Source of the DNA: Phycisphaerae bacterium
GTDB lineage: Bacteria; Planctomycetota; Phycisphaerae; WQYP01
DNA length: 64,000 bases
NCBI GenBank assembly: GCA_049977145.1
Contig: JBMFGW010000001.1
Location: 32,550 to 96,549, forward strand
Direction of reading: 5' to 3'
A program made the translations under genes and the position numbers. This document shows, one piece after another, positions 1 through 64,000 of this stretch. Numbering within the stretch: the stretch's first letter is position 1; every line of letters starts with the position of its first letter. The notes below the pieces were generated by a model. It saw only the letters and a list, made by a program, of their open reading frames with translations, made no database searches and was not told the origin of the DNA.

Positions 1-111
1 GCCGCGGCATTGTGTTTGCAACAAAGGAAAATCCGCGCGAATGGCGGCAATGTCCAAGTCCGCGGGTTGGATGGGTTTGGCGGGGGCAGGTTGTATACCC
101 GTGATCGTCAT
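1..111 (-). CDS. sufS: Cysteine desulfurase SufS, N-terminal fragment (gene continues beyond window start)
   Basis: Reverse-strand translation from the ATG at 109-111 reads MTITGIQPAPAKPIQPADLDIAAIRADFPLLQTQ. This is the SufS N-terminus, ending in the IRADFP(I/L)L motif. Its ATG overlaps the sufD stop (ATGA), and it sits in the sufBCDS order. Confidence 0.5.
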   Translation of the reverse strand, partial: MTITGIQPAPAKPIQPADLDIAAIRADFPLLQTQCRG

Positions 112-1457
112 GATTTTGTCTGATCCAGATGCAGCCGATGCAATTCACCACTGATAACTTCTTCCAAATATTCTCTCATGCCGGTATGCCATATCCGTAA
201 GAGTACATCCCGCGCAAAGGCGTATGTCAACAAGGCCCCGGCCTCCACGGCGGGCACGCCGCGCGACTGCAGATAAAACAATTGCTCATCATCCAGCGGG
301 CCGGTCGTGGAGCCGTGGGTGCATTTTACATCATCAGCGTAAATTTCCAGTTGTGGCTGGGAATTCATCACCGCATCATCCGAAAGCAGGATGGTTTTGC
401 TGGTCTGCTTGGAATCGGTTTTCTGAGCATTCGGACGCACCAGAATTTTCCCGCGAAAAACCCCGCCGGCCTTGCCACCCAGCAGGTATTTGTACAATTC
501 ATGGCTGGGACAGTTTTCACGGAGATGATCCAGCAGGGTATGGTTGTCGATATGCTGGTCGCCGCTAGCCAATGTCAAACCGTTCAGAATGGCTTCGGCA
601 AACGGTTCGGAAAGCCGCACTGTTAAATTATTTCGCACTAACTGTCCGCCGGTATTAATCACCAGGGATTGCACGGTAGCGCGTTCGTGCAGGTCAATGG
701 CATCATTGGCGATATGAAAAGCGTGGTTATTTTCCCGCTGCCATGTTATCAGTTCCACCCGGGCACCCTTGCCGACAACCATTTCCAGCGCGGTGTTGCA
801 CAATGTGGGCGACGTTGAAAAAGAGGCATAACTTTGCACAATTGTCGCATGGGTGTTGGCCCCGATGAGCAACAGATTGCGAGGCTGCACAACCACCGGA
901 TGATCATGACCGCTGGTCACCCACAGCAAATGCACCAATCCCGCGTTGCCCTGTTCGGCGGGGAGATATATAAACGCGCCATCCGCAAACCCGGCGAGAT
1001 TCATAGCGGAAAAGCCATTGCTCTCCGGTGGCAATTCGCGGCCTAAAAATAACTGCACCTGATCGGCGTGCTTTCCCAAGGCATTCCGGAGCGTCAGCAC
1101 TTCCACTTTGCCGGCCAGGTGGGAAAGCTCCGGCGCGAAGTTACCATTGACAAACACCATCTCCTGTGCGCCCAATGCCTTCATGGATAGACTAGCAAGT
1201 TGCGCCGGGGTTGGCCTGTTACCGTGGTCGGGGCGACGGAAGTTGACGTTGTGCAGCGCCGCGACATTGGTGAGCCGCCAGTCTTCATGCGTAACGGCGG
1301 GAAATCCGATCTTGTGGAATGTCTCCGCAGCCTGGCGGCGCTGTTGGCGCAGCCAATCAGAGCCGTAATTTGGTCCCATGTCGGAAGCCGCCTCGGCGGG
1401 AGCGGGAATAGCAGTCGTTGCGATCATAATAACTCCGTGGCAATATTCATGTGCCAT
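108..1457 (-). CDS. sufD: Fe-S cluster assembly protein SufD
   Basis: 449-aa ORF immediately downstream of sufC. The C-terminal region resembles SufD/SufB-family beta-helix proteins. Operon context is sufB-sufC-sufD-sufS. Confidence 0.8.
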   Translation of the reverse strand: MAHEYCHGVIMIATTAIPAPAEAASDMGPNYGSDWLRQQRRQAAETFHKIGFPAVTHEDWRLTNVAALHNVNFRRPDHGNRPTPAQLASLSMKALGAQEMVFVNGNFAPELSHLAGKVEVLTLRNALGKHADQVQLFLGRELPPESNGFSAMNLAGFADGAFIYLPAEQGNAGLVHLLWVTSGHDHPVVVQPRNLLLIGANTHATIVQSYASFSTSPTLCNTALEMVVGKGARVELITWQRENNHAFHIANDAIDLHERATVQSLVINTGGQLVRNNLTVRLSEPFAEAILNGLTLASGDQHIDNHTLLDHLRENCPSHELYKYLLGGKAGGVFRGKILVRPNAQKTDSKQTSKTILLSDDAVMNSQPQLEIYADDVKCTHGSTTGPLDDEQLFYLQSRGVPAVEAGALLTYAFARDVLLRIWHTGMREYLEEVISGELHRLHLDQTKS

Positions 1458-1463
1458 GCCAAA

Positions 1464-2225
1464 TCAGGCGGCGGCACCGGCGGTATCCAACCAGCCATAA
1501 CCGCGTTTTTCCAGTTCCAAGGCCAGTGTTTTATCACCGGATTTGACGATTTTGCCGTCCCGCAGCACATGCACAAAATCGGGAACGATGTAATTCAGCA
1601 GCCGCTGGTAGTGCGTAACCACCAGAATGGCCCGATCCGGGCCACGCAAAGCATTGACCCCGTTGGCCACAATTTTCAAAGCGTCAATATCCAGCCCCGA
1701 ATCCGTTTCATCCAGGATGGCAAACTTCGGATTCAGTACCGCCATTTGAAAAATCTCGTTGCGTTTTTTCTCGCCACCGGAAAAACCTTCGTTTACCGAG
1801 CGATTGAGAAACGTTTTATCCATTTCCAGCAAGGCCATTTTTTCTTTCACCATTTTGAGAAAATCCATGGCATCGAGTTCTTCCATACCGTGATGTTTTC
1901 GGATGGCGTTGACCGCGGCCTTGAGAAAATAACTGGTCGTAACGCCAGGAATTTCAACCGGGTATTGAAAGGCCATAAAAAGTCCCTCACACGCCCGCTC
2001 TTCCGGTGATAACTCCAGTAAATTTTTGCCGTCAAAAGTCACGCTGCCGCCTGTAACCATGTAAGTTTCCCGCCCCGCCAATACGGATGATAGTGTGCTT
2101 TTTCCAGAGCCATTAGGCCCCATGATCGCGTGCACTTGACCGGAATTAATCGTTAGATCAATGCCCTTAAGTATTGGTTTGCCATTTACGGCCGCCTGTA
2201 AATTTTTAATGTCAATCAACGCCAT
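1464..2225 (-). CDS. sufC: Fe-S cluster assembly ATPase SufC
   Basis: 253 aa. Walker A GPNGSGKST, ABC signature FSGGEKKR, Walker B ILDETDSGLD. Typical SufC length and position. Confidence 0.9.
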   Translation of the reverse strand: MALIDIKNLQAAVNGKPILKGIDLTINSGQVHAIMGPNGSGKSTLSSVLAGRETYMVTGGSVTFDGKNLLELSPEERACEGLFMAFQYPVEIPGVTTSYFLKAAVNAIRKHHGMEELDAMDFLKMVKEKMALLEMDKTFLNRSVNEGFSGGEKKRNEIFQMAVLNPKFAILDETDSGLDIDALKIVANGVNALRGPDRAILVVTHYQRLLNYIVPDFVHVLRDGKIVKSGDKTLALELEKRGYGWLDTAGAAA

Positions 2226-2297
2226 GCAATTTCATTCCTTTAAAGATCCAATCGTCACATTCCGATCCGGCCTCTACCGGTCGTCCCATGCTCAAAG

Positions 2298-3740
2298 TCA
2301 GCCTACACTGCCTTCCAAACTTACGCCAAGTAATTTTTGGGCTTCCACGGCAAATTCCATTGGCAACTCTCGAAATACTTCCTTACAGAAGCCGTTGATG
2401 ATCATATTCACCGCATCTTCCAGGGAAATGCCACGCTGCTTGCAGTAAAAAAGTTGATCTTCACCGATTTTGGAAGTTGAGGCTTCATGTTCCGCCTTGG
2501 AACTGGTGTTTCGCACTTCAATATATGGAAACGTATGGGCACCGCACTTATCGCCCAACAACAGCGAATCACACTGCGTGTAATTGCGGGCATTCGTGGC
2601 GTTTTTCAGTATCTTCACCAGACCGCGATAGGTGTTCTGTCCCTTACCCGCGGAAATACCTTTGGACACCACCGTGCTGCGGGTGTTTTTGCCGATGTGA
2701 ATCATTTTGGATCCGGTATCCGCTTGCTGCATGTTGTTGGTCAAGGCCACGGAATAAAATTCACCGATGGCGTTCTCTCCCTGCAAAATCACGCTGGGAT
2801 ATTTCCAGGTGATGGCCGAGCCGGTTTCCACCTGCGTCCAGGAAATGCGGGCGTTGTCCATACATTTTCCGCGCTTGGTGACAAAATTGTAAATTCCGCC
2901 CTTGCCTTCTTTATCGCCGGGATACCAATTTTGCACGGTGGAATATTTAATCTGGGCGCCTTTTAAGGCCACCAATTCCACCACCGCCGCGTGCAGTTGA
3001 TTTTCATCGCGCATCGGTGCGGTACAGCCTTCCAGATAACTGACATAAGCCCCTTCATCGGCAATAATCAAAGTGCGCTCAAACTGCCCGGTATCCTTGG
3101 CATTGATGCGAAAATACGTGGACAATTCCATGGGACAACGCACGCCCTTGGGAACGTAACAGAAGGACCCGTCGCTGAATACCGCGGAATTCAGAGTGGC
3201 ATAAAAATTATCCGAGTACGGCACCACTGACCCCAGATACTGGCGAATCAACTCCGGGTGTTTTTGCACGGCTTCGGAAAATGAGCAGAAAATCACACCC
3301 ATTTCGCCGAGTTTTTCTTTGAAGGTCGTGGCCACGGATACCGAGTCAAATACCGCATCGACCGCCACGCCGGCAAATATTTTCTGCTCTTCCAGCGGTA
3401 CGCCGAGTTTTTGATAAGTACGCAGCAATTCCGGATCGACTTCATCAAGACTTTTAAGTTGCTTTTTGGGCTTGGGGGCCGAATAATAAATAATGCCCTG
3501 AAAATCAATTTCCGGATACTTCACATGCGGCCACTTGGGTTCGGTCATGGTCAGCCAATGCCGAAAGGCTTTCAGCCGCCACTGCGTCATAAATTCGGGT
3601 TCATTTTTCCGTTTGGAAATCGCCCGGACTATATCTTCGTTGAGACCCTTGGGTAGGGAATCAGCGTCAATATCAGTAACGAAACCCCATTTATATTCCT
3701 GATTGGCCAGTGTTTCTATAGTGCCTTCATCTGTCGGCAT
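2298..3740 (-). CDS. sufB: Fe-S cluster assembly protein SufB
   Basis: Start [20 protein letters not shown] chosen at the internal ATG at 3740. About 480 aa with strong SufB-like sequence throughout. First gene of the suf operon. Confidence 0.9.
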
Positions 3741-3837
3741 AGTTATATCCCTTAAAACAAGCCACCCAATCCAGTTAGCCCGCTTGCACACGCCCGTCAA
3801 CAACTTTAATCATAGCGTATTAGAATGTTGATGTCAA

Positions 3838-3854
3838 TTGAGACTTATTCTCAA
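3838..3854. promoter_or_regulatory. Palindromic candidate operator upstream of sufB (TTGAGActtatTCTCAA)
   Basis: Perfect 6-bp inverted repeat with a 5-nt spacer, about 100 bp upstream of the sufB start, in the suf promoter region. The cognate regulator (SufR/IscR/Fur-type) is unknown. Confidence 0.25.
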
Positions 3855-4006
3855 CTTCAAGCGGCATGGCGATTATTATTGCCAAGAGACTTAACCAAAA
3901 TATTTCATCAATTTGCTGTACCGTACAACGGTTCCCGCCATACATTGTTGAAATTTCCAACCGGACATAGAATATATAAATGCGGTGATGATAGTTCTCA
4001 TTTTTG

Positions 4007-4573
4007 ATGGGTTCCATGATGTGTTTGAATAAAATAAAGTTGATTCCATTTTTGGCGGCGATCGGATTTCTAACGGGCTGCTCGCCGACTACTCCGGTTA
4101 CGCAAGTGGGCCGTGAATATATGTCCCATCGGTGCAGCGGAGCCATTAGGGAATTTAAGGCAGCCGGACCCAATATGAGTAAGTGGATCAGCGCAGCTTA
4201 TGCCTATGCCGTATTTCCATCTATCGGAGCGGGCGCCCTGGGTATCGGCGGGGCGGCGGGGCGCGGCGAAGTAATCCGCGGTGGCCAGCGGCTGGGGTAT
4301 TGCAAGATGACGCAGATTAATATCGGGGCGCAAATTGGCGGGCAGAGCTTCGCTGAACTTATTCTTTTCCAAAATCAATACACCCTAAGCCAATTTGAAT
4401 CCGGTCAGACCACATTTGATGCGCGTGCCACGGCGGTGGCCGCGGCCAGCGGTGCGGGAACCGTCGCCAACTATCAGCATGGGGTAATGGTATTCACGCT
4501 GCCCCTTGACGGTCTGATGGCACAAGCGGCCGTAGGCGGACAGCACTTTACTTATGCGCCGGCGGGAAAATAA
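4007..4573 (+). CDS. SYLF/DUF500 (Ysc84-like) lipid-binding lipoprotein
   Basis: Signal peptide with lipobox LTGC. Gly/Ala-rich SYLF-like core (GAGALGIGGAAGRGEVI, GAQIGGQSFAELILF). The ATG at 4007 is preferred over the TTG at 4004. Confidence 0.55.
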   Translation: MGSMMCLNKIKLIPFLAAIGFLTGCSPTTPVTQVGREYMSHRCSGAIREFKAAGPNMSKWISAAYAYAVFPSIGAGALGIGGAAGRGEVIRGGQRLGYCKMTQINIGAQIGGQSFAELILFQNQYTLSQFESGQTTFDARATAVAAASGAGTVANYQHGVMVFTLPLDGLMAQAAVGGQHFTYAPAGK

Positions 4574-4585
4574 AAGGAGAAAAGC

Positions 4586-5185
4586 ATGGTTGCGGCTGGC
4601 GCGCAAAATGGCCTGCATTTGTTCCCCGGAGCACGCAATCCCGCCGCCGTGCGGGCGTTAATGCAAAAAATATCGATTCTGCCGCGCGAAGCGTTTACCA
4701 CCGAGCTTCCGCGACTGGAACATCTTGTACCCATGGGAAAAATTAAGTTGGCCACCGTGCATCACAGTGGTCTTCCGGAACCGTGGCTGGAAGATGACTT
4801 TGCCGCCACAGCGCGGCATTTGGAGGAAATACGGTGCTTACATTGTGATCCCGCCGGGCGTAATTGGGCGGATATCGCTTACCATTACGCGGTGGATCGG
4901 ATGGGGCGTGTGTGGCAACTGCGTGATCTACGTTTTCAAGGTGCGCATGTCAAAAACCACAACAGCAATAATATGGGGGTGGTCGTACTGGGCAATTTTG
5001 ATATACAGGAACCGCCGCCGCCGCAGGCGGCCACGCTGTTTTTACTTTTACAATTTATCGTGCGCGGCTACGATTTGGGCGGAATATGCACGCATCAGCA
5101 AATAGCCGATACACCGACATCCTGTCCCGGCAAGCATTTGCGGCGGCTTCTGGACCGGCATTCCGGTGATTTTAAGAAGGGGTGA
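4586..5185 (+). CDS. N-acetylmuramoyl-L-alanine amidase, Amidase_2/PGRP fold
   Basis: ATG at 4586 preceded by AAAAGGAG at SD distance. Amidase_2-like motifs (HHSG, AYHYAVDRMGRVWQLRD, GAHVKNHNSNNMGVVVLGNF, CTHQQIADTPTSCPGK). Confidence 0.7.
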   Translation: MVAAGAQNGLHLFPGARNPAAVRALMQKISILPREAFTTELPRLEHLVPMGKIKLATVHHSGLPEPWLEDDFAATARHLEEIRCLHCDPAGRNWADIAYHYAVDRMGRVWQLRDLRFQGAHVKNHNSNNMGVVVLGNFDIQEPPPPQAATLFLLLQFIVRGYDLGGICTHQQIADTPTSCPGKHLRRLLDRHSGDFKKG

Positions 5186-5187
5186 TC

Positions 5188-5580
5188 ATGCCGGCCCCGG
5201 AGAAAATAAAGACGGACCCCGCTACGGAAATGGCCGCGGAACGCACCATGCTGGCGTGGATTCGTACCGGATTGGCGCTGATGGGCTTTGGCTTTGTGGT
5301 GGCCAAGTTCGGGTTGTTTCTCCAGAAGCTCGCGGAGATAAAAGATATTCACATCAAGGTGCCGGCGAACCAATCCGCATCCGTGTGGATTGGCATCGCC
5401 CTGGTGCTGCTGGGCGTGGGGGTAAATATCGCCGCCGCAGTCCGCTTTTCCGCCCTGATCCGGCGTTTACACACCGGCCAATCTTCCCGGCCCATGCGTT
5501 GGGAATTGGCCACCACGGTGGCGGTCATCATGGCGCTGATCGGCCTGGGCATCGCCGGTTATTTGTTGCGGCTGAAATAA
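5188..5580 (+). CDS. DUF202/YidH-family small membrane protein
   Basis: Conserved ERTMLAWIRTGLALMGFGFVV motif and three predicted TM helices. Overlaps the amidase gene end, which suggests an operon. Confidence 0.6.
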   Translation: MPAPEKIKTDPATEMAAERTMLAWIRTGLALMGFGFVVAKFGLFLQKLAEIKDIHIKVPANQSASVWIGIALVLLGVGVNIAAAVRFSALIRRLHTGQSSRPMRWELATTVAVIMALIGLGIAGYLLRLK

Positions 5581-5712
5581 AGGGCCACGGTTCATATCGG
5601 TGCTCAGAAGAATCGGTGTGTTCCAGAGGATGGGCCTCTTGCCGATAGCATATTGCTTAGCCGTGGCCGCCAAACTCGGAAATTATAGTTGCACTGCCGT
5701 TAAGCCGCCCCA

Positions 5713-6666
5713 TCATTGTTTTCGGGATGGAACAACCAGCGAGGCTCCGACCGCGAGCAGTAAAAGCGTAAGAATGACCCACAAGGATATCGTGGTACTG
5801 ATTCGGGCCGTGGGCCAATAAGCAGCGAGGAGGGGCAGAAGCATTTTTCCGCCAATAAACAGTAAAATCAACGCCAGCCCGGTTTCGAGAAACCGCAACC
5901 GATCCATCAAGGGAGCAATGAGAAAATAAAGCCGGTTCAGCGCCAGCACGGCAAACACATTGCTGCTGGTGATAATCAGCGGATCATTGGTAATGCCAAA
6001 CACCGCGGGGATGGAATCAAATGCGAACAGCACATCCACCAGACCCACCAGCACAATCGCCAGCAGCAAAGGCGTGATACACCGCCGGCCCTTGAACATT
6101 ATCAGCAGCCGCCGCCCCGACGGCGCGGGACTGATTGGCAGCAAATGGCTGAATATGTCAATGAACCGTGCTTCTGTCTGGCGCTGTCCAGGACGCCGGA
6201 AAAACATCAGTAGGCCCGCCAGCAACAGAAATCCACCCATGCAATAAAACAGGATGTGAAAGCGGGCCAGCAAGGCCAAGCCGGTAAGAATCAACACCGC
6301 CCGCGCTATCAACGCCAGCAAAACCGCCCAGAACATTACCAGCCCATGATCCGCGGCGGGAATTTTTAACGCCCGCAACAGGACCACAAACATCATCACA
6401 TTATCCGCGCTTAAACTCAGTTCCAGCAGGTAGCCGGTGTTGAACGTCAACAGTGGATGGAAGCCGACGGTGGATGATGGTGCGAAAATGGGAGTATAAG
6501 CAAAGTGCAAATAGAAGCCATAAACGAAGGCCAGCACAAGGGGCGGCAAACACAAACCGGCCGCGCGTATAAGTGAACTACATCCCGCGGTGGGTTGTGG
6601 AATCAGCCCATCGATGGCCAAGACCATGGCCGCAAGAAATAGAAATATCAACCAGGCGGTTATCAT
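5713..6666 (-). CDS. TerC/Alx-family integral membrane protein
   Basis: 317 aa, polytopic, with TerC signatures (ELSLSADNVMMF, GLVDVLFAFDSIPAVFGIT). Confidence 0.8.
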   Translation of the reverse strand: MITAWLIFLFLAAMVLAIDGLIPQPTAGCSSLIRAAGLCLPPLVLAFVYGFYLHFAYTPIFAPSSTVGFHPLLTFNTGYLLELSLSADNVMMFVVLLRALKIPAADHGLVMFWAVLLALIARAVLILTGLALLARFHILFYCMGGFLLLAGLLMFFRRPGQRQTEARFIDIFSHLLPISPAPSGRRLLIMFKGRRCITPLLLAIVLVGLVDVLFAFDSIPAVFGITNDPLIITSSNVFAVLALNRLYFLIAPLMDRLRFLETGLALILLFIGGKMLLPLLAAYWPTARISTTISLWVILTLLLLAVGASLVVPSRKQ

Positions 6667-7724
6667 GGCGAATGGCCCTGAGACAACGTAGCGGTGGCAG
6701 GATAGTTTTTAGGCTCAACCGGCGGCCAGGATTGCACGAGGTGGTCAACAAATGCCACGTAGCGGCGTTTCAAGCCGGGGTGATTGCGGAAAAAATGCTG
6801 GAGATAAATTTCCCCGGCAATGTGATTCCAGCGCAGGGTAAGGCGGTCTTCCTCTTGCGCCGTAAGCCCGGTTCCCGCCAGCAACCCGTTAAGTCGGCCC
6901 TGGCGGGCCATGGATAATAGTTGCAGCAGAGCGGGTTTATACCGGCTGTGTTCAAGAAAGAGCATAAACGACCAGACTTCCGCATAATATGATTGTACAT
7001 AGATAGGTTTGTGCATCACCACATTTCCGGCTTGCGTGCCGGCCAGTGTCCGTAACGGCAATAATTGCCGATATGTCACCGCCTGCCGGAGCATCTCCCA
7101 ACGAGGGACATTAAGCCAGGGGGTAAAGGCGGGATATCCATGATGCCATTGCATGGCTTCGCATTGGGTAGCCAGCCCTTCATCAAGCCACGCCGGCAGA
7201 TGATCCTTAAGGGCAAGAAAACTGAACTGATGCCAGGCCTCATGTGCGACGACCGATAGAATCTCGGCAACATTGGAACGGTAGGCCGCAAATACACCGT
7301 TGCATTCATATCCGCCGGCTTCAATATGCAGATAAATACCGGCCTGCGGCCCCATCACTTTATGGGTGTAGCGTGCCCACTGCCTCCGATTGCGAAACAC
7401 ATAACCAACCATGGGCAACTGCGGTGCGGCATTCGGAACCAGCCGGAGGAAACGGGCATAATCCGCCTCCAGCACGCGGGCGATAAGACGCTGCTGCAGG
7501 GGGTTATCAATAGTGGTATAAACACGATAATGTGCGGTTTGGATGATGCGCCCCTTGGCCGGCCCGGCCGGCCATGGCTTGGCCGCCGGTGGCAAGGCAC
7601 GCAGTTGGCGGCGCTGCGTCGCGGTTAATCCCGGAGGCCAGTAGTGCCTGTTGGTGCATCCGCATACATTCACCGCCAGAGCCGCAACAAGACAACATCC
7701 TATGATTTTTGCGTCTAAATCCAT
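6663..7724 (-). CDS. Secreted/lipoprotein with HExxH motif (DUF1570-like putative metallopeptidase)
   Basis: N-terminal signal with Cys-rich lipobox region. HEAWHQ motif at about residue 160. Overlaps the TerC start by 4 bp. No closer family assignment is possible from sequence alone. Confidence 0.4.
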   Translation of the reverse strand: MDLDAKIIGCCLVAALAVNVCGCTNRHYWPPGLTATQRRQLRALPPAAKPWPAGPAKGRIIQTAHYRVYTTIDNPLQQRLIARVLEADYARFLRLVPNAAPQLPMVGYVFRNRRQWARYTHKVMGPQAGIYLHIEAGGYECNGVFAAYRSNVAEILSVVAHEAWHQFSFLALKDHLPAWLDEGLATQCEAMQWHHGYPAFTPWLNVPRWEMLRQAVTYRQLLPLRTLAGTQAGNVVMHKPIYVQSYYAEVWSFMLFLEHSRYKPALLQLLSMARQGRLNGLLAGTGLTAQEEDRLTLRWNHIAGEIYLQHFFRNHPGLKRRYVAFVDHLVQSWPPVEPKNYPATATLSQGHSP

Positions 7725-7952
7725 GCACGGAATAGTACCCGCGTCTGTCTATGACCCGCAAGTTGGCGAGACATCCGGCCCAGTCATTGGTGCGGTGGGG
7801 CAGTGTTGGACTGTTTATCAGGCCAAGCCTTGCCTCCATGCCCACAAAAGAGTATCTTTATTTTCAATGTGTGAAATGCTTTTTATCCGTTCGGATCAGG
7901 CTGTCGAAACACGATGGGCAGTGGCGGTCGGCGTCAAATGGAAAGAGCGAAG

Positions 7953-8873
7953 ATGATTATCGACTGTCATACGAGCATCTGGCAAAGCCCGGAACAGCTT
8001 GGTCGGGACGCTATTGACCGTATTGCGCAACCGATCCGCTTTGGCCGCGAGCAGGTTCGGTTGCTGCCCAAAGCAGATACCGCCTCGCACTGGCTGGCGT
8101 GCGCACCGGTCGACGTGAGCTTGGTGCTGGGCTTCAAAAGCCGGTATCTCGGAGCGCATATTCCCAATGAACTTCTGACGGATTATTGCAGTGAACACGC
8201 CAGCCGGGTGATCGGATTTGCCGGGGTGGATCCTACCGAATCCAATGCCATAGCACAGCTAACAGATATCAGCCGAAACCCGTTCCTCAAAGGGCTGGTG
8301 ATTTGCCCGGCCGCCCAGGATTGTCATCCTTGCGATACGCAAGCCATGCGCATTTATGAAGCTGCCGCAGCGTTGAAATTGCCGGTGTTTTTCTCCAGCG
8401 GACCGTATCTCGCCGCCCGCACCCGTTTGGAATATGCCCGGCCCCTGCTGTTGGATGAAGTGGCACGCAGCTTTCCGGAATTAAAGTTGATTATCAGCCA
8501 TTTCGGCTACCCTTGGGTGGATGAAACCCTGACTCTTTTGGCAAAGCATACCAACGTATTTTCGTGTATTGCCGGACTATTGCGTCGGCCGTGGCTCGCG
8601 TGGGACGCTTTGCTTCGTGCGTATCAATTGCAGGTTACAGGCCAAGTGCTTTTCGGCAGTGATTTTCCATTTTCCACGGCCGCCGACTGTATTGAAACAC
8701 TCTTCCATATCAATGAGTACGCCATGGGTTCGCAATTACCGGTGATTCCACGGGAAACATTGCGCCATATTGTTCAAAACGATGCGCTGGTGGCATTGGG
8801 AATCCACTCACCTCCTGACCGGACACTTCCGGCGCCAGCGTCCATTCGTCGTTCTCGGAGCCTGTCCAAGTAA
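7953..8873 (+). CDS. Amidohydrolase-2 family (TIM-barrel metal-dependent hydrolase)
   Basis: MIIDCHTSIW N-terminus (metal-binding His pair) and C-terminal GSDFPF motif typical of PF04909. Start taken at the third in-frame Met. Alternative starts exist at 7914 and 7938. Confidence 0.6.
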   Translation: MIIDCHTSIWQSPEQLGRDAIDRIAQPIRFGREQVRLLPKADTASHWLACAPVDVSLVLGFKSRYLGAHIPNELLTDYCSEHASRVIGFAGVDPTESNAIAQLTDISRNPFLKGLVICPAAQDCHPCDTQAMRIYEAAAALKLPVFFSSGPYLAARTRLEYARPLLLDEVARSFPELKLIISHFGYPWVDETLTLLAKHTNVFSCIAGLLRRPWLAWDALLRAYQLQVTGQVLFGSDFPFSTAADCIETLFHINEYAMGSQLPVIPRETLRHIVQNDALVALGIHSPPDRTLPAPASIRRSRSLSK

Positions 8874-9326
8874 GCGATGGGCGCGACCGTTATGATCCCT
8901 GACGCAGGGGCAATGACAACGGATTGTGACAGGGCGATGCGATAGTACGTTCGGAATATCAAGTATATGTATATTATCTATATGGGTGCAAATTCAAGAG
9001 AAAATGGCCTCTGCCATCCGCTATAAACCATGACACAGCAATAACTGCGGACATAACCCAGATGACGGGCGGCGACGGTTGCGTCCGCCGCGGGTACCGG
9101 GCGGAAACCCGCTGGAATGATGACCGTGGTGGGAGTTTCTCTACTACTCTGCCAGGCCACATTTTGGTCGTTGCACTGCTTCATGGCAACACTCCTTTCG
9201 CGCCAAGTGTCCTTTTAAGTTTTCAACCGCCATGGCAATAATCTTGCCCGTCCAGATCAGCCAGGCTATAATCTGGATATTCTTATCCAATTATAGCCTT
9301 GCCTTCGTATCAAATCAAAAGAGTTT

Positions 9327-9395
9327 TCATTCCGGCGATGAAAGTTCATCAGCGTCGGCCAGGTCCCTGGGCTGGCCGACGCAGTTCTTGTTTTG
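9327..9395. terminator. Pair of hairpins, candidate bidirectional rho-independent terminator
   Basis: tttcattccggcgatgaaa hairpin and gtcggccag-N9-ctggccgac hairpin followed by ttcttgtttt on the plus strand. On the minus strand the first hairpin is followed by ctcttttgatttg, downstream of the vapBC module. Confidence 0.3.
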
Positions 9396-9430
9396 AATGA
9401 GTAGTTCGCGGCTGATAAAGTTGACCGTAT

Positions 9431-9613
9431 TTAACGCGGGCGGCGTTTAATAACGCGACAAACTCGCGCAAGTCTTTGGAAAGTTTCATCGTTGCTCGGT
9501 TGGGTGTTGATCAGGTCCAGCAGAATATCCATCCGTTGTACCGGAGAAAGAGACCTGTAATAGGCCCGATCCGCCGCGCGATGAGAGTCAAATTTCCGAC
9601 CGATCTTCTCCAT
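9431..9613 (-). CDS. Hypothetical small protein (60 aa) downstream of vapC
   Basis: ORF MEKIGRKFDSHRAADRAYYRSLSPVQRMDILLDL... with no recognisable family. Could be a gene remnant. Confidence 0.15.
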   Translation of the reverse strand: MEKIGRKFDSHRAADRAYYRSLSPVQRMDILLDLINTQPSNDETFQRLARVCRVIKRRPR

Positions 9614-9644
9614 ATCCGTATTATACCACAACATCAGAACAGGA

Positions 9645-10037
9645 TTATTTCTTTGAATAGGCGGGTTTAAGCCCCGCGAGCATCGGATAATGTTTCGTAT
9701 TAAGTGTGCCAAGCTCAGTATTCTCAATCTGGATTGTTGCGGCAATGATCGCATCCGCCAAGCCCACCCCATGCGACTTGCCGAAGGTCTGCTTCAACAA
9801 TCCGCCAATCTTGGCACTTTCCACCGTAACCGGAATTATCCGGAATAGAGCAATAACGGCGTCCAGGAGTTCTTGTTCTGCCTCGCCCTGAACCCCTGCG
9901 TACAATTCCGCCACGGTAATGGAGGACAATACAATGTGATCCGCGTGTCTTTTCAGAAACGACACGGCTTTTTCATTTCCGCGCAGATAATCGATCATCA
10001 CATCTGTATCGACCAATATCGACTTGGGCATGTTCAT
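9645..10037 (-). CDS. vapC: PIN-domain ribonuclease toxin VapC
   Basis: 130 aa. N-terminal ILVDTDVMIDYL (PIN Asp) and conserved acidic residues. 4-bp ATGA overlap with the upstream antitoxin gene. Confidence 0.8.
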   Translation of the reverse strand: MNMPKSILVDTDVMIDYLRGNEKAVSFLKRHADHIVLSSITVAELYAGVQGEAEQELLDAVIALFRIIPVTVESAKIGGLLKQTFGKSHGVGLADAIIAATIQIENTELGTLNTKHYPMLAGLKPAYSKK

Positions 10038-10267
10038 CCCCTATCCCATTGGGCACGCAAAGTCCGGAAATCAGGAAGATCTTTGCGGTCCGCCCATATC
10101 CCCGCCGCGCGATTCAGCACATGTTCTCTTTGTTTATCACTGAATTGTTCGATAAGCCGGTCAACAGATTCCCTGATCAAGTCGCTTTGACTTCGCCCTG
10201 TTGTTTGGCATAGGGCGTTGAGTCCCTTGTGTTCATCGTCCGTCAGATAAAGTTGCGTTCGGAACAT
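10034..10267 (-). CDS. vapB: Antitoxin VapB (ribbon-helix-helix/CopG-like)
   Basis: 77 aa. N-terminal RHH-like TQLYLTDDEHKGLNALCQTTGRSQSDLIRESVDRLI. Translationally coupled to vapC. Confidence 0.7.
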   Translation of the reverse strand: MFRTQLYLTDDEHKGLNALCQTTGRSQSDLIRESVDRLIEQFSDKQREHVLNRAAGIWADRKDLPDFRTLRAQWDRG

Positions 10268-10343
10268 AACAATTCATCTCCAACTTATACATTAGCGGTA
10301 TACAGTAAAATCCACTTCCTGTCAATTTTATGTGGGTAGGCTA

Positions 10344-10531
10344 CGCCTGAAAGGGTGCGTGACACTATACGCGCGTATGGTTGCATTACCCACAAAACAT
10401 GATGCCCCCGGAGCACCGTCATGATAATGCGGTGCCGCTGGTACGCGCGGGAGCCACCGGCCACGGGTTTCCACCCGTAGCTGCGTGGATAATATGTCGG
10501 TTTCCGCCACCCGCATAAAGTGTCACGCACC
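10344..10531. other. 188-bp segment bounded by a perfect 13-bp inverted repeat (GGTGCGTGACACT ... AGTGTCACGCACC); candidate structured ncRNA or cis-element
   Basis: Lies in a 510-bp ORF-poor gap between vapB and the peroxiredoxin gene. Interior contains nested short hairpins (ccacggg...cccgtag). Confidence 0.25.
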
Positions 10532-10777
10532 TCGCCTGAAACCGATGGTTTATCCACCTCCGCCGGAGCCTGATGGCACTGCGCTAATGGGATTCGTGCT
10601 GCTTAGGAACCGGGCCGGAATAACTTCCCCGATTCAGATAGGCCGGAACCCCGATGCGTGGAAAACGGAATGCTATATTTCACATAGCCGCCGACTTGCC
10701 GGTGGTGGTATATCCCTCGGAATGGACGATTCGATTGCAGTGCAAATCGGGAAGTAATTACGGTACAATTCCGTATG

Positions 10778-11431
10778 TCATGTGGCGGGGAGAATATGGA
10801 CCGCCAGCCACGCCGCCACCGTGGCGGCATTCTGATCCGGCGGAAAAACCGGATAAAAAACGTGCTCCACTGTACCATCCTTGATCACCATCGTGAGACG
10901 TTTAAGCAACGTCATTCCTCCGGTTTCAAACGTCGGCAGACGCATGGCACTAGCCAAGATTAGATTGGCATCCGAAAGAATTGGAAATGGTAGATGCAAT
11001 CGCTCCGCGACTTCGCGCTGATAATCCGGGCTTTGTGTGGAAAGGCCAAACAAATGACGGATACCTAAGGTTTTCAACCACGCAAAATGATCTCGGAAAG
11101 CGCAGGATTGCGGCGTGCATCCGCGTGCGCCGGGAATCAAATCCCACCCGTCCGGATTTGCGATGCCGGGCTTTCCCGTCCGGGGATACGTATAGACCAC
11201 AACCCTGCCCGGTAGTGTGGACAGGTTCACCGTCGTGCCGTCGGTTGCGGCTAGCGCGATGGCCGGAATGCGCATTCCGACCAGATGTCGGGCCGCGCCG
11301 TCATCCACCGGTGCCGGAATTGTTGACCAATCAAGTGCTTCGATGGTGCGGTTCGTCCTGGCCTCTATTCTCGGTTTTAGCCGTTTTTCATCTGCGGTAA
11401 TTTTGCGCTTGGGGTTTTTCATTGCATTCAT
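10778..11431 (-). CDS. Peroxiredoxin (AhpC/TSA-redoxin family)
   Basis: Start MNAMKNPKRK at the internal ATG at 11431. Thioredoxin-fold redoxin domain (VVVYTYPRTGKPGIANPDGWDLIPGARGCTPQSCAFRD with peroxidatic Cys). Confidence 0.75.
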   Translation of the reverse strand: MNAMKNPKRKITADEKRLKPRIEARTNRTIEALDWSTIPAPVDDGAARHLVGMRIPAIALAATDGTTVNLSTLPGRVVVYTYPRTGKPGIANPDGWDLIPGARGCTPQSCAFRDHFAWLKTLGIRHLFGLSTQSPDYQREVAERLHLPFPILSDANLILASAMRLPTFETGGMTLLKRLTMVIKDGTVEHVFYPVFPPDQNAATVAAWLAVHILPAT

Positions 11432-11483
11432 TTCCGCATCGGCCAATAAGGGCAATCTCATGGGCCCCAGCCCGGTGTCATAT

Positions 11484-11834
11484 CTACGCAGCACGCAGAA
11501 ATTCCCGTAATGCCAATGCGCCGTTGTGTTCTTGATCGTGCGCGGCGTATACAAAGGTAACATCGCCCTTCTTGATATGTTGCCGCAAGGCTTCAACGGC
11601 GGACGGATTCTGCCGCAGTTCGTCCCAATACCGTTTTTTGAACTGCACCCATTTGGCCGGATCGTGGCCAAACCACTTTCGCAGCTCCGTACTGGGGGCC
11701 ACATCTTTGAGCCACAGGTCTATCGCGGCCTTTTCCCTGGTCAATCCCCGCGGCCACAGCCGCTCCACGAGAATCCGCAATCCGTCAGCGGTAGATGGTT
11801 CATCATAAACACGTTTGATTTGAATCTTAGTCAT
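11484..11834 (-). CDS. DUF488 (YeaO-like) family protein
   Basis: 116 aa. MTKIQIKRVYDEP...RILVERLWPRGLTREKAAIDLWLKDVAPSTELRKWFGHDP is canonical DUF488. Confidence 0.75.
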   Translation of the reverse strand: MTKIQIKRVYDEPSTADGLRILVERLWPRGLTREKAAIDLWLKDVAPSTELRKWFGHDPAKWVQFKKRYWDELRQNPSAVEALRQHIKKGDVTFVYAAHDQEHNGALALREFLRAA

Positions 11835-12054
11835 GCTGTATTACTCCCGAATCATGGTCAACTTTTAACCCCGCGTTCTGCGCAAGCTTCACATTGGGAA
11901 ACCTGCGTCAAAATAAGTGCCTTGGTTAAATATTGGCCGGAATTATTTTCAGTCCGCACCTCGTAGCCCCGTTCCGCAGCGCGTGGTCAAATGTTGCCAG
12001 AGGTGCTTGCGCCCGCGCCGCTAATTCCAGATAGGCGGCGTCGTAAGCCGTAAG

Positions 12055-12201
12055 CTGATGCGTATCCGTTCACGGCGGTACCGCTCCCTTACGGTCGCGG
12101 CTCGGCTACCACCGCGTGCGTACACTGGCAGCGGCGGCACAATGGGGCCTTGATCGCCGCCCATGGTAGGTACGCAAAAAATATGGTGCTTGAACGGTTA
12201 C
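12055..12201. repeat. Relic (right-hand portion) copy of the MITE family whose full copy is at 14199-14328
   Basis: Shares cgttcacggcggtacc(g/a)ctcccttacggt(c)gcggctcggc and ...tggtaggtacgc...tg(a)acggttac with the full copy. Carries a roughly 45-bp internal insertion and lacks the left TIR and TSD. Confidence 0.45.
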
Positions 12202-12349
12202 GATTAAAGTTTACGCCCTCATGGCCTGGAAAAGCCGTAAGCGCTGGGAAAATATGGCTTTTACGAATTTCAAGTCCTAAACACGTAAATACTTGAAATC
12301 AAATGCCTTACGTATTTCAAAGCATGTTACATTGGACAGGCTGGCCCTC

Positions 12350-12622
12350 TCAACTGGTGGTGGCGACGGCGGCGATTTCCGCCACTGATTCCACGGACAC
12401 TTTGCGGTTAGGAGCGAAATGCACCCGGCCGGGAGCCAATGCGAATAAGCTGTCGTCCCGCGCCAAGCCAACATTTTTGCCGGCGCGATATCGGGTGCCA
12501 CGCTGCCGGACAATAATTGAACCAGTGGTAACCACTTCTCCGGCATAAGCCTTTACGCCCAGATACTGTGGATTACTGTCCCGCCCATTTTGAGTAGAAC
12601 CTTGACCTTTTTTATGCGCCAT
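12350..12622 (-). CDS. rpmA: 50S ribosomal protein L27
   Basis: [24 protein letters not shown]... is the canonical L27 N-terminus. 90 aa from the ATG at 12622. Confidence 0.9.
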
Positions 12623-12901
12623 AACACATCTCCAACGCTCGAAAGCGGCGATACAGCTTCGTCCGCAACTTTCATAAGTCACTAAGTATACGCATCCGGG
12701 TTTTTATTGCAAGTATGACAGATGTGTGCGGCCATGTTTGTTTTAGCCAATGGTGCGAATTGCGGTAACGCGGCAGTGCCCATCGTCCTGGAGCTGGCAT
12801 GGATGCGGGTGCGCTTCAGTATTTTTGCCCAATAATATTATTCCCCCCCCCGCCACCGCTGGATTGACTGTATGCGGTGTAGTGCCTGCGGGTCCGGTAT
12901 A

Positions 12902-14062
12902 ATGGCAGTGATGATTTATCTGGACAATAATGCGACTACCCGGATAGCGCCTGAAGTTCTGGCATCTATGCGGCCCTTTCTGGAAGACAGTTATGGCAAT
13001 CCTTCCAGTGTACATCAGGCCGGGCAGGAAGCCCGGCATGCGGTTGAGGAAGCCCGCTATCAGGCGGCGGAATTCATCGGTTGCCGTCCGGCGGAAGTGA
13101 TATTTACCAGCGGCGGCACCGAAGCGGATAACGCGGCGGTATTGGGGGTAATGCCGGGACGGACAAAAAAAACAATCATCACCTCAACCGTGGAACATAG
13201 TGCAATTCGTGCGCCGACGGATTATCTGGCCAAGCATGGATATCGCGTTGTAACCATAGGGGTTGATGCGCTGGGACGGCTGGATATGGAGGCGCTACAT
13301 GCCGCACTGGCCGATCCCGATGCGGCGTTGCTGACCTTGATCTGGGTCAATAACGAAACCGGTGTGATTTTCGATGTGGATACAATTGGCGCTGCCGCCC
13401 GCACCCATGGTGTGCCGTTCCACGTGGATGCGGTGCAGGCGGCGGGAAAACTTCCGTTACGATTTTCCAGTCGGCCCATTGATCTATTGTCCGTCAGCGC
13501 ACATAAATTTCACGGTCCCAAAGGCGTGGGGGCCTTGGTCGTGCGGCGCGGTTTGGCCTATCAGCCGCTGATCCGCGGTGGTCCGCAGGAACGGGATCGC
13601 CGGGGCGGCACGGAAAATGTCGCGGGGATCGTCGGGTTAGGAGCGGCGGCGGCGCGGGCCACTGCCATGTTGGCGGAGTCTGGCTATATACAGCGCATAG
13701 CCACAATGCGGAATAAACTTGAGACGGGAATTTTGAATTCGGTTCCGGATTGTTATAGCATCGGGGATCCGGAAAACCGCGTGGCCAATACTACGAATAT
13801 CGGTTTTGCAGCGTTGGAAGCCGAGGCGATCCTGCTGCTGCTGAACCAGAACGATATTTGCGCCAGCGCCGGGGCGGCGTGTTCCAGTGGATCTCTTGAA
13901 CCATCCCATGTGCTCAAAGCCATGGGCATAGCGGAAAAAATTGCGCATGGTGCGGTGCGATTTTCATTATCTGAATTTACCACGGATGCGGACATAGAGC
14001 AGACGCTCCAAGTCATACCCCAGATCATCACCCGCCTGCGGCACGTCTTACCGGTGGGCTAA
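12902..14062 (+). CDS. Cysteine desulfurase, NifS/IscS class (PLP-dependent aminotransferase class V)
   Basis: MIYLDNNATTRIAPEVL, FTSGGTEADN, SVSAHKFHGPKGVGAL (PLP Lys), and ASAGAACSSG active-site Cys loop. Confidence 0.85.
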   Translation: MAVMIYLDNNATTRIAPEVLASMRPFLEDSYGNPSSVHQAGQEARHAVEEARYQAAEFIGCRPAEVIFTSGGTEADNAAVLGVMPGRTKKTIITSTVEHSAIRAPTDYLAKHGYRVVTIGVDALGRLDMEALHAALADPDAALLTLIWVNNETGVIFDVDTIGAAARTHGVPFHVDAVQAAGKLPLRFSSRPIDLLSVSAHKFHGPKGVGALVVRRGLAYQPLIRGGPQERDRRGGTENVAGIVGLGAAAARATAMLAESGYIQRIATMRNKLETGILNSVPDCYSIGDPENRVANTTNIGFAALEAEAILLLLNQNDICASAGAACSSGSLEPSHVLKAMGIAEKIAHGAVRFSLSEFTTDADIEQTLQVIPQIITRLRHVLPVG

Positions 14063-14112
14063 TACTCAAACCCGTTGACAGAGTGAGAAAGAAGACTTCC
14101 TTGATCCACATT

Positions 14113-14150
14113 CCGCAAGCACCGCAACGCCTTGCGGTGCCGGTCGTTGG
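14113..14150 (+). terminator. Candidate terminator hairpin after the cysteine desulfurase gene
   Basis: gcaccgcaa-cgcc-ttgcggtgc stem-loop about 50 bp after the stop. The T-tract is weak (ccggtcgttgg). Confidence 0.25.
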
Positions 14151-14198
14151 ATCATGGTTCGGGGTTCACACGGGAAGCACTGCTCCATATTGATAGAT

Positions 14199-14328
14199 GT
14201 AACCGTTCACGGCCTTTCGGCCTTCCAAACTCGATATGCGTTCACGGCGGTACCACTCCCTTACGGTGCGGCTCGGCCTGCCGTTATGCGTGGTAGGTAC
14301 GCCCAAAACATCGTGCGTGAACGGTTAC
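14199..14328. mobile_element. MITE-like non-autonomous element (130 bp) with 14-bp terminal inverted repeats and 8-bp target-site duplication TGATAGAT
   Basis: Left end GTAACCGTTCACGG (14199-14212). Right end GCGTGAACGGTTAC (14315-14328), matching 13 of 14 as reverse complement. Direct repeats TGATAGAT at 14191-14198 and 14329-14336. No ORF inside. Related partial copies at 12055-12201 and 29806-29840. Confidence 0.6.
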
Positions 14329-14367
14329 TGATAGATCAACCACCGCATTGCGAACTGGATACAATTG

Positions 14368-15006
14368 TCATTTCTTCGCATTTTGATAAATTTCCGCAAC
14401 TTTGGTCCAGTTTACGACTTCCCACCAGTTTGCAATGTATTCGGGCCGTCGATTCTGATACTTGAGGTAATAAGCGTGTTCCCAGACATCCAACCCCAAA
14501 ACAGGCGTGCCGGAAAGTCCGCAGACCGTCTGCCCCATCAACGGATTATCCTGATTGGCCGTGGAACCTATGGTTAGCTTGCCGTCTTGGAGTACCAGCC
14601 AAGCCCAGCCGGAGCCAAACCGTTTGGCTGCGGCGTCGCTGAACCGTGTTTTGAATTCCGCAAAGGAACCGAACGTGGAGTTAATCGCCGCCGCCAAATC
14701 GCCCGTCGGTTCTCCACCGCCGCCCTTGCCCTTGGCGGCCATGATCTGCCAGAACATGGTATGGTTGGCGTTGCCGCCGCCATTATTCCGCACGGTAGTG
14801 CGGATATCCTCCGGGACTGCCGCCAAATTGCCAATTAAAGCCGCAAGAGATTTCGTCTCCAACGCGGGCTTTCCAGCAATCGCATTATTGAGATTGGTGA
14901 CATAACCGCCATGATGCTTGCCGTGGTGAATCTGCATGGTTTGCGTATCGATAATAGGTTCCAGCGCGCCAAAATCATACGGTAATGCAGGAAGTTGAAA
15001 AGCCAT
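14368..15006 (-). CDS. sod: Superoxide dismutase, Fe/Mn family
   Basis: [32 protein letters not shown] and DVWEHAYYL motifs. 212 aa. Confidence 0.9.
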
Positions 15007-15154
15007 CTGAATACTCCTTAAAATATGAATAATCTCTTTTGTGTTAACTCATTATGTCACTGTTGAATAGTAGCACCGTCATGCGTTAATTGTCAAGGCG
15101 ACATGATCGTTCCACGTTCTGACCACTGGCTGAAAGGGGCATTATGCGTGTAAA

Positions 15155-16138
15155 GTGGGGCGTATGGCGATTCGCTTCAAATCCGGTGCTACGCCCAAGT
15201 CGCGTGATGCGCTGCTGTGGATTATCGTCGGCGTGCTGGTAATTTGGGGCGCCTGGCAGACCATCAAGGTAAGGCGGCAAGTACTCAAAGCGTTGCACAC
15301 GCGTCGCGCTCCGTACGTCCAGGCCACGGCAGCCCCAACCGCCACCGCTTCTGGCCGCACCACGCCATCTCGTCCTTTTTCCGTAGCGCACAGATCCGGC
15401 CAAACCTTCGGGGCCAATACCGCGGCGCCATTGCGTCCCGCACCGACGATTGTTCATGTTCTGACGCCGGGCCTGCTAACGCAAGTCCACCACCAAATAG
15501 CCCAAGCCCGCCTGGCCTTAAAACATGGTCATCTTTTGACCGCCCGGCACACACTGCAAACGGCCTTGCGGCATATTTCCGGCTTTGGCGAACATGAAGC
15601 CGATACCATCCGAGCGGTGTTAATGCAGATCAACGCGCGCAGTGTTTTGAGTTCCGCCATTGTTCCGGGTGATCCACTGGTAAGACTGGTGCGTGTACAA
15701 CCGGGAGATACCCTGGATTATCTGGCCGGCTTGTATCGTATTACGCCGCGTATGATTCTACAGATTAATCCCGGCCTGCAGCCGCGATCACTGATCGCCG
15801 GTACAAGTGTTAAAGTAATTCTTGGTCCGATCGATGCCTATATCCTGATCCATGCCGCGCGAATTGATGTCATGATTCGGCAACACTTTATTGCGGACTT
15901 TCCGATGCGCGTGGTCATACCCATTGCGCCCCGACTGGGGCGTTATCGCGTCAAAAACTATCTGCCCGGACCGCTGAGACTTGATGAATGGATTTTGCAA
16001 GCCGTCTCCGACCGATCCCGCCTGATTTTGGCCGGGGGTGATATTCCTGATGCGGATATTCGATTATCTCCGCAGTCTATCACGGCCCTGCACCGGATGA
16101 TTAATACGCATTTTTCTCGCATTACCATCGAACCATGA
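15155..16138 (+). CDS. LysM domain-containing membrane-anchored protein
   Basis: N-terminal TM helix. Ala/Pro-rich linker. LysM motif VQPGDTLDYLAGLYRITPRMILQINPGL. C-terminal domain of unknown function. Confidence 0.5.
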   Translation: MGRMAIRFKSGATPKSRDALLWIIVGVLVIWGAWQTIKVRRQVLKALHTRRAPYVQATAAPTATASGRTTPSRPFSVAHRSGQTFGANTAAPLRPAPTIVHVLTPGLLTQVHHQIAQARLALKHGHLLTARHTLQTALRHISGFGEHEADTIRAVLMQINARSVLSSAIVPGDPLVRLVRVQPGDTLDYLAGLYRITPRMILQINPGLQPRSLIAGTSVKVILGPIDAYILIHAARIDVMIRQHFIADFPMRVVIPIAPRLGRYRVKNYLPGPLRLDEWILQAVSDRSRLILAGGDIPDADIRLSPQSITALHRMINTHFSRITIEP

Positions 16139-16207
16139 TAAAATATATAAATTGGTTGGCGGAACGCCGCGGCGCCTCGAACTTGTGCCCAATGGAATGG
16201 ATCACGT

Positions 16208-17302
16208 ATGGCCATCGTTGTTCAATGTTATCATTGCCACAGCCGGTTGGAACTCGATGACGGATTCCGCGGCGGAATATGTCGCTGCAGTAAGTGCGGA
16301 TCCCTGCTAAAAGTTCCAGCCACCGCAGCTGCCGATGATAGCGCACGCACCCGCCCCGCCGATCCCGGTACGCGTTCTGTCGGCAACCGTCCATCTGTTC
16401 CAAATGAAGATCCCGGATTTTCCTCCAGCGGCTTTCGCAGCCAATCCGGCCAGCGCCCGGCAGTGCCGCCATCCTCCGGCAGCGGGGCTTTTTCGAGTTC
16501 ATCGTCCACCCACTCCGCGACGCCGCGACAGCCAGAGACGTTAGCCGATGGCCAGTCCGGCTTTCCACAATCTCCAGTGGTCACACAAAAAATACCGCCC
16601 GCGCACCAACACCCATCTGCGGCACCGGTTGAGCCTGCAAAAAAGAAGCAACTGCCGCGCCGGGGGCTGATCGGATTCATTATTCTCTTTGCCGCGGCGA
16701 CCCTGATTATCGCTATTATCATCTTGGCGCATCAGTATACGGCTTCATCGGTCACGCCGCCCGGCAGTAACGGGGAAAGCCCCGCGCTGGATACGGGATT
16801 TCTTGGGATTCCACTGGTCGGAAAAAGTATTATCTTCAGCCTTGATGGATCTTCGGCTAATCTTGACAGCTTTAATCTGGTGGCCGCGTATGTGAAACAA
16901 GCGGTTAAAAAACTCAGGCCGGATCAACGGATAAAATTTGCGATCTGGGGGCCCAATGGACTTAACATTATGCCCAAGAAGGGTTGGATGAAGCCGCGGC
17001 AGGCGGGCAGCGCGGAAAAGACGCTATTAAATTATTCGCCTTACGGCAGCACCACCGCCGCCGCGGCTATGAAAGAAACGCTCAAACTCGGCGGCGATCA
17101 GATCATCTTTGTGACGGCTAAAGTATTTATCTCCAATCCCAATCTGGCGGCCGATGTGCTGCGGGTCAAAAAAGCAACGCAACGAATTGATGTAATATCC
17201 GTTAATGGCGAACGCAAAGAACTGCAAACATTAGCGCAACGATCCGGTGGAGAATTCCGCCGGGTCGCCGTAAGTGAGCTGCAAAATTCGCTCGGAGAGT
17301 AG
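16208..17302 (+). CDS. Zinc-ribbon / vWA (von Willebrand factor A) domain membrane protein
   Basis: N-terminal CxxC...CxxC ribbon (CYHCHS...CRCSKCGS). Long Pro/Ser-rich low-complexity linker. One TM helix. C-terminal vWA fold with MIDAS-like DGSSA and terminal ISVNGE...LQTLAQRSGGEFRRV. Confidence 0.55.
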   Translation: MAIVVQCYHCHSRLELDDGFRGGICRCSKCGSLLKVPATAAADDSARTRPADPGTRSVGNRPSVPNEDPGFSSSGFRSQSGQRPAVPPSSGSGAFSSSSSTHSATPRQPETLADGQSGFPQSPVVTQKIPPAHQHPSAAPVEPAKKKQLPRRGLIGFIILFAAATLIIAIIILAHQYTASSVTPPGSNGESPALDTGFLGIPLVGKSIIFSLDGSSANLDSFNLVAAYVKQAVKKLRPDQRIKFAIWGPNGLNIMPKKGWMKPRQAGSAEKTLLNYSPYGSTTAAAAMKETLKLGGDQIIFVTAKVFISNPNLAADVLRVKKATQRIDVISVNGERKELQTLAQRSGGEFRRVAVSELQNSLGE

Positions 17303-17546
17303 AACCTGCAATCCCCATGGCTGGGCTGGTGAAAATCCGAGGAGCCGGTCCGAGACTTTAGCGAATGTTGCATAGGGCGGCGAACGGTACCGGTACAATC
17401 CATTGCGTAATAGCGGGAGCATTCTCCCGCGCACCGGCATCGCAATGCGGTGCGCAGCAGGGGCATCATGGACATAGCCACGCCACTGCCGGACAACGCG
17501 CACCGATCCGGTTGGCATAACGGCTTGCGGCGGTACAATACCCATC

Positions 17547-20279
17547 ATGGGTGAGTCACTTAACAAACAGAATATCGCGGCGATTGATCCGGCGGAACTT
17601 ACGCCGGCCATGCGCCAATATCAAACCTACAAAGCCCAATATCCCGATGCGATTCTTTTCTTTCGCATCGGAGATTTTTACGAAACGTTTTATGAAGATG
17701 CCCGCACGGTATCCCGGGCGCTGGGAGTGGCCTTAACCAGCCGCAGCAAAGGGGAAAATGCCGTTCCCATGGCCGGTGTGCCCTATCATGCTGTGGACGG
17801 CTATCTGCAACGGATGATTGCGGCGGGTTATCGCGTTGCGATCTGCGAACAGATGGAAGACCCCAAACAGGCCAAAGGGGTTATTGACAGGCAAGTCACA
17901 CGATTGATTACCCCCGGCACGTTGACGGAAGATAGCATGCTGGATGGCAGAGAGGAAAATTTTCTCGCCGCCATGGTGCTGCTTTCCGCTAAGGACTCCG
18001 CAGATACACATTCGGATCCGTTGGCCTCTCCGGAAGCTGCCGCTGAAGCATCAGCGCGCCGGGCCGGAATCGCCTGGTGCGAATTATCCACGGGAAAATT
18101 CTTCACACTGGTGGATTCACTGGCCGCCTGTCAGGAGGAGCTGGCCCGCATCAGTCCGCGTGAGTTAATTTATCCCGAAGCTCCGGACCATCAGGTTCCG
18201 CAATGGGTAGAGCATATATCCGAAATCATCAAACTGACTCTGACCGCCCGCCCGGTTTGGCAGTTGGATCAACACCATGCGATGGAAACCATCCGCAAAC
18301 ATTATGGCGTTTTGAACTTCGCCGGCTTTGGCTATGACCATGACCACGACCCGGCCCTGCGCCCCGCCGGCGGTTTACTGGCGTATCTGCATGAAACCCA
18401 AAAAGCGGCGCTGGAGCATCTGCAACCGCCGCTGGGCTTTGAGCGCCGTCGTCATCTGGTTATTGACCCCACGTCCCTGCGCTCATTGGAAATCAATCGG
18501 TCCCTGCGGCACAACTCCGCGGAGGGTTCACTGGTGCGGGCCTTGGACAACACGAAAACGCCCATGGGGTCGCGGATGCTGCGGAACTGGCTGTTATTTC
18601 CACTGCGTGATCCCGCGCCTATTGTGCAGCGCTACACCATGGTGGCGCGGATGCTGGAGCTGGAAAACCGTCTGGATGAACTGCGCCTGGTCATTACCGA
18701 TTGCACGGATATTGAACGCATCACCGCCCGCATTTGTTGTCGCCGCTGTACACCGCGTGATCTGGTAGCGTTGGCCCAATCCCTGGAAACGCTGCCGATA
18801 CTGGCGACGCTCGCGGGGCCAACCGGTTTTTTTCAAGATGCGGCTGATGATTTGTCGCCTTTGGCGCAAGGTGCGGCCGAGCTAGCCGCGAAAATTCGCG
18901 CCACTATCGCGGATGAACCGCCGGCCCATCTCCGGGAGGGCGGTGTGATTCGTGACGGCAGTGATCCGGAACTCGACCGCCTGCGCACATTGGCCACCAA
19001 CAGCCGAGCATGGCTGGCAAATTATCAATCGCAACTCGTGGCGCAGACCGGTATTAATTCCCTCAAAGTTGGTTACAACAAAGTCTTTGGCTTCTACATT
19101 GAAATAACCCATACCCACGCCCAGAAAATTCCGCCGGAATTCACCCGCCGACAAACCGTAAAAAATGCCGAGCGCTACATCACCCCGGAACTCAAAACCT
19201 TTGAAAGCGATTTACTCACAGCGCAGGAACGCTCCAAGGCTCTGGAAGTGAATTTGTATGAACAATTGCGGGAATTTCTGGCCACGCAGGCGGACGTGCT
19301 GCGGACAATCGCCGCGCGGATAGCCCATCTGGACGTCATTGCCTCCATCGCTTATCTGGCCCGGTCGCGCCGGTATTGTCGTCCGGAAATTACCACACGG
19401 CGCGAGCTGCAAATCACGGACGCCCGCCATCCGGTCGTGGAACAGGTGCTGGGGGAAAACTTTGTCCCCAATGATATCAATCTCCCCGCCGACGGCCCCA
19501 CGCTGCAGCTGATCACCGGCCCTAATATGGCCGGTAAATCAACCTACATTCGGCAGACCGCCCTGCTGGTGCTCATGGCGCAGGCCGGTTTTTATCTGCC
19601 CGCAAAACAGGCCACCATCGGCCTGGTAGATCGCATTTTCACCCGTGTGGGTGCCGCCGATGATCTGGCCGCCGGGCAAAGCACCTTCATGGTGGAAATG
19701 ACGGAAACAGCCAACATTCTTTTGCATGCTTCCGAAAATTCTCTGGTGATTCTTGATGAGGTTGGTCGCGGCACCAGCACACTTGATGGCTTGGCGCTGG
19801 CCTGGGCGATTGCGGAATTCCTCGCGGGGACCACGCGCTGCCGAACGCTGTTTGCGACGCACTATCATGAACTTACGGAATTGGCACAAACCAGTAACGC
19901 GGTGGTGAATTACAACGTGCTGGTGCGGGAGTGGGAAGACCAGATCCTGTTCATGCACCGCATCGTGCCGGGCAGCGCGGACCGATCATACGGCGTACAG
20001 GTGGCGCGGCTGGCGGGTATTCCGCGCAGTGTGATTCAACGCGCGCGGCAGCTCATGGAACAATTGGTGGTGCACGTTGGCCGCGGTAAACCACGAGCCG
20101 CCGCCACGGCGGTATCACCACAGGCTGCTTTATTTGATCCACTGGAGTCGCAGGTCGTCAGCCAACTACAAGCCTTGGACTTGGAACGCATGTCCCCCAT
20201 GCAGGCCTGGGAGGCCGTTAAAATGCTGCAAGGGTTGTTGGCCGAAGAAAAGAAAAAACGCAACACCGGTGTGCGGTAA
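17547..20279 (+). CDS. mutS: DNA mismatch repair protein MutS
   Basis: 910 aa. N-terminal mismatch-binding MRQYQTYKAQYPDAILFFRIGDFYETFYEDA. Walker A GPNMAGKST. MutS C-terminal ATPase motifs (DEVGRGTSTLDG, FATHYHEL). Confidence 0.9.
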   Translation: MGESLNKQNIAAIDPAELTPAMRQYQTYKAQYPDAILFFRIGDFYETFYEDARTVSRALGVALTSRSKGENAVPMAGVPYHAVDGYLQRMIAAGYRVAICEQMEDPKQAKGVIDRQVTRLITPGTLTEDSMLDGREENFLAAMVLLSAKDSADTHSDPLASPEAAAEASARRAGIAWCELSTGKFFTLVDSLAACQEELARISPRELIYPEAPDHQVPQWVEHISEIIKLTLTARPVWQLDQHHAMETIRKHYGVLNFAGFGYDHDHDPALRPAGGLLAYLHETQKAALEHLQPPLGFERRRHLVIDPTSLRSLEINRSLRHNSAEGSLVRALDNTKTPMGSRMLRNWLLFPLRDPAPIVQRYTMVARMLELENRLDELRLVITDCTDIERITARICCRRCTPRDLVALAQSLETLPILATLAGPTGFFQDAADDLSPLAQGAAELAAKIRATIADEPPAHLREGGVIRDGSDPELDRLRTLATNSRAWLANYQSQLVAQTGINSLKVGYNKVFGFYIEITHTHAQKIPPEFTRRQTVKNAERYITPELKTFESDLLTAQERSKALEVNLYEQLREFLATQADVLRTIAARIAHLDVIASIAYLARSRRYCRPEITTRRELQITDARHPVVEQVLGENFVPNDINLPADGPTLQLITGPNMAGKSTYIRQTALLVLMAQAGFYLPAKQATIGLVDRIFTRVGAADDLAAGQSTFMVEMTETANILLHASENSLVILDEVGRGTSTLDGLALAWAIAEFLAGTTRCRTLFATHYHELTELAQTSNAVVNYNVLVREWEDQILFMHRIVPGSADRSYGVQVARLAGIPRSVIQRARQLMEQLVVHVGRGKPRAAATAVSPQAALFDPLESQVVSQLQALDLERMSPMQAWEAVKMLQGLLAEEKKKRNTGVR

Positions 20280-20395
20280 ATGGGAAATGCGTTCTATTCC
20301 GCGCTTACTGGGGTGCATCCCCGAAACGGTCCGCCCCAATTGTTTCAATGGCCATTGCCTGCCACGACGTACCAGCAGGATATGCGGAACATCGG

Positions 20396-23005
20396 CTATA
20401 TTCCCTCGGACATCGTTCGTATGGTCTCACTGCGGCTGACGGTGGGACCAACAGACTGCGCCACCAATAGCTCTCCACGGTGCAGTTTACTGCTTTCCCG
20501 GCCAGCTTCTTTGAAGTGGTACATGGCTTGATCCGCATTTTTCAATAGCGATACAAAGTCCGTACCATCGTCGGGATATATACTCGTACCGATGCTGCAC
20601 GTTACCTGCAAAGAATGTTCATCCACGTAAATGGGGGCCACGACCGCCTCAACGGCGCGCTGGGCTATAATTCCGGCGGCTTGCGTGTCCTTCACTTCCG
20701 GTAAAATCAGTACAAATTCATCGCCTCCAATCCGGGCTACGGTATCCGAATCCCGTACGGTGGTTGCCAACCGCCGGGCCACCACCTGCAGCACTTTATC
20801 GCCAATATGATGCCCTAATTGATCGTTAATGGGTTTGAAATGATCCAAATCCAGAAGGGCAATAACGACCTTGTCCTTTTGCCGCCTTGCCCGTGCCATG
20901 GCCGCTTTGGCACGATCTTCCAGCAAAGCTCGGTTGGCCAAACCAGTTAATGGATCATGCAAGGCCTGATGCTGAACTTCCCGTTCCGCGAGCTTTTTGT
21001 CAGTAATATCCCGTGTGGTAACCGCCACGCCGTCGCCCAATTTCACAATCTGGTGGGAAAGCCACTGCCCCTTTACTGCGCTATCGTGGACTTCAAATTC
21101 CTCGGACATAGTCTGCCCAGTGGCAACCACGCGCTTATAATGCTCTACAAATCCCTTGGCATAACTGGCTGGAAATAGTTCGGTTACCAGTTTTCCTTTG
21201 AATTCCGCCGCGGAATAACGGGTCAGATTCTGCGCATTGGCGCTGGCAAAACTAAACCGGAAATCCCGCACCTGCCCGGCGGAATCCCGCACGCTTTCCA
21301 GAATGAAAAAGGAGTCGAGACTGCCATTGACGGCGGCGATAAAACGGGCTTCGTTTTCCTGCGCCATTTTCCGTGAATGCGCGAGTGTTTGCAGCAATGG
21401 TTTGAGATATTGGCGCAAGGCCAATAAACCCAAAAGGGTTAATCCCACCATCACCGGCAACATATAGACAATTTGTTGCCGAATCGGCGCATAGACTTCT
21501 GATAAATTCATCTTCAAAGCCAAGCCCAAACCGGTATGCCCGATGGAGCCATACGCCGCCAGCACCTCCTGGCCCCACAAATCGCGCGTGGTTACAATTC
21601 CTTCACCTCCACCGCGCAAGGCCAGAACCGCGGGGAGCCGCGTGTCTCGTAAGCGGTCCGGGATGGTGAAGGGCACGGGTTGATTGCGAACCGGAAAAAC
21701 ATGCAGTACATCATCAACTTTGGCACAGACCACCATGGTGCCGGTTTTTCCCCATTTGGCCATGTTATCATAGACACGGTCCAAGACCGGCAACGGCTGT
21801 TCGGCCGTGACATATCCCCAGGTTTTCCCATGCCGTATGACGCGTATGCGGGTGCGAAGAACATATCCATTTGCCCACAGCAACCAGGCGGTGTAAGACC
21901 CCGCCAGGGGAACTTGGAGCGCCGGGCGCACGGTAAGCCGTCCCAGTAGCGGGTAGTTTTTTGTGCCGACGGTGTATACCACCGCGGAAAATCCCAGTTG
22001 GCGCAAGGGTGCCATCGAATCTTGTAATTGTCGCACCGTGGCCAAATAGGTCGTCTCATTTTTCCGCAATCGGATCGTGGTTATTGCGCTGACTATATGT
22101 GCCAGAACTGCCGCATGCGCCATACGATCCCGAATGACCTGGGCAAAAAATTCTTGTCGATCCCGGGCCATGCGCGCCAGATTACGTTCCACAATTATTT
22201 TTATCCGATATTGCATCAACCCAAGGCTCACGATCCCCGCAAGCAGCATGGCTAACACCAGAACTCCCGCGGAAAGCTGATAAATGCGCTCCACCTCCAC
22301 ACCCTCGGTATCATATTGATTCCAAGACTGATTCCGCCACAGTTGCCATAATCCGATTCCCAGCACCATCATGCCGATGGCGGTATTCAAAGTCAGATCG
22401 ACTATGTTGGCCCGGTTGTACAGATTCTCCAAACCCATCCAATAGCCGATACAACTTAGTAATCCGAGAAAAAACAAACTGAAAGTGGAAGCGCGAACCA
22501 ACGCCGCCAGATTGGGTCCCTTTACTCGCCGGTATAAAACCAACGCCAAACCAAAACACACAAACGCCACCGCCGTATTGGGTGCCATTTGGTCGGGACG
22601 TAAATACGTGACGGCATGAATCTTTTGCAGTGCCGTCATATCCAGGGGCGATAAAAAGCCAAAAACATTTTCAATTATCGCCCATCCTGCCAGCAGCAGA
22701 ATGGCCACGCCTGAAAATGCGGGAATGACCGATGGTTTGCGCCCACTGTCGAAGGTGGAAAAAATCAGTGCCAGTCCGGCGAATACAAAGCCAATGGCCG
22801 TGGTGATCACCATGGGAGTTTCACCACCGCTAACCCATACCAGCATCGGAATATGAAACGCCAAGCCGATCAGTACCGGGCCGCCAAGTATCACGGCCAC
22901 CGCGCCGCAGACACCGACGGCCATTCGGGAACCACGCCAGCCTTGGGGATTAGTCTGTTGTTGTAAATTTTCCGTGGCCATGGAATTGGAAGGTAGTGTA
23001 TCCAT
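20396..23005 (-). CDS. Membrane sensor diguanylate cyclase (multi-TM N-terminal domain, PAS-like region, GGDEF)
   Basis: About 10 N-terminal TM helices. C-terminal GGDEF domain with LTGLANR, DLDHFKPINDQLGHHIGD and the RIGGDEF active site. Confidence 0.8.
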   Translation of the reverse strand: MDTLPSNSMATENLQQQTNPQGWRGSRMAVGVCGAVAVILGGPVLIGLAFHIPMLVWVSGGETPMVITTAIGFVFAGLALIFSTFDSGRKPSVIPAFSGVAILLLAGWAIIENVFGFLSPLDMTALQKIHAVTYLRPDQMAPNTAVAFVCFGLALVLYRRVKGPNLAALVRASTFSLFFLGLLSCIGYWMGLENLYNRANIVDLTLNTAIGMMVLGIGLWQLWRNQSWNQYDTEGVEVERIYQLSAGVLVLAMLLAGIVSLGLMQYRIKIIVERNLARMARDRQEFFAQVIRDRMAHAAVLAHIVSAITTIRLRKNETTYLATVRQLQDSMAPLRQLGFSAVVYTVGTKNYPLLGRLTVRPALQVPLAGSYTAWLLWANGYVLRTRIRVIRHGKTWGYVTAEQPLPVLDRVYDNMAKWGKTGTMVVCAKVDDVLHVFPVRNQPVPFTIPDRLRDTRLPAVLALRGGGEGIVTTRDLWGQEVLAAYGSIGHTGLGLALKMNLSEVYAPIRQQIVYMLPVMVGLTLLGLLALRQYLKPLLQTLAHSRKMAQENEARFIAAVNGSLDSFFILESVRDSAGQVRDFRFSFASANAQNLTRYSAAEFKGKLVTELFPASYAKGFVEHYKRVVATGQTMSEEFEVHDSAVKGQWLSHQIVKLGDGVAVTTRDITDKKLAEREVQHQALHDPLTGLANRALLEDRAKAAMARARRQKDKVVIALLDLDHFKPINDQLGHHIGDKVLQVVARRLATTVRDSDTVARIGGDEFVLILPEVKDTQAAGIIAQRAVEAVVAPIYVDEHSLQVTCSIGTSIYPDDGTDFVSLLKNADQAMYHFKEAGRESSKLHRGELLVAQSVGPTVSRSETIRTMSEGI

Positions 23006-23306
23006 ATAGGTTCATTATCGGTCAAAAACGCGGAAAGTGTTTATAAGAACTCGGTACCAGGAACATACGATGATGTTTCAAGTGTTAGCCGCAGCAAACC
23101 GATACCAATGTTTTGCCGATAAACATCATTTTTATCGGACATTGAATGCCAACCTGGGAACCGTTCACAACACCCCGGAAAGTACCCTTGAATTTTTACC
23201 TTCTGCTTTTGCACACGGTTGGCCGCGGGCAAACTTCGGCTTAATTGACCTTGTGGCCCTCAATAGCTATAAAACGGTGATAAATACTGTTGCAAGGCGG
23301 AAAAAA

Positions 23307-25565
23307 ATGACTCCCCATCATCTACCCCCAACAATGATTACCAACCAAAGCGAAGATGGCGGCGTATCGGCACCGCACACACCGCAAAATACTCCACTCA
23401 CGCCATCGCGCCGTGATTTAATCAAATTTGGGGCACTGGCCATGATCGCGACTGGTGCTTTGACCGGATGCAGCGACGCCCGCACGAACGCGGCGGGTAA
23501 TGCCGGATTGACGGGCCAAACGGGAAACTCGACCACCGCGCGAGTCGATATGTGTATTGATCAGGCATGGAAATTTCTTAAGCAGGGTTTTCCTGGTGCG
23601 CAATGCCCCGATATGAACGATACCGCTTGGACCACGGTGGAATTACCACATACCTACAATGGTTTAGATGGGCAAACCGGGGCACCGTACTACCGCGGAC
23701 CGGCTTGGTATCGCAAAGAACTCGAGCTGCCAAGCGCTGCCAAAGAGCGGGATAAACAGGTTTTTCTTTATTTTGAAGGCGCGGGCATCACAACCGAAGT
23801 GTACTGCAATGGCCATCGAGCTGGTGGACACATTGGCCTGTTTGCAGGCTTTTGCGTGGATATCACCCCGTTTATTCAACACACAGGACGCAATGTCATC
23901 GCGGTACGCGTGGACAACGCCTACAACAATCACATTGCTCCATTGAACGGCGACTTTAATCTGGATGGCGGCCTGTATCGCCATGTCCGATTGCTGGTGC
24001 TGAACGCATTAAGCATCAGTCCCTTGGACGACGGCGGCCCCGGCGTATATATCAAACAGGTGAAAGTCACGCCGGAAAAAGCGGAACTGGAAGTCACCAC
24101 CTTGGTGCGTAATGCCTCATCTCAAGAAAAAACAGCGGGTGTTGGATACAGCATCTCCGATCACGCCGGAAATGTCATATTGACTGCTTCGGCGGCCCAG
24201 ATTGTGCCTGCGGGTCAAACATCCACATGTGTGCACAATATCGTATTGCCCAAGCCGCATTTGTGGAATGGTCGGGAAGACCCTTATCTGTATCAGATGA
24301 CTGTGGAAATCTTTGACAACGAGCAACGCACCGATAGTGTTACACAGCCACTGGGGCTTCGCTTTTACCATATCAACCCGGATCAGGGATTTTTTCTCAA
24401 TGGCAAATCTTATCCGCTGCGGGGTGTTTGCACCCATCAGGACCGACCGAATAAAGGGCGAGCCGTAAGTGATGCGGATTATCGCCAGGATTTGGACATC
24501 ATTTATGAAATTGGTGCCACCTGCGTGCGCATGGCCCATTATCAGCACGCGCAGGCCTCGTATGATGCAGCGGACAAACTTGGCATCGTGGTCTGGGCGG
24601 AAGACGGCCTGGTCAACGGTGTGGCGCATAATGAGGAATTTGATGCCAATCAGATACAACAGGTGCGTGAACTTATTAAACAGAATTTTAATCACCCGTC
24701 TATATGCTTCTGGAGCATGTATAACGAACTGGGAAATAACGGCCAGAACAACCTCGGCTATCGCCTGGTACAAAAAATTAATGCCGAAGCCAGACGGCTG
24801 GATCCCACCCGCCTGACCACTGCCGCCGACGATCAATCCCAGTACAACCATATCGGATATATCACGGATATTATCGCCTTTAACCGCTATCCGGGTTGGT
24901 ACGGCGGCAAGATGACAGACTTCCCCACCATCTTGGATGGCATTCGGAAAGTAGTGGAGGCTAAGGCTCCAGGCCGATGTATCGGCCTGAGTGAATATGG
25001 CGCTGGAGCCAGCATTTTCCAGCACGAATCGCATGTTACTCAACCCAACCCTGGTGCGTATTGGCATCCTGAAGAATATCAGGCACTGCTGCATGAACAC
25101 GCCTGGGCCGCAATTAAAGATCGCCCGTGGCTTTGGGGTACGTTTCTCTGGGTAATGTTTGACTTTGCCTCGGCATTTCGCCATGAGGGAGATCATCCCG
25201 GAAAAAATGATAAGGGACTTGTGACGCGCGACCGTAAAACCCGCAAGGATGCGTTTTACTTTTACAAAGCTCAGTGGACTAAAGAACCGTTTGTGTACAT
25301 CACGGATCGGCGATTTAATTGCCGGCCGGATCAACATGCCATCTTAAAGGTCTATGCCAATTGCGCCAGCGTGGAACTGATGCTCAACGGCCAATCATTG
25401 GGCAGGCAACAGGGGGTAAACGGTGTATTTGTCTGGCCGATGACGACGCTTAAAGAAGGCCAAAATCACATTCGCGCCATCGGCCAACATAATGCCGGAC
25501 AGGTGGAAGACGCGTGTGCAATTGTCTACGATCCGCGCGCGCCACATCGCGCAACGTATCGCTAA
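23307..25565 (+). CDS. Glycoside hydrolase family 2 (beta-galactosidase/beta-glucuronidase-like), TAT-secreted
   Basis: Start at internal ATG 23307. Twin-arginine signal SRRDLIKFGALAMIATGALTGCS. GH2 sugar-binding, Ig-like and TIM-barrel regions (NAYNNHIAP, WSMYNELG with catalytic acid Glu, LSEYGAGAS nucleophile region). Confidence 0.8.
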   Translation: MTPHHLPPTMITNQSEDGGVSAPHTPQNTPLTPSRRDLIKFGALAMIATGALTGCSDARTNAAGNAGLTGQTGNSTTARVDMCIDQAWKFLKQGFPGAQCPDMNDTAWTTVELPHTYNGLDGQTGAPYYRGPAWYRKELELPSAAKERDKQVFLYFEGAGITTEVYCNGHRAGGHIGLFAGFCVDITPFIQHTGRNVIAVRVDNAYNNHIAPLNGDFNLDGGLYRHVRLLVLNALSISPLDDGGPGVYIKQVKVTPEKAELEVTTLVRNASSQEKTAGVGYSISDHAGNVILTASAAQIVPAGQTSTCVHNIVLPKPHLWNGREDPYLYQMTVEIFDNEQRTDSVTQPLGLRFYHINPDQGFFLNGKSYPLRGVCTHQDRPNKGRAVSDADYRQDLDIIYEIGATCVRMAHYQHAQASYDAADKLGIVVWAEDGLVNGVAHNEEFDANQIQQVRELIKQNFNHPSICFWSMYNELGNNGQNNLGYRLVQKINAEARRLDPTRLTTAADDQSQYNHIGYITDIIAFNRYPGWYGGKMTDFPTILDGIRKVVEAKAPGRCIGLSEYGAGASIFQHESHVTQPNPGAYWHPEEYQALLHEHAWAAIKDRPWLWGTFLWVMFDFASAFRHEGDHPGKNDKGLVTRDRKTRKDAFYFYKAQWTKEPFVYITDRRFNCRPDQHAILKVYANCASVELMLNGQSLGRQQGVNGVFVWPMTTLKEGQNHIRAIGQHNAGQVEDACAIVYDPRAPHRATYR

Positions 25566-25788
25566 GTGTCCGAGTCATTAAGCTCATCCATGCGGCTGAC
25601 CGGCAAATTCATACTGCGGCGCAATTGTTTATCCGAATGTGGCCCTGACTGTCGACACGCCGGACATTGACGACTGTGGATGAATGCTTCCCGCATTTTA
25701 TAATACTCTTCATCCATCCGTTGACGCTCATAATCATACCCGCCTTTTTTATTAAAAAAAAATACGAAGTTGTTTTTTGCACTGCTGC

Positions 25789-26742
25789 TTACCGATGGTG
25801 GAAACGCACCGGGCCGCCGCAGACAAACAACTCGCCAAATCGTTCAATAACCCGCACTTTGTCGGCGGCGCACAGGCGATCCAATACGCCGCGAAAATCC
25901 AATCCGGAAACCTGCCGTGCGGCTACTTCCAGTTCCTGGAGCCGCAGAGGATGGCGTGAGACGATGTTGCAAATTTGATCTTCCAGCGCGTCCGTGCGGC
26001 TTAAGCTGAGAACCAACTCGGATTTGGAGGTCAGACGCGCCATCGGCCCCAGAATCGCCTGTACTCTTACCAGACTTTCCACGTCGGGTGGGTGAACAAA
26101 CTTTTCCGCGGGGCACCGTGTGGGCAGCGTTAAATGCACTTCATCCGGCCCGATCGTGGCCAGCACTGCGGCCAGTTCGCGTAAGGCTGATTCAGTATCG
26201 TTAAGTCCCGCGACCAGCATGACTTCAATCCACAATTTCGCGTGTCGTTGCATGTGGGCGAAAGCCGTTAACCCCGCCACATGCCGGGCGAATGTAAACT
26301 GTGGATGCGGACGATTAATCCGGCGGAAAAGCTCGGATGAACCCGCATCCAGCGTGGGCAGTACGGCGTCGGCGGCAGCGAGTTGTGCCCGTATCGCAGG
26401 CTGATCCAACATGGATCCATTGGTAATTACCGCGACGGGAAAAGGACTTAACGCTTTAACCGCCTGAACCATTTCGCCAATCCGGTGGTGCAACGTGCCC
26501 TCGCCGGAGGCTACGAAAGTAACCCAGTCAATGTCCGGCGGCGGCACGGACTGCAACGCTTTTTGCACTTCGTCAAGAATTTCGTTTGTGGGCAGGTATT
26601 CACGCCTGGCACTTACCACCGGCATGCTGCGTCCCAGTTGGCAGTACACACAGTTCCAATTACAGGTTTTTAATGGCACCGTATCAATACCCAGAGATCG
26701 GCCCAGGCGGCGCGACGGCACAGGCCCAAAAACATATTTCAT
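25789..26742 (-). CDS. Radical SAM protein (COG0731-like Fe-S oxidoreductase), first visible member of the Fe-S ATPase cluster
   Basis: N-terminal GPVPSRRLGRSLGIDTVPLKTCNWNCVYCQ with a Cx3Cx2C radical-SAM motif. 317 aa. No SPASM extension. Confidence 0.75.
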   Translation of the reverse strand: MKYVFGPVPSRRLGRSLGIDTVPLKTCNWNCVYCQLGRSMPVVSARREYLPTNEILDEVQKALQSVPPPDIDWVTFVASGEGTLHHRIGEMVQAVKALSPFPVAVITNGSMLDQPAIRAQLAAADAVLPTLDAGSSELFRRINRPHPQFTFARHVAGLTAFAHMQRHAKLWIEVMLVAGLNDTESALRELAAVLATIGPDEVHLTLPTRCPAEKFVHPPDVESLVRVQAILGPMARLTSKSELVLSLSRTDALEDQICNIVSRHPLRLQELEVAARQVSGLDFRGVLDRLCAADKVRVIERFGELFVCGGPVRFHHR

Positions 26743-26907
26743 GGTTTATGATCCGCCTGTAACATCAATAATATCCCATAACGTCCGATCCGCAGGCATC
26801 TGATTCGTTGATACTTCATCATGACCAATGCCCCGCATTGCCGCATTTCCGCCCGCCTCCAGCGGGTTTTAGTAGTCTAACACTATCCCATCGCATCCAA
26901 ACACAAT

Positions 26908-27792
26908 TCATTCTACACGCAATTTATCAGCCACTGTCCGCCAAATCCGGCGCACATCCTCACCGGCCTCCGTGAAGCGCATTTCCACCACAGCCTGGCG
27001 TTGTCGCTGCGCTGCGTTGAACACCGAATCCACACGCACACGCCCGGCCGGTGTAACGTTATTTTGTCTGGCGCTATTTTCAATATCCATTGTTTGTGCC
27101 GGATTAAGATCCCAACGATTCACGCATAGCATGACCGGAATGTTAAAGTGTCTGGTAAGAGCTGTAACCCGTTGCATATCATGCCAGCCGCTTGGCGTAG
27201 GTTCTGTGACAATCAATACGAGACTGGCGCGGGCCACTGTGGCAATCACCGGACAGCCGATGCCGGGAGGACCATCGACAATTAGTAGCGTGGCCGCAGT
27301 GGCCGCGGCTATGGAATGCGCTTTTTGCCGAACCTGGCTGACCAGTTTTCCGGAATTTTCACCACCAGGTCCCAATTGGGCGTGAACCAGCGGTCCAAAC
27401 CGGGTGGTGGAAACAAACCATTGGCCCGCGAGAACCGGCTCCAAGGTAATGGCGTTGTTGGGACAAACCTGCAAACACGCTCCACAGCCTTCACAAGACA
27501 TTGGAAGGACGCGGCACGGCGCGTTGTCATCGGTGCCGCGCGCTATAGCCTCAAATCGGCAGACGTTCTGGCAGGCCCCGCAACCATCACACCGGTGGTA
27601 ATCAATTTTGGCGTGATGCCCTTGAAAAAAATCGTGGCGTTCTTGTACCGTTGGATTGAGAATAATTGGCAGATCAGAGGCATCGACATCGCAATCCGCC
27701 AGCACGGCGGTGCCGGCCAGTGCCGCAAATGACGCCACCAGCGAAGTTTTTCCTGTTCCGCCTTTACCACTGATAACTACCAATTCTCTCAT
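26908..27792 (-). CDS. MinD/Mrp-family P-loop ATPase with inserted double 4Fe-4S ferredoxin domain (COG1149-like)
   Basis: Start MRELVVISGKGGTGKTS (deviant Walker A) at ATG 27792. Two CxxCxxCxxxCP motifs (CDGCGACQNVCRF, CEGCGACLQVCPNN). 4-bp ATGA overlap with the upstream paralog. Confidence 0.75.
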   Translation of the reverse strand: MRELVVISGKGGTGKTSLVASFAALAGTAVLADCDVDASDLPIILNPTVQERHDFFQGHHAKIDYHRCDGCGACQNVCRFEAIARGTDDNAPCRVLPMSCEGCGACLQVCPNNAITLEPVLAGQWFVSTTRFGPLVHAQLGPGGENSGKLVSQVRQKAHSIAAATAATLLIVDGPPGIGCPVIATVARASLVLIVTEPTPSGWHDMQRVTALTRHFNIPVMLCVNRWDLNPAQTMDIENSARQNNVTPAGRVRVDSVFNAAQRQRQAVVEMRFTEAGEDVRRIWRTVADKLRVE

Positions 27793-28655
27793 GACGTTTC
27801 TCCCTTTACCCATGCCAGCAGTTCCGTGAAAAGGCTTTCCATGGCCACCCGGAATTCCGGAACGCCATGAATTGGCATTTCTCCACGGGCATAAGCCTCG
27901 GCCACACGGCGGTCCGCGGATACCTGCGCTAAAATCGGAATATCATGGACTTGACACCAGTTGACCATCTCCCGTGTGGGGCCGTCCACGCGGTTGAGCA
28001 CTGCGGCCGCACGCATACCGAGCATTCGTACCATTTCCACGGCCAATGTGAAATCATGAAATCCAAAAGGAGTGGCCTCGCCCACGAGTAAAACAGCATC
28101 GCTGCCGCGTGCTGTTTCCACAGTGGGGCAGGAAGTTCCCGGCGGCGCATCTTTCAGAATAATTTCCGCAGGCGGGGCCGCGGCCTTGACCTGCCGCACA
28201 ATGGGTGTCGCCATGACCTGTCCGACATCCAACCGGCCTTGCACAAAACCAAGCAACCCCGCATGGCCACGTTCCACCACACCGCTTCGATGCGGAACCT
28301 CTTTGATGGCGTGGGCCGGGCAGGCCAGCATACAGGCCCCGCAGCCATGGCAAAGATCAGCGTTCACCATCACAAAATGACCTAGGCAAATAATGGCGCT
28401 GAAATGACAGGCCTGGCCGCAGCGCCCGCATACACCAGCCGCGCGACACACTTTTTCATCCACCTCCGGAACGGCGATATTCACAATTTCCTGTCCGGTG
28501 ATTACTGGATGTAAAAACAAGTGACCATTGGGTTCTTCCACATCACAGTCAAGATAGGCAACGGATAGTCCGCGTTGTACGCCAATAGCCGCAAGGCTTG
28601 TCGCAATGGTGGTTTTTCCCGCGCCGCCTTTGCCGCTGGCTATCGCAATTTTCAT
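27789..28655 (-). CDS. MinD/Mrp-family P-loop ATPase with inserted double 4Fe-4S ferredoxin domain (paralog)
   Basis: Start MKIAIASGKGGAGKTT at ATG 28655. The long ORF upstream of this Met is unlikely. Two ferredoxin Cys motifs (CGRCGQACHF, CHGCGACMLACPAHA). Confidence 0.75.
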   Translation of the reverse strand: MKIAIASGKGGAGKTTIATSLAAIGVQRGLSVAYLDCDVEEPNGHLFLHPVITGQEIVNIAVPEVDEKVCRAAGVCGRCGQACHFSAIICLGHFVMVNADLCHGCGACMLACPAHAIKEVPHRSGVVERGHAGLLGFVQGRLDVGQVMATPIVRQVKAAAPPAEIILKDAPPGTSCPTVETARGSDAVLLVGEATPFGFHDFTLAVEMVRMLGMRAAAVLNRVDGPTREMVNWCQVHDIPILAQVSADRRVAEAYARGEMPIHGVPEFRVAMESLFTELLAWVKGETS

Positions 28656-28666
28656 GTACCGGGTTC

Positions 28667-28969
28667 CTATTTCGGCGTGGACGCCGGCGGAGATTCCTGT
28701 AGTTTCCGCGCCATATTCTGTACCGTTTCGGTCAACTGTTGCACTTGTTGTTTGAGGTCCGCGATATCCGCACCGGTGGCCGACGAAGACGACAATGACG
28801 GCGGGTTGGACCGTGCCGGCTCTGTTGCCAGTTGGCCCATGGCGTTCCATATACGACGACGTCCACCACCCATACACGAATTGGTATTCCCGGTTTGACG
28901 ACATCGGCCCATTCCGCGTCCGTTATGCGGTCCGAGTCCGTTGGGCCCTGTTGCATCCATTTGTGGCAT
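28667..28969 (-). CDS. DUF5320-family protein (Gly/Arg-rich N-terminus plus C-terminal coiled coil)
   Basis: MPQMDATGPNGLGPHNGRGMGRCRQTGN... followed by the coiled-coil ADIADLKQQVQQLTETVQNMARKLQE. This architecture commonly accompanies the ferredoxin-MinD ATPases. The stop is 12 bp before the next gene. Confidence 0.55.
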   Translation of the reverse strand: MPQMDATGPNGLGPHNGRGMGRCRQTGNTNSCMGGGRRRIWNAMGQLATEPARSNPPSLSSSSATGADIADLKQQVQQLTETVQNMARKLQESPPASTPK

Positions 28970-29008
28970 AAACTGTTACTCCTTATTTTTTGCAGTCGAT
29001 GAGCGACC

Positions 29009-29365
29009 TTATTTTGCTACTGTTTCTTCTTGGCATACCCGATGCTCATATAACAATCGGGCGGCGGTGCTTACGCACTGCACACACGACATAGCACGAT
29101 GAGTTCGGATATCCCGGCACTTCGTGAAACCACCCGAAGCCGCCGCAAAAGCTGCCTCTATTTGGGCGGCACGTTCCGGCCCGGCGATTAACTTGGCCGC
29201 ATAAAGTGCGCCACAAGTGCCATCCGGAGCACGGCCATGGCCGCAGGCGTGCAGATGTTCATACTCTTCACAGTTGGCGGACATTTTCTCACACCAGGAA
29301 TGCGCCACCGATTGCGCACAATTACCCTGCCTGGCGCGAAAGAATGATACAGCTCGTTCAACCAT
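29009..29365 (-). CDS. C_GCAxxG_C_C family putative redox-active protein
   Basis: 118 aa with RARQGNCAQSVAHSWCEKM (GCAxxG motif) and a C-terminal Cys pair (CVQCVSTAA). Confidence 0.6.
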   Translation of the reverse strand: MVERAVSFFRARQGNCAQSVAHSWCEKMSANCEEYEHLHACGHGRAPDGTCGALYAAKLIAGPERAAQIEAAFAAASGGFTKCRDIRTHRAMSCVQCVSTAARLLYEHRVCQEETVAK

Positions 29366-29412
29366 AATTAGCTATCCTTTTATTTTATTGGCATTGTATT
29401 TGCAAGCGGAAC

Positions 29413-29757
29413 TCATCGTAGAGGATTCAGCCGCCCCTGCTTAAACTGCTCAACCGCCTGTTGCACCGTGCTGCCGCCGGCAACCTGAAGCACGTGAATC
29501 CCCGCCGCTTGCAGCGCAGCAAGCGCCTTCGGGCCAACATTACCAGTAATAACCGTTGTGGCTCCGGAATCAACAACCGTCTTGACGGTTTGAATACCGG
29601 CACCTTGCGCTGCGGATTGATTGCCTGCGTTATCACTGGTACTGACCGCTCCGTTGTCTAAGTCAACAATCACAAAACAACTCGCCCGTCCAAAACGAAG
29701 ATCAACGCCGGATTGCAATCCCGGTCCGCTGGCGCTAATGGCAATTTTCACAACCAA
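29413..29757 (-). CDS. Dinitrogenase FeMo-cofactor biosynthesis family protein (NifX/NafY/NifB-C-terminal-like, PF02579)
   Basis: 114 aa: VKIAISASG...ASCFVIVDLDNG...VKTVVDSGATTVITGNVGPKALAALQAAGIHVLQVAGGSTVQQAVEQFKQGRL. TTG/GTG start, so the exact start codon is uncertain. Confidence 0.7.
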   Translation of the reverse strand: MVVKIAISASGPGLQSGVDLRFGRASCFVIVDLDNGAVSTSDNAGNQSAAQGAGIQTVKTVVDSGATTVITGNVGPKALAALQAAGIHVLQVAGGSTVQQAVEQFKQGRLNPLR

Positions 29758-29805
29758 TTCCTTCCATGTTCATATCGCCATACATTACCCGCCATTAACT
29801 ACCGG

Positions 29806-29840
29806 GTAACCATTCACAGCCTTTCGGCCAGTCAAACTCG
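29806..29840. repeat. Left-end relic of the same MITE family (gtaaccattcacagcctttcggccagtcaaactcg)
   Basis: Matches the left TIR and the first roughly 35 bp of the element at 14199. Located in the divergent intergenic region between the NifX-like gene and addB. Confidence 0.35.
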
Positions 29841-30223
29841 CCACGAGTTTGGCTTATAAATAAATTGTATTCCGCCCCTAACGGAAATCAAATTTCTTCC
29901 AATAACAACTTAAACAAAAGTTTTGAATTTTGCGCTATCCATCTGATAAAGGAATTATGATCAAAGGACTACTCAAAACGGCATGGATATACAGAACAAG
30001 CCTATCAGCAGCGTAACGCTGAGCTGAATTTACAGAACACGACCTTGGAATCGCGTGTCACCGATTTCACACGGCAACTCGTCCAGCATGATGCCGTGAT
30101 TGGTAAACTGGGCGCACAATTGGCCAGCGCAATACGGGTGTAACACACCCGCGACACGTCCTTGCGTTTAATCCATCTTGGGTTATGTTCAACGTATGTT
30201 GGTATCTGGTGCGGGACGGGGTT

Positions 30224-33200
30224 ATGGCGGTACAGTTTGTCATTGGCCGGGCGGGGACGGGAAAAACGCAATTTTGCGTCGATGCACTGGTCGCGGAATC
30301 ACGCGGCGATCCACTGGGACCGCCCCTATTTTGGCTCATGCCGGAACAGGCAACGTTTATGTCCGAGCAGCGGCTGCTGGCGACGCCGGAGATGGCTGGA
30401 AGTTTTCGCATCAGGGTGCTGGGGTTTCGGCGTCTATGCCGCTTTCTGACAGCGGAATTGAACCTGCCGTTGGGACTGGAAATTTCCCCCACAGGCCGGC
30501 AACTGCTGCTGGCCCGCGCCGTGTTGGCATGCCGAGATCAATTGACGGTCTATCGGCCCGTAGCGGAATTGCCCGGGTTTCTGGCCTGCCTGGATCAGAC
30601 ACTGCGGGAATTTATGCAGGGCCGACAAAACGCGGAACAGTTGCGGGCAGCGGCCGCGCAACTTTATGCCCAGACACAACGCCGGGGCACACCTGCAGAG
30701 CCTGGGGAATCCGTACTGGCGGATAAACTCCATGATCTGGCGTTATTACTGGAGAGCTGGGAGCAGGTGAAACCCGTTGGCAGTTGGGACGGCGAAACAC
30801 TCCCGATGATTCTGGAAAATGGCTTGGCAGACCAACAGCATCTGCATGGCGTATCCATTTATGTGGATGCCTTCAGTTCCATGAGCGCAATGGAAATCCG
30901 TCTTTTAACGCTGCTGGCGAATAAAGTGGCCACCATGGTCATCACTCTGCTGGCTGATCCGACCAGTCCAGCGATAGTCCACCCCGGCATGGCACCGGCC
31001 ACGCTGGGCGTATTTCATCGCACGGAACAGTTGTATCAACGGTTGCTGCGGCATCTGCAAGCTTCCGGAGCAACCATTGAAAAAACGCGATTTCTGCACA
31101 CCTTCCACCGCGGCGCGCGATCCCCGGCACTGGGCCATATAGAATCGCAGCTTTTCAGCAGCGCGCCGCCTCCGTCCACCAACGTGGCGGCCACGGGCGC
31201 GGTGGAATTATTGTCCTGTCCATCACCGGAAGAAGAGGTGCTGTGCGCCGGGCGACGAATTCGCGCTATGGCGGCGGCGGGGTTGCGCTACCGCGAGATC
31301 GGCGTGATCGTCAGTGATCTGACCCGCTATGCCCCATTGATCCGTCCCACATTTACGGCTTTGGAGATTCCCTTTTTTCTCGATCAGCGGCAAAGCCTGA
31401 AATTTCATCCGCTGGTGGAATTGCTGCACAGCGTCACCGCACTGGTGCACAACGGGTTTTCCCGGGCGGACCTGCAATCGCTGATCAAGACCTCTCTGAC
31501 CGGTCTGTCGGATGCGGAGGCCTGCAGCCTGGAAAATTATTTTCTCGCCCATGGCATAACCGCGGATACATTACAATCTGATTGGACTTGGGATCAACTG
31601 CCTGCCGATGCACAAGCTGATCAACCCTCCGCCAGCGATCAGGCGCATTTGGCGAGCATAAACGCCGCGCGCCGACAATTGCGCGCGGCACTGGAACCGT
31701 GGATCACACGCGCCGCCGCCCCCGATCGGCCGCAGCCTATTGCCGCATTTTCCGCCTCGCTGGTGCAATTACTGGAGAATATGCGGACCGGCGCAGTCAT
31801 GGAGCAATGGATCAACAAGGCCTTGGCGGATGGTTTACCGGAATTGGCGCAAATCCATGAACAGGCGTGGGCGCAATGCCGGGATATGCTCCAGGAAATG
31901 TCCACACTGCCCAGCAATCACACCATGACACTTTCGGAATTTTCCGAATTACTGCGGACGGTACTGGAGAATTTCACGCTGGGCCTGATCCCGCCCGCGG
32001 TGGATCAGGTCCTGATCAGTTCCGCCCAGCGCTCGCGGCATCCGGAATTAAAGGCAGTGCTGGTTCTTGGCGCGCTGGAAACGCTGATGCCCAAAGCCAC
32101 AACGGAAGATGCCATGCTCAATGACGCCGACCGCCGCCGACTTAAAACAATCTTCGGCGATGCGCTGCATGCCGATACGGCGGATGACTTTATGGAAGCG
32201 TCATTTTTCGACTATGTAGCCTTTACGCGTGCCAGCAACACATTACTAATCAGTTATCCCGCCGCTGATGCGGACGGGCGGAAAACCGCACCGAGTATTT
32301 ACATCAGTCGCATAAGGGGTTTGTTTTCCGATCTTACTGTACGCTCATTGGAATCCACGGATGTGCAGTGGACGGATTTTGCGGCTCTGGATGAATTAAT
32401 CCGCTGGGTGTTGCTGACCGGGGAGACTGCCGCCGCCGGCGCTGCCGAAAACAGTTGTCCGACGCCGGCCCGCACGGCGGCGCAATGGTTGCGGTCCAAT
32501 CGGGATTTAGCAGTCCGGCGGCGCTGGGAACAGGCCATTGCGGCACAAAGCCGCGTTGATATTGCAGAGTTGCCTGCCGAATTGGGCCGGTTCGGACTGG
32601 GTTCCGCGATTGTAAGTGTCAGCGAATTGGAAACTTTTGCCGCGTGCGCATTGCGGCATTTCTACAGCTATACGCTGCATCTGCGGGAGCGCCCTGAATG
32701 GCAAATGGATGCGCGTAATCTGGGCACTGTGTATCACCAGGCGCTGGACCTGTTCTATCACGCGGTAATCAGCGGCCAACTGCCATGGCCCGATTGCCAG
32801 GAAAACCAATTGCAGCAGACGCTGACAGATGCTATTAAAGAAAGCACACGGAGCCTTGCGGCGGACGCTATCGCTGCGGCCACGGAATTGCAGGCTGTTA
32901 TCCAACCCATGCGGCGGCATCTGGGTATTATTCTTGAAGCACAGCGCCGCGCCGCAGAGATTAATAAACTTCGGCCTGTCGCAACGGAATTAAGGTTTGG
33001 CAGATTTCCGCATACCGAATCAGGAACGCCAATCTTACCGCCCATTTCGCTGGCTGTACGCGGGAGCACGCCGCTGGAACTGCGCGGCAAAATTGATCGC
33101 GTGGATATGGATGGGGCCGGAAACGTCATGCTCATTGATTACAAATCCAGCGCTAAGAATTTCAAACTCGGCTTATTTGTACATGGACTGGATTTGCAGT

Positions 33201-33760
33201 TGGTTGCCTATATGCTGGCCGTGCGCGGGCAGATATTCAAAGGTAGCGGCCCGCTAAAACCGATTGGGGCATTTTACTACCCCTTGCGGCCAAAAATCAT
33301 GGACGCGCCGGAAAACGCGGATGATCAACCACTGCATCCCAAAGACGCCGCCTATTTCAAAAACTGCAAACCGGATGGTCCATTTGATAATGACGCCATA
33401 ACGATATTGGATTCCAAGGTGGATTCCGGCCAATCCAGTCCGTGGTTTAAAATTGCATTGGGGAAGGAGCGTAAACCGCACGGCAGTTGGAATGGCGGAC
33501 TGGACCATGCCTTATTTTTTGCCATGCTGGATTATGGTTGGGAACACATGCGACAGCTCGCGGAATTGATACGAAGTGGAACTATTGCGCCAAATCCGTA
33601 CAAAGTGAGAAATACTACTCCCTGCACCATTTGCGAGTTTAAGAGTATTTGTCCCTTTGATCGGCAGCGCGGCCGCTACCGTATCATTGATACCGGTAAG
33701 CAAAATGCCGCAGCCATGTTGCGGCAATCCCAATACGCCGAAACGGTGGAGGAAGCATGA
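30224..33760 (+). CDS. addB: ATP-dependent helicase/deoxyribonuclease subunit B (AddB-type, PD-(D/E)XK nuclease with Fe-S cluster)
   Basis: Start MAVQFVIGRAGTGKT (Walker A). About 1180 aa. C-terminal nuclease region with a Cys cluster (CTICEFKSICPFD) typical of AddB iron-staple. 4-bp overlap with addA. Confidence 0.8.
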   Translation: MAVQFVIGRAGTGKTQFCVDALVAESRGDPLGPPLFWLMPEQATFMSEQRLLATPEMAGSFRIRVLGFRRLCRFLTAELNLPLGLEISPTGRQLLLARAVLACRDQLTVYRPVAELPGFLACLDQTLREFMQGRQNAEQLRAAAAQLYAQTQRRGTPAEPGESVLADKLHDLALLLESWEQVKPVGSWDGETLPMILENGLADQQHLHGVSIYVDAFSSMSAMEIRLLTLLANKVATMVITLLADPTSPAIVHPGMAPATLGVFHRTEQLYQRLLRHLQASGATIEKTRFLHTFHRGARSPALGHIESQLFSSAPPPSTNVAATGAVELLSCPSPEEEVLCAGRRIRAMAAAGLRYREIGVIVSDLTRYAPLIRPTFTALEIPFFLDQRQSLKFHPLVELLHSVTALVHNGFSRADLQSLIKTSLTGLSDAEACSLENYFLAHGITADTLQSDWTWDQLPADAQADQPSASDQAHLASINAARRQLRAALEPWITRAAAPDRPQPIAAFSASLVQLLENMRTGAVMEQWINKALADGLPELAQIHEQAWAQCRDMLQEMSTLPSNHTMTLSEFSELLRTVLENFTLGLIPPAVDQVLISSAQRSRHPELKAVLVLGALETLMPKATTEDAMLNDADRRRLKTIFGDALHADTADDFMEASFFDYVAFTRASNTLLISYPAADADGRKTAPSIYISRIRGLFSDLTVRSLESTDVQWTDFAALDELIRWVLLTGETAAAGAAENSCPTPARTAAQWLRSNRDLAVRRRWEQAIAAQSRVDIAELPAELGRFGLGSAIVSVSELETFAACALRHFYSYTLHLRERPEWQMDARNLGTVYHQALDLFYHAVISGQLPWPDCQENQLQQTLTDAIKESTRSLAADAIAAATELQAVIQPMRRHLGIILEAQRRAAEINKLRPVATELRFGRFPHTESGTPILPPISLAVRGSTPLELRGKIDRVDMDGAGNVMLIDYKSSAKNFKLGLFVHGLDLQLVAYMLAVRGQIFKGSGPLKPIGAFYYPLRPKIMDAPENADDQPLHPKDAAYFKNCKPDGPFDNDAITILDSKVDSGQSSPWFKIALGKERKPHGSWNGGLDHALFFAMLDYGWEHMRQLAELIRSGTIAPNPYKVRNTTPCTICEFKSICPFDRQRGRYRIIDTGKQNAAAMLRQSQYAETVEEA

Positions 33761-36700
33761 CCACACCCATGCGCCAATCTGTGGAACGCAACGCACCGTC
33801 CGAAACCGACGCGCAGAAAGCCGCCATTGCGCATCGGCGCGGAGAAATGGTGGTTTTGGCGGGTGCCGGTTCGGGAAAAACTGCGACGTTGGCCAGTCGT
33901 TGCGCGGCGTTAGTTACCGATCTGACTGATCCATCGGATGTGCGGGAGCTGCTGGTGCTGACGTTTACGCGTGAAGCCGCCGATGAAATGCGCAGTCGTA
34001 TTGCCCGGGCCATTCGTCAGGCCGCCAATATGCCGCAACGCCGCGACGCAGCGCGTCTGCGGGAGCAGGCGGCGCTGGCGGATACCGCGCAGATCAGCAC
34101 CTTCCACGCCTTCTGTCACTGGGTAGCCAAAACATGGTTTATGTTTTGCCATGTTGATCCGGGATTCGGTGTGCTTAATGAACATGAGGCCGCCATGCTC
34201 CAATCGGATGCCCTGCAGGAAACCGCCCGGCAATGGATGGTCGCTGAACATCCCCACCACTCCGACTTTGTGGGCCTATTTGATCTTTATGCCGGCGCTG
34301 CGTTACCAAAACTTGAATGGCTCATTGAGCCGGTATTGCGCACCGCGGAGACGGTGGTTGATCCTGACGCCTGGTATAAAGCCGCCGCCGCAACGGGCGA
34401 TCCGGAAATCGAGAAGATTATAACGGCGTTGGTGCAACAGAAATGCCAGCGCTTGAAAGAGTTGGCCCTGATGCTTTCCGCGAATGCGGATGAAGCGCGG
34501 CTGTTTGTTGCGGATAAAAAGAAAGTTATGTACACCGACCTTATGCAGGTGGCCAAGGCGGCGCACGGGGCGGCGGAGATATTAAGGACACATGGTCCCG
34601 CCGGGTGGCGTGCCGCACGAGACATCATCGCAACGGAAACATTTGCCGCCAGACTGACTTTGCAGAAAGCGGAAGATGTGGAACAAGCCGAGCACTTCAA
34701 GAAGGGAACGTACCAGCCGCTGAAGGACGCTTTCAAAGACATGCGGGACGAACTGGCTCGCGTTGACATCGCGCAGTTTATAGAGCTGGAAACGATCAGC
34801 CGCCGCCGTATTGCCACCATTGTCGCCTTTGCCGCAGCGGTGCAGGCCAGCTATCGGCAAGCCAAACAAGCTCGGGGTCAGCTTGATTATTCCGATCTGG
34901 AACGCACCATCATTGCAGCACTTACAACACCGGACAATCCACTGCGGGGGATGTTGCGGCAGCGGTTTCGGCACATCCTGGTGGATGAATATCAGGATAT
35001 TAACCCGGTGCAGCAGCGGCTCATTGAATTGTTGTATCGTGGTGACGGCTTAACGGATGAATTGAAACCCGGATCGTTTTTTGGTGTCGGTGACGTACTG
35101 CAAAGCATTTATGGATTCCGGGGCAGTGAGCCGCGTATTTTGCATAATAAGGTTACAACGCTGCAGCGCGCCGGTCGGGCGGATAAGGTTATCACCATGC
35201 GGGAAAATTTCCGTACGTTGCCGCCGTTGATCGCTGCACTTAACGCGGTTATTGATCCCATGCTGCGTATGGTTGATTACCATTCTTCACGGGAATCCAT
35301 GCGGATGGCGGAATTCGCGGCACTTCGCCCCGGCCGCTTGGCGCCCGGGGATGGCGCCTATCCGGGCGTACCGGTAACGTTGCACGTTTTAACCAATTCG
35401 CACAGCGAATCTTCCACTGCGGCTGCTGCCGACCCTGCGGATACGGCATTGGAAGCGGTGGACGGCGCGGATGATGATCCGATTGCGGAGATGCAGGCCG
35501 ACGAAAAGGAGGCCACAAAAATTGGGCAATTGATTTTGGAGATGCTCCACAGTAGGCGCAGCAGCAGTCCCCATGGGCGCCCTATTGAATTAAACGACAT
35601 GGCCATTCTGTTACGCGCACCCAAACAGCGGGCGCCGCATTATGTGCGAACACTGTTGGCCATGGGTATCAACGCCAACGCCGCGCTTACCACCGGTTTT
35701 TTTGAATCGGGCGAAGTGCTGGAGGTTCTGGATATTCTGCGGGTACTGGATAATCCGGAACAGGATATTGCCCTGGCCGGTGTGCTGCTGGGGCCGGTGG
35801 GCGGCTGCACGATGGCGGATCTGGCACGGATACGGCAAGCTACCGCTTCCCATATTCCTTTTCATCAGGCGGTGCGGAAGTTGGTGGAACATACGCCCGC
35901 CAATGCGGCGATAGGCAAGTTGCTGGAGAAAATAAACACGGTAAACAAAACGCTGGAGCACTGGCGGGCCATGTTGCGGACGGAAACGCTGGCCAATGGC
36001 TTGGCCCGGATCTTACGGGAAGCCGGATTACTCAACCGTGCCGCAGCCATGAGTCAAGGGCGGCAGCGACTGGCAAATCTGCGACTTTTGCAGCAGCGGG
36101 CGCTGGAATTTTCCGGTTTCGATTTACAGAGTCTATCACGATTTCTTGTCTTCTTTGACCGCTTGCGCGAAGAACGTGATCTGGGGGAAGCAGCGCCACC
36201 CACCGGGAACGCGGTGCGGGTGATGTCCATTCATGGCTGCAAAGGCCTGGAATTCCCGGTGGTGTTTGTGGCGGCTTTGGGCACGCGATTTAATGAGCGT
36301 GATTTGCGGCAGCCGCTGTTGGTGGACCGGGAGAAAGGCCTTGGCCTTACCATTTTGGATAATACTGGCGTACTAAAGCGGAATTCGCCAGGGTGGATGG
36401 TGATTGCTCAAGATAAAACAAATCAATTATTGCAGGAGGAAGCGCGGTTGCTGTATGTTGCCATGACGCGGGCCCGGGATCAGTTGGTCCTGGTGGGACG
36501 CGCGGGCCAGTCCGCCGTTGATAAATGGAACCGAGCTGCAGTCCCCAGTCATTCAAGCGATGGCAATCGCCGGGCCGCATTAAAACCAGCCAAGTGTCCG
36601 CTGGACTGGCTAGGGCCGATTTTTACCCAATACCATTCCGCCGCGCACGCCGCACCATTGCTGGTACTTCATATTACTCAGGAAGATCAACTCGCAAATA

Positions 36701-37569
36701 ACCTGACAACTGGGAGGGAAGTACCGCCAAGCGCCCCGGCAGGAGACCATGGCGCGGCGAGTTCGGCGGCGGCCACTTCCACCCGTACCGCTGATATGGC
36801 CGCCATCTGCAACCGCATGACACAGCCCTACTTATACGCACAATTTACCCATCTACCGGCGGTAACCACGGTAAGTCGGCTTAAATCGCCGCCCACCGAT
36901 GATCCGGAATCTCCGGCCTTGGCCATGGATGCGGCCGTCGCATCAACGCCATTAAAACTGGTGGCGGAGAGTTCCGGCGCACGCACCGGTCTGGTGATGC
37001 ACAGTGTTTTACAGCGTCTAGACTTGACGCGAAAAGTAACCATAGATTCGCTGATTGCGGCTTCGGCCGATATGGTCACCGGCGGCTTTTTGACCGCAGA
37101 GGAAAGGCGGCTGGTGGATCACGATGCTTTGCTCTGGTTTTTCGCCACACCCTTGGGGCAGCGGTTACAGGTTGCGGCGGTGAAAGCCACCAAGGAACAT
37201 CAACTGCGGCGCGAATTAAGTTTTCTCTGGTCTATACCGGCGGCGCAAGCAGCACGCGCGATTGACCCGACGCAGCAAAGTGCGGAGTCAGCGGACTCGC
37301 TGTTCGCACCAGGCCGCCTTACGCAGGGGGCCACAACTGATCAAACGCTTATTCGCGGCACCATTGACGCCTTGTTGATTGAGCCTGATGGCGTGGAAGT
37401 TATTGATTATAAAACCGATGCCGCGGAATTTATTGAATTACGCCTGCCCGCGTATCAGCGGCAGGTTGGCTATTACGCCGGCGCCGCCAGTGCCATTCTG
37501 CACCGGCCCGTCCGGCAAACCGCGCTGATATTTTTCGCAGCCCGGCGGATAGAGCAATTCGCGCCTTGA
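33757..37569 (+). CDS. addA: ATP-dependent helicase/nuclease subunit A (AddA, UvrD/Rep SF1 helicase plus C-terminal nuclease)
   Basis: GAGSGKT Walker A. SF1 helicase motifs (LVLTFTREAADEMRSR, VDEYQDINPVQ, FRTLPPL, MSIHGCKGLEFPVVFV, LLYVAMTRARDQLVL). C-terminal RecB-type nuclease (GTIDALLIEPDGVEVIDYKTD). Confidence 0.85.
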   Translation: MTTPMRQSVERNAPSETDAQKAAIAHRRGEMVVLAGAGSGKTATLASRCAALVTDLTDPSDVRELLVLTFTREAADEMRSRIARAIRQAANMPQRRDAARLREQAALADTAQISTFHAFCHWVAKTWFMFCHVDPGFGVLNEHEAAMLQSDALQETARQWMVAEHPHHSDFVGLFDLYAGAALPKLEWLIEPVLRTAETVVDPDAWYKAAAATGDPEIEKIITALVQQKCQRLKELALMLSANADEARLFVADKKKVMYTDLMQVAKAAHGAAEILRTHGPAGWRAARDIIATETFAARLTLQKAEDVEQAEHFKKGTYQPLKDAFKDMRDELARVDIAQFIELETISRRRIATIVAFAAAVQASYRQAKQARGQLDYSDLERTIIAALTTPDNPLRGMLRQRFRHILVDEYQDINPVQQRLIELLYRGDGLTDELKPGSFFGVGDVLQSIYGFRGSEPRILHNKVTTLQRAGRADKVITMRENFRTLPPLIAALNAVIDPMLRMVDYHSSRESMRMAEFAALRPGRLAPGDGAYPGVPVTLHVLTNSHSESSTAAAADPADTALEAVDGADDDPIAEMQADEKEATKIGQLILEMLHSRRSSSPHGRPIELNDMAILLRAPKQRAPHYVRTLLAMGINANAALTTGFFESGEVLEVLDILRVLDNPEQDIALAGVLLGPVGGCTMADLARIRQATASHIPFHQAVRKLVEHTPANAAIGKLLEKINTVNKTLEHWRAMLRTETLANGLARILREAGLLNRAAAMSQGRQRLANLRLLQQRALEFSGFDLQSLSRFLVFFDRLREERDLGEAAPPTGNAVRVMSIHGCKGLEFPVVFVAALGTRFNERDLRQPLLVDREKGLGLTILDNTGVLKRNSPGWMVIAQDKTNQLLQEEARLLYVAMTRARDQLVLVGRAGQSAVDKWNRAAVPSHSSDGNRRAALKPAKCPLDWLGPIFTQYHSAAHAAPLLVLHITQEDQLANNLTTGREVPPSAPAGDHGAASSAAATSTRTADMAAICNRMTQPYLYAQFTHLPAVTTVSRLKSPPTDDPESPALAMDAAVASTPLKLVAESSGARTGLVMHSVLQRLDLTRKVTIDSLIAASADMVTGGFLTAEERRLVDHDALLWFFATPLGQRLQVAAVKATKEHQLRRELSFLWSIPAAQAARAIDPTQQSAESADSLFAPGRLTQGATTDQTLIRGTIDALLIEPDGVEVIDYKTDAAEFIELRLPAYQRQVGYYAGAASAILHRPVRQTALIFFAARRIEQFAP

Positions 37570-37691
37570 CGTTGCGGCTGGTTCCATCGACAAGCATTGC
37601 CAGCCGTTGCGGCGGTGTGGAATCAAGGCGAAATATTCCAGGAATGTTGGTATAATAAAGTTTTGAGCATGGATTGGGAAAGAATTTGCCT

Positions 37692-38561
37692 ATGTCCGCA
37701 CAACCGGCTGAAAGTAAACCCGCGATTAGCACGCCTACGCCCATGCCCTCTGGAAAAATCACAATTTCCATACTGCAAACCATGCGACAACACAATCAAC
37801 CCATCGCCATGCTGACGTGCTATGATTTTCCTACCGCCAGGATATTGGCGCGCTGCGGTGTGCCAATATTGCTGGTGGGGGATTCCGTCGCCACTACGGT
37901 ACTTGGTGAAGATTCCACCATTCATGCCACCATGGATTTTATGGTGCTGTTGACCCGTGCAGTGCGGCGCGGCGCACCGGAGGTGTGTCTGATGGCCGAC
38001 ATGCCCTTTGCCAGCTATGCAACTGCGGATTCCGCCGTAGCTAATGGCCGGCGCTTTATGACTGAAGGGGGTGCGGATTGTGTGAAATTGGAATGTGATC
38101 TCCGACATGAGGGTATGGTGCGGGCCATGGCGACGGCGGGAATCCCAGTCTGTGCGCATTTGGGACTTTTGCCGCAGCGGGCGGCGCAGGAAGGTGGCTA
38201 TCGGTATCAGGGGCGCACGGAAGAACAGGCGGATGAGTTGGTTAGGGAGAGTTCGGCCATGGCCAATGCCGGCGCGGCAATGTTGTTGTTGGAGGCGGTC
38301 CCCGATCGCGTGAGCCGACGAATTGTGGAGGCAACGGGGTGTCTGGTACTGGGATGCGGAGCCGGGCCAAGTTGTCATGGCCATGTAGTGGTATTGCATG
38401 ATATGCTGGGGTATACAGAAAAGCCGCCGCGGTTTGTGGAACGGTATGGCGATATTCCCACGGCGATAGCCACTGCGGCCAAGGCGTATGTGCAGGCGGT
38501 GGAAAAGAGGGAATATCCACAGCTACGGCATGGGTATGGGGTGCGGGATTTGGCAACGTAG
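37692..38561 (+). CDS. panB: 3-methyl-2-oxobutanoate hydroxymethyltransferase (ketopantoate hydroxymethyltransferase)
   Basis: LTCYDFPTARILARCGVPILLVGDSVATTVLGED..., VKLECD, and VCAHLGLLPQ are canonical PanB. ATG at 37692 is preferred over the TTG at 37674. Confidence 0.85.
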   Translation: MSAQPAESKPAISTPTPMPSGKITISILQTMRQHNQPIAMLTCYDFPTARILARCGVPILLVGDSVATTVLGEDSTIHATMDFMVLLTRAVRRGAPEVCLMADMPFASYATADSAVANGRRFMTEGGADCVKLECDLRHEGMVRAMATAGIPVCAHLGLLPQRAAQEGGYRYQGRTEEQADELVRESSAMANAGAAMLLLEAVPDRVSRRIVEATGCLVLGCGAGPSCHGHVVVLHDMLGYTEKPPRFVERYGDIPTAIATAAKAYVQAVEKREYPQLRHGYGVRDLAT

Positions 38562-38737
38562 CGTGGCTTAACCGGGAGAGGTGAAAGGCGTTGGGTGCGG
38601 CGCTATTTTTGGGCAATCCCCCAGCCAGTAACTATCGTACTCCAGTACCGTGCCAAGCCATTTTAGCCGCTGCGCCTTGGCGGGTGCGTCTGCGACGGAA
38701 ATATCGCCTCTTGGTAAAATATAAACACACCCAAGGT

Positions 38738-39934
38738 GTGTTTCCTGGTACACGTGGGTGGCGTAAAAGGAGTTGTAACATAACTTCGCCGATATTTTTT
38801 ATTTCCGCGGCTGAGCACAGCGGCGATGCTTTAGGGGCGGCCCTGATTGCGGCCCTGCGCGGTGAATTTCCAAAGGCGCGTTTTACCGGTATTGGGGGAG
38901 CAAAGATGGCCAAGGCGGGCTGCCGGGTACTGGCGGATCCCACCCGGCATTCGGCCATGCTGTTAGGTGCTGTAGCCCAAACGGGATATTGGTTCGAATT
39001 GCTGGCCAGGCTGAAAAAAGAATTGGCTTTGGATAAGCCGAATGTGATCATTCCCATAGATTCGCCCACCGTGAATCTCCGCATTGCGCGTTTGGGCCAA
39101 CGGTTGCGAATCCCCGTGTGTTACTATGTGGCTCCGCAACTATGGGCGTGGGCGCCGTGGCGCATTAAAACTCTGCGCGCGTCGGTCAATACCTTATGTT
39201 GTGTGCTGCCTTTCGAGCAGGCTTATTTCGGCCAACAGGGCGTGCCCACGGTGTATGTGGGCCATCCCCTATTTGACCTTCCCGCCGACCAGCCGCAGAC
39301 CGATCCTGACTTACTTAGGCCGCCGCTACCCAAAGCGGCGGTGCGGATTGCATTACTGCCTGGTTCGCGGCAGGCGGAAATAACCGCAAATTTTCCACCC
39401 ATGCTGGAGACTTTTCTGGCGTTGCGTGGCAAGTTTCCCGGAATCGCGGCGGTGGCGGCAGCCGCAGATGAAGACCGAGCCTGGCAGATTCGCAATTTTC
39501 TACCGCGTTATGGCGCCAAAATTGAAGTCCGTACCGGCGCGACGGACGCTATTATCCGTTGGGCCGACCTGGTGCTGACTTGCAGTGGGACCGCCACCCT
39601 GCAAATTGCCCGGCATCATAAACCCATGCTGGTGTTGTACCGCCTGGCCTGGTGGAAATGGAATCTGGCGGGACGGTTTTTAGTGCAAAGCAAATTTCTC
39701 TGTCTGGTCAATATTTTGGCGGACCGCGAACTGGTACCGGAATTTATGCCGTTTTATGGCGCGGTGGAGCCCTTGGTGGCCACCGCAACCGATTTGCTGG
39801 CGCATCCGGAAAAGCGGCAAGCCGTAGCGCGGCAATTGGCCGAACTTACCGCCCCAATGGCCGCCTGGTCGGATGAAATGCCGGCCGCGCAACGCGTGGC
39901 CCTGGAAGTTGCACGCCTCATGGCGCTGCACTAA
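38738..39934 (+). CDS. lpxB: Lipid-A-disaccharide synthase
   Basis: IFFISAAEHSGDALGAALIAAL N-terminal signature. GT-B fold LpxB motifs through the C-terminus. Start uncertain: no in-frame ATG before the conserved N-terminus. Candidates are GTG at 38738, or ATA at 38780 placed 7 nt after AAAGGAG. Confidence 0.75.
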   Translation: MFPGTRGWRKRSCNITSPIFFISAAEHSGDALGAALIAALRGEFPKARFTGIGGAKMAKAGCRVLADPTRHSAMLLGAVAQTGYWFELLARLKKELALDKPNVIIPIDSPTVNLRIARLGQRLRIPVCYYVAPQLWAWAPWRIKTLRASVNTLCCVLPFEQAYFGQQGVPTVYVGHPLFDLPADQPQTDPDLLRPPLPKAAVRIALLPGSRQAEITANFPPMLETFLALRGKFPGIAAVAAAADEDRAWQIRNFLPRYGAKIEVRTGATDAIIRWADLVLTCSGTATLQIARHHKPMLVLYRLAWWKWNLAGRFLVQSKFLCLVNILADRELVPEFMPFYGAVEPLVATATDLLAHPEKRQAVARQLAELTAPMAAWSDEMPAAQRVALEVARLMALH

Positions 39935-40398
39935 CCGCCCGAGTGCGAAAATAGACGCCAAAACGATGTCTGTCCTATGAACCCTGTCTTCCATTGGTAA
40001 AAGGAAAAACGATGGCGATACAATGTATCGGTAAAGCATTCTATCCTCTGCGGAAGGGGTGGGAATCCTGCATTTTGGCCTTGGAGCTATAGCGGAGTTT
40101 CGCCAAGTTGGAACCCAGCGCGGCTGCCGCCGCAACCAAAATGTCACGCGGAGTCGCCCAGAACGCGGAGATACCAAAACGCGACCACGGAGCACAGATT
40201 TTTGGAAAACTGTGCCGAAAAACGCTACTAAAAAATCTTTGCACGCTGCGAAGAAATCGACGGGTTGTGGCACAGGATGATTTACATTGCCAGGATTGAG
40301 CCAATACCACGACATCAACTATTTATATCGCTGACACAATTTCTGATTCATTTTGCGCGTATCTCCAGTTTCTCAATGCAAGGGGCAGATTGGACCAG

Positions 40399-42945
40399 CT
40401 ATCGGTGGTCAGGCTTAGCGTCGGATTTGACGGGATCCAGAATTCGATAGGCCAGGAGCTTCACGCGGTCACTGGCCAAGGCCCAAATTGCCGCGTATAC
40501 CCAGACAAATCCCGCCCATTTCCAGCCCAGCGGTGGCATAAGAAAACCGTAGACCGCGATAAGTGTAGCGGTGATTTGCGCCCCCAGTATCGCCATCCAT
40601 AAAATCCGCGCCGGCGGGATGGACCAGAACGGCCCACGCGTGCGCGTCAGGTAGATCGTCATAGTTCCGGCCACGGACAACAGCAGGTACATCATCGGCT
40701 GGAGTTGTTTGTGATTGAGGTGAAACACGCGATCACCTAAAAAGAACAAGCTAAACGCGGCAACAGGCCCCAGAACGCCCAGCACCGTAGCGATGCCCAG
40801 CACCAGTTTCATGTTCCAGGCTTCAGGCTTATTTTTGTAATGAACATTATCCCACGCAATCGATAAAATGGCCCCGTCGTTGAGCACGGCCAGCATGACA
40901 ATCATGACCGCTGTCACTGGAAAAAAATTAAAAAACAGGATGGCCGCTGTGACAAACAGCAGCACACGCAGGGTCTCAGCGATACGGTAAATTGCATAGC
41001 TGTTCATCCGTTGAACAATTCTTCGGCTCTCCTTAATGGCATCAATAATTACTGACAGGCCCGGCGTCAGCAGCACGATGGAGGCCGCAGCGCGTGCCGC
41101 GTCAGTGGCACCGGAAACGGCAATGCCGCAATCCGCTTTCTTCAGCGCGGGGGCGTCGTTGACACCGTCCCCGGTCATACCGACGATGTGCCCGTGCTTT
41201 TGCAGCACATCGACAATATGAAACTTATGTTCGGGAAACACCTGAGCGAATCCGTCGGCCTGCGCTATGGAATCAGCGACTTGGGCATTTTCTTCTTTTT
41301 TTGAATCACCCAGGCCGGCGGCATCGAGGATATTGGTGCCCATTGCTAATTTCCTGGCGGTTTCCTTCGCAATAGCCAAAGCATCTCCAGTAACCATTTT
41401 GACCTTTACGCCCATAGACTCGGCCGTAGCGATCGTGGCCTTGGCGTCTTCGCGTGGCGGATCAAACAAAGGCAACACACCGACGAATTGCCATGCGCCG
41501 TCGCCTTCAGCCCGTGCTACGCCCAGGGAACGAAAGCCACGTGCCGCGAATTCATTAACTGCCTTTTCCACGGCGGTTTTCACCTGCCCGACGTTGGCCA
41601 CCAATGCCAAAATTACCTGCGGGGCACCCTTGGTTACTTTGAAGGTCTTTCCATCCTTATCCTTGACGGTGGCCTCGGTGCGTTTGTGTACCGGGTCGAA
41701 TGGCTGGAAATGCGTTACTTGATAATCTTTCAGGGAGTCTTTATTTTTCAGGCCACCAATGACAGCCAGATCAATGGTATCGTTGTTATCCGCGCGCGAC
41801 GCCAATGCCCCATCAAGCACAACTTGCTGCGCAGCGATATTATCCACGCAAAAAGGATCGCCCAATGTAAGCTTGTTTTGCGTCAGCGTGCCGGTTTTGT
41901 CCGAGCACAGCGTGTCGACTCCGGCCAATTCCTCAATGGCCACCAACTTGCTTACAATCGCCTGTTTCTTCGCCAGCAGGCGGGCACCGATGGCCATGGT
42001 TACCGAAAGTACCGTTGGTAACGCCACGGGAATTGCGGCGACGGTCAGCACCAGGGCGAACTGTAACGTGGTGAGAATCGGATTGCCGCGGACCACCGAG
42101 ACGATCACAATCGCCGTTACCATAACCACCGCAAGGATAATCAGATAGTTGCCGATCTTCAGAACCGCTTTTTGGAAATGGCTGACGGTCTTGGCTCCCT
42201 GCACCAGTTCTGCCGTTCTGCCAAAGTACGTTTTAGTCCCCGTGGCATAGACCAGCGCATCAATTTCCCCCTGCCGAATGATCGATCCGGAAAACACCGC
42301 TTCTCCGGATTTCCGTGTGGCGGGCAGCGATTCTCCTGTCAGCGCGGATTGGTCGACTGAAATCTCGTCTCCTTCAAGCAGTCGCGCATCCGCCGGCACA
42401 ATATCCCCAAGGCGCAATCGGATATGGTCGCCGGGCACCAATTCCCTTGCCGCTGGAGTGCCCCATTTTCCATCACGCTTGACTCGCGCCTTGATCGCCA
42501 AGGTAGCTTTTAAAGCGTCGATGGCATTACCCGCGGTATGCTCTTCCCAGAAGCCAACCACCGCGTTGGCCAGTAGTAAAAAGAGGATAATGAAAAAATC
42601 TGGCCAGTGCTGCACCACGCCCGATAGGATCACCGCCACTTCGATCATCCAGGGTATAGGCCCCCACAAATAAGAAAGGAATTTCAGAATTGGATTGGTT
42701 TTCTTTTCTTCAATTTCATTGGGCCCATATTGGGTCAACCGCTTTTTTGCCTCGGCTTCACTTAGACCATCCGACGAAAACCCTAATTGTTTTTCCACTT
42801 CCGGCAACGGCAGCGTTTGTAAATCGGTCTTGGGTTCGGGTTTGGACCCGGACTTCGATCCCGGCTGGTTTACCGGAGGCTTTGTGGTGTCACCAGAATG
42901 GCCAGACTTGACATCAAGAGCGTGGGGATCTTTATTTGGATTCAT
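40399..42945 (-). CDS. P-type ATPase, plasma-membrane proton-efflux type (P3A)
   Basis: GDIVPADARLLEGDEISVDQSALTGESLP, CSDKTGTLTQNKLTL and MTGDGVNDAPALKKADCGIAV are near-identical to plant/fungal H+-ATPase (AHA/PMA) motifs. 848 aa, 10 TM. Confidence 0.85.
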   Translation of the reverse strand: MNPNKDPHALDVKSGHSGDTTKPPVNQPGSKSGSKPEPKTDLQTLPLPEVEKQLGFSSDGLSEAEAKKRLTQYGPNEIEEKKTNPILKFLSYLWGPIPWMIEVAVILSGVVQHWPDFFIILFLLLANAVVGFWEEHTAGNAIDALKATLAIKARVKRDGKWGTPAARELVPGDHIRLRLGDIVPADARLLEGDEISVDQSALTGESLPATRKSGEAVFSGSIIRQGEIDALVYATGTKTYFGRTAELVQGAKTVSHFQKAVLKIGNYLIILAVVMVTAIVIVSVVRGNPILTTLQFALVLTVAAIPVALPTVLSVTMAIGARLLAKKQAIVSKLVAIEELAGVDTLCSDKTGTLTQNKLTLGDPFCVDNIAAQQVVLDGALASRADNNDTIDLAVIGGLKNKDSLKDYQVTHFQPFDPVHKRTEATVKDKDGKTFKVTKGAPQVILALVANVGQVKTAVEKAVNEFAARGFRSLGVARAEGDGAWQFVGVLPLFDPPREDAKATIATAESMGVKVKMVTGDALAIAKETARKLAMGTNILDAAGLGDSKKEENAQVADSIAQADGFAQVFPEHKFHIVDVLQKHGHIVGMTGDGVNDAPALKKADCGIAVSGATDAARAAASIVLLTPGLSVIIDAIKESRRIVQRMNSYAIYRIAETLRVLLFVTAAILFFNFFPVTAVMIVMLAVLNDGAILSIAWDNVHYKNKPEAWNMKLVLGIATVLGVLGPVAAFSLFFLGDRVFHLNHKQLQPMMYLLLSVAGTMTIYLTRTRGPFWSIPPARILWMAILGAQITATLIAVYGFLMPPLGWKWAGFVWVYAAIWALASDRVKLLAYRILDPVKSDAKPDHR

Positions 42946-42967
42946 GGCTGAAACTCCTTATACTTTT

Positions 42968-43708
42968 CTATTGTCTCAATGGATATTTTTGGATATTCTC
43001 GCCGCTATTACTTGTGCTTGAATTTTCCTGGGGTGCTTTTCGGCCGGCCGCAAGAAGCGAAGGCAAATCGTATTGCAGCAGGTCTCCGATGTGGGCAATG
43101 CTTATGTCCGCTGGCGGACACTCCGCCAATATATGAGGGTCGCGCGCATAATGCCCCTGACGCGGAAAAACGGTGGTTACGCCATCGCGCCAAATTTTCT
43201 TTACCGCTGTGAGTATACGCAACTTGTCATCCACCAGCACATAATGTTGGGCGGGAAATAGCTTTCTTACCTCACCGAGTGCTTGCTCTTTATGAATGTA
43301 GATGAGTACGCGCCCCGCAACAGCCTTCCACAGGCCGGATTGCTGAATCTTGTGGAGCTGGAGCACTGCGTCTCCATCAGAAATTATAACCGAAGGCCCC
43401 CACTTGCCGAGGTGCGCGATTACTTCCATGGCGTTGGGATATAGCCGACTGGAAAATGGATAGTCGAGTATGAAGTCACCGCTCGCCAGGCAACGCTGAT
43501 CCAGCGGGTTATGGCGATGGTAATGCTGCAGCGCACCAAGATAATCGGCATAGCCCAGTTCAAGTCGAATCATCTCGAATGTCTTCCAGTATTGATCCGC
43601 CGCATCTATCCCCAACGTGTCGACAAGATGACGGTTTAAGTCCGCAATAAACCGATCACCGTCCTGCAGGGTATCGTCGACATCAATGAGAAATACAACT
43701 GGATACAT
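42968..43708 (-). CDS. HAD-superfamily hydrolase
   Basis: N-terminal FLIDVDDTL (DxD motif I). Length and fold are consistent with a HAD phosphatase. Substrate unknown. Confidence 0.55.
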   Translation of the reverse strand: MYPVVFLIDVDDTLQDGDRFIADLNRHLVDTLGIDAADQYWKTFEMIRLELGYADYLGALQHYHRHNPLDQRCLASGDFILDYPFSSRLYPNAMEVIAHLGKWGPSVIISDGDAVLQLHKIQQSGLWKAVAGRVLIYIHKEQALGEVRKLFPAQHYVLVDDKLRILTAVKKIWRDGVTTVFPRQGHYARDPHILAECPPADISIAHIGDLLQYDLPSLLAAGRKAPQENSSTSNSGENIQKYPLRQ

Positions 43709-43815
43709 TATCGCTTTCCGATATGAAACAATATCTTGACGGTAGCTTTACGCAACGTAAGCTTGCCGCCGTGCCGCAAATCTACACACGATTTACCGCG
43801 TAAGCATGTTGGTAT

Positions 43816-46188
43816 TTATTTGGCACCCCACTTCCAGTTGCGAATTTCCGGCAGGTCCTGACCATGCTGGTCGATATACCGCTTATGCGCAATGAGTTTG
43901 TCGCGGACCATCTGTTTGATATAAGCCGCCTTGGCCCCCAACTTGGGCAGGCGATCCACCACATCCTGCACTAGATGAAAACGATCCATATCATTAAGTA
44001 CCGTCATATCAAATGGAGTGGTGATGGTCCCCTTTTCCTTATACCCGCGGACGTGCAAATTGTGGTGATTATTGCGGCGATAAGTCAAACGGTGAATCAG
44101 CCAGGGGTAGCCGTGGAAGGCGAAAATAACGGGCTTATCCGTGGTAAATAGCGAATCAAAATCCGCATCACTGAGCCCATGGGGGTGTTCACTGCTGGGC
44201 TGAAGTTTCATTAAGTCCACAACGTTAATGACGCGAATTTTCACATCGGGTAATTCGTGCCGGAGAATGGAAACGGCGGCCAATATCTCCAACGTCGGAA
44301 CGTCACCGGCGCAGGCCATGACCACATCAGGATCGGCTCCATTATCATTACTGGCCCATTTCCAGATACCGATACCTTCCTGGCAATGTATCGCCGCCGC
44401 TTCGATAGGTAGCCACTGCGGGGCCGGATGTTTTCCCGCGACAATCACATTAACGTATTGTCTGCTGCGCAGGCAATGATCCATAACGGACAGCAGACAA
44501 TTGGCATCGGGCGGCAGATACACCCGCACCACATCAGCTTTTTTGTTAACCACCACATCCAGAAAGCCCGGATCCTGATGCGTAAAGCCGTTATGATCCT
44601 GCCGCCAGACATGCGATGAAAGCAGATAATTCAGCGAGGAAATATCCACCCGCCACGGCAGGTTATCCGTAACTTCCAGCCACTTGGCATGTTGATTAAA
44701 CATAGAATCCACAACATGAATAAATGCTTCATAGCAGTTAAACACGCCGTGTCGCCCGGTCAGCAGATACCCCTCCAGCCAGCCTTCACACTGGTGCTCA
44801 CTGAGCATGGAATCCAGCACCCCACCGGATGTCGCAAGAAATTCATCATTGGGCACCGTGCGCGCATCCCATTGACGATTGGTGAAATCAAATATGGCCC
44901 CCAGACCGTTGGAGAGCGTTTCATCCGGGCCGAATAGACGAAAATTCCGCGGGGCCGCATTGAGCTTGGCCACATCGCGCAAAAAAGGCCCCAGAACGCG
45001 CGTATCGCCGATGCCGCCGATGCCCGGTGCGGGAACCTGCACAGCATAGTCACGGAACTCCGGCATCCGCAAATCCCGCAGCAAGATGCCGCCGTTGGCA
45101 TGGGGATTGGCTCCCATACGCCGCTGCCCTTTGGGGGCAAGATCAGCGATTTCCGGCTTCAATCTTCCCTGGTCATCAAAAAGTTCTTCCGGATGATAGC
45201 TTTTCATCCAGGCTTCAAGCATCTTGAGGTGCCCGGGATTTTTGGCTGGATCAGACAGCGGCACCTGATGGGCACGAAACGTTCCTTCCACAGGCAAACC
45301 GTCGATTACTTTCGGCCCCGTCCACCCCTTGGGAGACCGCAGCACAATCATGGGCCAGCGCGGGCGCATGGAGTTGCCCTGCGTGCGGGCCTCATGTTGA
45401 ATGTGCCGGATGCGCTCTATGGCCGCATCCAGTGCCGCAGCCATCGCTTCATGCATCAGAGCCGGGTCATCGCCTTCAACAAAATACGGTGACCAGCCAT
45501 AGCCGCGCAGCAACTGTTCCAATTCCTCAGGTTCAATTCGTGCCAGAACCGTGGGGTTGGAAATTTTGTATCCATTGAGGTGCAGAATCGGCAAAACCGC
45601 CCCATCGGTTTTGGCATTGAGAAACTTATTGGAATGCCAGCTTGTTGCCAGCGGACCGGTTTCCGCTTCACCATCTCCAACCACGCAGGCGGCAATAAGA
45701 TCAGGATTATCAAACACTGCTCCAAAAGCATGGCTGATGGAATAGCCCAGTTCGCCCCCTTCATGGATGGACCCCGGTGTTTCGGGCGCGGCGTGGCTGG
45801 GAATTCCGCCGGGGAATGAAAATTGTTTGAAGAGTTTTTTCAGCCCCGCTTCATCTTGGCTGATATTGGGATAAACTTCGCTGTAGGTCCCCTCCAGATA
45901 TACGTTACCCACCACGGCCGGACCGCCATGCCCAGGCCCGGACAAGTAGATCATGTCCAGATCATATTTGTTAATCACACGGTTAAGATGCGTGTAGATG
46001 AAATTTTGGCCCGGTGTGGTACCCCAGTGGCCCAGAAGCATGGGTTTGACGTGCTCGATGGCCAGCGGCTTTTTCAGCAGCGGATTATCATAAAGATATA
46101 TCTGCCCAACCGAAATGTAATTACCCGCCCGCCAATAGGCATCCAATTTGGCGAGCATTTCCGGAGAAAGTGTCGTGGTGGTCATCAT
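43816..46188 (-). CDS. xfp: Xylulose-5-phosphate/fructose-6-phosphate phosphoketolase
   Basis: 790 aa. N-terminal [26 protein letters not shown]...[20 protein letters not shown], and [18 protein letters not shown]-binding motifs. Confidence 0.9.
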
Positions 46189-47459
46189 TATTTTCCTTTC
46201 ATCTGAACTTTAAGTAAACGAACAACAGAACGTGCGATCATCAGGTCTTCATCAGTATGGATAACGCGAACAGATACTGCCGCATCAGGCGCGGAAATCA
46301 ACGGGGCATTCTTCATGTTGCGCGAGCCATTAAGGCGAATGCCGAGAAAGGCCAGGTCCTGACAAATGCGCTGACGAATCACGGGGGAGTTTTCACCGAT
46401 TCCGCCGGCGAATACCAGTGTGTCTACACCGCCCAGGGCGGCGGCAAAAGCGCCAATCCATTTTTTGGCTTGATAACAGAACATGTCCAGCGCCAAGGCG
46501 GCGCGTCGATCCGTTGCTTCTTTGGCCAGCAGATCGCGCACATCCGGACTGGTCCCTGACACCCCAAGCAAGCCGGAATCATGATTGATCATGTGCTCAA
46601 ATTGAACCGTGGTGAGGTTTTCAATCCGCGCCAGGTAGGAGACGATTCCCGGATCTAAATCTCCCGAGCGGGTGCTCATCATCAATCCGGCAGCCGGCGT
46701 AAAGCCCATGCTGGTATCAATGCTTTGGCCATCCCGAATGGCGGCCAGGCTGGCTCCATTGCCAAGGTGTGCGAGAATGACCCGGCCTTTTTTGGCCGCC
46801 GGATCACCAAGTCGCACCAGTTCTTCCATCAGGAAGGCATAAGACAGGCCATGAAAGCCATAGCGTCGTATCCCTTTGGCCGCGTAGCGTCTGGGAATTG
46901 GCAGCAATTTTGCGATTGGCGGCATGGTGTGATGGAAGGCGGTGTCAAAGCAGGCGACCTGCGGAAGTTTTGGGTACTGTTGGCGAAAGGCCTGGATCAA
47001 TTCGATTTCACGCGGCAAATGATCCGGATCATAAGGGGCCAGACGATGCAATTCGGCGAGTAACGCGGTAGATACCCGCTGCGGTTTGGAATGTTTCATG
47101 CCGTGAACCACGCGGTGTCCGACAGCCTTGATGGAGGAAAACACCGGTTGTACCGCCAAGTAATGCAAAAGATGGTTGGCCGCCGAACCATGAGTATCAG
47201 CCTGGATGCGATGACTGCATTGCGACTTGCCGTACGGATCATGCACGGCAAAAATAGTGCCACTAAGACCAATGCGATCAATTTTCCCATCCATCGTCCG
47301 TCGAAGTGACGAGCCTGTTTCGTACAGGGCAAATTTGATGCTTGATGAGCCGGCGTTAATGGTGAGAATCGTGGACAACTGGGGTATTACCCGGCGGGAT
47401 AGGTCCCGTGTGGTAATTGAGTCCGCTGTCGATTTGACTGTTGTTGGATGTTGTGACAT
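46188..47459 (-). CDS. ackA: Acetate kinase
   Basis: [20 protein letters not shown]-binding motif plus further AckA blocks ([35 protein letters not shown]). 1-bp overlap with xfp. About 30-aa N-terminal extension if the ATG at 47459 is used. Confidence 0.9.
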
Positions 47460-47513
47460 ACAGGTAATTCACTTTTAACTCTGCGGCTCGTCTTGCAAGG
47501 TGGATAACAACCT

Positions 47514-50060
47514 TTACCTCTGCCAGACAATTTGATCAGCCTCCAACGGCACCGCGACGCCCACGAATTGCGGGATGATCCGGGGGGTGTAATCAGCAGC
47601 CGGACGTGTGGCCGGGACTTGGGCGCTGTACGCGTAACCGCCTGTTGCGCCGGTAAGTTTCCGTACAAAGATCATTTCCTGCCGCACCGGAGCACCGCCA
47701 TCCAATCCATTGGCGAACAGTTCCAGCCGCACCATCCCGGGTTCCAATTCGTTAAGATACACCTGCGCGTCGAACGTATGAGCGGCATCGTTGGTACTAA
47801 TCCGGATTTCACCAAACCGCACGGCCGCCCATTTTGCTTCCAGCGTTCGTTTCCACTTCACTATTTTCTGGCCGACGGCCCCGTTATCGGCGGCGCGCGC
47901 AAGATAATTGGTTGCGGCGGGAAGATAATACAACTGTGTATATTCCCGCACGGTGCGGTTGGTACAGAATTGTGGAGTCAGACGGGACATGCTCGCTCGC
48001 ATGCGCTTGACCCAGGCGATGGGAATGCCGTTAGCATCGCGGGAATAAAATTCTGGAATCACCTCTTTTTCCAGCAGGTCATAGAGTTGATTTGCTTCAT
48101 ACGCGTCCCAACCGGGATCGTCACCATGCTCTTTACCGTCACCCAATGCCCAGCCTACGTCCGGCGCATACGCTTCCGCCCACCAGCCATCCAATTCTGA
48201 AAGATTCAGTCCGCCGTTCACCAACACCTTCATACCGCTGGTTCCGGAAGCCTCCCATGGCCGGCGGGGGGTGTTGATCCAGACATCCACTCCGCGTACC
48301 AGGCGCTGGGCCAGGCGCATGTCATAATCACCTAGGAAAACGACATGCGGACGAACTTCGGGGCGCTGAACGAAGCGAATCCATTGCTGAATCAACTGTT
48401 GTCCGGCCCCATCCGCCGGGTGCGCTTTACCGGCGATAATGAGTTGCACAGGGCGTTGTGGATTCGTCAGTAGGCGTATGAGTCTTTCCTGATCATGCAG
48501 CAGCAGATTGGGCCGTTTATAAGTGGCGAATCGGCGGGCAAAGCCCAGCGTCAGCACATTGGGGGCTAACAAATGTTTGGCGGCCTCCACCACTTCGCCG
48601 ACGGTTCCGGCACCCGCCAGTTGGCGGGACAAACGAATACGGGTGTGCTCCACTAATCGCGTTCGGCTGGTAGTGCGCAGTTCCCAGAGCGTAGCATCGG
48701 GGATATTGTCAATTTTTTCAGCTAAGGTTTCCGTATTGCCCAACCAGCGGCCAGTTCCGCAGGTTCCTGCCCACACGGCGTCCGCCGCTGCCGATTCCCA
48801 GCTTGGCGCATGGACACCATTAGTCACGTAAGTCACCGGCACTTCAGCCACCGGCCAGCGTGGATACAGCATAGCAAAAAGGTCCCGGCTGACCTGCCCG
48901 TGCAGACGGCTGACCGCATTGACCGCACCACAACCGCGCATGGCCAGATACGCCATGTTGAATGGCTCGTTATTGTCCGCAGGATTGCGACGCCCCAACG
49001 CGAATAAATCGTGATGGGAAATACCGAGTTTTTCCTGCGCATAACGTCCAAGATATTGGCTGATTAGTGCCGGCGCGAAGCGGTCAAAGCCCGCCGCCAC
49101 CGCCGTGTGCGTAGTAAAGAGATTACCGGCACGCGTCACCTCCAACGCCGCGTCAAATGGCAGGCCGGTCTTGTTCATAAAACTCCTGGCACGTTCTAAA
49201 ACCGCGAAGGCCGCATGGCCTTCGTTAAGATGGCAGACTTCCGGATTAAGCCCCAACGCCTCCAATAACCGCCAGCCACCGATTCCCAACAGCAATTCCT
49301 GTTTGAGCCGCAATTCCGGGCCGCCGCCATACAACTCGCTGGTAATACCCCGATGGATGGGAAAATTGGCGGGATCATTGCTGTCCAGTAGATAAAGTTT
49401 TCGCCGCCCGATTTGTACTTGCCAGGTTCGCAGCCACATCGAATATCCGGGCAACGCAATTTCCAAACGCAACCACTCCCCGTCGGATTTGCGTAAAGGC
49501 GTAATCGGCAATTGTCCCGGATCATTGTACGGATACAGAGCCTCCTGATTGCCATAACGATCTATAATTTGTCGAAAATAGCCCTGTTGATAAAGCAATC
49601 CTACACCCACCACGGGCACCCCCAGATCACTGGCGGATTTGAGTTGGTCGCCGGCCACATTGCCCAGGCCTCCGGAATAAATGGGCAGCGCCTCACTTAA
49701 CATGAATTCCATACTGAAATAGGCGACACAGCTAAGCGGTGCATTAGGATATTGTTGGGTGAACCACGCTGGCGCTTCGGCCATACTTTTCTGAGTTTGC
49801 AGCAACGCATTGACTTGCGTGCTGAATTCGGGATTGGCCAGCAGGGTCCGCAGCTTTTCCCGTGATACCGTCTGGAGCACCAGCCACGGACTGCGCGTTT
49901 CCCCCCACAGTTGCGGATTGAGTTGCCGCCAAACGGTATCGGCGGCACGGTTCCAACACCATCGTAAATTCAAGGCTAGTTCCGCCAACGTGCGAAACTC
50001 TTCGGTTTCCATGGAGGGCATATTATAAATAGGATTGCCGCTGAAGTTACGTTCCGTCAT
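47514..50060 (-). CDS. glgP: Alpha-glucan (glycogen/maltodextrin) phosphorylase, GlgP family with N-terminal DUF3417
   Basis: 848 aa. RTLAELALNLRWCWN (DUF3417). Glycogen phosphorylase core with PLP site region (EASGTSGMKVLVNGGLNLSELDGWW). Confidence 0.85.
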   Translation of the reverse strand: MTERNFSGNPIYNMPSMETEEFRTLAELALNLRWCWNRAADTVWRQLNPQLWGETRSPWLVLQTVSREKLRTLLANPEFSTQVNALLQTQKSMAEAPAWFTQQYPNAPLSCVAYFSMEFMLSEALPIYSGGLGNVAGDQLKSASDLGVPVVGVGLLYQQGYFRQIIDRYGNQEALYPYNDPGQLPITPLRKSDGEWLRLEIALPGYSMWLRTWQVQIGRRKLYLLDSNDPANFPIHRGITSELYGGGPELRLKQELLLGIGGWRLLEALGLNPEVCHLNEGHAAFAVLERARSFMNKTGLPFDAALEVTRAGNLFTTHTAVAAGFDRFAPALISQYLGRYAQEKLGISHHDLFALGRRNPADNNEPFNMAYLAMRGCGAVNAVSRLHGQVSRDLFAMLYPRWPVAEVPVTYVTNGVHAPSWESAAADAVWAGTCGTGRWLGNTETLAEKIDNIPDATLWELRTTSRTRLVEHTRIRLSRQLAGAGTVGEVVEAAKHLLAPNVLTLGFARRFATYKRPNLLLHDQERLIRLLTNPQRPVQLIIAGKAHPADGAGQQLIQQWIRFVQRPEVRPHVVFLGDYDMRLAQRLVRGVDVWINTPRRPWEASGTSGMKVLVNGGLNLSELDGWWAEAYAPDVGWALGDGKEHGDDPGWDAYEANQLYDLLEKEVIPEFYSRDANGIPIAWVKRMRASMSRLTPQFCTNRTVREYTQLYYLPAATNYLARAADNGAVGQKIVKWKRTLEAKWAAVRFGEIRISTNDAAHTFDAQVYLNELEPGMVRLELFANGLDGGAPVRQEMIFVRKLTGATGGYAYSAQVPATRPAADYTPRIIPQFVGVAVPLEADQIVWQR

Positions 50061-50358
50061 ATTAAGCTCCTGCGTTTGTTATCCCAACACTTGCCCTGCA
50101 ACTTATTAATCATCATAGCGCTGTCCTGCCGCCAGTCAATAATGCGTCACCATTAAGTCGTTGGGCGGTCGTTGGGCAGACGGACAATCGGAATAGGAAA
50201 GGGCCAGTCTTTATTTCCGATCAGCACAATGGAGGTAGAGACTTTTTTCAACAGTTGAAATTTCTGTTGGACGCGGGGCACAAATTCTTCAAAATGGCGG
50301 GGATCTTCCACCTTGTCACCAGTGACCAACTCCTTGCGATCGGGACCAAAAATAGAGA

Positions 50359-51783
50359 CTAATGCGGATGCTCCGCCGCGTGCGACAGCCCATGGCGCAG
50401 TGTCATTTTGATGTGCCGAGTTTGTCCGTGTCGTAAAATCGTCAGTTCCACATCCTGCGGATTGGCCATGATATGACGATGAATCTCCCGAAAATTGATA
50501 ACGGAGATGCCATCAATGGCGATAATGATATCACCTTTTTTAACCCCCGCCCGCGCCGCCGGTGAGTGCGGAAATGTGCCAATGACCCGCATGGCGGCTT
50601 TGTGGTCCAGACCGGTGATGTGTTTCCGCAACGGGTCCCGCAGTGGAATCATGGCATATTGGATGCCGAAACGCGGCGGCTGTAATAAACCGGTGAGGAT
50701 AAAAGTTCTAAGCCCGTACCGGTTGTTATTAAGCGGAAAAAATCCATGGGCGATATTCAGCGCCGCCAGATGCCCGCGCAAATTAAACACAAACGCAGGT
50801 TGCGTCCCCATCACCCCGCCAAACCCGAATCGGCCATCTTGTCCCGGCCTACGGGGATGCGAATGCGGCCCACGGTGTGGGCCTAATGGCATAACCCAGT
50901 GGGCCGAGGAAGCTGTTACATCCACCGCAAAAAGCAGCGCGGCGGGGTGAATGCGATGGCGGGCCAAAGGCAGTCCATGAATTTTCGCATCGGGGTTCAG
51001 CGCCAAAACCGTCACACCCAGAGCAGTGTTAACGCCAAGAATGTGTCCCTGCAATTTTTTACCCCGCGCGTTGACCACCGTAATCGGACGCAAATCATCG
51101 GGTGGCGCGATCATTGAGGGAACCACAATACAACCACGTGGCCCAACTATCAGCCCGCGTACCGTGGCGGCGCCATGGTGCACATTGGAATTGATCCGGG
51201 CGTTGATGAGTTGTATCTCCGGCCAAAACTCCCGCGGCGGCAAGGGGTGGGTTTTAAAAAGAAAATGCCGTATCAGAAAAAGTTCCACCGGGGCACGCTG
51301 GTTGATCCTACGCAGGTGCTCTTTCTGGCGGCGATCGAGTACTGGAGTTTTAGTGAGTCCCTTCCCTGTTCTTAAATTCGGTTTAATGATGATCTGCGGC
51401 TCCGGTGGTTCGCCCCGTCGCGCGTTGAGATTATCGCGAAAATCATGTTGTACCACCCATTTTTTTTCCCAGACTAGAAATGAGTGTTGCAGTTTTTTCG
51501 GCAACATGTGCAGCGGATTGGGGTCCAGTTCAACAGTGACCAATGAATTCTCCAGCCCCTTGTAAAAGGCCTGTGAGGCATGGCTGATCTGTTCCAGAAC
51601 CATCAGGTCGGAACCGGATGGGGCCGAGCGCAATGTGGAAGTTGGCTTGGGCAGTATCGTTTGTGCCGCCAGGCGATTACTAAACGCACAATATCCGGAA
51701 AGTGGAAGTCCCACTATCACTAGCGCGCTGCTTACCAATATACGCCGAATAACAGGGAAGATTTTAGACTGTGGTGCTTTCAT
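50359..51783 (-). CDS. Secreted PDZ-domain protein with degenerate trypsin-like (HtrA/DegP-like) fold; likely pseudo-protease
   Basis: Signal peptide. C-terminal PDZ (GVKKGDIIIAIDGISVINFREI). Central region resembles the S1C fold but lacks obvious GxSGG and TNxHV catalytic motifs. Lies downstream of the sigma/anti-sigma pair. Confidence 0.45.
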   Translation of the reverse strand: MKAPQSKIFPVIRRILVSSALVIVGLPLSGYCAFSNRLAAQTILPKPTSTLRSAPSGSDLMVLEQISHASQAFYKGLENSLVTVELDPNPLHMLPKKLQHSFLVWEKKWVVQHDFRDNLNARRGEPPEPQIIIKPNLRTGKGLTKTPVLDRRQKEHLRRINQRAPVELFLIRHFLFKTHPLPPREFWPEIQLINARINSNVHHGAATVRGLIVGPRGCIVVPSMIAPPDDLRPITVVNARGKKLQGHILGVNTALGVTVLALNPDAKIHGLPLARHRIHPAALLFAVDVTASSAHWVMPLGPHRGPHSHPRRPGQDGRFGFGGVMGTQPAFVFNLRGHLAALNIAHGFFPLNNNRYGLRTFILTGLLQPPRFGIQYAMIPLRDPLRKHITGLDHKAAMRVIGTFPHSPAARAGVKKGDIIIAIDGISVINFREIHRHIMANPQDVELTILRHGQTRHIKMTLRHGLSHAAEHPH

Positions 51784-51932
51784 TTTCTTATTCCAATTTA
51801 TTACCCGCGCCCCACCGGCCCGTCACCGATACCGCTTAATGTGCATGAGGCGCTACGCAACTTGTCGACCACACACCATCCGAATCCATCAGGCACGCCG
51901 CAGCACGTTCGCACGCGGGTCGCCGCCTGCCA

Positions 51933-52511
51933 TTAAAACACTCCCGTACTGGCCGCCGAGGCCACTTGCGGCGTAGCGGTGGACTGGCTGCTGACCGCCC
52001 GCTGGTCAGCCGTATAAGTCTGGGCAAACTCTTTAGCCTGCTGATAGGTGGCAAAAGTCTGCGACACTATCTGCCCGCTGGGCGTACTGATTTGGACAGT
52101 ATAGCCAATAATCGAAGACGACGCGGGTACCGTCGCCCGCGGTGCTTCCGGAACGACAGAGCCGCGACCGGCCCAATAACTGCCCGCGGCGATCAACAGG
52201 CACGCCGCCGCGAGACCGACGCGTTTGCTCCACACATGCGCGGCGTTTGCTTCCATGATGCGGCCAATCGGTGAATATTGATTTTCGCGGCAGTATGCCA
52301 GAGCTTCTACCGCCAGACGATGCGCTTCGTCGGCATCCGGCATGTACGTTTGCAAGGCCTCCGCGCGCAACGCTCGCGCCTGTTGCAAGCGCGTCAACAT
52401 TTGTGCCAACTGGGTGTCGGACCTTAGACATTGTTCCAAAGCATTTTTTTCCGCCGTCGGCAATTCGCCGTCAAGATACAACTCTAATGTAATGTAATCG
52501 GTTTCCCGCAT
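51933..52511 (-). CDS. Anti-sigma factor (membrane-spanning, zinc-finger-type N-terminus)
   Basis: Immediately downstream of the ECF sigma gene. N-terminal YLDGELPTAEKNALEQCL (anti-sigma ZAS-like). Single TM (VGLAAACLLIAAGSYWA). Ser/Thr-rich periplasmic tail. Confidence 0.5.
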   Translation of the reverse strand: MRETDYITLELYLDGELPTAEKNALEQCLRSDTQLAQMLTRLQQARALRAEALQTYMPDADEAHRLAVEALAYCRENQYSPIGRIMEANAAHVWSKRVGLAAACLLIAAGSYWAGRGSVVPEAPRATVPASSSIIGYTVQISTPSGQIVSQTFATYQQAKEFAQTYTADQRAVSSQSTATPQVASAASTGVF

Positions 52512-52578
52512 AAAGCACCTCTGTGAAATCCGTAAATCCTTTCCATTTTCCAGACATACCCCGACAACCGCCGCCGCT

Positions 52579-53130
52579 TTATTGCTCCAGGTGTGACTTC
52601 AAGCCCTTGGCTAATTTAACTCTGCCGCGGTGCAGCCACGTTTTAACTTGGGACTCCGTCGCGCCCAGGATTTCGGATATTTCCCGGTATCCCATACCCT
52701 GTTGCTCACGCAGCACCAAGGCTTCGCGCCAGGCCACCGGAAGCTGTTGAATGTTCCGCCGGATCAGTTCCACCGTTTCTGCGGTCAGCGGTGCTTCCGC
52801 GGGGTCATTTTCTGTTCCTAAGCTGTCATATAAATCGTCATCCGCATCCAACGACCGGCCAATTTTTCTCCGGCGGCAACTGATAACATTACGGGCCACC
52901 GCTTTGGCCATCAACGACCACCCGCCATCATCCCAATTATAAGATTCGCAATGGCGGAATAGCTTCAGGAGGGCATCCTGAACAATATCCTCGGCCTGCT
53001 TGGCATCGCGTATTTGCACACCAAGCATAGACCGCGCTAAGGCAATCAGTCGGCCCATATTGGCATAAACAGCCGCCTCAAACTGTCTGCTTGCCGTCGT
53101 CTGAGCTGACATCCTGCTTCCTAGCATCAT
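52579..53130 (-). CDS. ECF (sigma-70 family group IV) RNA polymerase sigma factor
   Basis: Region 2 (DAEDIVQDALLKLFRH) and region 4 HTH (GMGYREISEILGATESQVKTWLHRGRVKL). Confidence 0.85.
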   Translation of the reverse strand: MMLGSRMSAQTTASRQFEAAVYANMGRLIALARSMLGVQIRDAKQAEDIVQDALLKLFRHCESYNWDDGGWSLMAKAVARNVISCRRRKIGRSLDADDDLYDSLGTENDPAEAPLTAETVELIRRNIQQLPVAWREALVLREQQGMGYREISEILGATESQVKTWLHRGRVKLAKGLKSHLEQ

Positions 53131-53494
53131 GAGTTATAACGCAATTGGATGGGCCAAGTTGCAGAATTTCTATAAGCCCATCCGGATACAATCGGGATGG
53201 CTGCAAAGCTATGGCTGCGTGCCGGGGGCTATTATATCGGACGCTGGCCAATTGTCAGTGCCAAAGCAGATAATGCCTTTTATACGGTCTATAATTATTA
53301 AGAAATATTGGAGGCTCTTTTGGCCGATAAGTGTGTTTATGCGACGGGCCATCGAATAATGATGCTTATGTCGTCTTTTATTTGCAAAGGAGTTTGAGCT
53401 AAGTGTATACTTCTTCCGGCTGAGTTGGTTGGAAGGGAGAAAGCCACCCTCCGGTTTATGGGAGTTCCAGTAGAAGTATTGGCTTGACAGTGAA

Positions 53495-54847
53495 ATGTGT
53501 ATGCTTCCAATAGCGGTTAGTTCATTTTCGCCCACTACGATACTCATGCCGTACATGCCGGTGTTTTACGTCTCGTTTCTGGTGACCGTGCTGCTGACAC
53601 CGGTGATGCGCCAATTGGCCCTGCGTTATGGTGTGGTTGATGAGCCTGACGGGCGGCGTAAAATTCATACCCGTCCGATCGCCTATCTGGGTGGAGTGGC
53701 GACATTCATCGGTTGGATGTCAGGGGTGTTGGTTTCGGTGGTGGTTACACCCATTAACAGTGATCCATCTATGGTGGCTAAGGTTTGGGTGCCCCCCGGT
53801 ATTATTCTCGGCGCCGGTACGGTGGTGCTCTGCGGACTTATTGATGATGTGTACAGCCTTACCCCGCGGCTGAAACTATTCGGGCAATTTCTGGGGGCGG
53901 TGCTGCTGTTTTTTTTGAGTCTGGACCGCGCCGGATTTCTGGGCATCCGAATTGACCTAGCCAATATGTTTATTTTCCCGTTGGAACGCCGCGGGTGGAT
54001 TCCCGCCATCCAATTCATACACCCACAGATGTATATGCTTTTTGCCAGCGTGCTTAGCGCGGTATTGGCGATTCTTATTATCATGTCCGCCAGCAACGCC
54101 ATGAACCTGCTTGATGGGTTGGATGGATTATGTTCAGGTGTTACCAGCATCATGGCGGTTGGTTATCTTGCGCTGGCACTGTACCTGGCTTGCAACGGTG
54201 TGCCCTCCGCTGGTGTTGCATCAATGAACCCCACACGGATCACGCTTAGTCTGGCACTGCTGGGGTCGGTGTTGGGATTCCTGCCTTATAATTTCAACCC
54301 GGCCAGTATTTTCATGGGCGACACCGGAAGTATGTTCCTGGGATATGTCTGCGGAGCCATGATTATTATGTTTGGCAACGATGGCATATTCCGGTGGTTC
54401 CTCGGTGCTCTGGTCATTTTCGGCCTGCCGATTCTGGACACATTTTTAGCCATCGTACGTCGGAAACTCAATAACCGCCCGGTATTTTCCCCGGATTCCG
54501 GCCATTTTCATCACTTCCTGCTCAAGCGCGGTTTATCGGTCAAACAGGCCGCATTGGCGAGCTATGGTCTTACCGCCATATTCGTAAGTTTTGCCCTGGT
54601 TATTGTGCTGATCCCCACCAGTTTGGCGTTGGGTATTTACATGGTATTGTTTGTCTGGCTGGTAATCATCGCGTTCAAAATGGGCATGGTGTACCAGCAG
54701 GGCGGTAATCCGGCGGCGATTTCCTCCATCATTCCGCAGCCACCCGGAATTACCCAATCTGCGGGTGGTTCGCCATTGGAGCCGCTTTCCACGCCCGCGG
54801 TGCCGCACGATAAAGCAAATATATTACACGGCATCTTGAGTAAGTAG
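53495..54847 (+). CDS. Glycosyltransferase family 4 polyprenyl-phosphate N-acetylhexosamine-1-phosphate transferase (WecA/MraY family)
   Basis: Polytopic membrane protein with NAMNLLDGLDGL (the DDxxD-like MraY/WecA motif), and FMGDTGSMFLGY. About 440 aa. Confidence 0.8.
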   Translation: MCMLPIAVSSFSPTTILMPYMPVFYVSFLVTVLLTPVMRQLALRYGVVDEPDGRRKIHTRPIAYLGGVATFIGWMSGVLVSVVVTPINSDPSMVAKVWVPPGIILGAGTVVLCGLIDDVYSLTPRLKLFGQFLGAVLLFFLSLDRAGFLGIRIDLANMFIFPLERRGWIPAIQFIHPQMYMLFASVLSAVLAILIIMSASNAMNLLDGLDGLCSGVTSIMAVGYLALALYLACNGVPSAGVASMNPTRITLSLALLGSVLGFLPYNFNPASIFMGDTGSMFLGYVCGAMIIMFGNDGIFRWFLGALVIFGLPILDTFLAIVRRKLNNRPVFSPDSGHFHHFLLKRGLSVKQAALASYGLTAIFVSFALVIVLIPTSLALGIYMVLFVWLVIIAFKMGMVYQQGGNPAAISSIIPQPPGITQSAGGSPLEPLSTPAVPHDKANILHGILSK

Positions 54848-54893
54848 TCAGGCCAATGCTTGCAATCAAAATAATTGACGTAGTTTCAGGCTG

Positions 54894-55862
54894 GGTCAAG
54901 GCGCTCAAGTTAGCGTCAAGATCCGCAAGATGTTTTTGGGCGGCTGTGGCGGCGGCTGCCGCCGAGAGCAGGTGAAAAGTAGAGAGTTGAACAGTAGAGC
55001 AAATAGGGCTGGAACAAAAGAGTTGCTGGCGCTTGCTGGAAGACCCACCTGCGGTCTACTTTCTATTTTCTACTTTCAGGCGAAGCCGCCAGCTGTTAGA
55101 AGTCCTTTTCACTGATCAAAGAACACTGATCACGGATCAATATGGCGACGGGCAACGAACAACGATCAACGTTCTTTGCGAATTTCAAGGTGTCCAAGAT
55201 GCTCAAGTTCGGGGGCAAGGTGCTCAAGTTGAGCAAGTTGACGGGAGCGTTGATTCTAGAGGGTTTGGTTCAAGGTGCTCAAGATGCTCAAGATGTTTTG
55301 GCCCCCCAGGGGGGCCAGCATTTAGCATTGAGGAGTTGGGAGTCCTTTTGCAGTATTGGTCAGTATTATCAGTAATTGCAGTACTGCGCAATATTTGGCG
55401 TTTCGCTTCGACGGGTAACGAGATTGGTGTTGCAGTTGTGGCTGCGACGTGTGCTTGTTCCTGTTTAGGATTCTTTTCCGCGATCGCTGTGGCGGCATGT
55501 TATTGACTTTTCAAATCCCGGCCAGCCGGGATGCGGCGTCGGAACAATCATTTGTGGTTCCGGCGTCGTGCTGATGCTATAGGGGAAAGCGCGTGGCGAT
55601 AACAATTTTCACGGATCATAATGGCAACGAACAACGGGCAACGAACAAGGTTCTTTTCGAATTTCAAGGTGGCCAAGAGGGCCAAGTTAGGGAGGCAAGG
55701 GGGCCAAGTTCGGCAAGTTGAGAAAAGGCTTGATGGCAGCGGATTTGGTTCAAGAGGGCCAAGAGGGCCAAGATGTTTTTTGCCCCCCAGGGGGGGCGGC
55801 ATTTAGCATTGAGGAGTTAGGAGTCCTTTTCACTGATCAAAGAACACTGATCACGGATCAAT
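54894..55862. repeat. Tandem array of paralogous ~215-bp units in a 1.6-kb gene-free region, bounded by a 40-bp perfect direct repeat
   Basis: Full units at 55142-55350 and 55621-55830. A truncated third tail lies at 54894-54940. The bounding repeat is GTCCTTTTCACTGATCAAAGAACACTGATCACGGATCAAT at 55102-55141 and 55823-55862. Each unit has an ATG sORF, internal 9-nt-period CAAG repeats, a GC hairpin CCCCCCAGGGGGG, and agcatttagcattgaggagttRggagtcctttt. Confidence 0.5.
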
Positions 55863-56060
55863 GACGATGGTGAGAGACGATTAGCCACAGAGGGCACCGA
55901 GGGCACAGAGTTTACGGCACTACGGGGGACGGATTGAACCACGAGTAAATGAGGTAGGCGGAGGGGAAGCTACCAACGTGCGATGGGTGACGGGGGGCGC
56001 GGTTTTGGGTTACAGGTGACAGGTTACGGGCCAGTTTTTCAGTTTTCGGGGGAACGCGAA

Positions 56061-56347
56061 AAGGTGACATCCATCATTATCATCTTGTCCCCTGCTTTTT
56101 TGGTCTTCCAAACGGGTTCAGTGTGTGATCCAATCCCGTGCTTGCCGCCATTGTTGCCACCCAGTGCTCTTCTCCCAAGGGACGGGCGTGGTCGGCGTGG
56201 CGGCCCAGCTCCGGTCGGGGCTGCGCCCCTTCCTGCGCCTACGCCTGGCCGCCACGCCACTGGAGTATCGATACCAGGGCGACACTTCTACTTCGGCTAA
56301 CAGGGTGACATTTCTACTTCTTGACAACAACGATGGATGTCACCTTT
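56061..56347. repeat. 16-bp perfect inverted repeat (AAAGGTGACATCCATC / GATGGATGTCACCTTT) flanking a 255-bp GC-rich segment
   Basis: Arms at 56061-56076 and 56332-56347. The interior is about 68% GC and contains no convincing ORF. Lies upstream of the GH29-GH92 gene start region. Confidence 0.4.
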
Positions 56348-56461
56348 TCGTGTCCCCCTCTGGCAGATCATCGCCCGTGTGATCGATCAAGGCTCGCAGC
56401 TCTCGGCGGTACGTCTGGCTTCCACCGCCGCGCGCATCCAGGCCGTGGCGCTCAGAATGGG

Positions 56462-59400
56462 TTATCGTACGCTCAGCGATGGAGGCTCATTGGCCACACC
56501 AACACCCCAGTGCCGGTTCGGTTTTGGGCCGAGCATAAACTTAAGCGATCCGCCGTTTGCTATGGCCTTCTGGTTGAACCAGCATGCGCTATGACGTACT
56601 CGATCAATCCAGACGCTCTGAACGTACGTGTTGGCCGTGGTGGCATCCGGCGCCGTGATGGTGAATTCGCGTCCATGATAAGGGGGTCGCAGGTGGATGG
56701 TGACGTTTTTGAATACGGGGCTTGCCAGCACGAATGTCCCGCTCGCGGGGTCTACCGGATAAAAGCCCATCATTGCTAAAACCGCCCAGGACGACATTTC
56801 GCCACAGTCGTCATTGCCAGGGATGCCGTTAGGAGAAACCGTGTAGTATTTCCGCAAAAGCCGCCGGACAACCGACTGCGTTTTCCATGGCTCGCCAGAG
56901 AAGTTGAACTCGAAGGGAGCTTCCAGGTCCGGCTCGTTGTAGGGGTTATAACACCCTGGGGACCCCGCCTCCGCCGGCAGCTCTCCAACCATCTTATTCG
57001 ACCCGCCATGTATGGCCGTTAGCTGGGTCATCTGCCCCTTAAAAAAAGCGTTGAGGCGGTGGTTGAATCGCTCCCGCCCGACCGCATTTACCAACCACGA
57101 TAGATCGCACGGAGCGAGCCATTGGTATTGCAATGCTGATCCTTCCACAAACCCATGGCCTTGTAGAAGCGAGAACGGCTGTCTCCAGCCGCCGTTGGAT
57201 AGTCGTGGCCGGAAAAACCCAACTGCCGGGTCAAACACGTTGCGATAATAGAGCGCTCGCTTGAATAGAATATTTGCATCGTGCGTTTTTCCTAACGCTT
57301 TTGCCAAGTAATAAAGCGATGCATACGCGATACAATCTTCCTGAATCTGAGATACTGAGCCATAACTTTCATAATTGTCCGGATCATAGTGTAATTTGTT
57401 GATCCAGTTGATATTGCTTTCACCGGCATAGGGACGCTCCTTGGTAACCAAGCACTCTTTACCCAACCCCGCCCAGGCAACACGCACATCCGCCGGTTTT
57501 ATATGGCCAGAGAACGGTGCCCGCGTTGCGTCTTTGAACATGCCCCGCCAGGCCGCTTTGATATTGAAGCCATGCAGTCCATCCAAATAGGCTGTACACA
57601 TTACGGTACTCAGCGGGCTGCCGCACATGACGTTGGTGTAATGGTTAATCTGCGGCCATCGCGGCACCCAACCACCCTGTTCGTAATCCAACACAATAGA
57701 CTGACACATATCCTCCACGCGCCGCGGCGCGATTAATGCCAGCAGGGGCATTTCACTGCGGTAAATATCCCACCCGGAATAGTTGCAATAAAACTGATGC
57801 CCTGCCGCGACATGGTGTATCTTTCCATCAAAGCCCAGATACTGTCCATCGGCATCGCTGAAAAGACTGGGCATCAACAGGCTGTGGTATAGGGCCGTGT
57901 AAAAGACTTCGCGCTGCGGCATGGAACCGCCGGTAACGCGGATGACATCCAGCGCTTTATTCCAAGTTGCGTCGGCTGCATTTCGGACACAAGTGAAACT
58001 TTTATCGCCCACCTCCTGGTGCAGATTGTTTTCAGCGCCAGCCAAATTCACATAGGAAATGCCAACCTTCACCGTTATAGCCCGCGTATGAGCGGTTTTG
58101 GGCCAACTTGTATACGCACCAATCCACTGGCCCAATTTGGTTTGTTGCGCAGATCGTGACTTCGCGTCAACCTTGCCAATGCCGTTCTTACCGTTCCAGA
58201 TTCCACTGGATTCGAATGGCTCGCTGAACTTCATCACAAAATACACCGTGTAGGTCTGCCAGTTGCCGCAGAAGCAGTGGTTCGTCACCTGGCCTGTTAT
58301 CACATGGTTGTTGACCAGTTGAATCTTCGCACCAACGGTTTCGTTGAGAGTGTGGCTAATCGGTACCAACACATTGGCCCGCTTGCCCGCTGGAAACACG
58401 AAGCGCGCCAAGCCGCAGCGATCCGTTGACGTAAGATTGACCTGAATTCCCCACCGCTGGAGAATCACCTGATAATATCCCGGCGAGGCTGACTCGAGCT
58501 TATGGGAATACGACGATTGAAAATTCTTAATCTGAGTGTGTACCGCCCCGGTTGTGGCTGTGAAGAATACCTCCCCGGAACTCGGTGCGCCAGAGCCACT
58601 CATGTGCGTCATACTGAAGCCCTGAATATCCGGCTGATAGTAGTGGTAGCCCACCCCGTTCGATTCCGTATCCGGGCTTAATTGCACCATGCCGAATGGC
58701 ATTGATGCACCCGGAAAGCAATTGATGCTGCCGCCGGGGCCTGTGCCAGTTCCGATGAATGGATCGACATATCCTATCGGGTACTCGTCGTGGTCTTTCG
58801 TGACAGGCTTCACATCGCCCTTTATTTCCAACACAACCACGCTGGCCACCGGATCCGGTGCGGCGGCTGGTAGATACACCAGTTGGCCGTCGATCCCGGA
58901 TGCCGCTTGCAACTTGAGGTATGGATTAGCCAGCAAATAGGCTTTGGTAATCACATTGCGCATGGGCACGACCAAGGTGCGATTCTTTGGCCACTTGGTC
59001 ACTTCTAAAAACAGCTTTCCGGGCTTTTGGGTGGCGTAGCCATACGGCAGCGCTTTGGCAAACGGTGTGCGATGCGAGCCATAAATGGCTTCACCATTCA
59101 CCTTCAGCCATTTTCCTATCGCCAACAGGCGATCTACTTCAGGCTTCGGTATAACACCTTTGGCGGTGGGACCGACATTGAGCAGGAAATTGCCGCCGCC
59201 GCTGGCACAATGGATCAAATGATGAATCAGCGTGGCAGAAGATTTCCAATCATGATCCCATGAAACATATCCCCATGTATTGTTGATGGTCATGCACGTC
59301 TCCCATGGGCCGGGTAGCCCCCGCACCGGAATATTCTGCTCCGGGGTCATGTAATCCCCATAACCAAAACCGATGCGCGCGTTGAGAATTACTGTGGGAT

Positions 59401-60205
59401 CAATCCGGCGGATGTGAAAATAGAGCGCCTTGGCGTCCGCCCGGCTCCATCCATGCATCCATTCGCCGTCAAACCAGATGAGGTTGGTGTGATATTGCTT
59501 GATCAACTCACTGGTTTGCCGCTCCACATAATGCAGATAATCCAAATTTTTACCCGGTTTGAACTGTGTGGGATTATAAATATGCCGAGCTGGATTGGCA
59601 CCCGCCTGGTCCGGGCTGTGCCAGTCCATAATGGAATAATAGGTGCAGAATCGGATGCCCTGCTTCCGGCAAGCCTTGGATAACAGCGCCATCGGATCGG
59701 TATGCCATGGAGTACCATCCACCACATTGTAATCGGTGGCCTTGGTATTAAACATACAAAATCCGTCATGATGCTTGGTCGTAATAACGATGTATTTCAT
59801 GCCAGCGCGGCGGGCGATTTTAATCCATTGACTGGCGTTAAAATCAACCGGATTAAACCGCTTTGCCAAAATCGCGTACCGCCTCCGGCTAATCCGCGCG
59901 TTGTTCATAATCCACTCCCCGCCTCCCGGGACTTTTTTGCCATCCCAGACGCCGCCCGGAATCGAGTAGAGTCCCCAATGGATGAACATGCCAAAGCGGG
60001 CTTTTCTCCACCATTTCATATCGGCGGTGTGCAACTTATCCTTGGCGGGTGGCATTTTTCTCTTGGCTTCCCACCACGGTGTAGGGGTCGCTCCAGCAGC
60101 AGTATTTGCCGATGCGGCATGCGTGGGGCGAGCAGATACTATACACGCCAAAATCACCCATGCGGACACTAACGCTAAAAAAACCGCTTTCCCTGGCGTC
60201 ATCAT
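56462..60205 (-). CDS. Secreted bifunctional glycosidase: N-terminal GH29 alpha-L-fucosidase fused to C-terminal GH92 alpha-mannosidase
   Basis: Signal peptide. GH29 motifs ([40 protein letters not shown]). GH92 motifs ([49 protein letters not shown]). 1247 aa. Confidence 0.8.
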   Translation of the reverse strand: [1247 protein letters not shown]

Positions 60206-60250
60206 TGCTCCGTTATACCGTTAGAACACGATCCATTCGTAACACTTACA

Positions 60251-63004
60251 CTAATTCCCAACCGGGCCGCAATCGATATACCCGATGTAGCATTCCTGCC
60301 CGATCTTCCCCTCATTGATAAACCCCAACCACGTGAGAATGTTGAACTCCGTGGCCGCGGGGATTTGAATCTGCCTGGATGCCAACTCTTTGCCCGCTAG
60401 GCTCAAAGTTATCTGGTATTCCCGACATGAAGTCTCCGCCCTGTAGTCATACTGAATCAGAACGTCCATCCATTTGTCCAACGGTGTCGTCCCGACCGAA
60501 ATACCATTGGCGACAACGCTCCCGTCCGCCCCAAATATGACGCTAGGCCCCGTAATATACGGGTTGTTTTGCCAATCCCTTAGCTCTGCGCGAAGCGTTG
60601 TCCCGTTATGTTCCGGAATCAAAATTGAAAACTTCAGGAGGAGATCACACCGTCGTATCCACGGCTGATAATAGGTGTAGGTAACCGCTTGAGGGCCAAA
60701 GCGAAGCGACGTCTGCCCCGTAATTTCAGTAGGCGCTGCGATGCTGTTGCCGTCGCCCCAAGAGGTCGCCCCATAGGGATAATCTCCGAACTTCTCACGC
60801 TGAAATGTCGCGTGCACCGCCTGCCCGTTTGGCATCGGGCAGGGTGTGCGGTCCGCGATCGGCAATGGTTCAACCGCCGCGGGCAATACTCGCCAGGCGG
60901 CAGGGCCGTACAATCCAATATTATTGGTTTGGATGGGGCGGAATCCAATCTGATTCGCAGGGGATCCCGCCTCCGCCCAAATAGAGCCGTTGGCTATATG
61001 CAACCCCGGCGCGGCGGCAAACGAGTTAGCATCTTGCCCACCGGCCTGCCATTGCTTAAAACTATTGCCATGAATCGTCGGGGCTGTTCCCCGGAAACTC
61101 CAATATACGTTGTGGTTGAATCGCCACCCCGCGTTGCTGTATTTCGGCAGTACATTTTCGCCATTCACCACGACCACGTTATGCTCAAATATCAAGCTCA
61201 ACGAAATGCGCCTTCCGAATGTGTCGGTATCCCGCTCAATCTGCAACCCATAGGTATCGTCCAAAAGATTATTTAATACCTGATTTTTTGACCCGTAGTT
61301 AAGCAGCAGCCCCATCCCGTCGACTCTCTGAACGATGTTATCCTCTAAAAGAATGTGTGAACTTCCCTCGTCGAGGTATAGGCCGTTGAACATTCGTTGG
61401 GAATTATACGGTACCAAACCGGATAGCCAATTGTTCCTTAACACCGTCCCGGGAGAAACCCCCAGCGTATAAATGCCGCCACCATCGCTTAGGACGCCAT
61501 TGCCTAAACTATATATGCGATTAAATTCCACGATGTTTCGCACGGCTGGACTTGGAGTCGTGGCCCAGTTCCAACCGACGCTGACGCCTGTATAATATAA
61601 ATTCATAATAACATTGTGGCTGATGCGATTATCGCTGGCGTGACCAATCCAAACGCCACATGCTTGTGGAAACAGCTTGCCATTGTCATGGATAAAATTA
61701 TTGTCAATCAGGCATGCAGCGGTAAATCGTGCAGCGGTAGGCAGTTTGTAATAATCCGAAATGGGACAATCCAAACCAAGATACACCCCTCCGCCGCCCA
61801 TATCATGAATATGGCATTGCTGGATGGCTATACCCTCACTGGCCCCCATAAACCGAATTCCGTGCTCGCCGCAGTGGCATAAGTCACAATCCAGAATTCT
61901 TATATTTCTAGCGCCATGTCCGAAAATGGCCGCCTCCCAACCATGTGTTGCGGATTGATTGTCGTTTGCCAAGCGATCTCGGGACACCGTACAAGCCGAG
62001 TGCTGCAAAGACAAGCCCTTGACTGTAACGTGTTGAACGTAAGCGTTGCGTTCCGGGGAACCCCGAAACTCGATGAGGTGTCTAAGCACGGGAATAACCA
62101 CGCTAAATTTAGCCAGGCGGTCACCAGTATCCGGCTTATATAGGATTTTTCCGGCAGGCCGGTCAAAGTACCACTGTCCCGGTTCTTTCAGTGCTTCGCG
62201 CACGTTGTCAATGTAAAAGCGTTGCCTTATCTCAAAAGTTCCAAACTCATGCCCACTGTTCTGAAGATACACGGTGTCGGTCTTCGTATCAACCGACTGC
62301 ACCCACTGACGCTCAGTGGTCCAGCTTTCAAAGGAGACTACCTCCACGTCTCTTAGCGCGTGCCAATCTGGGCCAATCTGCCCTTTCTCAACATGGAAGG
62401 CCCTGTTGCGTAATTCCTGTTGTGCAACCAAGCCCGCCATGAAATACCAGTTTTTGCCCGGCAGTCGCGGGCGGTCTTTGCGTTGCCCCCCCACAAAGAG
62501 TTGGTTGATTGTCACAGTATCCATCGCTTCGGGGGCAGCTGCCTCCCATAATCCATCGGTGCGGGCTTTCCAGTTCTTGATCGTTATCCCGCCGGAAATG
62601 ATCGGCTTTTCGCCGGGATAGGCGGTGATGATCAAGGGGGCTTCCGCAGTTCCGCAATCACCGGGGAAGAGTACAATGGTTTTTTTCAGCCCGTAAACGC
62701 CTCCACGTAGAACGATGCGGGTGGTTGATTTGAACTTGGCGGTGCGGTCCCGACTACGCACAATTTCTAGTGCCCGATGTATGCTGGCCACCGGGCCGTC
62801 TGATTGTGCTCCGTCGGCGTTGGGAATTGTTCCGCTCCAAGCGTCGTTACCGGATGGGCTGACATATATGGTAAATCCTACGAGTCCGGCGTCCGCGATT
62901 CCCGTCCGTGGTGACTGGCAACCACACAGCAATCCGGCGACAGTGGCGACCACCGTCTGGTTCCAAGCCCTTCGATTGATTTTGGTCACGCGATCAAGCC
63001 TCAT
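60251..63004 (-). CDS. Right-handed parallel beta-helix repeat lipoprotein (pectate-lyase-fold, probable polysaccharide-active enzyme)
   Basis: Lipoprotein signal VAGLLCGCQ with start at ATG 63004. Repeated NNxIxxN/GxxxxG beta-helix rungs (ILDCDLCHCGEHGIRF, NRISHNVIMN, LRNNWLSG). About 917 aa. Confidence 0.6.
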   Translation of the reverse strand: MRLDRVTKINRRAWNQTVVATVAGLLCGCQSPRTGIADAGLVGFTIYVSPSGNDAWSGTIPNADGAQSDGPVASIHRALEIVRSRDRTAKFKSTTRIVLRGGVYGLKKTIVLFPGDCGTAEAPLIITAYPGEKPIISGGITIKNWKARTDGLWEAAAPEAMDTVTINQLFVGGQRKDRPRLPGKNWYFMAGLVAQQELRNRAFHVEKGQIGPDWHALRDVEVVSFESWTTERQWVQSVDTKTDTVYLQNSGHEFGTFEIRQRFYIDNVREALKEPGQWYFDRPAGKILYKPDTGDRLAKFSVVIPVLRHLIEFRGSPERNAYVQHVTVKGLSLQHSACTVSRDRLANDNQSATHGWEAAIFGHGARNIRILDCDLCHCGEHGIRFMGASEGIAIQQCHIHDMGGGGVYLGLDCPISDYYKLPTAARFTAACLIDNNFIHDNGKLFPQACGVWIGHASDNRISHNVIMNLYYTGVSVGWNWATTPSPAVRNIVEFNRIYSLGNGVLSDGGGIYTLGVSPGTVLRNNWLSGLVPYNSQRMFNGLYLDEGSSHILLEDNIVQRVDGMGLLLNYGSKNQVLNNLLDDTYGLQIERDTDTFGRRISLSLIFEHNVVVVNGENVLPKYSNAGWRFNHNVYWSFRGTAPTIHGNSFKQWQAGGQDANSFAAAPGLHIANGSIWAEAGSPANQIGFRPIQTNNIGLYGPAAWRVLPAAVEPLPIADRTPCPMPNGQAVHATFQREKFGDYPYGATSWGDGNSIAAPTEITGQTSLRFGPQAVTYTYYQPWIRRCDLLLKFSILIPEHNGTTLRAELRDWQNNPYITGPSVIFGADGSVVANGISVGTTPLDKWMDVLIQYDYRAETSCREYQITLSLAGKELASRQIQIPAATEFNILTWLGFINEGKIGQECYIGYIDCGPVGN

Positions 63005-63122
63005 GCCATTATCCAGACGGTCTTTGGTCAGTACTGCCCGCAGCCGATTCACCGCCAGAACCGTCGGCGATCGGCGGGCAGGATACGGGCAGTTTCACTG
63101 CCCGCTCAGCGTTTGGGAGAAA

Positions 63123-63947
63123 TTATCTTTCCCTTGCCGCAGAAGCCAAGTCTCGCGCCGCGAATCCGCCTGGGGTAAATGTGAATATCTTCACGTCGTC
63201 AACACTGCAATATGCGGTCTGGATTCTCCGCTGCGAGCCAATCCAGAATCCATCCCCTCCCGCCGCCGGCGACGGAGGGTTTGGGCCGCCCTGGAAACTG
63301 GCGTAGGATTTTCCGTTTACATAGAGCTTGACCTTTTTGCTGGTCACGACCAGTGCCAGGTTGACCCATTTACCGGGGACAATTCTTGCTCCTTTGATGA
63401 ACGCCGTGCCGCCGAGAAGGCCGTCCCAGTGGCCATTTCGTTGTATGATGCCCCATCCATTTTTTGCAGGGTTGCCATTGTACACAACCATTCGATCGCT
63501 AGCGTCCCTCGCCTTAACCCAAAGCTGAAGTCCAAAATCGTGAATTAGTTTAATGCATGTCGCGCTAACCAGCGATTCGTACGCATCCCCGGTAAACTTT
63601 ATGGCCACCGTGGAGCCAGGTGCGGCGTTTCCCGAGTAGATCGGCCCTTTTACGCCCACGCTATTCTGCAAATCAATTTTTGGACCCGTTCCCAGATCAG
63701 GCTGGCTATAATTGTGCCTACCCGGCGTGCCGTACCCACCCGGCGCATCGACCTGGCAACCAATCCTGTCCCCCTTGGCAGTATCCGTGGTCCCCATGTC
63801 CCAACGGTGTATCACATTCACCGCCGCTGTTGCGGGAATGGCTGGAAGGGTTAGGCTCAGCAGAGAAAAATATACTCCGAAAGCCACCCATTGAATACTG
63901 GCTCGTAGCGATAGACTCACTTTGCCGCTCCCGTCGTATGTTCGCAC
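63123..63947 (-). CDS. Secreted LamG/concanavalin-A-like lectin-fold protein
   Basis: Signal-peptide-like N-terminus (GTG start). C-terminal WVNLALVVTSKKVKLYVNGK and CSVDDVKIF are typical of the LamG_3 jelly-roll. Confidence 0.45.
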   Translation of the reverse strand: MRTYDGSGKVSLSLRASIQWVAFGVYFSLLSLTLPAIPATAAVNVIHRWDMGTTDTAKGDRIGCQVDAPGGYGTPGRHNYSQPDLGTGPKIDLQNSVGVKGPIYSGNAAPGSTVAIKFTGDAYESLVSATCIKLIHDFGLQLWVKARDASDRMVVYNGNPAKNGWGIIQRNGHWDGLLGGTAFIKGARIVPGKWVNLALVVTSKKVKLYVNGKSYASFQGGPNPPSPAAGGDGFWIGSQRRIQTAYCSVDDVKIFTFTPGGFAARDLASAARER

Positions 63948-64000
63948 CAGGCCACTTGCGGAAATAAGAGCACCCGCAAATTACAACTTCAGATGGAACG

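Follow-up and report, generated by a model that had tools for sequence, protein, structure and literature searches.

The question raised by this locus is how a 130-bp non-coding segment framed by a perfect direct repeat came to lie between two convergent genes. In the 64-kb window (the whole stretch of DNA that was analysed), a NifS-type cysteine desulfurase gene on the plus strand ends at 14062 and a Mn/Fe superoxide dismutase gene (sod) on the minus strand has its stop at 14368, so that both converge on the segment at 14199..14328 (plus strand), hereafter copy 1, which lies 31 nt from the sod stop codon. The anatomy of copy 1 is read directly from the sequence. Its left terminal inverted repeat (TIR) GTAACCGTTCACGG (14199..14212, plus strand) matches the superfamily consensus GTAACCGTTCACGGG described below, and its right one, GCGTGAACGGTTAC (14315..14328, minus strand), reads GTAACCGTTCACGC on the minus strand; the two agree at 13/14 positions, with the end motif GTAACCGTTCACG(G/C). 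Outside them the 8-mer TGATAGAT forms a perfect target-site duplication (14191..14198 and 14329..14336), giving the junction order ccatat, TGATAGAT, GTAACCGTTCACGG ... GCGTGAACGGTTAC, TGATAGAT, caacc and a reconstructed site before insertion of ...CTCCATAT-TGATAGAT-CAACCACC... Inside the left end lies a small subterminal hairpin, GGCCTTTCGGCC (14211..14222, plus strand), which occurs in copy 3 as well, and 10 nt of the left-end motif (CGTTCACGGC, 14204-14213) recur as a direct repeat at 14239..14248 on the plus strand, where they may form a putative second transposase-binding site; comparable subterminal repeats are present in the superfamily member L039. No ORF is contained inside copy 1. A sequence-only reading of this DNA had described a 130-bp element without an ORF, with 14-bp TIRs and a perfect 8-bp duplication, between convergent cysteine desulfurase and SOD genes, and the description holds throughout, with the TIRs matching at 13 of 14 positions.

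Chance is a poor account of this arrangement. The window contains 22 inverted-repeat pairs (14 nt, at most one mismatch, 50-500 bp apart), a single one of which (1/22), namely copy 1, has a perfect flanking 8-bp direct repeat; in 30 random sequences from a first-order Markov model the average was 7.9 such pairs, none of them with a flanking 8-bp repeat. The 13-mer end, at up to two mismatches, matches six times in the window versus 1.4 expected, a number that 0/100 shuffles got to. The best explanation overall, and one that we regard as very probable, is that copy 1 is a non-autonomous DNA transposon (MITE) moved in trans by a DDE transposase, most likely of the IS66 family.

The interior 20-mer GGCGGTACCNCTCCCTTACGG, which occurs twice in the window, has no match in genome_contigs, a collection without the source MAG, and two in metagenome_contigs, both of them chance matches within coding sequence, indicating that the interior of copy 1 is private to its source lineage. 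Because this 20-mer gave nothing real, the two ends were tried instead, and the pattern TAACCGTTCAC-N(90-120)-GTGAACGGTTA was scanned over 185,579 species genomes (596 Gb). It occurs at more than 115 loci at the least, against a chance expectation of about one (596 Gb x 31 spacings / 4^22). Among the matches listed, a perfect 8-bp target duplication is seen in 50/112 usable elements, and flanking identity is at least 7/8 in 61/112 and at least 6/8 in 68/112; an offset control with windows shifted by 12 nt never rose above 6/8 (0/110 at 7/8). The 51/112 elements among the matches listed that have no good duplication are compatible with age or rearrangement. Element lengths among the matches listed are 114-144 bp (median 125), and the 224 ends of these matches yield the terminal consensus GTAACCGTTCACGGG, whose positions 2-12 were set by the search pattern, so that conservation there is ascertainment and not measurement; the outermost base, which the pattern leaves unspecified, is G in 211/224 of the ends listed, and positions 13-15 are mostly G among the same matches.

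By record title, about 91 of the 115 loci among the matches listed (~79%) belong to Planctomycetota, comprising 39 in Pirellulales including Thermoguttaceae, 23 in Planctomycetales, 19 in Gemmatales, 8 with the order not given and 2 in Phycisphaerae; the others listed are 12 in Desulfobacterota, 7 in Pseudomonadota and 5 in Nitrospinae, Chloroflexia, Chitinophaga or unnamed. Some of the non-planctomycete matches come from short MAG contigs that may have been binned wrongly. Several copies occur within one genome in Thermoguttaceae AnMBR.bin233, Gemmatales La1_concoct.277 and Planctomycetaceae F1-120-MAGs029. The interiors, mostly long imperfect palindromes, are near-identical within a genome and unrelated between lineages, and none of the superfamily elements compared outside the window is a relative of the copy 1 interior. 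A literature search for the MITE terminus sequence found no mention of it. The superfamily, directly observed through its ends and mostly planctomycete, is thus a previously undescribed family of an ordinary kind of element. That the GTAACCGTTCAC(GGG) termini define a pan-phylum MITE superfamily in which some 12-15 terminal bases are the sole conserved cis requirement is a tentative extension, to which we give somewhat less than an even chance.

Three loci of the superfamily scan carry additional features. One IMG/VR contig matches the two-end pattern (L139:7664-7787) with the perfect duplication CTTCGCAC, and on this viral contig the MITE lies ~3.5 kb from terminase and portal genes; given this copy, phage might ferry the MITE between hosts. 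The non-coding element at L107:6556-6855 is 300 bp long, has perfect GTAACCGTTCAC ends and shows the duplication AAAATATA; a MITE of 122 bp with the identical end type is found 190 bp away, and from this pair it appears that one transposase serves several unrelated passengers. At L015:4437-5929, a MITE is followed 1.3 kb on by a solitary perfect right end, and the interval codes for a protein of 298 aa that has a weak RecA-like match, and the whole could be a derivative carrying a passenger.

Direct support for insertion comes from empty sites, which were rebuilt for each element as left flank, one duplication copy and right flank and searched against all fetched DNA. Two uninterrupted paralogues were recovered, each in the same genome as the filled site and each with one 8-mer in place of the 8-mer, element and second 8-mer of the filled site: L037 (duplication GACTCGAG) is paired with L056:5506-5584 (82.7% over 81 nt, E = 3e-13) and L102 (duplication CTCGAAAG) with L055:7648-7709 (85.9% over 64 nt, E = 4e-12). 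The NifS protein of the window is 100% identical to one from a Phycisphaerae MAG. In the closest relatives (L001-L003, 83-84% NifS identity) nifS is all that is shared with the window; these three loci lack the 130-bp element, are not syntenic downstream of nifS and offer no empty allele of the copy 1 site. Two of them, from sister MAGs, contain an orthologous ~400-bp non-coding element just upstream of nifS (L002:1085-1487 and L003:127-510). These elements are 84% identical to each other, have no target duplication and are bounded by GTAACCGTTTACGG and ...GA(A/T)CGGT(T/G)AC, i.e. GATCGGTTAC or GAACGGTGAC; the presence of an orthologous element in two relatives implies that MITE-type termini are old in that clade. 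At the level of the superfamily, the diagnostics that had been proposed for a MITE, among them further copies and empty sites, came out in favour of that reading.

The identity of the mobilising enzyme is suggested by the ends and by the length of the duplication. IS630/Tc1 elements make TA duplications and IS5 elements 4-bp ones (ISfinder family table), lengths that are wrong for the IS630/Tc1 or IS5-like partner envisaged in the sequence-only reading; GTAA ends with 8 bp point to IS66 instead. Besides IS66, no family of the ISfinder table is known to join GTAA ends with an 8-9-bp duplication. IS66-family inverted repeats are described as beginning GTAAGCG, with 8-bp direct repeats (PMC11946415), compared with GTAACCG at the start of the MITE ends, and an 8-bp repeat accompanies the GTAACTGCTCAGCA ends of ISDge4, a member of the IS66/ISBst12 group (PMC12898284). 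A TnpB query matched L094, from a Thermoguttaceae genome that also bears the MITE, where a canonical 2770-bp IS66 with HTH_Tnp_1, TnpB_IS66 and LZ/zf/DDE_Tnp_IS66 domains has the ends GTGTCCGTCCTGTGAAC (GTGTCCGTCC) and the perfect duplication AGAAAGCC. Further complete IS66 elements were obtained from metagenome and MAG contigs through homologues of the L094 TnpC and TnpB, with Pfam domains assigned.

The ends of the recovered bona fide IS66 elements (TnpA/B/C) are GTAACCGTTC, GTAAGCGTTC or GTAACCGTCC, and their similarity to the MITE terminus is a direct observation. Over the first 10 nt of the MITE, the left end of L129 (GTAACCGTTCGGTGAAC) agrees at 10/10 positions, both ends of L125, L126 and L128 (GTAAGCGTTCGAT(G/A)AAC) at 9/10, those of L132 (GT(T/A)ACCGTCCTGTGAAC, including GTAACCGTCC) at 8/10 and 9/10, those of L124 (GTATCCGTCCTGT(G/A)AAC, GTATCCGTCC) at 8/10, and that of L135 (GTGAGCGTTC) at 8/10, the chance of a match of at least 8/10 being ~4e-4 per comparison. 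Perfect 8-bp duplications were found in two of the IS66 elements, L094 and L135 (CAATAGGG in the latter). The left end of copy 2 in the window, GTATCCGTTC, agrees with L124 at 9/10 positions. Since real IS66 ends match at 8-10/10, the MITE terminus lies inside the range over which IS66 ends naturally vary in these communities. At the family level, the assignment to IS66 is therefore likely; we infer it with good support from end sequence and duplication length, as distinct from a demonstrated partnership.

The main live alternative for the partner, an improbable one in our view, is another 8-bp-duplicating family (IS256, ISL3, IS1595, IS6 or an undescribed one) acting on the same MITE. It gains from the outcome of the search for an exact IS66 partner, which was not found in the loci searched. 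The window contains no transposase among its ORFs of at least 150 aa and gave no tblastn match to IS66 proteins, just as the sequence-only reading had held the partner to be absent from it. In the 826 kb of loci that bear MITEs, no transposase was found adjoining a MITE and just one IS66 occurs, with different ends; no autonomous element with exact GTAACCGTTCAC ends was found in these 826 kb or in the recovered IS66 set. The search for long elements with MITE ends and a duplication brought up just the 300-bp non-coding one, and a scan of viral contigs for the hypothetical partner end GTAACCGTTCAC-N(4-10)-CATCTTG gave 0 matches. ORFs that form recurrent clusters, or that adjoin solitary ends, proved to be ordinary genes (oxidoreductases, DUF1559, sulfatase and others). 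The alternative gains as well from the departure of the recovered IS66 ends from the MITE after position 10, where the MITE continues ...CACGGG and IS66 ...GGTGAAC (GTTCGGTGAAC in IS66 against GTTCACGGG in the MITE), and from an IS256-type transposase gene that adjoins one IS66, showing that such families coexist in these hosts. Two points nevertheless favour IS66 over the other families. Among the 8-bp duplicators of the ISfinder table, GTAA-type ends are known from IS66 only (for whose ends see PMC11946415), and real IS66 ends agree with the MITE terminus at 9-10/10 positions.

A second alternative accepts the transposon and denies that it moved in its short form: copy 1 would be the remnant of a full-length insertion sequence that suffered an internal deletion in situ. 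Inverted ends and a target duplication would be expected from such a remnant too, and longer elements, of 300 bp and ~400 bp, have been found with these ends. What makes it very unlikely is the evidence that the short form was itself copied. When the 130-bp element was compared by BLASTN with the 64-kb window, matches to copy 1 were found only at 12063-12106 with 12164-12201 and at 29806-29849, and all three window copies (3/3) are on the plus strand. Copy 2 (12062..12201, plus strand, 140 bp), downstream of rpmA, has both ends, GTATCCGTTCACGG at 12062 and CTTGAACGGTTAC at 12201, each with one mismatch to the consensus; the earlier description of 12055-12201 as a right-hand relic is thereby superseded. 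It is 93% identical to copy 1 over 44 nt (E = 3e-10) and 87% over 38 nt (E = 9e-7), both E-values being in-window ones. It is without the 35-nt segment that lies between the CGTTCACGGC repeats of copy 1 (14204-14213, 14239-14248), contains an internal insertion of ~45 nt relative to copy 1, and has no target duplication, its flanks GCTGATGC and GATTAAAG agreeing at 3/8. Copy 2 may have arisen by deletion or copy 1 by duplication; with three copies, either fits. Copy 3 (29806..29849, plus strand) is a left-end fragment made up of the inverted end and the GGCCTTTCGGCC hairpin module, 80% identical to copy 1 over 44 nt (E = 7e-6), and lies in a divergent spacer, upstream both of a NifX/NifB-family gene (by ~50 bp) and of addB (by 336 bp). 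A left-hand relic had been noted there at 29806-29840, rightly as to its nature and its place before addB, and short of its true extent, which runs to 29849. Because copies 1, 2 and 3 share non-terminal interior sequence, the short form itself must have been copied, and in other genomes many near-identical short copies occupy different sites with different duplications.

A third alternative dispenses with transposition and takes copy 1 as a conserved structured RNA, or as a bidirectional terminator hairpin of nifS and sod, with a coincidental flanking repeat. The predicted fold of copy 1 is indeed a single long hairpin in which the inverted ends pair to close the stem (-51.5 kcal/mol, z = -3.2), a stable structure (z = -3.2 and -2.6) placed between convergent genes and 31 nt from the sod stop. 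This reading is highly improbable: no Rfam family matches at the gathering score (chance-level matches only at E up to 10), the T-run signature of a terminator is absent, the interior is not conserved between lineages or the site in relatives, and target duplications are found throughout the superfamily. The sequence-only reading had itself kept a conserved structured RNA as its fallback, which these results disfavour. A palindromic repeat of the REP/REPIN type, dispersed by an IS200/IS605-like (RAYT) enzyme, would likewise be short, intergenic, multi-copy and hairpin-forming. It is scarcely credible here, where the ends begin with GTAAC and 8-bp duplications are usual, whereas the REP super-families described in PMC3733652 are 20-40-bp palindromes with a GTAG or CGTC tag at one end.

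For the preferred reading of copy 1 as a MITE, we propose that a DDE transposase acting in trans, most likely of the IS66 family (TnpC, with TnpA and TnpB), would bind the GTAACCGTTCAC(GG) sequence at both termini and make a staggered cut of 8 bp in the target, that the element would enter the neutral intergenic region where the nifS-like and sod genes converge, and that gap repair would yield the TGATAGAT duplication. The perfect duplication, together with ends that match at 13/14 positions, suggests that the insertion of copy 1 is relatively recent. Copy 2, whose two ends have mutated and whose duplication is gone, and copy 3, reduced to its left end, would be older relics of the same lineage-specific subfamily, whose amplification probably came after miniaturisation, copies 1 and 2 sharing non-terminal sequence. 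At nifS and sod little consequence is predicted; the insertion would be neutral and most likely just adds a hairpin to the 3' ends of the neighbouring transcripts.

The element resembles bacterial MITEs such as MITEPsy1, MITEAba12, Correia and Nezha in being 100-150 bp long and non-coding, with terminal inverted repeats and a duplication of fixed length, as well as in its intergenic position and hairpin-forming interior; the superfamily shares with them, in other genomes, many copies per genome. Most described bacterial MITE families are confined to one species or genus and conserved over their whole length, whereas members of the present superfamily, which come from several planctomycete orders and, it appears, from several phyla, have only 12-15 terminal bases in common, with an interior peculiar to each lineage. 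With IS66 (tnpA-tnpB-tnpC, or one ORF in the ISBst12 group) it shares ends of the type GTAA(G/C)CG and the 8-bp duplication; unlike IS66, the MITE carries no genes, and its ends part from those of the recovered IS66 after about position 10. REP, BIME and REPIN sequences are also short intergenic palindromic repeats, but the GTAG or CGTC head is missing from the present element. Its clear 8-bp duplications imply DDE-type cutting and staggered integration, unlike REP/BIME/REPIN, and REP elements are not known to make a target duplication.

Conservation across lineages of the termini alone, together with the IS66 link, is of modest interest and mainly to specialists. The family can serve as a marker for recent transposase activity and for assembly breaks in planctomycete MAGs, and its two 12-mers with the 8-bp duplication provide a sequence tag for tracing the autonomous element. 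Its invariant short termini and free interiors constitute a natural experiment on the cis needs of IS66-type transposition. If the termini do define such a pan-phylum superfamily, a single widespread clade of IS66 has time and again generated, or cross-mobilised, hairpins of unrelated sequence in Planctomycetota, Desulfobacterota and other sediment bacteria, and the superfamily would define from natural examples the minimal substrate of IS66, a family whose transposition mechanism is still poorly understood.

Several minor observations concern the IS66 elements and other stretches of the window. L094:1-4179 carries two 2770-bp IS66 copies ~3.2 kb apart, the complete one sitting, with its duplication AGAAAGCC, inside a fragment of an IS630-type (DDE_3) transposase gene. 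In L121-L123 (e.g. L122:1068-1685), an extra 205-aa Phage_integrase (tyrosine recombinase) gene lies between tnpB and tnpC of IS66, and this tnpB-Phage_integrase-tnpC arrangement is identical on the three independent contigs. The window also contains a gene-poor 1.9-kb stretch at 8874-10777, with small minus-strand ORFs at 9431-9772 and 9645-10037 and one ending near 10270; no tRNA or Rfam match was found in it, and the stretch has the look of a small module that was inserted here, possibly of toxin-antitoxin type. A further stretch, 54850-56460, consists of ~1.6 kb of non-coding, repeat-rich DNA, in which Tandem Repeats Finder reported none and the ORFs have no Pfam matches; it comprises two ~250-bp units ~480 bp apart that are 72-98% identical in blocks, together with repeated TCACTGATCAAAGAACACTGATCACGGATCAAT boxes, CAACGAACAACG motifs and GGCCCCCCAGGGGGGCC hairpins.

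Follow-up and report, generated by a model that had tools for sequence, protein, structure and literature searches.

The locus comprises six genes on the minus strand of the window, by which we mean the whole 64-kb stretch of Phycisphaerae DNA that was analysed. It begins with a gene for an ORP/NifX-like protein of the Orp8 type (29413..29751), a single PF02579 domain of 112 amino acids scoring 78 bits. This is followed by genes for a small cysteine-rich protein resembling the C_GCAxxG_C_C family (29009..29365; 118 aa), a DUF5320 protein (28667..28969; 100 aa; PF17253, 47 bits) and two paralogous ATPases of the Orp3/Orp4 type, i.e., ATPase 1 (paralogue 'a', 27789..28655; 288 aa; Pfam CbiA, ParA and Fer4) and ATPase 2 (paralogue 'b', 26908..27792; 294 aa; Pfam Fer4 twice, ParA and CbiA). 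The last gene encodes a radical SAM enzyme (25789..26742; 317 aa; PF04055, 50 bits). The original prediction had listed six co-directional reading frames, and all were confirmed as real genes; its family assignments were upheld by Pfam profile searches and by the cluster cysteine motifs. The ORP gene starts with GTG, with a TTG at 29757 as alternative start, and its copy in the Phycisphaerae MAG L001 was also called at 112 aa. For ATPase 1, a start at Met84 of the long reading frame is backed by 13 orthologues. L001 carries the same block with 97.6-99.4% nucleotide identity per gene, and all six families occur together in one Verrucomicrobiota locus (L080).

The genes are less tightly packed than first described. 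By coordinates, the two ATPase genes do overlap by 4 nt (ATGA), as do their orthologues in L002, and a gap of 11 nt, rather than 12, separates the DUF5320 and ATPase 1 genes. On the other hand, the first three genes are separated by 47 and 39 nt, and 165 nt on the minus strand (26743..26907) separate the radical SAM gene from ATPase 2. Searches of this 165-nt spacer showed no promoter, terminator or RNA family; it is identical in L001 at 165 of 165 positions, a match that is not significant at that level of divergence. The radical SAM gene, at this distance, could have separate transcription.

The upstream intergenic region (29752..30184, minus strand) is shared with a divergent addB gene. It contains one sigma-70-like hexamer pair (29891-29864), no match to a sigma-54 -24/-12 promoter on its coding strand and no OrpR palindrome. 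Neither OrpR nor an OrpR binding site or sigma-54 promoter was found in the 64-kb window, and transcription of the locus probably relies on an ordinary promoter of the sigma-70 type. The upstream region had been thought to carry a MITE relic (29758-30223) hinting at recent rearrangement. The relic is not supported, since all that could be found were imperfect inverted repeats of 10-12 nt and one 35-nt match (86%) elsewhere in the window, and the rearrangement is unsupported as well, the region being collinear and 95.2% identical in L001.

The best solved relative of the window ORP is the orange protein of Desulfovibrio gigas (2WFB; E 1.2e-24 over 107 residues), which is much nearer to it than other PF02579 structures; the ORP of locus L085 is 50% identical. 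PF02579 is the carrier domain of NifX, NafY, the NifB C-terminus and IssA (PMC8351635), and ORP-family proteins hold non-covalent metal-sulfide species (PMC6345978). The genes might on these grounds serve the storage, buffering or detoxification of metal sulfides in sulfidic, very reduced cells, with Fe-S or thioferrate as in IssA, or thiomolybdate and copper as in D. gigas ORP, and with the ATPases powering loading and unloading. IssA, a member of the same superfamily, stores thioferrate (PMC8351635), and expression of the orp genes of D. vulgaris Hildenborough (DvH) is confined to very low redox potential, about -425 mV (PMC8359166). Elsewhere, the radical SAM family and genes for PF02579, Mrp and DUF5320 proteins accompany Zip permeases, a cation-efflux-PF02579 fusion, ferritin, CobW and a TonB-dependent receptor. 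The window protein, however, is a single short domain closest to D. gigas ORP, and no transporter is linked to it here. Storage is somewhat improbable as the main role, and it overlaps with the ORP-complex explanation given below rather than excluding it.

Both ATPases have a deviant Walker A motif (SGKGGAGKT in ATPase 1), a ferredoxin-type insert with eight invariant cysteines in 4Fe-4S-type motifs, and an invariant cysteine seven residues past the switch II aspartate. The prediction of two CxxCxxCxxxCP inserts per ATPase holds insofar as each protein has two four-cysteine motifs; only two of the four match exactly. The first motif of ATPase 1 reads Cx5CxxCxxxC-H due to a 3-residue insertion in this lineage, and that of ATPase 2 ends in C-R. 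Additional conserved cysteines are found at positions 37, 176 and 234 of ATPase 1 (82 orthologues) and at positions 34, 180 and 223 of ATPase 2; the role proposed for them is conjectural. ATPase 1 is 43% identical to ATPa of L085 versus 29% to ATPb, and ATPase 2 is 46% identical to ATPb versus 34% to ATPa. This reciprocal orthology is to the ATPase pair adjoining the closest relatives of D. gigas ORP, and the Orp3/Orp4 assignment rests on loci with 75%-identical relatives of that protein.

The AlphaFold model of ATPase 1 (pLDDT 93) has archaeal MinD, FleN, HypB, Cfd1 and ApbC as top folds. Since the ATPase core is closest to archaeal MinD in both sequence and fold, the proteins could be MinD/ParA-type positioning or division proteins, as was first proposed for Desulfovibrio; in DvH, inactivation of OrpR gives cells with abnormal morphology, and MrpORP has a polar location (PMC8359166, PMC6345978). 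Scores are nevertheless far under the curated cut-offs for archaeal MinD (48 versus 202 bits), bacterial MinD (20.9 versus 213) and ParA (48.5 versus 180), and there is no minC, minE or parB partner in the block. The ferredoxin inserts, together with the linkage to PF02579 and Mrp genes, point to metal-sulfur chemistry instead, and the Desulfovibrio authors themselves call the role of the complex 'still unclear' (PMC8359166). We therefore regard a division function as very unlikely. The ATPases are not ordinary MinD/ParA proteins devoid of ferredoxin inserts, a possibility that the original prediction had raised, but two ancient paralogous MinD/Mrp-fold proteins accompanying ORP across anaerobes.

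Gene conservation was examined in 80 loci, the top matches to a single ATPase alignment, and the fractions are hence not those of an unbiased census. Among the 41 full loci, which extend 5 kb or more to either side and come from many anaerobe phyla, ATPase 2 lies beside ATPase 1 in all 41 and ORP is present in 39. DUF5320 (31 loci) and an Mrp ATPase (26) are common, followed by an OrpR-like EBP (13), the radical SAM gene (12) and the C_GCAxxG gene (2). Recurrence of the gene set in anaerobes thus applies to the core of ORP and both ATPases, which is kept as a block in related genomes, and largely to DUF5320, whereas the radical SAM gene is found in about 30% of loci and the C_GCAxxG gene is rare. 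In a 69%-identical, Phycisphaerae-related relative, both ATPases and DUF5320 are accompanied by OrpR, MrpORP, two PF02579 genes and the same radical SAM gene. Gene neighbourhood had been expected to reveal a client enzyme, but none is co-located here and none recurs in the 80 related loci.

The accessory proteins vary more. The DUF5320 protein combines an N-terminal MPxxDxTGPxGxGPxxGRGxGxC motif, for which a family consensus was built from 32 locus-derived sequences, with a coiled coil at the C-terminus; the window copy lacks the Gly/Arg-rich middle that most relatives have. The 118-aa protein scores 24.9 bits with PF09719, under the Pfam cut-off of 27, which the homologues in L069 and L080 exceed with 35 bits. 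The radical SAM enzyme, 64% identical to the L002 copy, has a single CX3CX2C cluster site (C27, C31, C34) and a C-terminal domain with a winged-helix-like look (model pLDDT 82).

It is conceivable that the radical SAM gene, and perhaps the C_GCAxxG gene too, is an unrelated neighbour outside the ORP system. The long spacer ahead of the radical SAM gene would fit this, as would the size of its family (over 7,700 homologues), the absence of twin ATPases in all four examined loci anchored on it, and the presence of the C_GCAxxG gene in just two full loci. Still, these four seemingly independent loci have Mrp, PF02579, DUF5320 or Lactamase_B genes, and radical SAM orthologues with 53-64% identity lie on the same strand within 8 kb of the ATPases in 18 of the 80 loci, covering at least eight phyla. 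In five loci the radical SAM gene even sits between the two ATPase genes, and in L080 the C_GCAxxG gene is found between DUF5320 and ORP. A chance association is accordingly unlikely: the radical SAM gene recurs as an accessory of ORP loci, and the C_GCAxxG gene is a rare one.

The same recurrence could be taken to favour the original model of a self-contained cofactor assembly line like NifB/NifX/NifH, in which the radical SAM enzyme would build or remodel a cluster, the ATPases would act as NifH-like reductase or insertase, and ORP would deliver the product to a client. The occurrence of PF02579 in Nif carriers also agrees with it, and so, presumably, does the Asp-to-Cys spacing in switch II of the ATPases, which we take to be that of Asp125-Cys132 in NifH. 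Against this model, only the three SAM-cluster cysteines of the radical SAM enzyme are invariant, with no conserved auxiliary-cluster cysteines, so substrate-cluster sites of the NifB kind are lacking. The NCBIfam search gave no model near its cut-off and no match to nifB, and the fold matches are generic (PFL-AE, NifB, RlmN, TYW1). Furthermore, the gene is missing from about 70% of ORP loci and hence is not essential to the core function, no candidate client metalloenzyme is found nearby or recurrently in the 80 loci, and the ATPases resemble MinD, Mrp and HypB in fold, with NifH-type proteins absent from the top 50 structural matches. We give the assembly line little credence.

The host was also thought to be an unusual context for such genes. 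A SOD, a redoxin and SufBCD are indeed encoded within the 64-kb window, but the suggestion of an unusual setting fails. Desulfovibrio also has SOD, SUF is common in anaerobes, and in other genomes peroxiredoxin or SufBD genes adjoin members of this radical SAM family. MAGs of Phycisphaerae and other Planctomycetota are the nearest relatives, and the window, from a Phycisphaerae MAG, also encodes phosphoketolase and acetate kinase.

The block is a real system and the Planctomycete version of an anaerobe iron-sulfur ATPase system already described, not a new kind. It had been called uncharacterised; the ORP (orange protein) complex locus has been studied in Desulfovibrio since 2011 (PMC6345978, PMC8359166). 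We consider it probable that the block is a reduced ORP complex locus, with an ATPase heterodimer and ORP as carrier. Metal-sulfur handling is the natural reading of the gene set, as was predicted, and the most likely gene products are an Fe-S heterodimer switched by ATP and a small carrier of metal sulfide that works with it. An ATP-dependent heterodimer of the two ATPases is suggested by the in-frame ATPase 1-ATPase 2 fusion in L015 (611 aa), by the gene overlap, and by the co-purification of Orp3, Orp4 and Orp8/ORP in DvH (PMC6345978). According to the literature, the Desulfovibrio proteins Orp3, Orp4 and ORP carry Fe-S clusters and can take them from MrpORP. In the proposed mechanism, the nucleotide cycle would gate either electron transfer through four [4Fe-4S] sites or the loading or release of a metal-sulfide species that ORP binds non-covalently. 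The radical SAM enzyme with its single cluster, DUF5320 and the C_GCAxxG_C_C protein would be lineage-variable accessories of the same process.

Among known systems, the closest is the ORP complex of D. vulgaris Hildenborough and D. gigas (Orp3, Orp4, Orp5, Orp7, Orp8/ORP, Orp9/MrpORP and OrpR). Shared features are the ORP-type PF02579 protein nearest 2WFB, the adjacent pair of paralogous P-loop ATPases with two four-cysteine ferredoxin motifs each, and the anaerobe-type lineage; close relatives of the window locus also carry MrpORP and an OrpR with the same Cx8Cx3C PAS motif. Whereas the Desulfovibrio genes form two divergent operons, the window locus has six genes in one direction, adds DUF5320, the C_GCAxxG_C_C-like protein and the radical SAM enzyme, and has the 3-residue insertion in the first cluster motif of ATPase 1. 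Of the five proteins listed for Desulfovibrio, three could not be found in the 64-kb window: an Orp5-like protein and MrpORP of the complex, and an Orp7-like protein of the operons. Searches of the window likewise gave no regulator OrpR, no second PF02579 gene and no Zn-ribbon-type small cysteine protein. This locus by itself can therefore not yield a complex of identical make-up.

Resemblance to NifB, NifX/NafY and NifH is limited to the PF02579 carrier, a SIMIBI-class ATPase with deviant Walker A and a neighbouring radical SAM gene. The window radical SAM enzyme differs from NifB by lacking auxiliary-cluster ligands and a nifB model match, NifH has no ferredoxin inserts such as those of the MinD/Mrp-like window ATPases, and no nitrogenase or other client is encoded nearby. 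Mrp, NBP35, ApbC and Cfd1 carriers and ATPase-type HypB belong to the same fold class, are among the top structural matches and are often encoded in the same loci elsewhere. They have no inserted ferredoxin domain, though, the window contains no Mrp gene, and its ATPases score far under the cut-offs for MrpORP (34 versus 450) and ApbC (21 versus 348). IssA, the thioferrate iron-sulfur storage protein of Pyrococcus furiosus, shares the PF02579/IPR003731 superfamily and, like ORP, binds metal sulfide in inorganic form instead of a cluster ligated by cysteines. The window protein differs in being a 112-aa single domain nearest ORP, and on informal inspection no counterpart of the cationic C-terminal tail of IssA (PMC6345978) was noticed. 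Finally, archaeal MinD (1G3Q, 1HYQ, 1ION) matches the ATPase core best in sequence and structure, and the window proteins are set apart from it by their low MinD score, the absence of Min partners and an insert of about 95 residues comprising the ferredoxin part and a beta-hairpin.

The gene cluster at 25789-29757 is real and was delimited correctly by the original prediction. Its six ORFs all lie on the minus strand, and Pfam matches agree with the families that had been proposed. The first gene encodes a PF02579 protein (78 bits), for which sequence reading and orthologue alignment place a GTG start at 29751. It is followed by a C_GCAxxG_C_C-like protein, which at 24.9 bits lies just under the PF09719 gathering threshold of 27 (its homologues in two comparison loci from other genomes, L069 and L080, score 35.5 and 35.4 bits), and by a DUF5320 protein, of which residues 1-92 match PF17253 with 47.1 bits, passing the gathering threshold of 27 bits. 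Downstream are two ATPases with CbiA/ParA-type P-loop and Fer4 matches in Pfam. ATPase 1 starts at 28655, which is Met84 of a long ORF, and ATPase 2 at 27792, in the predicted ATGA overlap with the stop of ATPase 1. A radical SAM enzyme (PF04055, 50 bits) forms the 3' end of the block, from 25789. The tight packing described earlier holds for the 4-nt ATPase overlap and for the gap between DUF5320 and ATPase 1, which measures 11 nt instead of 12 bp. The remaining gaps are 47, 39 and 165 nt, and because the last of these precedes the radical SAM gene, that gene is not tightly packed.

The PF02579 protein is a small single-domain homologue of the orange protein (ORP, Orp8) of Desulfovibrio (Megalodesulfovibrio) gigas, the structure of which (2WFB) is its closest solved relative (E = 1.2e-24, residues 2-108). 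The founding ORP paper is said to be that of Fievet et al. from 2011. The link to the Desulfovibrio system was made by a sequence search with 2WFB, followed by analysis of loci encoding relatives that are 68-75% identical. The gene order beside these relatives is ORP, two Fer4-containing CbiA ATPases, a second PF02579 gene and a Zn-ribbon Cys-rich gene. Against the ATPase pair of L085, a locus carrying a close relative of D. gigas ORP, window ATPase 1 matches the first member better (43% identity, vs. 29% for the second), and ATPase 2 the second (46%, vs. 34% for the first). Given this reciprocal best similarity to the Orp3/Orp4-like pair beside ORP relatives that share 75% identity with the D. 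gigas protein, the window contains an ORP plus twin-ATPase core, in which the ATPases are ancient paralogues that have kept their order. Since iterated ATPase and Mrp profiles recruited each other, paralogues were assigned by best-scoring profile and BLASTP. The gene set that had been called an uncharacterised module is that of the already known ORP complex locus.

In Desulfovibrio vulgaris Hildenborough (DvH), the ORP complex consists of Orp3, Orp4, Orp5, Orp8 (ORP) and Orp9 (MrpORP). Orp3 resembles Orp4, with two [4Fe-4S] ferredoxin motifs apiece, and both co-purify with Orp8, the Fe-S clusters being received from MrpORP (PMC6345978, PMC8359166). The genes form two divergent operons that need sigma-54, IHF and the redox-sensing activator OrpR, and that are on at about -425 mV and off at about -280 mV (PMC6345978, PMC8359166). 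The evidence for a physical Orp3-Orp4-ORP complex and for expression restricted to low redox potential comes from DvH experiments only (PMC6345978, PMC8359166).

Conservation of the block was surveyed with one genome per species, which gave 80 loci from Planctomycetota, Desulfobacterota, Chloroflexota, Bacillota, Acidobacteriota, Verrucomicrobiota, Ignavibacteria, Armatimonadota and others. Loci were scored with profiles from the window and L002 proteins, and families were counted over the 41 loci having at least 5 kb on each side; the loci were selected as the top matches to a single ATPase alignment, so these fractions give an indication and should not be taken as a census. The predicted co-conservation was borne out for ORP and the twin ATPases, with ATPase 2 in 41/41 loci and an ORP-type PF02579 protein in 39/41, but not for the radical SAM orthologue (12/41) or the C_GCAxxG protein (2/41). 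Intermediate frequencies were found for DUF5320 (31/41), Mrp ATPase (26/41), a second PF02579 type (22/41), OrpR-like sigma-54 activators (13/41) and Lactamase_B (12/41). All six window families occur together in L080 (Verrucomicrobiota). The identical six-gene block lies beside addAB in another Phycisphaerae MAG (L001, GCA_049966755.1), with 97.6-99.4% nucleotide identity per gene. In L002, which encodes an ATPase 1 that is 69% identical to that of the window, the order is OrpR-like activator, DUF4405, two PF02579 genes, DUF5320, membrane protein, ATPase 1, ATPase 2, MrpORP, 4HBT, Lactamase_B, Thi4-like and a radical SAM gene sharing 64% identity with that of the window. A membrane-looking protein of about 200-240 amino acids recurs within orp loci of several phyla (L002:3848-4567, L005, L013, L077, L080, L081), and this hydrophobic protein gave no Pfam match at E <= 0.001.

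Each ATPase has eight invariant ferredoxin cysteines, as judged from 82 ATPase 1 and 76 ATPase 2 orthologues. The CxxCxxCxxxC spacing that had been read for all motifs applies to three of the four, whereas the first motif of ATPase 1 is Cx5CxxCxxxC due to a 3-residue insertion in this lineage. A cysteine is present in 99%, 100% and 84% of orthologues at positions 37, 176 and 234 of ATPase 1, and in 71%, 100% and 71% at positions 34, 180 and 223 of ATPase 2. An invariant cysteine lies seven residues after the switch II aspartate (DAPPGTSC, DGPPGIGC). This spacing presumably equals that of Asp125 to Cys132 in NifH and serves as a lead only; for residue-level alignment with NifH or BchL, the C-terminal half of ATPase 1 was run against the PDB, and the matches were only noise. 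ATPase 1 was modelled by AlphaFold with high confidence (pLDDT 93), and the closest solved folds of the model are archaeal MinD, FleN, ATPase-type HypB, Cfd1 and ApbC. NifH is absent from the top 50 structural matches, and the insert of about 95 residues was found in none of the solved structures matched. As predicted, the ATPases are not ordinary MinD or ParA proteins: ferredoxin inserts are present and scores fall far under the equivalog cut-offs (minD_arch, 48 vs. 202; minD_bact, 20.9 vs. 213; ParA_partition, 48.5 vs. 180). Mrp and ApbC identities were also rejected, with the cut-offs of the curated models missed widely. The 4-nt gene overlap, the published co-purification of the Orp proteins and a natural fusion in a Myxococcales MAG (L015:9992-11827), where ATPase 1 and ATPase 2 are joined in frame to a 611-residue protein with a linker of about 45 residues, support the formation of a heterodimer.

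The third enzyme of the block belongs to the radical SAM superfamily, with an invariant C27-x3-C31-x2-C34 (CX3CX2C) motif. In the orthologue alignment these are the only invariant cysteines, and auxiliary-cluster cysteines are lacking. The model (pLDDT 82) has a small core and a helical C-terminal domain resembling a winged helix; fold matches are generic for the superfamily and include PFL-AE. More than 7,700 homologues were found at E <= 1e-10, for which the automatic JGI label is "wyosine synthetase" (COG0731). A TYW1/wyosine synthase identity was rejected on the basis of the TIGR03972 score (28.8 bits vs. a cut-off of 318), and none of the curated NCBIfam families came near its cut-off. 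NifB was rejected too, as nifB was not among the NCBIfam matches and only C27, C31 and C34 are invariant. NifB possesses ligands for extra clusters and often a C-terminal NifX domain, whereas the C-terminus of the window enzyme is helix-rich and not PF02579. These differences bear on the proposal that the block is a NifB/NifX/NifH-like assembly line, in which the radical SAM enzyme would act as NifB does. That reading is disfavoured because the enzyme has no auxiliary cluster sites, its gene is missing from about 70% of ORP loci, and no client enzyme is linked to the block.

The radical SAM enzyme accompanies the ORP core as an accessory and does not define it. Among the 80 best-match loci, the orthologue shares its strand with the ATPases in all 18 positive cases, and in five loci (L044, L048, L051, L054, L081) the gene sits between the two ATPase genes. 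DUF5320 often co-occurs with it: 16 of 18 loci with the radical SAM gene also have DUF5320, vs. 38 of 62 without it (Fisher p = 0.04, not corrected and confounded by truncated loci). Four loci anchored on the radical SAM family (L088-L091) are without twin ATPases and contain Mrp/ParA, PF02579, DUF5320, Lactamase_B, Zip, a cation-efflux-PF02579 fusion, ferritin, CobW, SufBD and AhpC as neighbours; by this gene content, the family is part of a broader gene neighbourhood for metals and Fe-S in genomes of the anaerobe type. We consider it improbable that this small, PFL-activase-like, single-cluster enzyme is an unrecognised catalytic member of the ORP system, acting on a partner protein or on the ORP cargo. 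One candidate protein target could be the highly conserved, Gly-rich N-terminus of DUF5320, which in the alignment consensus precedes a C-terminal coiled coil with a heptad region. If such catalysis occurs, the outcome would be either a protein with a new post-translational modification or a new metal-sulfur cofactor, made by the block and restricted to very reduced anaerobes.

Regulatory signals of the DvH type were sought around the block. On the minus (coding) strand, no sigma-54 -24/-12 element was matched upstream of it, and the OrpR palindrome was not found within three mismatches in the window. A sigma-54-like one-mismatch site (TGGCATTGTATTTGCA, 29389-29404, plus strand) between the ORP and C_GCAxxG genes was discarded, since it lies on the strand opposite to the genes and the whole-window scan was below chance (41 matches vs. 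46 expected). Only one promoter-like site was found, a pair of sigma-70-type hexamers (29891-29864) some 110 nt ahead of ORP, and it does not rise above chance; the terminator and promoter scan gave nothing exceeding shuffled expectation, and Rfam returned only a chance miRNA match in 25500-30400. The MITE relic proposed at 29758-30223 is not supported: the inverted repeats in the spacer upstream of ORP are imperfect and only 10-12 nt long. A 35-nt stretch of the spacer (29806-29840) is 86% identical to 14199-14233 downstream of the SOD gene; it shares sequence with an 11-nt hairpin (29830-29854) and could be either a small REP-like element or a coincidental match. Nor is there evidence of recent rearrangement, the spacer between ORP and the divergent addB being collinear and 95% identical in L001. 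The same spacer contains an open coiled-coil-like frame (29960-30140, plus strand, ending in EQAYQQRNAELNLQNTTLESRVTDFTRQLVQHDAVIGKLGAQLASAIRV and a stop), with no start codon found.

OrpR seems to be limited to delta-proteobacteria (PMC8359166). OrpR-like activators were nonetheless observed beside orp genes in L002 (304-1638), L006, L008, L011, L021, L065 and L069, and those with a Cx8Cx3C motif in the PAS domain come from Planctomycetota, Hydrogenedentota and Ignavibacteria MAGs. The spacing of this motif equals that of C52, C61 and C65 in DvH OrpR. In L002, the DUF4405 and first PF02579 genes are preceded, at a distance of 25-40 nt, by sigma-54-like GGCA…TTGC/TCGC sites (1865-1880 and 2691-2706); across this locus such sites number 13 vs. 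8.6 expected, which is not significant.

The host context had been considered unusual on account of SOD, peroxiredoxin and SUF genes. These are indeed encoded in the window: SufB, SufC and SufD at 108-3803, a 308-residue redoxin/AhpC-TSA protein with a long N-terminal extension at 10778-11704, a class-V, cysteine desulfurase-like aminotransferase at 12872-14062 and an Fe/Mn SOD at 14368-15006, all within 15 kb of each other. Many anaerobes, Desulfovibrio among them, possess SOD, peroxiredoxins and SUF. The argument for an unusual context is not supported, in view of adjacent phosphoketolase (XFP) and acetate kinase genes (43816-47459), which suggest a fermentative phosphoketolase pathway, of the closest relatives of the ATPase, which are from Phycisphaerae and other Planctomycetota MAGs, and of peroxiredoxin and SufBD genes that adjoin members of this radical SAM family elsewhere. 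Phosphoketolase, acetate kinase and several encoded glycoside hydrolases fit a fermentative polysaccharide degrader as the host. No respiratory oxidase was found among the annotated window ORFs. The GC content of the block is not distinct from that of its surroundings.

A mechanism can be inferred that goes further than family identity and co-conservation: most likely, the ATPase pair acts as an ATP-switched Fe-S heterodimer working with ORP as a small metal-sulfide carrier, a process in which DUF5320, the C_GCAxxG protein and the radical SAM enzyme would be accessories. ORP systems occur widely among anaerobes, are tied to a very low redox potential and, in Desulfovibrio, have been connected with morphological defects. 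The window locus alone adds little, but the comparison yields three leads: a near-universal core of ORP and two ancient paralogous Fe-S ATPases, fused in one genome; one radical SAM family that recurs as an operon member in at least eight phyla and is a candidate catalytic partner; and OrpR-type redox regulators with the same Cys motif well beyond the delta-proteobacteria. The minimal six-gene version without a sigma-54 promoter could suit heterologous reconstitution.

Compared with the Desulfovibrio ORP locus, several components are missing. Searches of the 64-kb window by tblastn gave no match for MrpORP/Orp9, the Mrp ATPase-PF02579 fusion that is present in close relatives (query from L002), for the second PF02579 protein, Orp7 (queries from L002 and L085), for the Zn_ribbon_8 protein of L085, a Zn-ribbon Cys-rich protein that we infer to be Orp5, or for OrpR and related activators; the sigma-54 promoter and OrpR palindrome are lacking as well. 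What is shared is an ORP-type PF02579 protein together with an adjacent pair of paralogous ATPases carrying ferredoxin motifs, and the block is a reduced-form member of the known ORP complex locus.

Follow-up and report, generated by a model that had tools for sequence, protein, structure and literature searches.

A dispersed non-coding mosaic repeat family in the Phycisphaerales, represented by two units between convergent genes

We found that two similar units and a 40-nt direct repeat, located between convergent genes in a 64,000-nt stretch of Phycisphaerae DNA (hereafter the window), belong to a mosaic repeat family that is previously undescribed and ordinary in kind. We consider it probable, at roughly 60%, that the units and the 40-mer are selfish, MITE-derived non-coding mosaic DNA with strand-specific folded modules. 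The comparison of copies showed that they have been dispersed into unrelated gene contexts, that their pieces have been shuffled in a modular fashion and that a common reading frame has been lost. The family is documented here in the Phycisphaerales, whose non-coding DNA is almost unstudied, and displays an uncommon property, namely the concerted switching of short words within a copy.

A patchwork of modules between convergent genes

The repeats sit in a gap of 1.6 kb onto which the WecA-like and GH29-GH92 genes converge with their 3' ends. The latter gene (56462-60205) is on the minus strand, so that the repeats lie at its 3' side and not upstream of it, as the initial annotation had stated. 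The region is the strongest local 7-mer repetition hot spot of the whole 64 kb, and the two similar units, the perfect 40-mer direct repeat and its three GATC sites were all borne out: positions 55122-55349 and 55601-55830 share 79.6% identity over 230 aligned nt (blastn E 1e-51), the exact 40-mer lies inside a 47-nt direct repeat (55095-55141 and 55816-55862) with one mismatch (98%), and GATC occurs at 55114, 55128 and 55135, i.e. three times within 22 nt. A 32-mer derived from the 40-mer is present in two copies in the window against none expected from shuffles, and the tail GCATTTAGCATTGAGGAGTT likewise occurs twice with none expected. The hairpin and tail described as common to both units are indeed present, with the hairpin GGCCCCCCAGGGGGGCC at 55300-55316 in unit 1, whereas the hairpin of unit 2 is a different one (GCCCCCCAGGGGGGGC). 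The gap between the units measures 251 nt rather than about 230 bp, with a start-to-start spacing of about 480 nt.

Altogether, 72% of the gap is a patchwork of modules, 1160 of 1614 nt matching other loci (L numbers below) piecewise. Besides the CAAG-word units, each about 175-185 nt long, and the GATC-word module that holds the 40-mer, the remainder of the gap is filled by at least eight further module types; all modules described below are mapped on the plus strand. From left to right, a 5'-truncated CAAG-word unit (54893-54963; nhmmer match 54904-54953) retains the last words and GATGTTTTT, followed by a GC-only hairpin, GGCGGC..GCCGCC, which folds at -19 to -22 kcal/mol; this unit resembles L019, L014, L015, L013 and L024. 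Next, a purine-word module (GAAAAGTAGAGAGTTGAACAGTAGAGC) and a partly complementary pyrimidine-word arm (CTACTTTCTATTTTCTACTTTC) jointly make up a long imperfect hairpin module (54964-55087), similar to L025 (85%), L015 (85%) and L024 (78%) and, on reading the sequences, collinear with L028 330-470. The 40-mer (55102-55141) turned out to be part of a separate module type of the same family, the GATC-word module, whose first copy (55095-55141) has counterparts in L011 (90%, 83 nt), L013 (87%), L019 and L016. A module of ATGGCGACGGGC and CAACG words (55142-55174) is the origin of the apparent 'MATGNEQR' N-terminus; in L011 it follows the GATC module without any CAAG unit, and the number of CAACG words is variable (two in L023, four in the window).

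Unit 1 (55175-55349), delimited by alignments, belongs to subfamily I with the word TGCTC and comprises the stem-loop hp1 (55220-55236), the GC hairpin hp2 (55300-55316) and a heptamer-word tail (55317-55349). A CAGTATT-word module follows (55350-55395), as it does after the unit tail in L010, L014, L015, L023, L025, L026, L027 and L029, and then a conserved block with a 'cassette' (55396-55600) that contains TATTGACTTTTCAAA, hairpins A (55517-55530) and B (55533-55571), CTATAGG (55577-55583) and GATAAC (55598-55603). This block is 89% identical to L014 over 83 nt, the cassette recurs in nine sequences with hairpin B present in eight loci, and window positions 55160-55528 are collinear with L023 6820-7190 (84%, 380 nt). 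A shortened GATC module (AATTTTCACGGATCATA) with ATGGCAACG and CAACG words (55601-55653, 85% identical to L011) precedes unit 2 (55654-55830; subfamily II, word GGGCC, 87% identical to L010 over 167 nt), in which pairing at the hp1 position (55700-55716) is weak and hp2 (55782-55797) is followed by the tail. The second copy of the GATC-word module (55816-55862), overlapping the tail end AGTCCTTTT, matches L011 and L013 at 94% identity. Beyond it lie a CACAGAGGGCACCGAGG-word module (55876-55965, 77% identical to L024 over 91 nt) and a GGTTACAGG / CAGTTTT-word module (55998-56047; L011 86%, L016 85%), which marks the right-hand limit of the mosaic.

Distribution and subfamilies

Our collection comprises 18 full and about seven truncated units from 15 loci in Phycisphaerales MAGs and metagenomes, with nhmmer E-values among copies down to 1e-51. 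An exact scan with a 20-mer of the tail yielded seven true copies in two Phycisphaerales MAGs and one in metagenomes, and seven more loci were found via spurious ORF 'proteins'; four further metagenome matches to the 20-mer were chance matches from an AT-rich organism. The carrier MAGs were sampled as 2-14-kb fragments, and the tail 20-mer was located on at least five contigs of a single MAG. ENA samples with the family belong to the ERZ2723xxxx series, among them ERZ27233562, ERZ27237063 and ERZ27237177. The family appears to be dispersed in several copies per genome and was found solely in a limited set of Phycisphaerales (Planctomycetota), all of them uncultured. Phage, plasmid and viral collections gave no family match, Rfam searches of the region, the entire window and eight related loci yielded no match that reached the gathering score, and no tRNA or tmRNA was detected; the only Rfam match with E below 10 was a chance snoRNA match.

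Every locus lies in a 1-2-kb gene-poor gap and shares modules with other loci piecewise, and the flanking genes are unrelated between loci (RNase E/G, SIR2-like, AraC, GDSL lipase, helicase-nuclease, TPR and TPP enzyme). To call the window units tandem paralogues is misleading, as the core of unit 1 is 89-92% identical to foreign copies (L019, L023, L024b, L026, L027, L028 and L029) compared with 72% to unit 2, the core of which is 85% identical to L010b and 82% to L016a. The two units are members of separate subfamilies, each more closely related to copies in other genomes than to its neighbour, and so did not arise by local duplication. The WecA-syntenic loci of relatives (86-92% amino-acid identity) do not contain the element, and their downstream genes also differ, so that an empty site cannot be defined there. 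We regard the window site as a synteny breakpoint filled with mobile-DNA debris.

The open reading frames are accidental

The small ORFs of the units are accidental and the modules are non-coding. Among all 14 aligned copies there is no common open frame, 1-nt indels between copies shift the frame, and the two window ORFs use different frames of homologous DNA after such an indel, with a protein identity of 37% against 80% at the DNA level. The 'conserved N-terminus' that had been proposed is the translation of this 80%-identical DNA, in which we counted, by reading both sequences, about nine non-synonymous changes and one synonymous change. Furthermore, the ATG leader is a module of its own and most copies lie directly after another unit without it, stop positions vary among copies (with in-frame stops in L015 and L019), word changes strike all codon positions, and Pfam gave no match for the unit ORFs. 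The homologues that the initial annotation expected in related genomes do exist, but the reading frame is broken between them. The view that the units encode related small proteins of 60-77 aa, rich in lysine and conserved at the N-terminus, can draw on an ATG-initiated ORF in both window units, similar over its first ~23 residues, and on a frame, f0, that runs uninterrupted across the body of 8 among the first 10 aligned copies; given the evidence above, we find it scarcely credible, and coding units were rejected by six-frame translation, BLASTP and Pfam. Two small-protein candidates are thereby removed as false and spurious ORF calls are explained, as in ENA assemblies, where predicted 'proteins' of 88-222 aa are mere translations of these repeats.

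Stem-loops and concerted words

Two stem-loops per unit are maintained through compensatory change. At hp1, 80% of cells are paired, against 18-43% in slid controls, and its covariation score, a measure to which the initial annotation had pointed, exceeds that of shuffles (0.192 vs 0.100; 0/500 reach it). At hp2, 20 of the 22 occurrences form a GC-only hairpin of 6-8 bp, built on one of three unrelated stem sequences, and the other two have decayed; the flanks, with GATGTTTT to the left of the hairpin and AGCATTT to its right, are present in 22/22. A T run precedes the GC hairpin and AGCATTT follows it, and since the T run stands before and not after the hairpin, the arrangement does not have the form of a canonical intrinsic terminator. 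The plus (CAAG) strand yielded no sigma-70-type promoter, either in the window or within the complete L015 element, and a minus-strand promoter-like match inside unit 1 was discarded, not being conserved in other copies. The sRNA pair with intrinsic terminators suggested initially therefore survives as a weakened possibility, through the two stem-loops, whereas neither a canonical terminator nor a sigma-70-type promoter was seen.

In 14/14 units, the CAAG strand gives the better fold of the two strands, an asymmetry that is partly an effect of G+T composition. Three G.U pairs of cassette hairpin B are retained on one strand in 7/8 loci, and this hairpin is the only one with a consistent strand signal from wobble pairs, those of hp1 and hp2 being in conflict (plus strand in L011, minus strand in L023 and L015). 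Hairpin B also contains an ECF-promoter-like GGAAC-N18-CGTC, of which GGAAC is at the same time one stem arm.

Each unit has nine CAAG anchors at fixed places, invariant or nearly so in 18 copies, and in each copy a 5-nt word peculiar to it recurs four to five times ahead of CAAG. Within copies, 374 of 420 word letters are identical, compared with 297 +/- 7 in shuffles (0/10000 reach the observed count). Four direct-repeat words and one inverted partner, spanning ~90 nt, switch together within a copy: between unit 1 and L026, five of ten differences fall in five key columns (P 3e-6), which read T,T,A,T,T in the former and C,C,G,C,C in the latter. The 9-nt-spaced words and their inverted partner may owe their likeness to templated mutation, in which neighbouring direct and inverted repeats would serve as partners for slippage or template switching, or else to selection that favours pairing, and word switching offers a clean natural case for setting templated mutation against selection for alternative pairing. 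A CsrA-type GGA array (CAAGGATG) occurs in one copy only (L010b) and is not a family feature.

Mobility

L015 contains a complete element of 649 bp, carrying a unit between terminal inverted repeats of ~20-25 nt. Its inverted arms (2241-2260 and 2870-2889) are 80% complementary, and the flanks TCCTATC and TTCTATC match at six of seven positions, an imperfect duplication. A stop-to-stop listing gave no ORF of at least 120 codons in the element, and there is no conserved ORF in its CAAG unit. It is the only complete element with both inverted ends that we saw; seven single ends like those of L015 lie at other mosaic borders, and the end motif GGGGCCTGTGACAGATTCTGCCAGG occurs nine times, at mosaic borders only. 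The window mosaic has neither inverted end, even with up to six mismatches allowed, and neither an empty site nor an autonomous element with the same ends was found.

We propose that a MITE-like non-autonomous element, mobilised in trans by a transposase, would have carried the modules to new sites as its cargo, and that they would later have been reshuffled, tandem-duplicated and cut short where recombination took place between shared junction words, AGTCCTTTT for example. The window copy would then be a fossil patchwork without inverted ends. Its CAAG strand would form a 3' extension of the WecA-like transcript, facing the end of the convergent GH29-GH92 transcript, and any host effect would be a side effect of hairpin-rich sequence on that strand. 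The 85-94% module identity across genomes, the compensatory stems and the one-strand G.U pairs suggest more constraint than in pure junk and are equally compatible with a transcribed, functional RNA.

Alternative explanations

Such an RNA is unlikely in our view. Each CAAG unit would be an independently transcribed small RNA that ends at the GC hairpin, is driven from the upstream cassette (CTATAGG ... GATAAY, or GGAAC-N18-CGTC in hairpin B) and shows its copy-specific word four to five times as a multivalent binding array, i.e. a sponge or scaffold. The compensatory changes in both stem-loops, the better folding of the CAAG strand in all 14 units together with the G.U pairs of the cassette hairpin, and the invariant anchors with their co-varying words are consistent with this, as is the finding of an identical cassette ahead of different word modules in different loci. 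However, many units abut another unit or are 5'-truncated and have no cassette, the promoter and canonical terminator described above are missing, hp2 has decayed in two occurrences, the fold asymmetry is partly compositional and there is no Rfam match. If the units are transcribed, they would represent a new class of multivalent RNA. We hold it highly improbable that they are 'addressable' RNAs, in which the copy's own word, set four to five times on the invariant CAAG scaffold, would be mirrored once in a stem (segment D); were this true, the family would be a set of multivalent scaffolds or sponges whose specificity, towards partner RNAs or a sequence-guided protein, could be programmed, and the five-site switches, as between T,T,A,T,T and C,C,G,C,C, would reflect changes of address that selection, and not templated mutation, has preserved.

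It is also improbable that the word arrays act as DNA, that is, as clustered binding sites for a transposase, nucleoid protein or regulator. As iteron-like or sub-terminal repeats, they would use the invariant CAAG as contact and the 9-bp spacing as register, in keeping with the fixed places of the nine anchors. Sub-terminal binding-site arrays exist in some transposons, and the L015 unit, 70-245 nt inside the left inverted end, resembles them in its placement. Against this, the compensatory changes of hp1 and hp2 point to single-strand folding and not to duplex recognition, the variable words are left unexplained, and units occur in one to three tandem copies at varying distances from any end. 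A resemblance to IS91-type CAAG target arrays was dropped, as no evidence supported it. We give almost no credence to a recombination- or Dam-methylation-controlled switch, whereby excision or changes in copy number would proceed through the 40-mer direct repeats, with the GATC triplet imposing an epigenetic state. The 47-nt repeat flanks 721 nt and could allow occasional deletion by homologous recombination, and the three clustered GATC sites are real; however, the repeats are direct and therefore allow no inversion, the GATC module is conserved singly in other genomes and contexts, GATC is neither depleted nor enriched in the window (294 seen vs 247 expected), and there is no adjacent promoter or regulated gene start because both neighbour genes end here. 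A replication origin or Dam cluster was rejected as well, given the ordinary GATC frequency and a GC-skew profile without a clear switch at the site.

Relation to known repeat systems

CsrB/RsmZ-type sRNAs are multivalent, protein-sequestering non-coding RNAs of ~100-350 nt, in which a short motif is repeated between or within stem-loops. The family shares such a motif, repeated many times between or within stem-loops, but here the motif varies from copy to copy, there is no family-wide GGA-in-loop pattern, and a promoter and terminator were not found.

BIMEs are clusters of REP palindromes with other short motifs in enterobacteria and pseudomonads and, like the family, are extragenic and often located at 3' gene ends or between convergent genes (PMC2817692, PMC3733652). 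Both are many-copy, clade-restricted, non-coding mosaics made from a few short motifs around GC-rich stem-loops. REP palindromes are imperfect, 20-40 nt long and marked at one end by a conserved GTAG or CGTC tetranucleotide; typical for them are an associated tyrosine transposase (RAYT) and more than 100 copies per genome. In the family, however, hp2 stems are GC-only and have no GTAG or CGTC head (22 occurrences), the hairpins do not alternate since all modules keep one orientation, the modules reach ~180 nt, far beyond the length of those in BIMEs, and consist of 7-11-nt word repeats, and some copies have terminal inverted repeats. Bacterial MITEs such as Correia/NEMIS and ERIC (reviewed in PMC3184786) resemble the family in being small, in having no transposase gene, in occupying unrelated intergenic contexts and in their extensive predicted secondary structure; in L015 (649 bp) only, the likeness extends to inverted repeats at the termini and to a short, imperfect duplication of the flanks. 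Unlike MITEs, most family mosaics have one recognisable end or none, and their interior is highly modular and variable instead of forming one conserved core.

BOX elements of Streptococcus pneumoniae, with the structure boxA-(boxB)n-boxC, are thought to be parasitic, and fortuitous ORFs, which can mislead annotation, arise on both strands of their larger copies (PMC3049150). They are likewise modular, with variable numbers of internal modules, restricted to a species group and rich in secondary structure. The family has no sequence relation to them and is found in another phylum; BOX terminal modules are fixed, whereas module order in the family is looser and its modules are word arrays.

Comparable intergenic heptamer direct repeats are the cyanobacterial STRR repeats. 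A 7-nt word directly repeated two to six times between genes is also a feature of the family, in its tail (AGCATTT AGCATTG AGGAGTT AGGAGTT AGAAGAC) and in the CAACGAA, AATGAGT and GGAATCC modules, and of the TAACTGA repeats of Beggiatoaceae, Cyanobacteria and Bacteroidetes (PMC4679880). In contrast to the latter, the family has many words, which are embedded in larger conserved hairpin modules and are not just upstream of start codons.

A relic of an IS1634 transposase is located at 56356-56423, beside the window mosaic, and L014 carries an IS1634-family gene.

A mosaic between two convergent genes

The repeats described in the initial annotation are present: the units at 55122-55349 and 55601-55830 share 79.6% identity across a 230-nt alignment (E 1e-51), and the boundary direct repeat spans 47 nt with one mismatch (55095-55141 and 55816-55862). 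The window has exactly two copies each of the GATC-rich core of this repeat and of a 20-mer of the unit tail, shuffled sequences having none, and local 7-mer reuse across the 64 kb is highest at the unit region. Weaker hot spots of 7-mer reuse, at 14601-14850 and 6201-6400, both lie inside long ORFs and are therefore probably protein repeats. By its gene content, the window falls within Planctomycetota, near MAGs labelled Phycisphaerae or Planctomycetia. The placement of the repeats upstream of the GH29-GH92 locus has to be corrected, as this fusion gene (56462-60205; Pfam Alpha_L_fucos and Glyco_hydro_92) is on the minus strand with its 3' end facing the repeats, which therefore occupy a 1.6-kb gap between its 3' end and that of a convergent MraY/WecA-family gene (53495-54847).

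Piece by piece, 1160 of the 1614 nt of this gap match other loci. From left to right, the mosaic consists of a truncated unit with a hairpin; a long hairpin with purine-word and pyrimidine-word arms; GATC words; CAACG words; unit 1 with a heptamer-word tail; CAGTATT words; a conserved block with a 'cassette' containing two hairpins; GATC and CAACG words, then unit 2, then GATC words again; a CACAGAG module; and a GGTTACAGG module. Another repeat-bearing locus, L023, is collinear with 55160-55528 at 84% identity but has different adjoining genes, and junction comparison showed the block of CAACG leader, unit and tail to be present or absent as a whole between GGATCAAT and TCCTTT. Modules have junction words in common, such as AGTCCTTTT, and the overlap of the 47-nt repeat with the unit tail results from this.

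WecA-syntenic loci of relatives (86-92% amino-acid identity) are without the repeats and have different downstream genes: the WecA-like gene is followed by a response regulator beyond a ~970-nt gap in L001-L005, directly by SmpB in L006-L009 and by GH29-GH92 in the window. Since the downstream gene differs among close relatives, the mosaic lies at a synteny breakpoint. At its right limit begins a 310-bp segment (56049-56358) with 30-nt inverted ends (GGGGAACGCGAAAAGGTGACATCCATCATT / AACGATGGATGTCACCTTTTCGTGTCCCCC, 90% complementary), which looks like a second MITE unrelated to the mosaic family and has no copy among the other loci compared. Its right arm adjoins what is left of an IS1634-family transposase gene, ~70 nt at 56356-56423 (reading LWQIIARVIDQGSQLSAVRLA), which ends ~40 nt short of the GH29-GH92 stop; a 25-nt stretch of this relic is identical to L014 1506-1530, inside an ORF, and this intact homologue matches NF033559 at 3.4e-43. 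Thus, remains of mobile DNA have accumulated in the gap, at a break in synteny. A further short repeat, CCCGTGAACGG(T/C)TAC.., has two occurrences in relatives, in the gap downstream of WecA (L001 4480-4650, L002 7720-7890), and one in L014 (~1005-1025), which suggests additional repeat families in these genomes.

A dispersed, non-coding repeat family

A scan for the tail 20-mer, covering one genome per species, returned seven true matches in two MAGs (Phycisphaerales clean5707 on five contigs, Planctomycetota SKS5.bin63 on two) and one chance match; a metagenome scan added one locus, and seven more were reached via ORF calls in ENA assemblies that only translate the repeats. Taken together, the 15 loci gave 18 full units, which were aligned, and ~7 5'-truncated ones. 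The genes beside these loci bear no relation to one another, and nothing resembling the unit family was found in viral, phage and plasmid collections or in Rfam. In L010 (~690-850, locus coordinates), an N run falls within a ~110-nt tandem duplication (TGCACAGATTTTTCGACGACTAATAGCC..GGGATAAACTCC); because the assembler broke inside the repeats, copy numbers in MAGs are probably too low.

The two units had been taken for tandem paralogues. Compared over a core of ~100 nt, unit 1 matches unit 2 at 72% identity but copies from eight other loci at 89-92%, and unit 2 reaches 85% with copy L010b and 82% with L016a, so that local paralogy is rejected; the family has three or more subfamilies, of which I and II are each represented by one unit in the window. 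The 47-mer likewise recurs as an independent module of the family: its identity is 94% to L011 (51 nt) and to L013 (36 nt), and L016, L019 and L023 also have it.

Nor do the units encode a small-protein family. A 1-nt indel makes the two window sORFs translate homologous DNA in different frames (37% protein versus 80% DNA identity), the 10 aligned copies tested have no common stop-free frame on either strand and differ in their stop positions, single-nucleotide length variation occurs in the T run and hairpin, and a Pfam search gave no match. The supposedly conserved N-terminus 'MAT(G/N)N..QR' translates a separate module of ATGGCRACG and CAACG words, which is found without any unit in L011 and with a different word count in L023; most units directly abut the preceding one, without an ATG. 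Predicted 'proteins' P0121-P0129 (88-222 aa) in ENA assemblies merely translate these repeats and are therefore spurious gene calls.

Mode of spread and alternative readings

We are close to certain that the repeat is non-coding, clade-restricted, modular and dispersed. As to its origin, we favour, with a probability of roughly 0.6, a spread in which a MITE-like element would carry the modules along as cargo, the window copy being an immobile patchwork that would affect the two converging transcripts only incidentally. In L015, a 649-bp element flanked by TCCTATC and TTCTATC encloses one unit and companion modules, and its 20-nt ends (2241-2260 and 2870-2889) are 80% complementary. Matches to the end motif GGGGCCTGTGACAGATTCTGCCAGG (<=6 mismatches) number nine; all are in element-bearing loci, each at the edge of a mosaic, and at the same threshold the window has none. 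The closest known kinds are BIMEs (PMC2817692, PMC3733652), MITEs (PMC3184786), pneumococcal BOX elements (PMC3049150) and intergenic heptamer repeats (PMC4679880), but by sequence or defining tags the repeat does not fall into any of the named families among them. In the literature that could be searched, we found no account of such repeats in Planctomycetota.

That the units act as independent small RNAs, with the words as a multivalent array, seems unlikely, although the stem-loops of the proposed sRNA stood up. Each unit has nine CAAG anchors at fixed positions, and hp1, a small stem-loop, joins the word at position C to segment D through an AGT loop: in 18 copies, pairing holds in 80% of cells (18-43% in slid controls), C-G and U-A exchange at two pairs, and the covariation score is 0.192 versus 0.100 in shuffles (0/500 reach it). 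In 14/14 units, folding is stronger for the CAAG strand than for its complement, a difference for which G+T composition is partly responsible; in the cassette hairpin (55533-55571), three G.U pairs are kept and the same strand folds better in 7/8 loci. The folded species is therefore likely the single-stranded CAAG strand, as RNA or DNA. The intrinsic terminators did not hold: hp2, a GC-only hairpin of 6-8 bp after CAAGNTGTTTT (20/22 occurrences; three unrelated stems, C6/G6, GGCCCC-TAC-GGGGCC and GGCGGC-TGTG-GCCGCC), has its T run before rather than after it and is followed by the heptamer-word tail, and no sigma-70-type promoter was found on the CAAG strand.

Unusually, the 5-nt words that precede the CAAG anchors (positions B, C, E and F) are copy-specific (TGCTC, TGCCC, TGTCC, GGGCC or ATGCC) and agree within copies at 374/420 letters, versus 297 +/- 7 with words shuffled among copies (0/10000 reach 374). 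Between unit 1 and L026, only 10/101 core columns are different, and five of them are the equivalent word position in each of B, C, E and F together with its partner in D (T,T,A,T,T versus C,C,G,C,C; P 3e-6); three of the five differences between L019 and L025 fall at such positions. Judged from these comparisons, word identity is not simply tied to the backbone. Two known processes could produce concerted words without selection: slippage where direct repeats lie close together, and template switching at quasi-palindromes; the alternative is selection for pairing of D with any of the words. The intermediates L029, L013a and L015 indicate that recombination between types also contributes.

The cassette hairpin and bipartite frame

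The cassette hairpin (GCGGCGTCGGAAC..GTTCCGGCGTCGTGC, 11-13 bp, one G-C to A-U swap) is conserved in eight loci (the window, L013, L014, L016, L019, L025, L028 and L029). It also reads as GGAAC-N18-CGTC, resembling an ECF-sigma promoter, and the window has an ECF sigma gene at a distance of 2.4 kb from it (52579-53130), which may be coincidence. At 55501-55603 and in eight loci, a bipartite frame comprises TATT(C/G/T)ACTT(T/G)TCAAA, 40-170 variable nt, CTATAGG, 11-15 nt and GATAAY, with word modules downstream that vary by locus; it may serve as a portable promoter-like cassette or mark a site preferred for insertion. Compared with L012, L015 carries a ~130-nt insert at this frame, with GTCGGGA on both sides.
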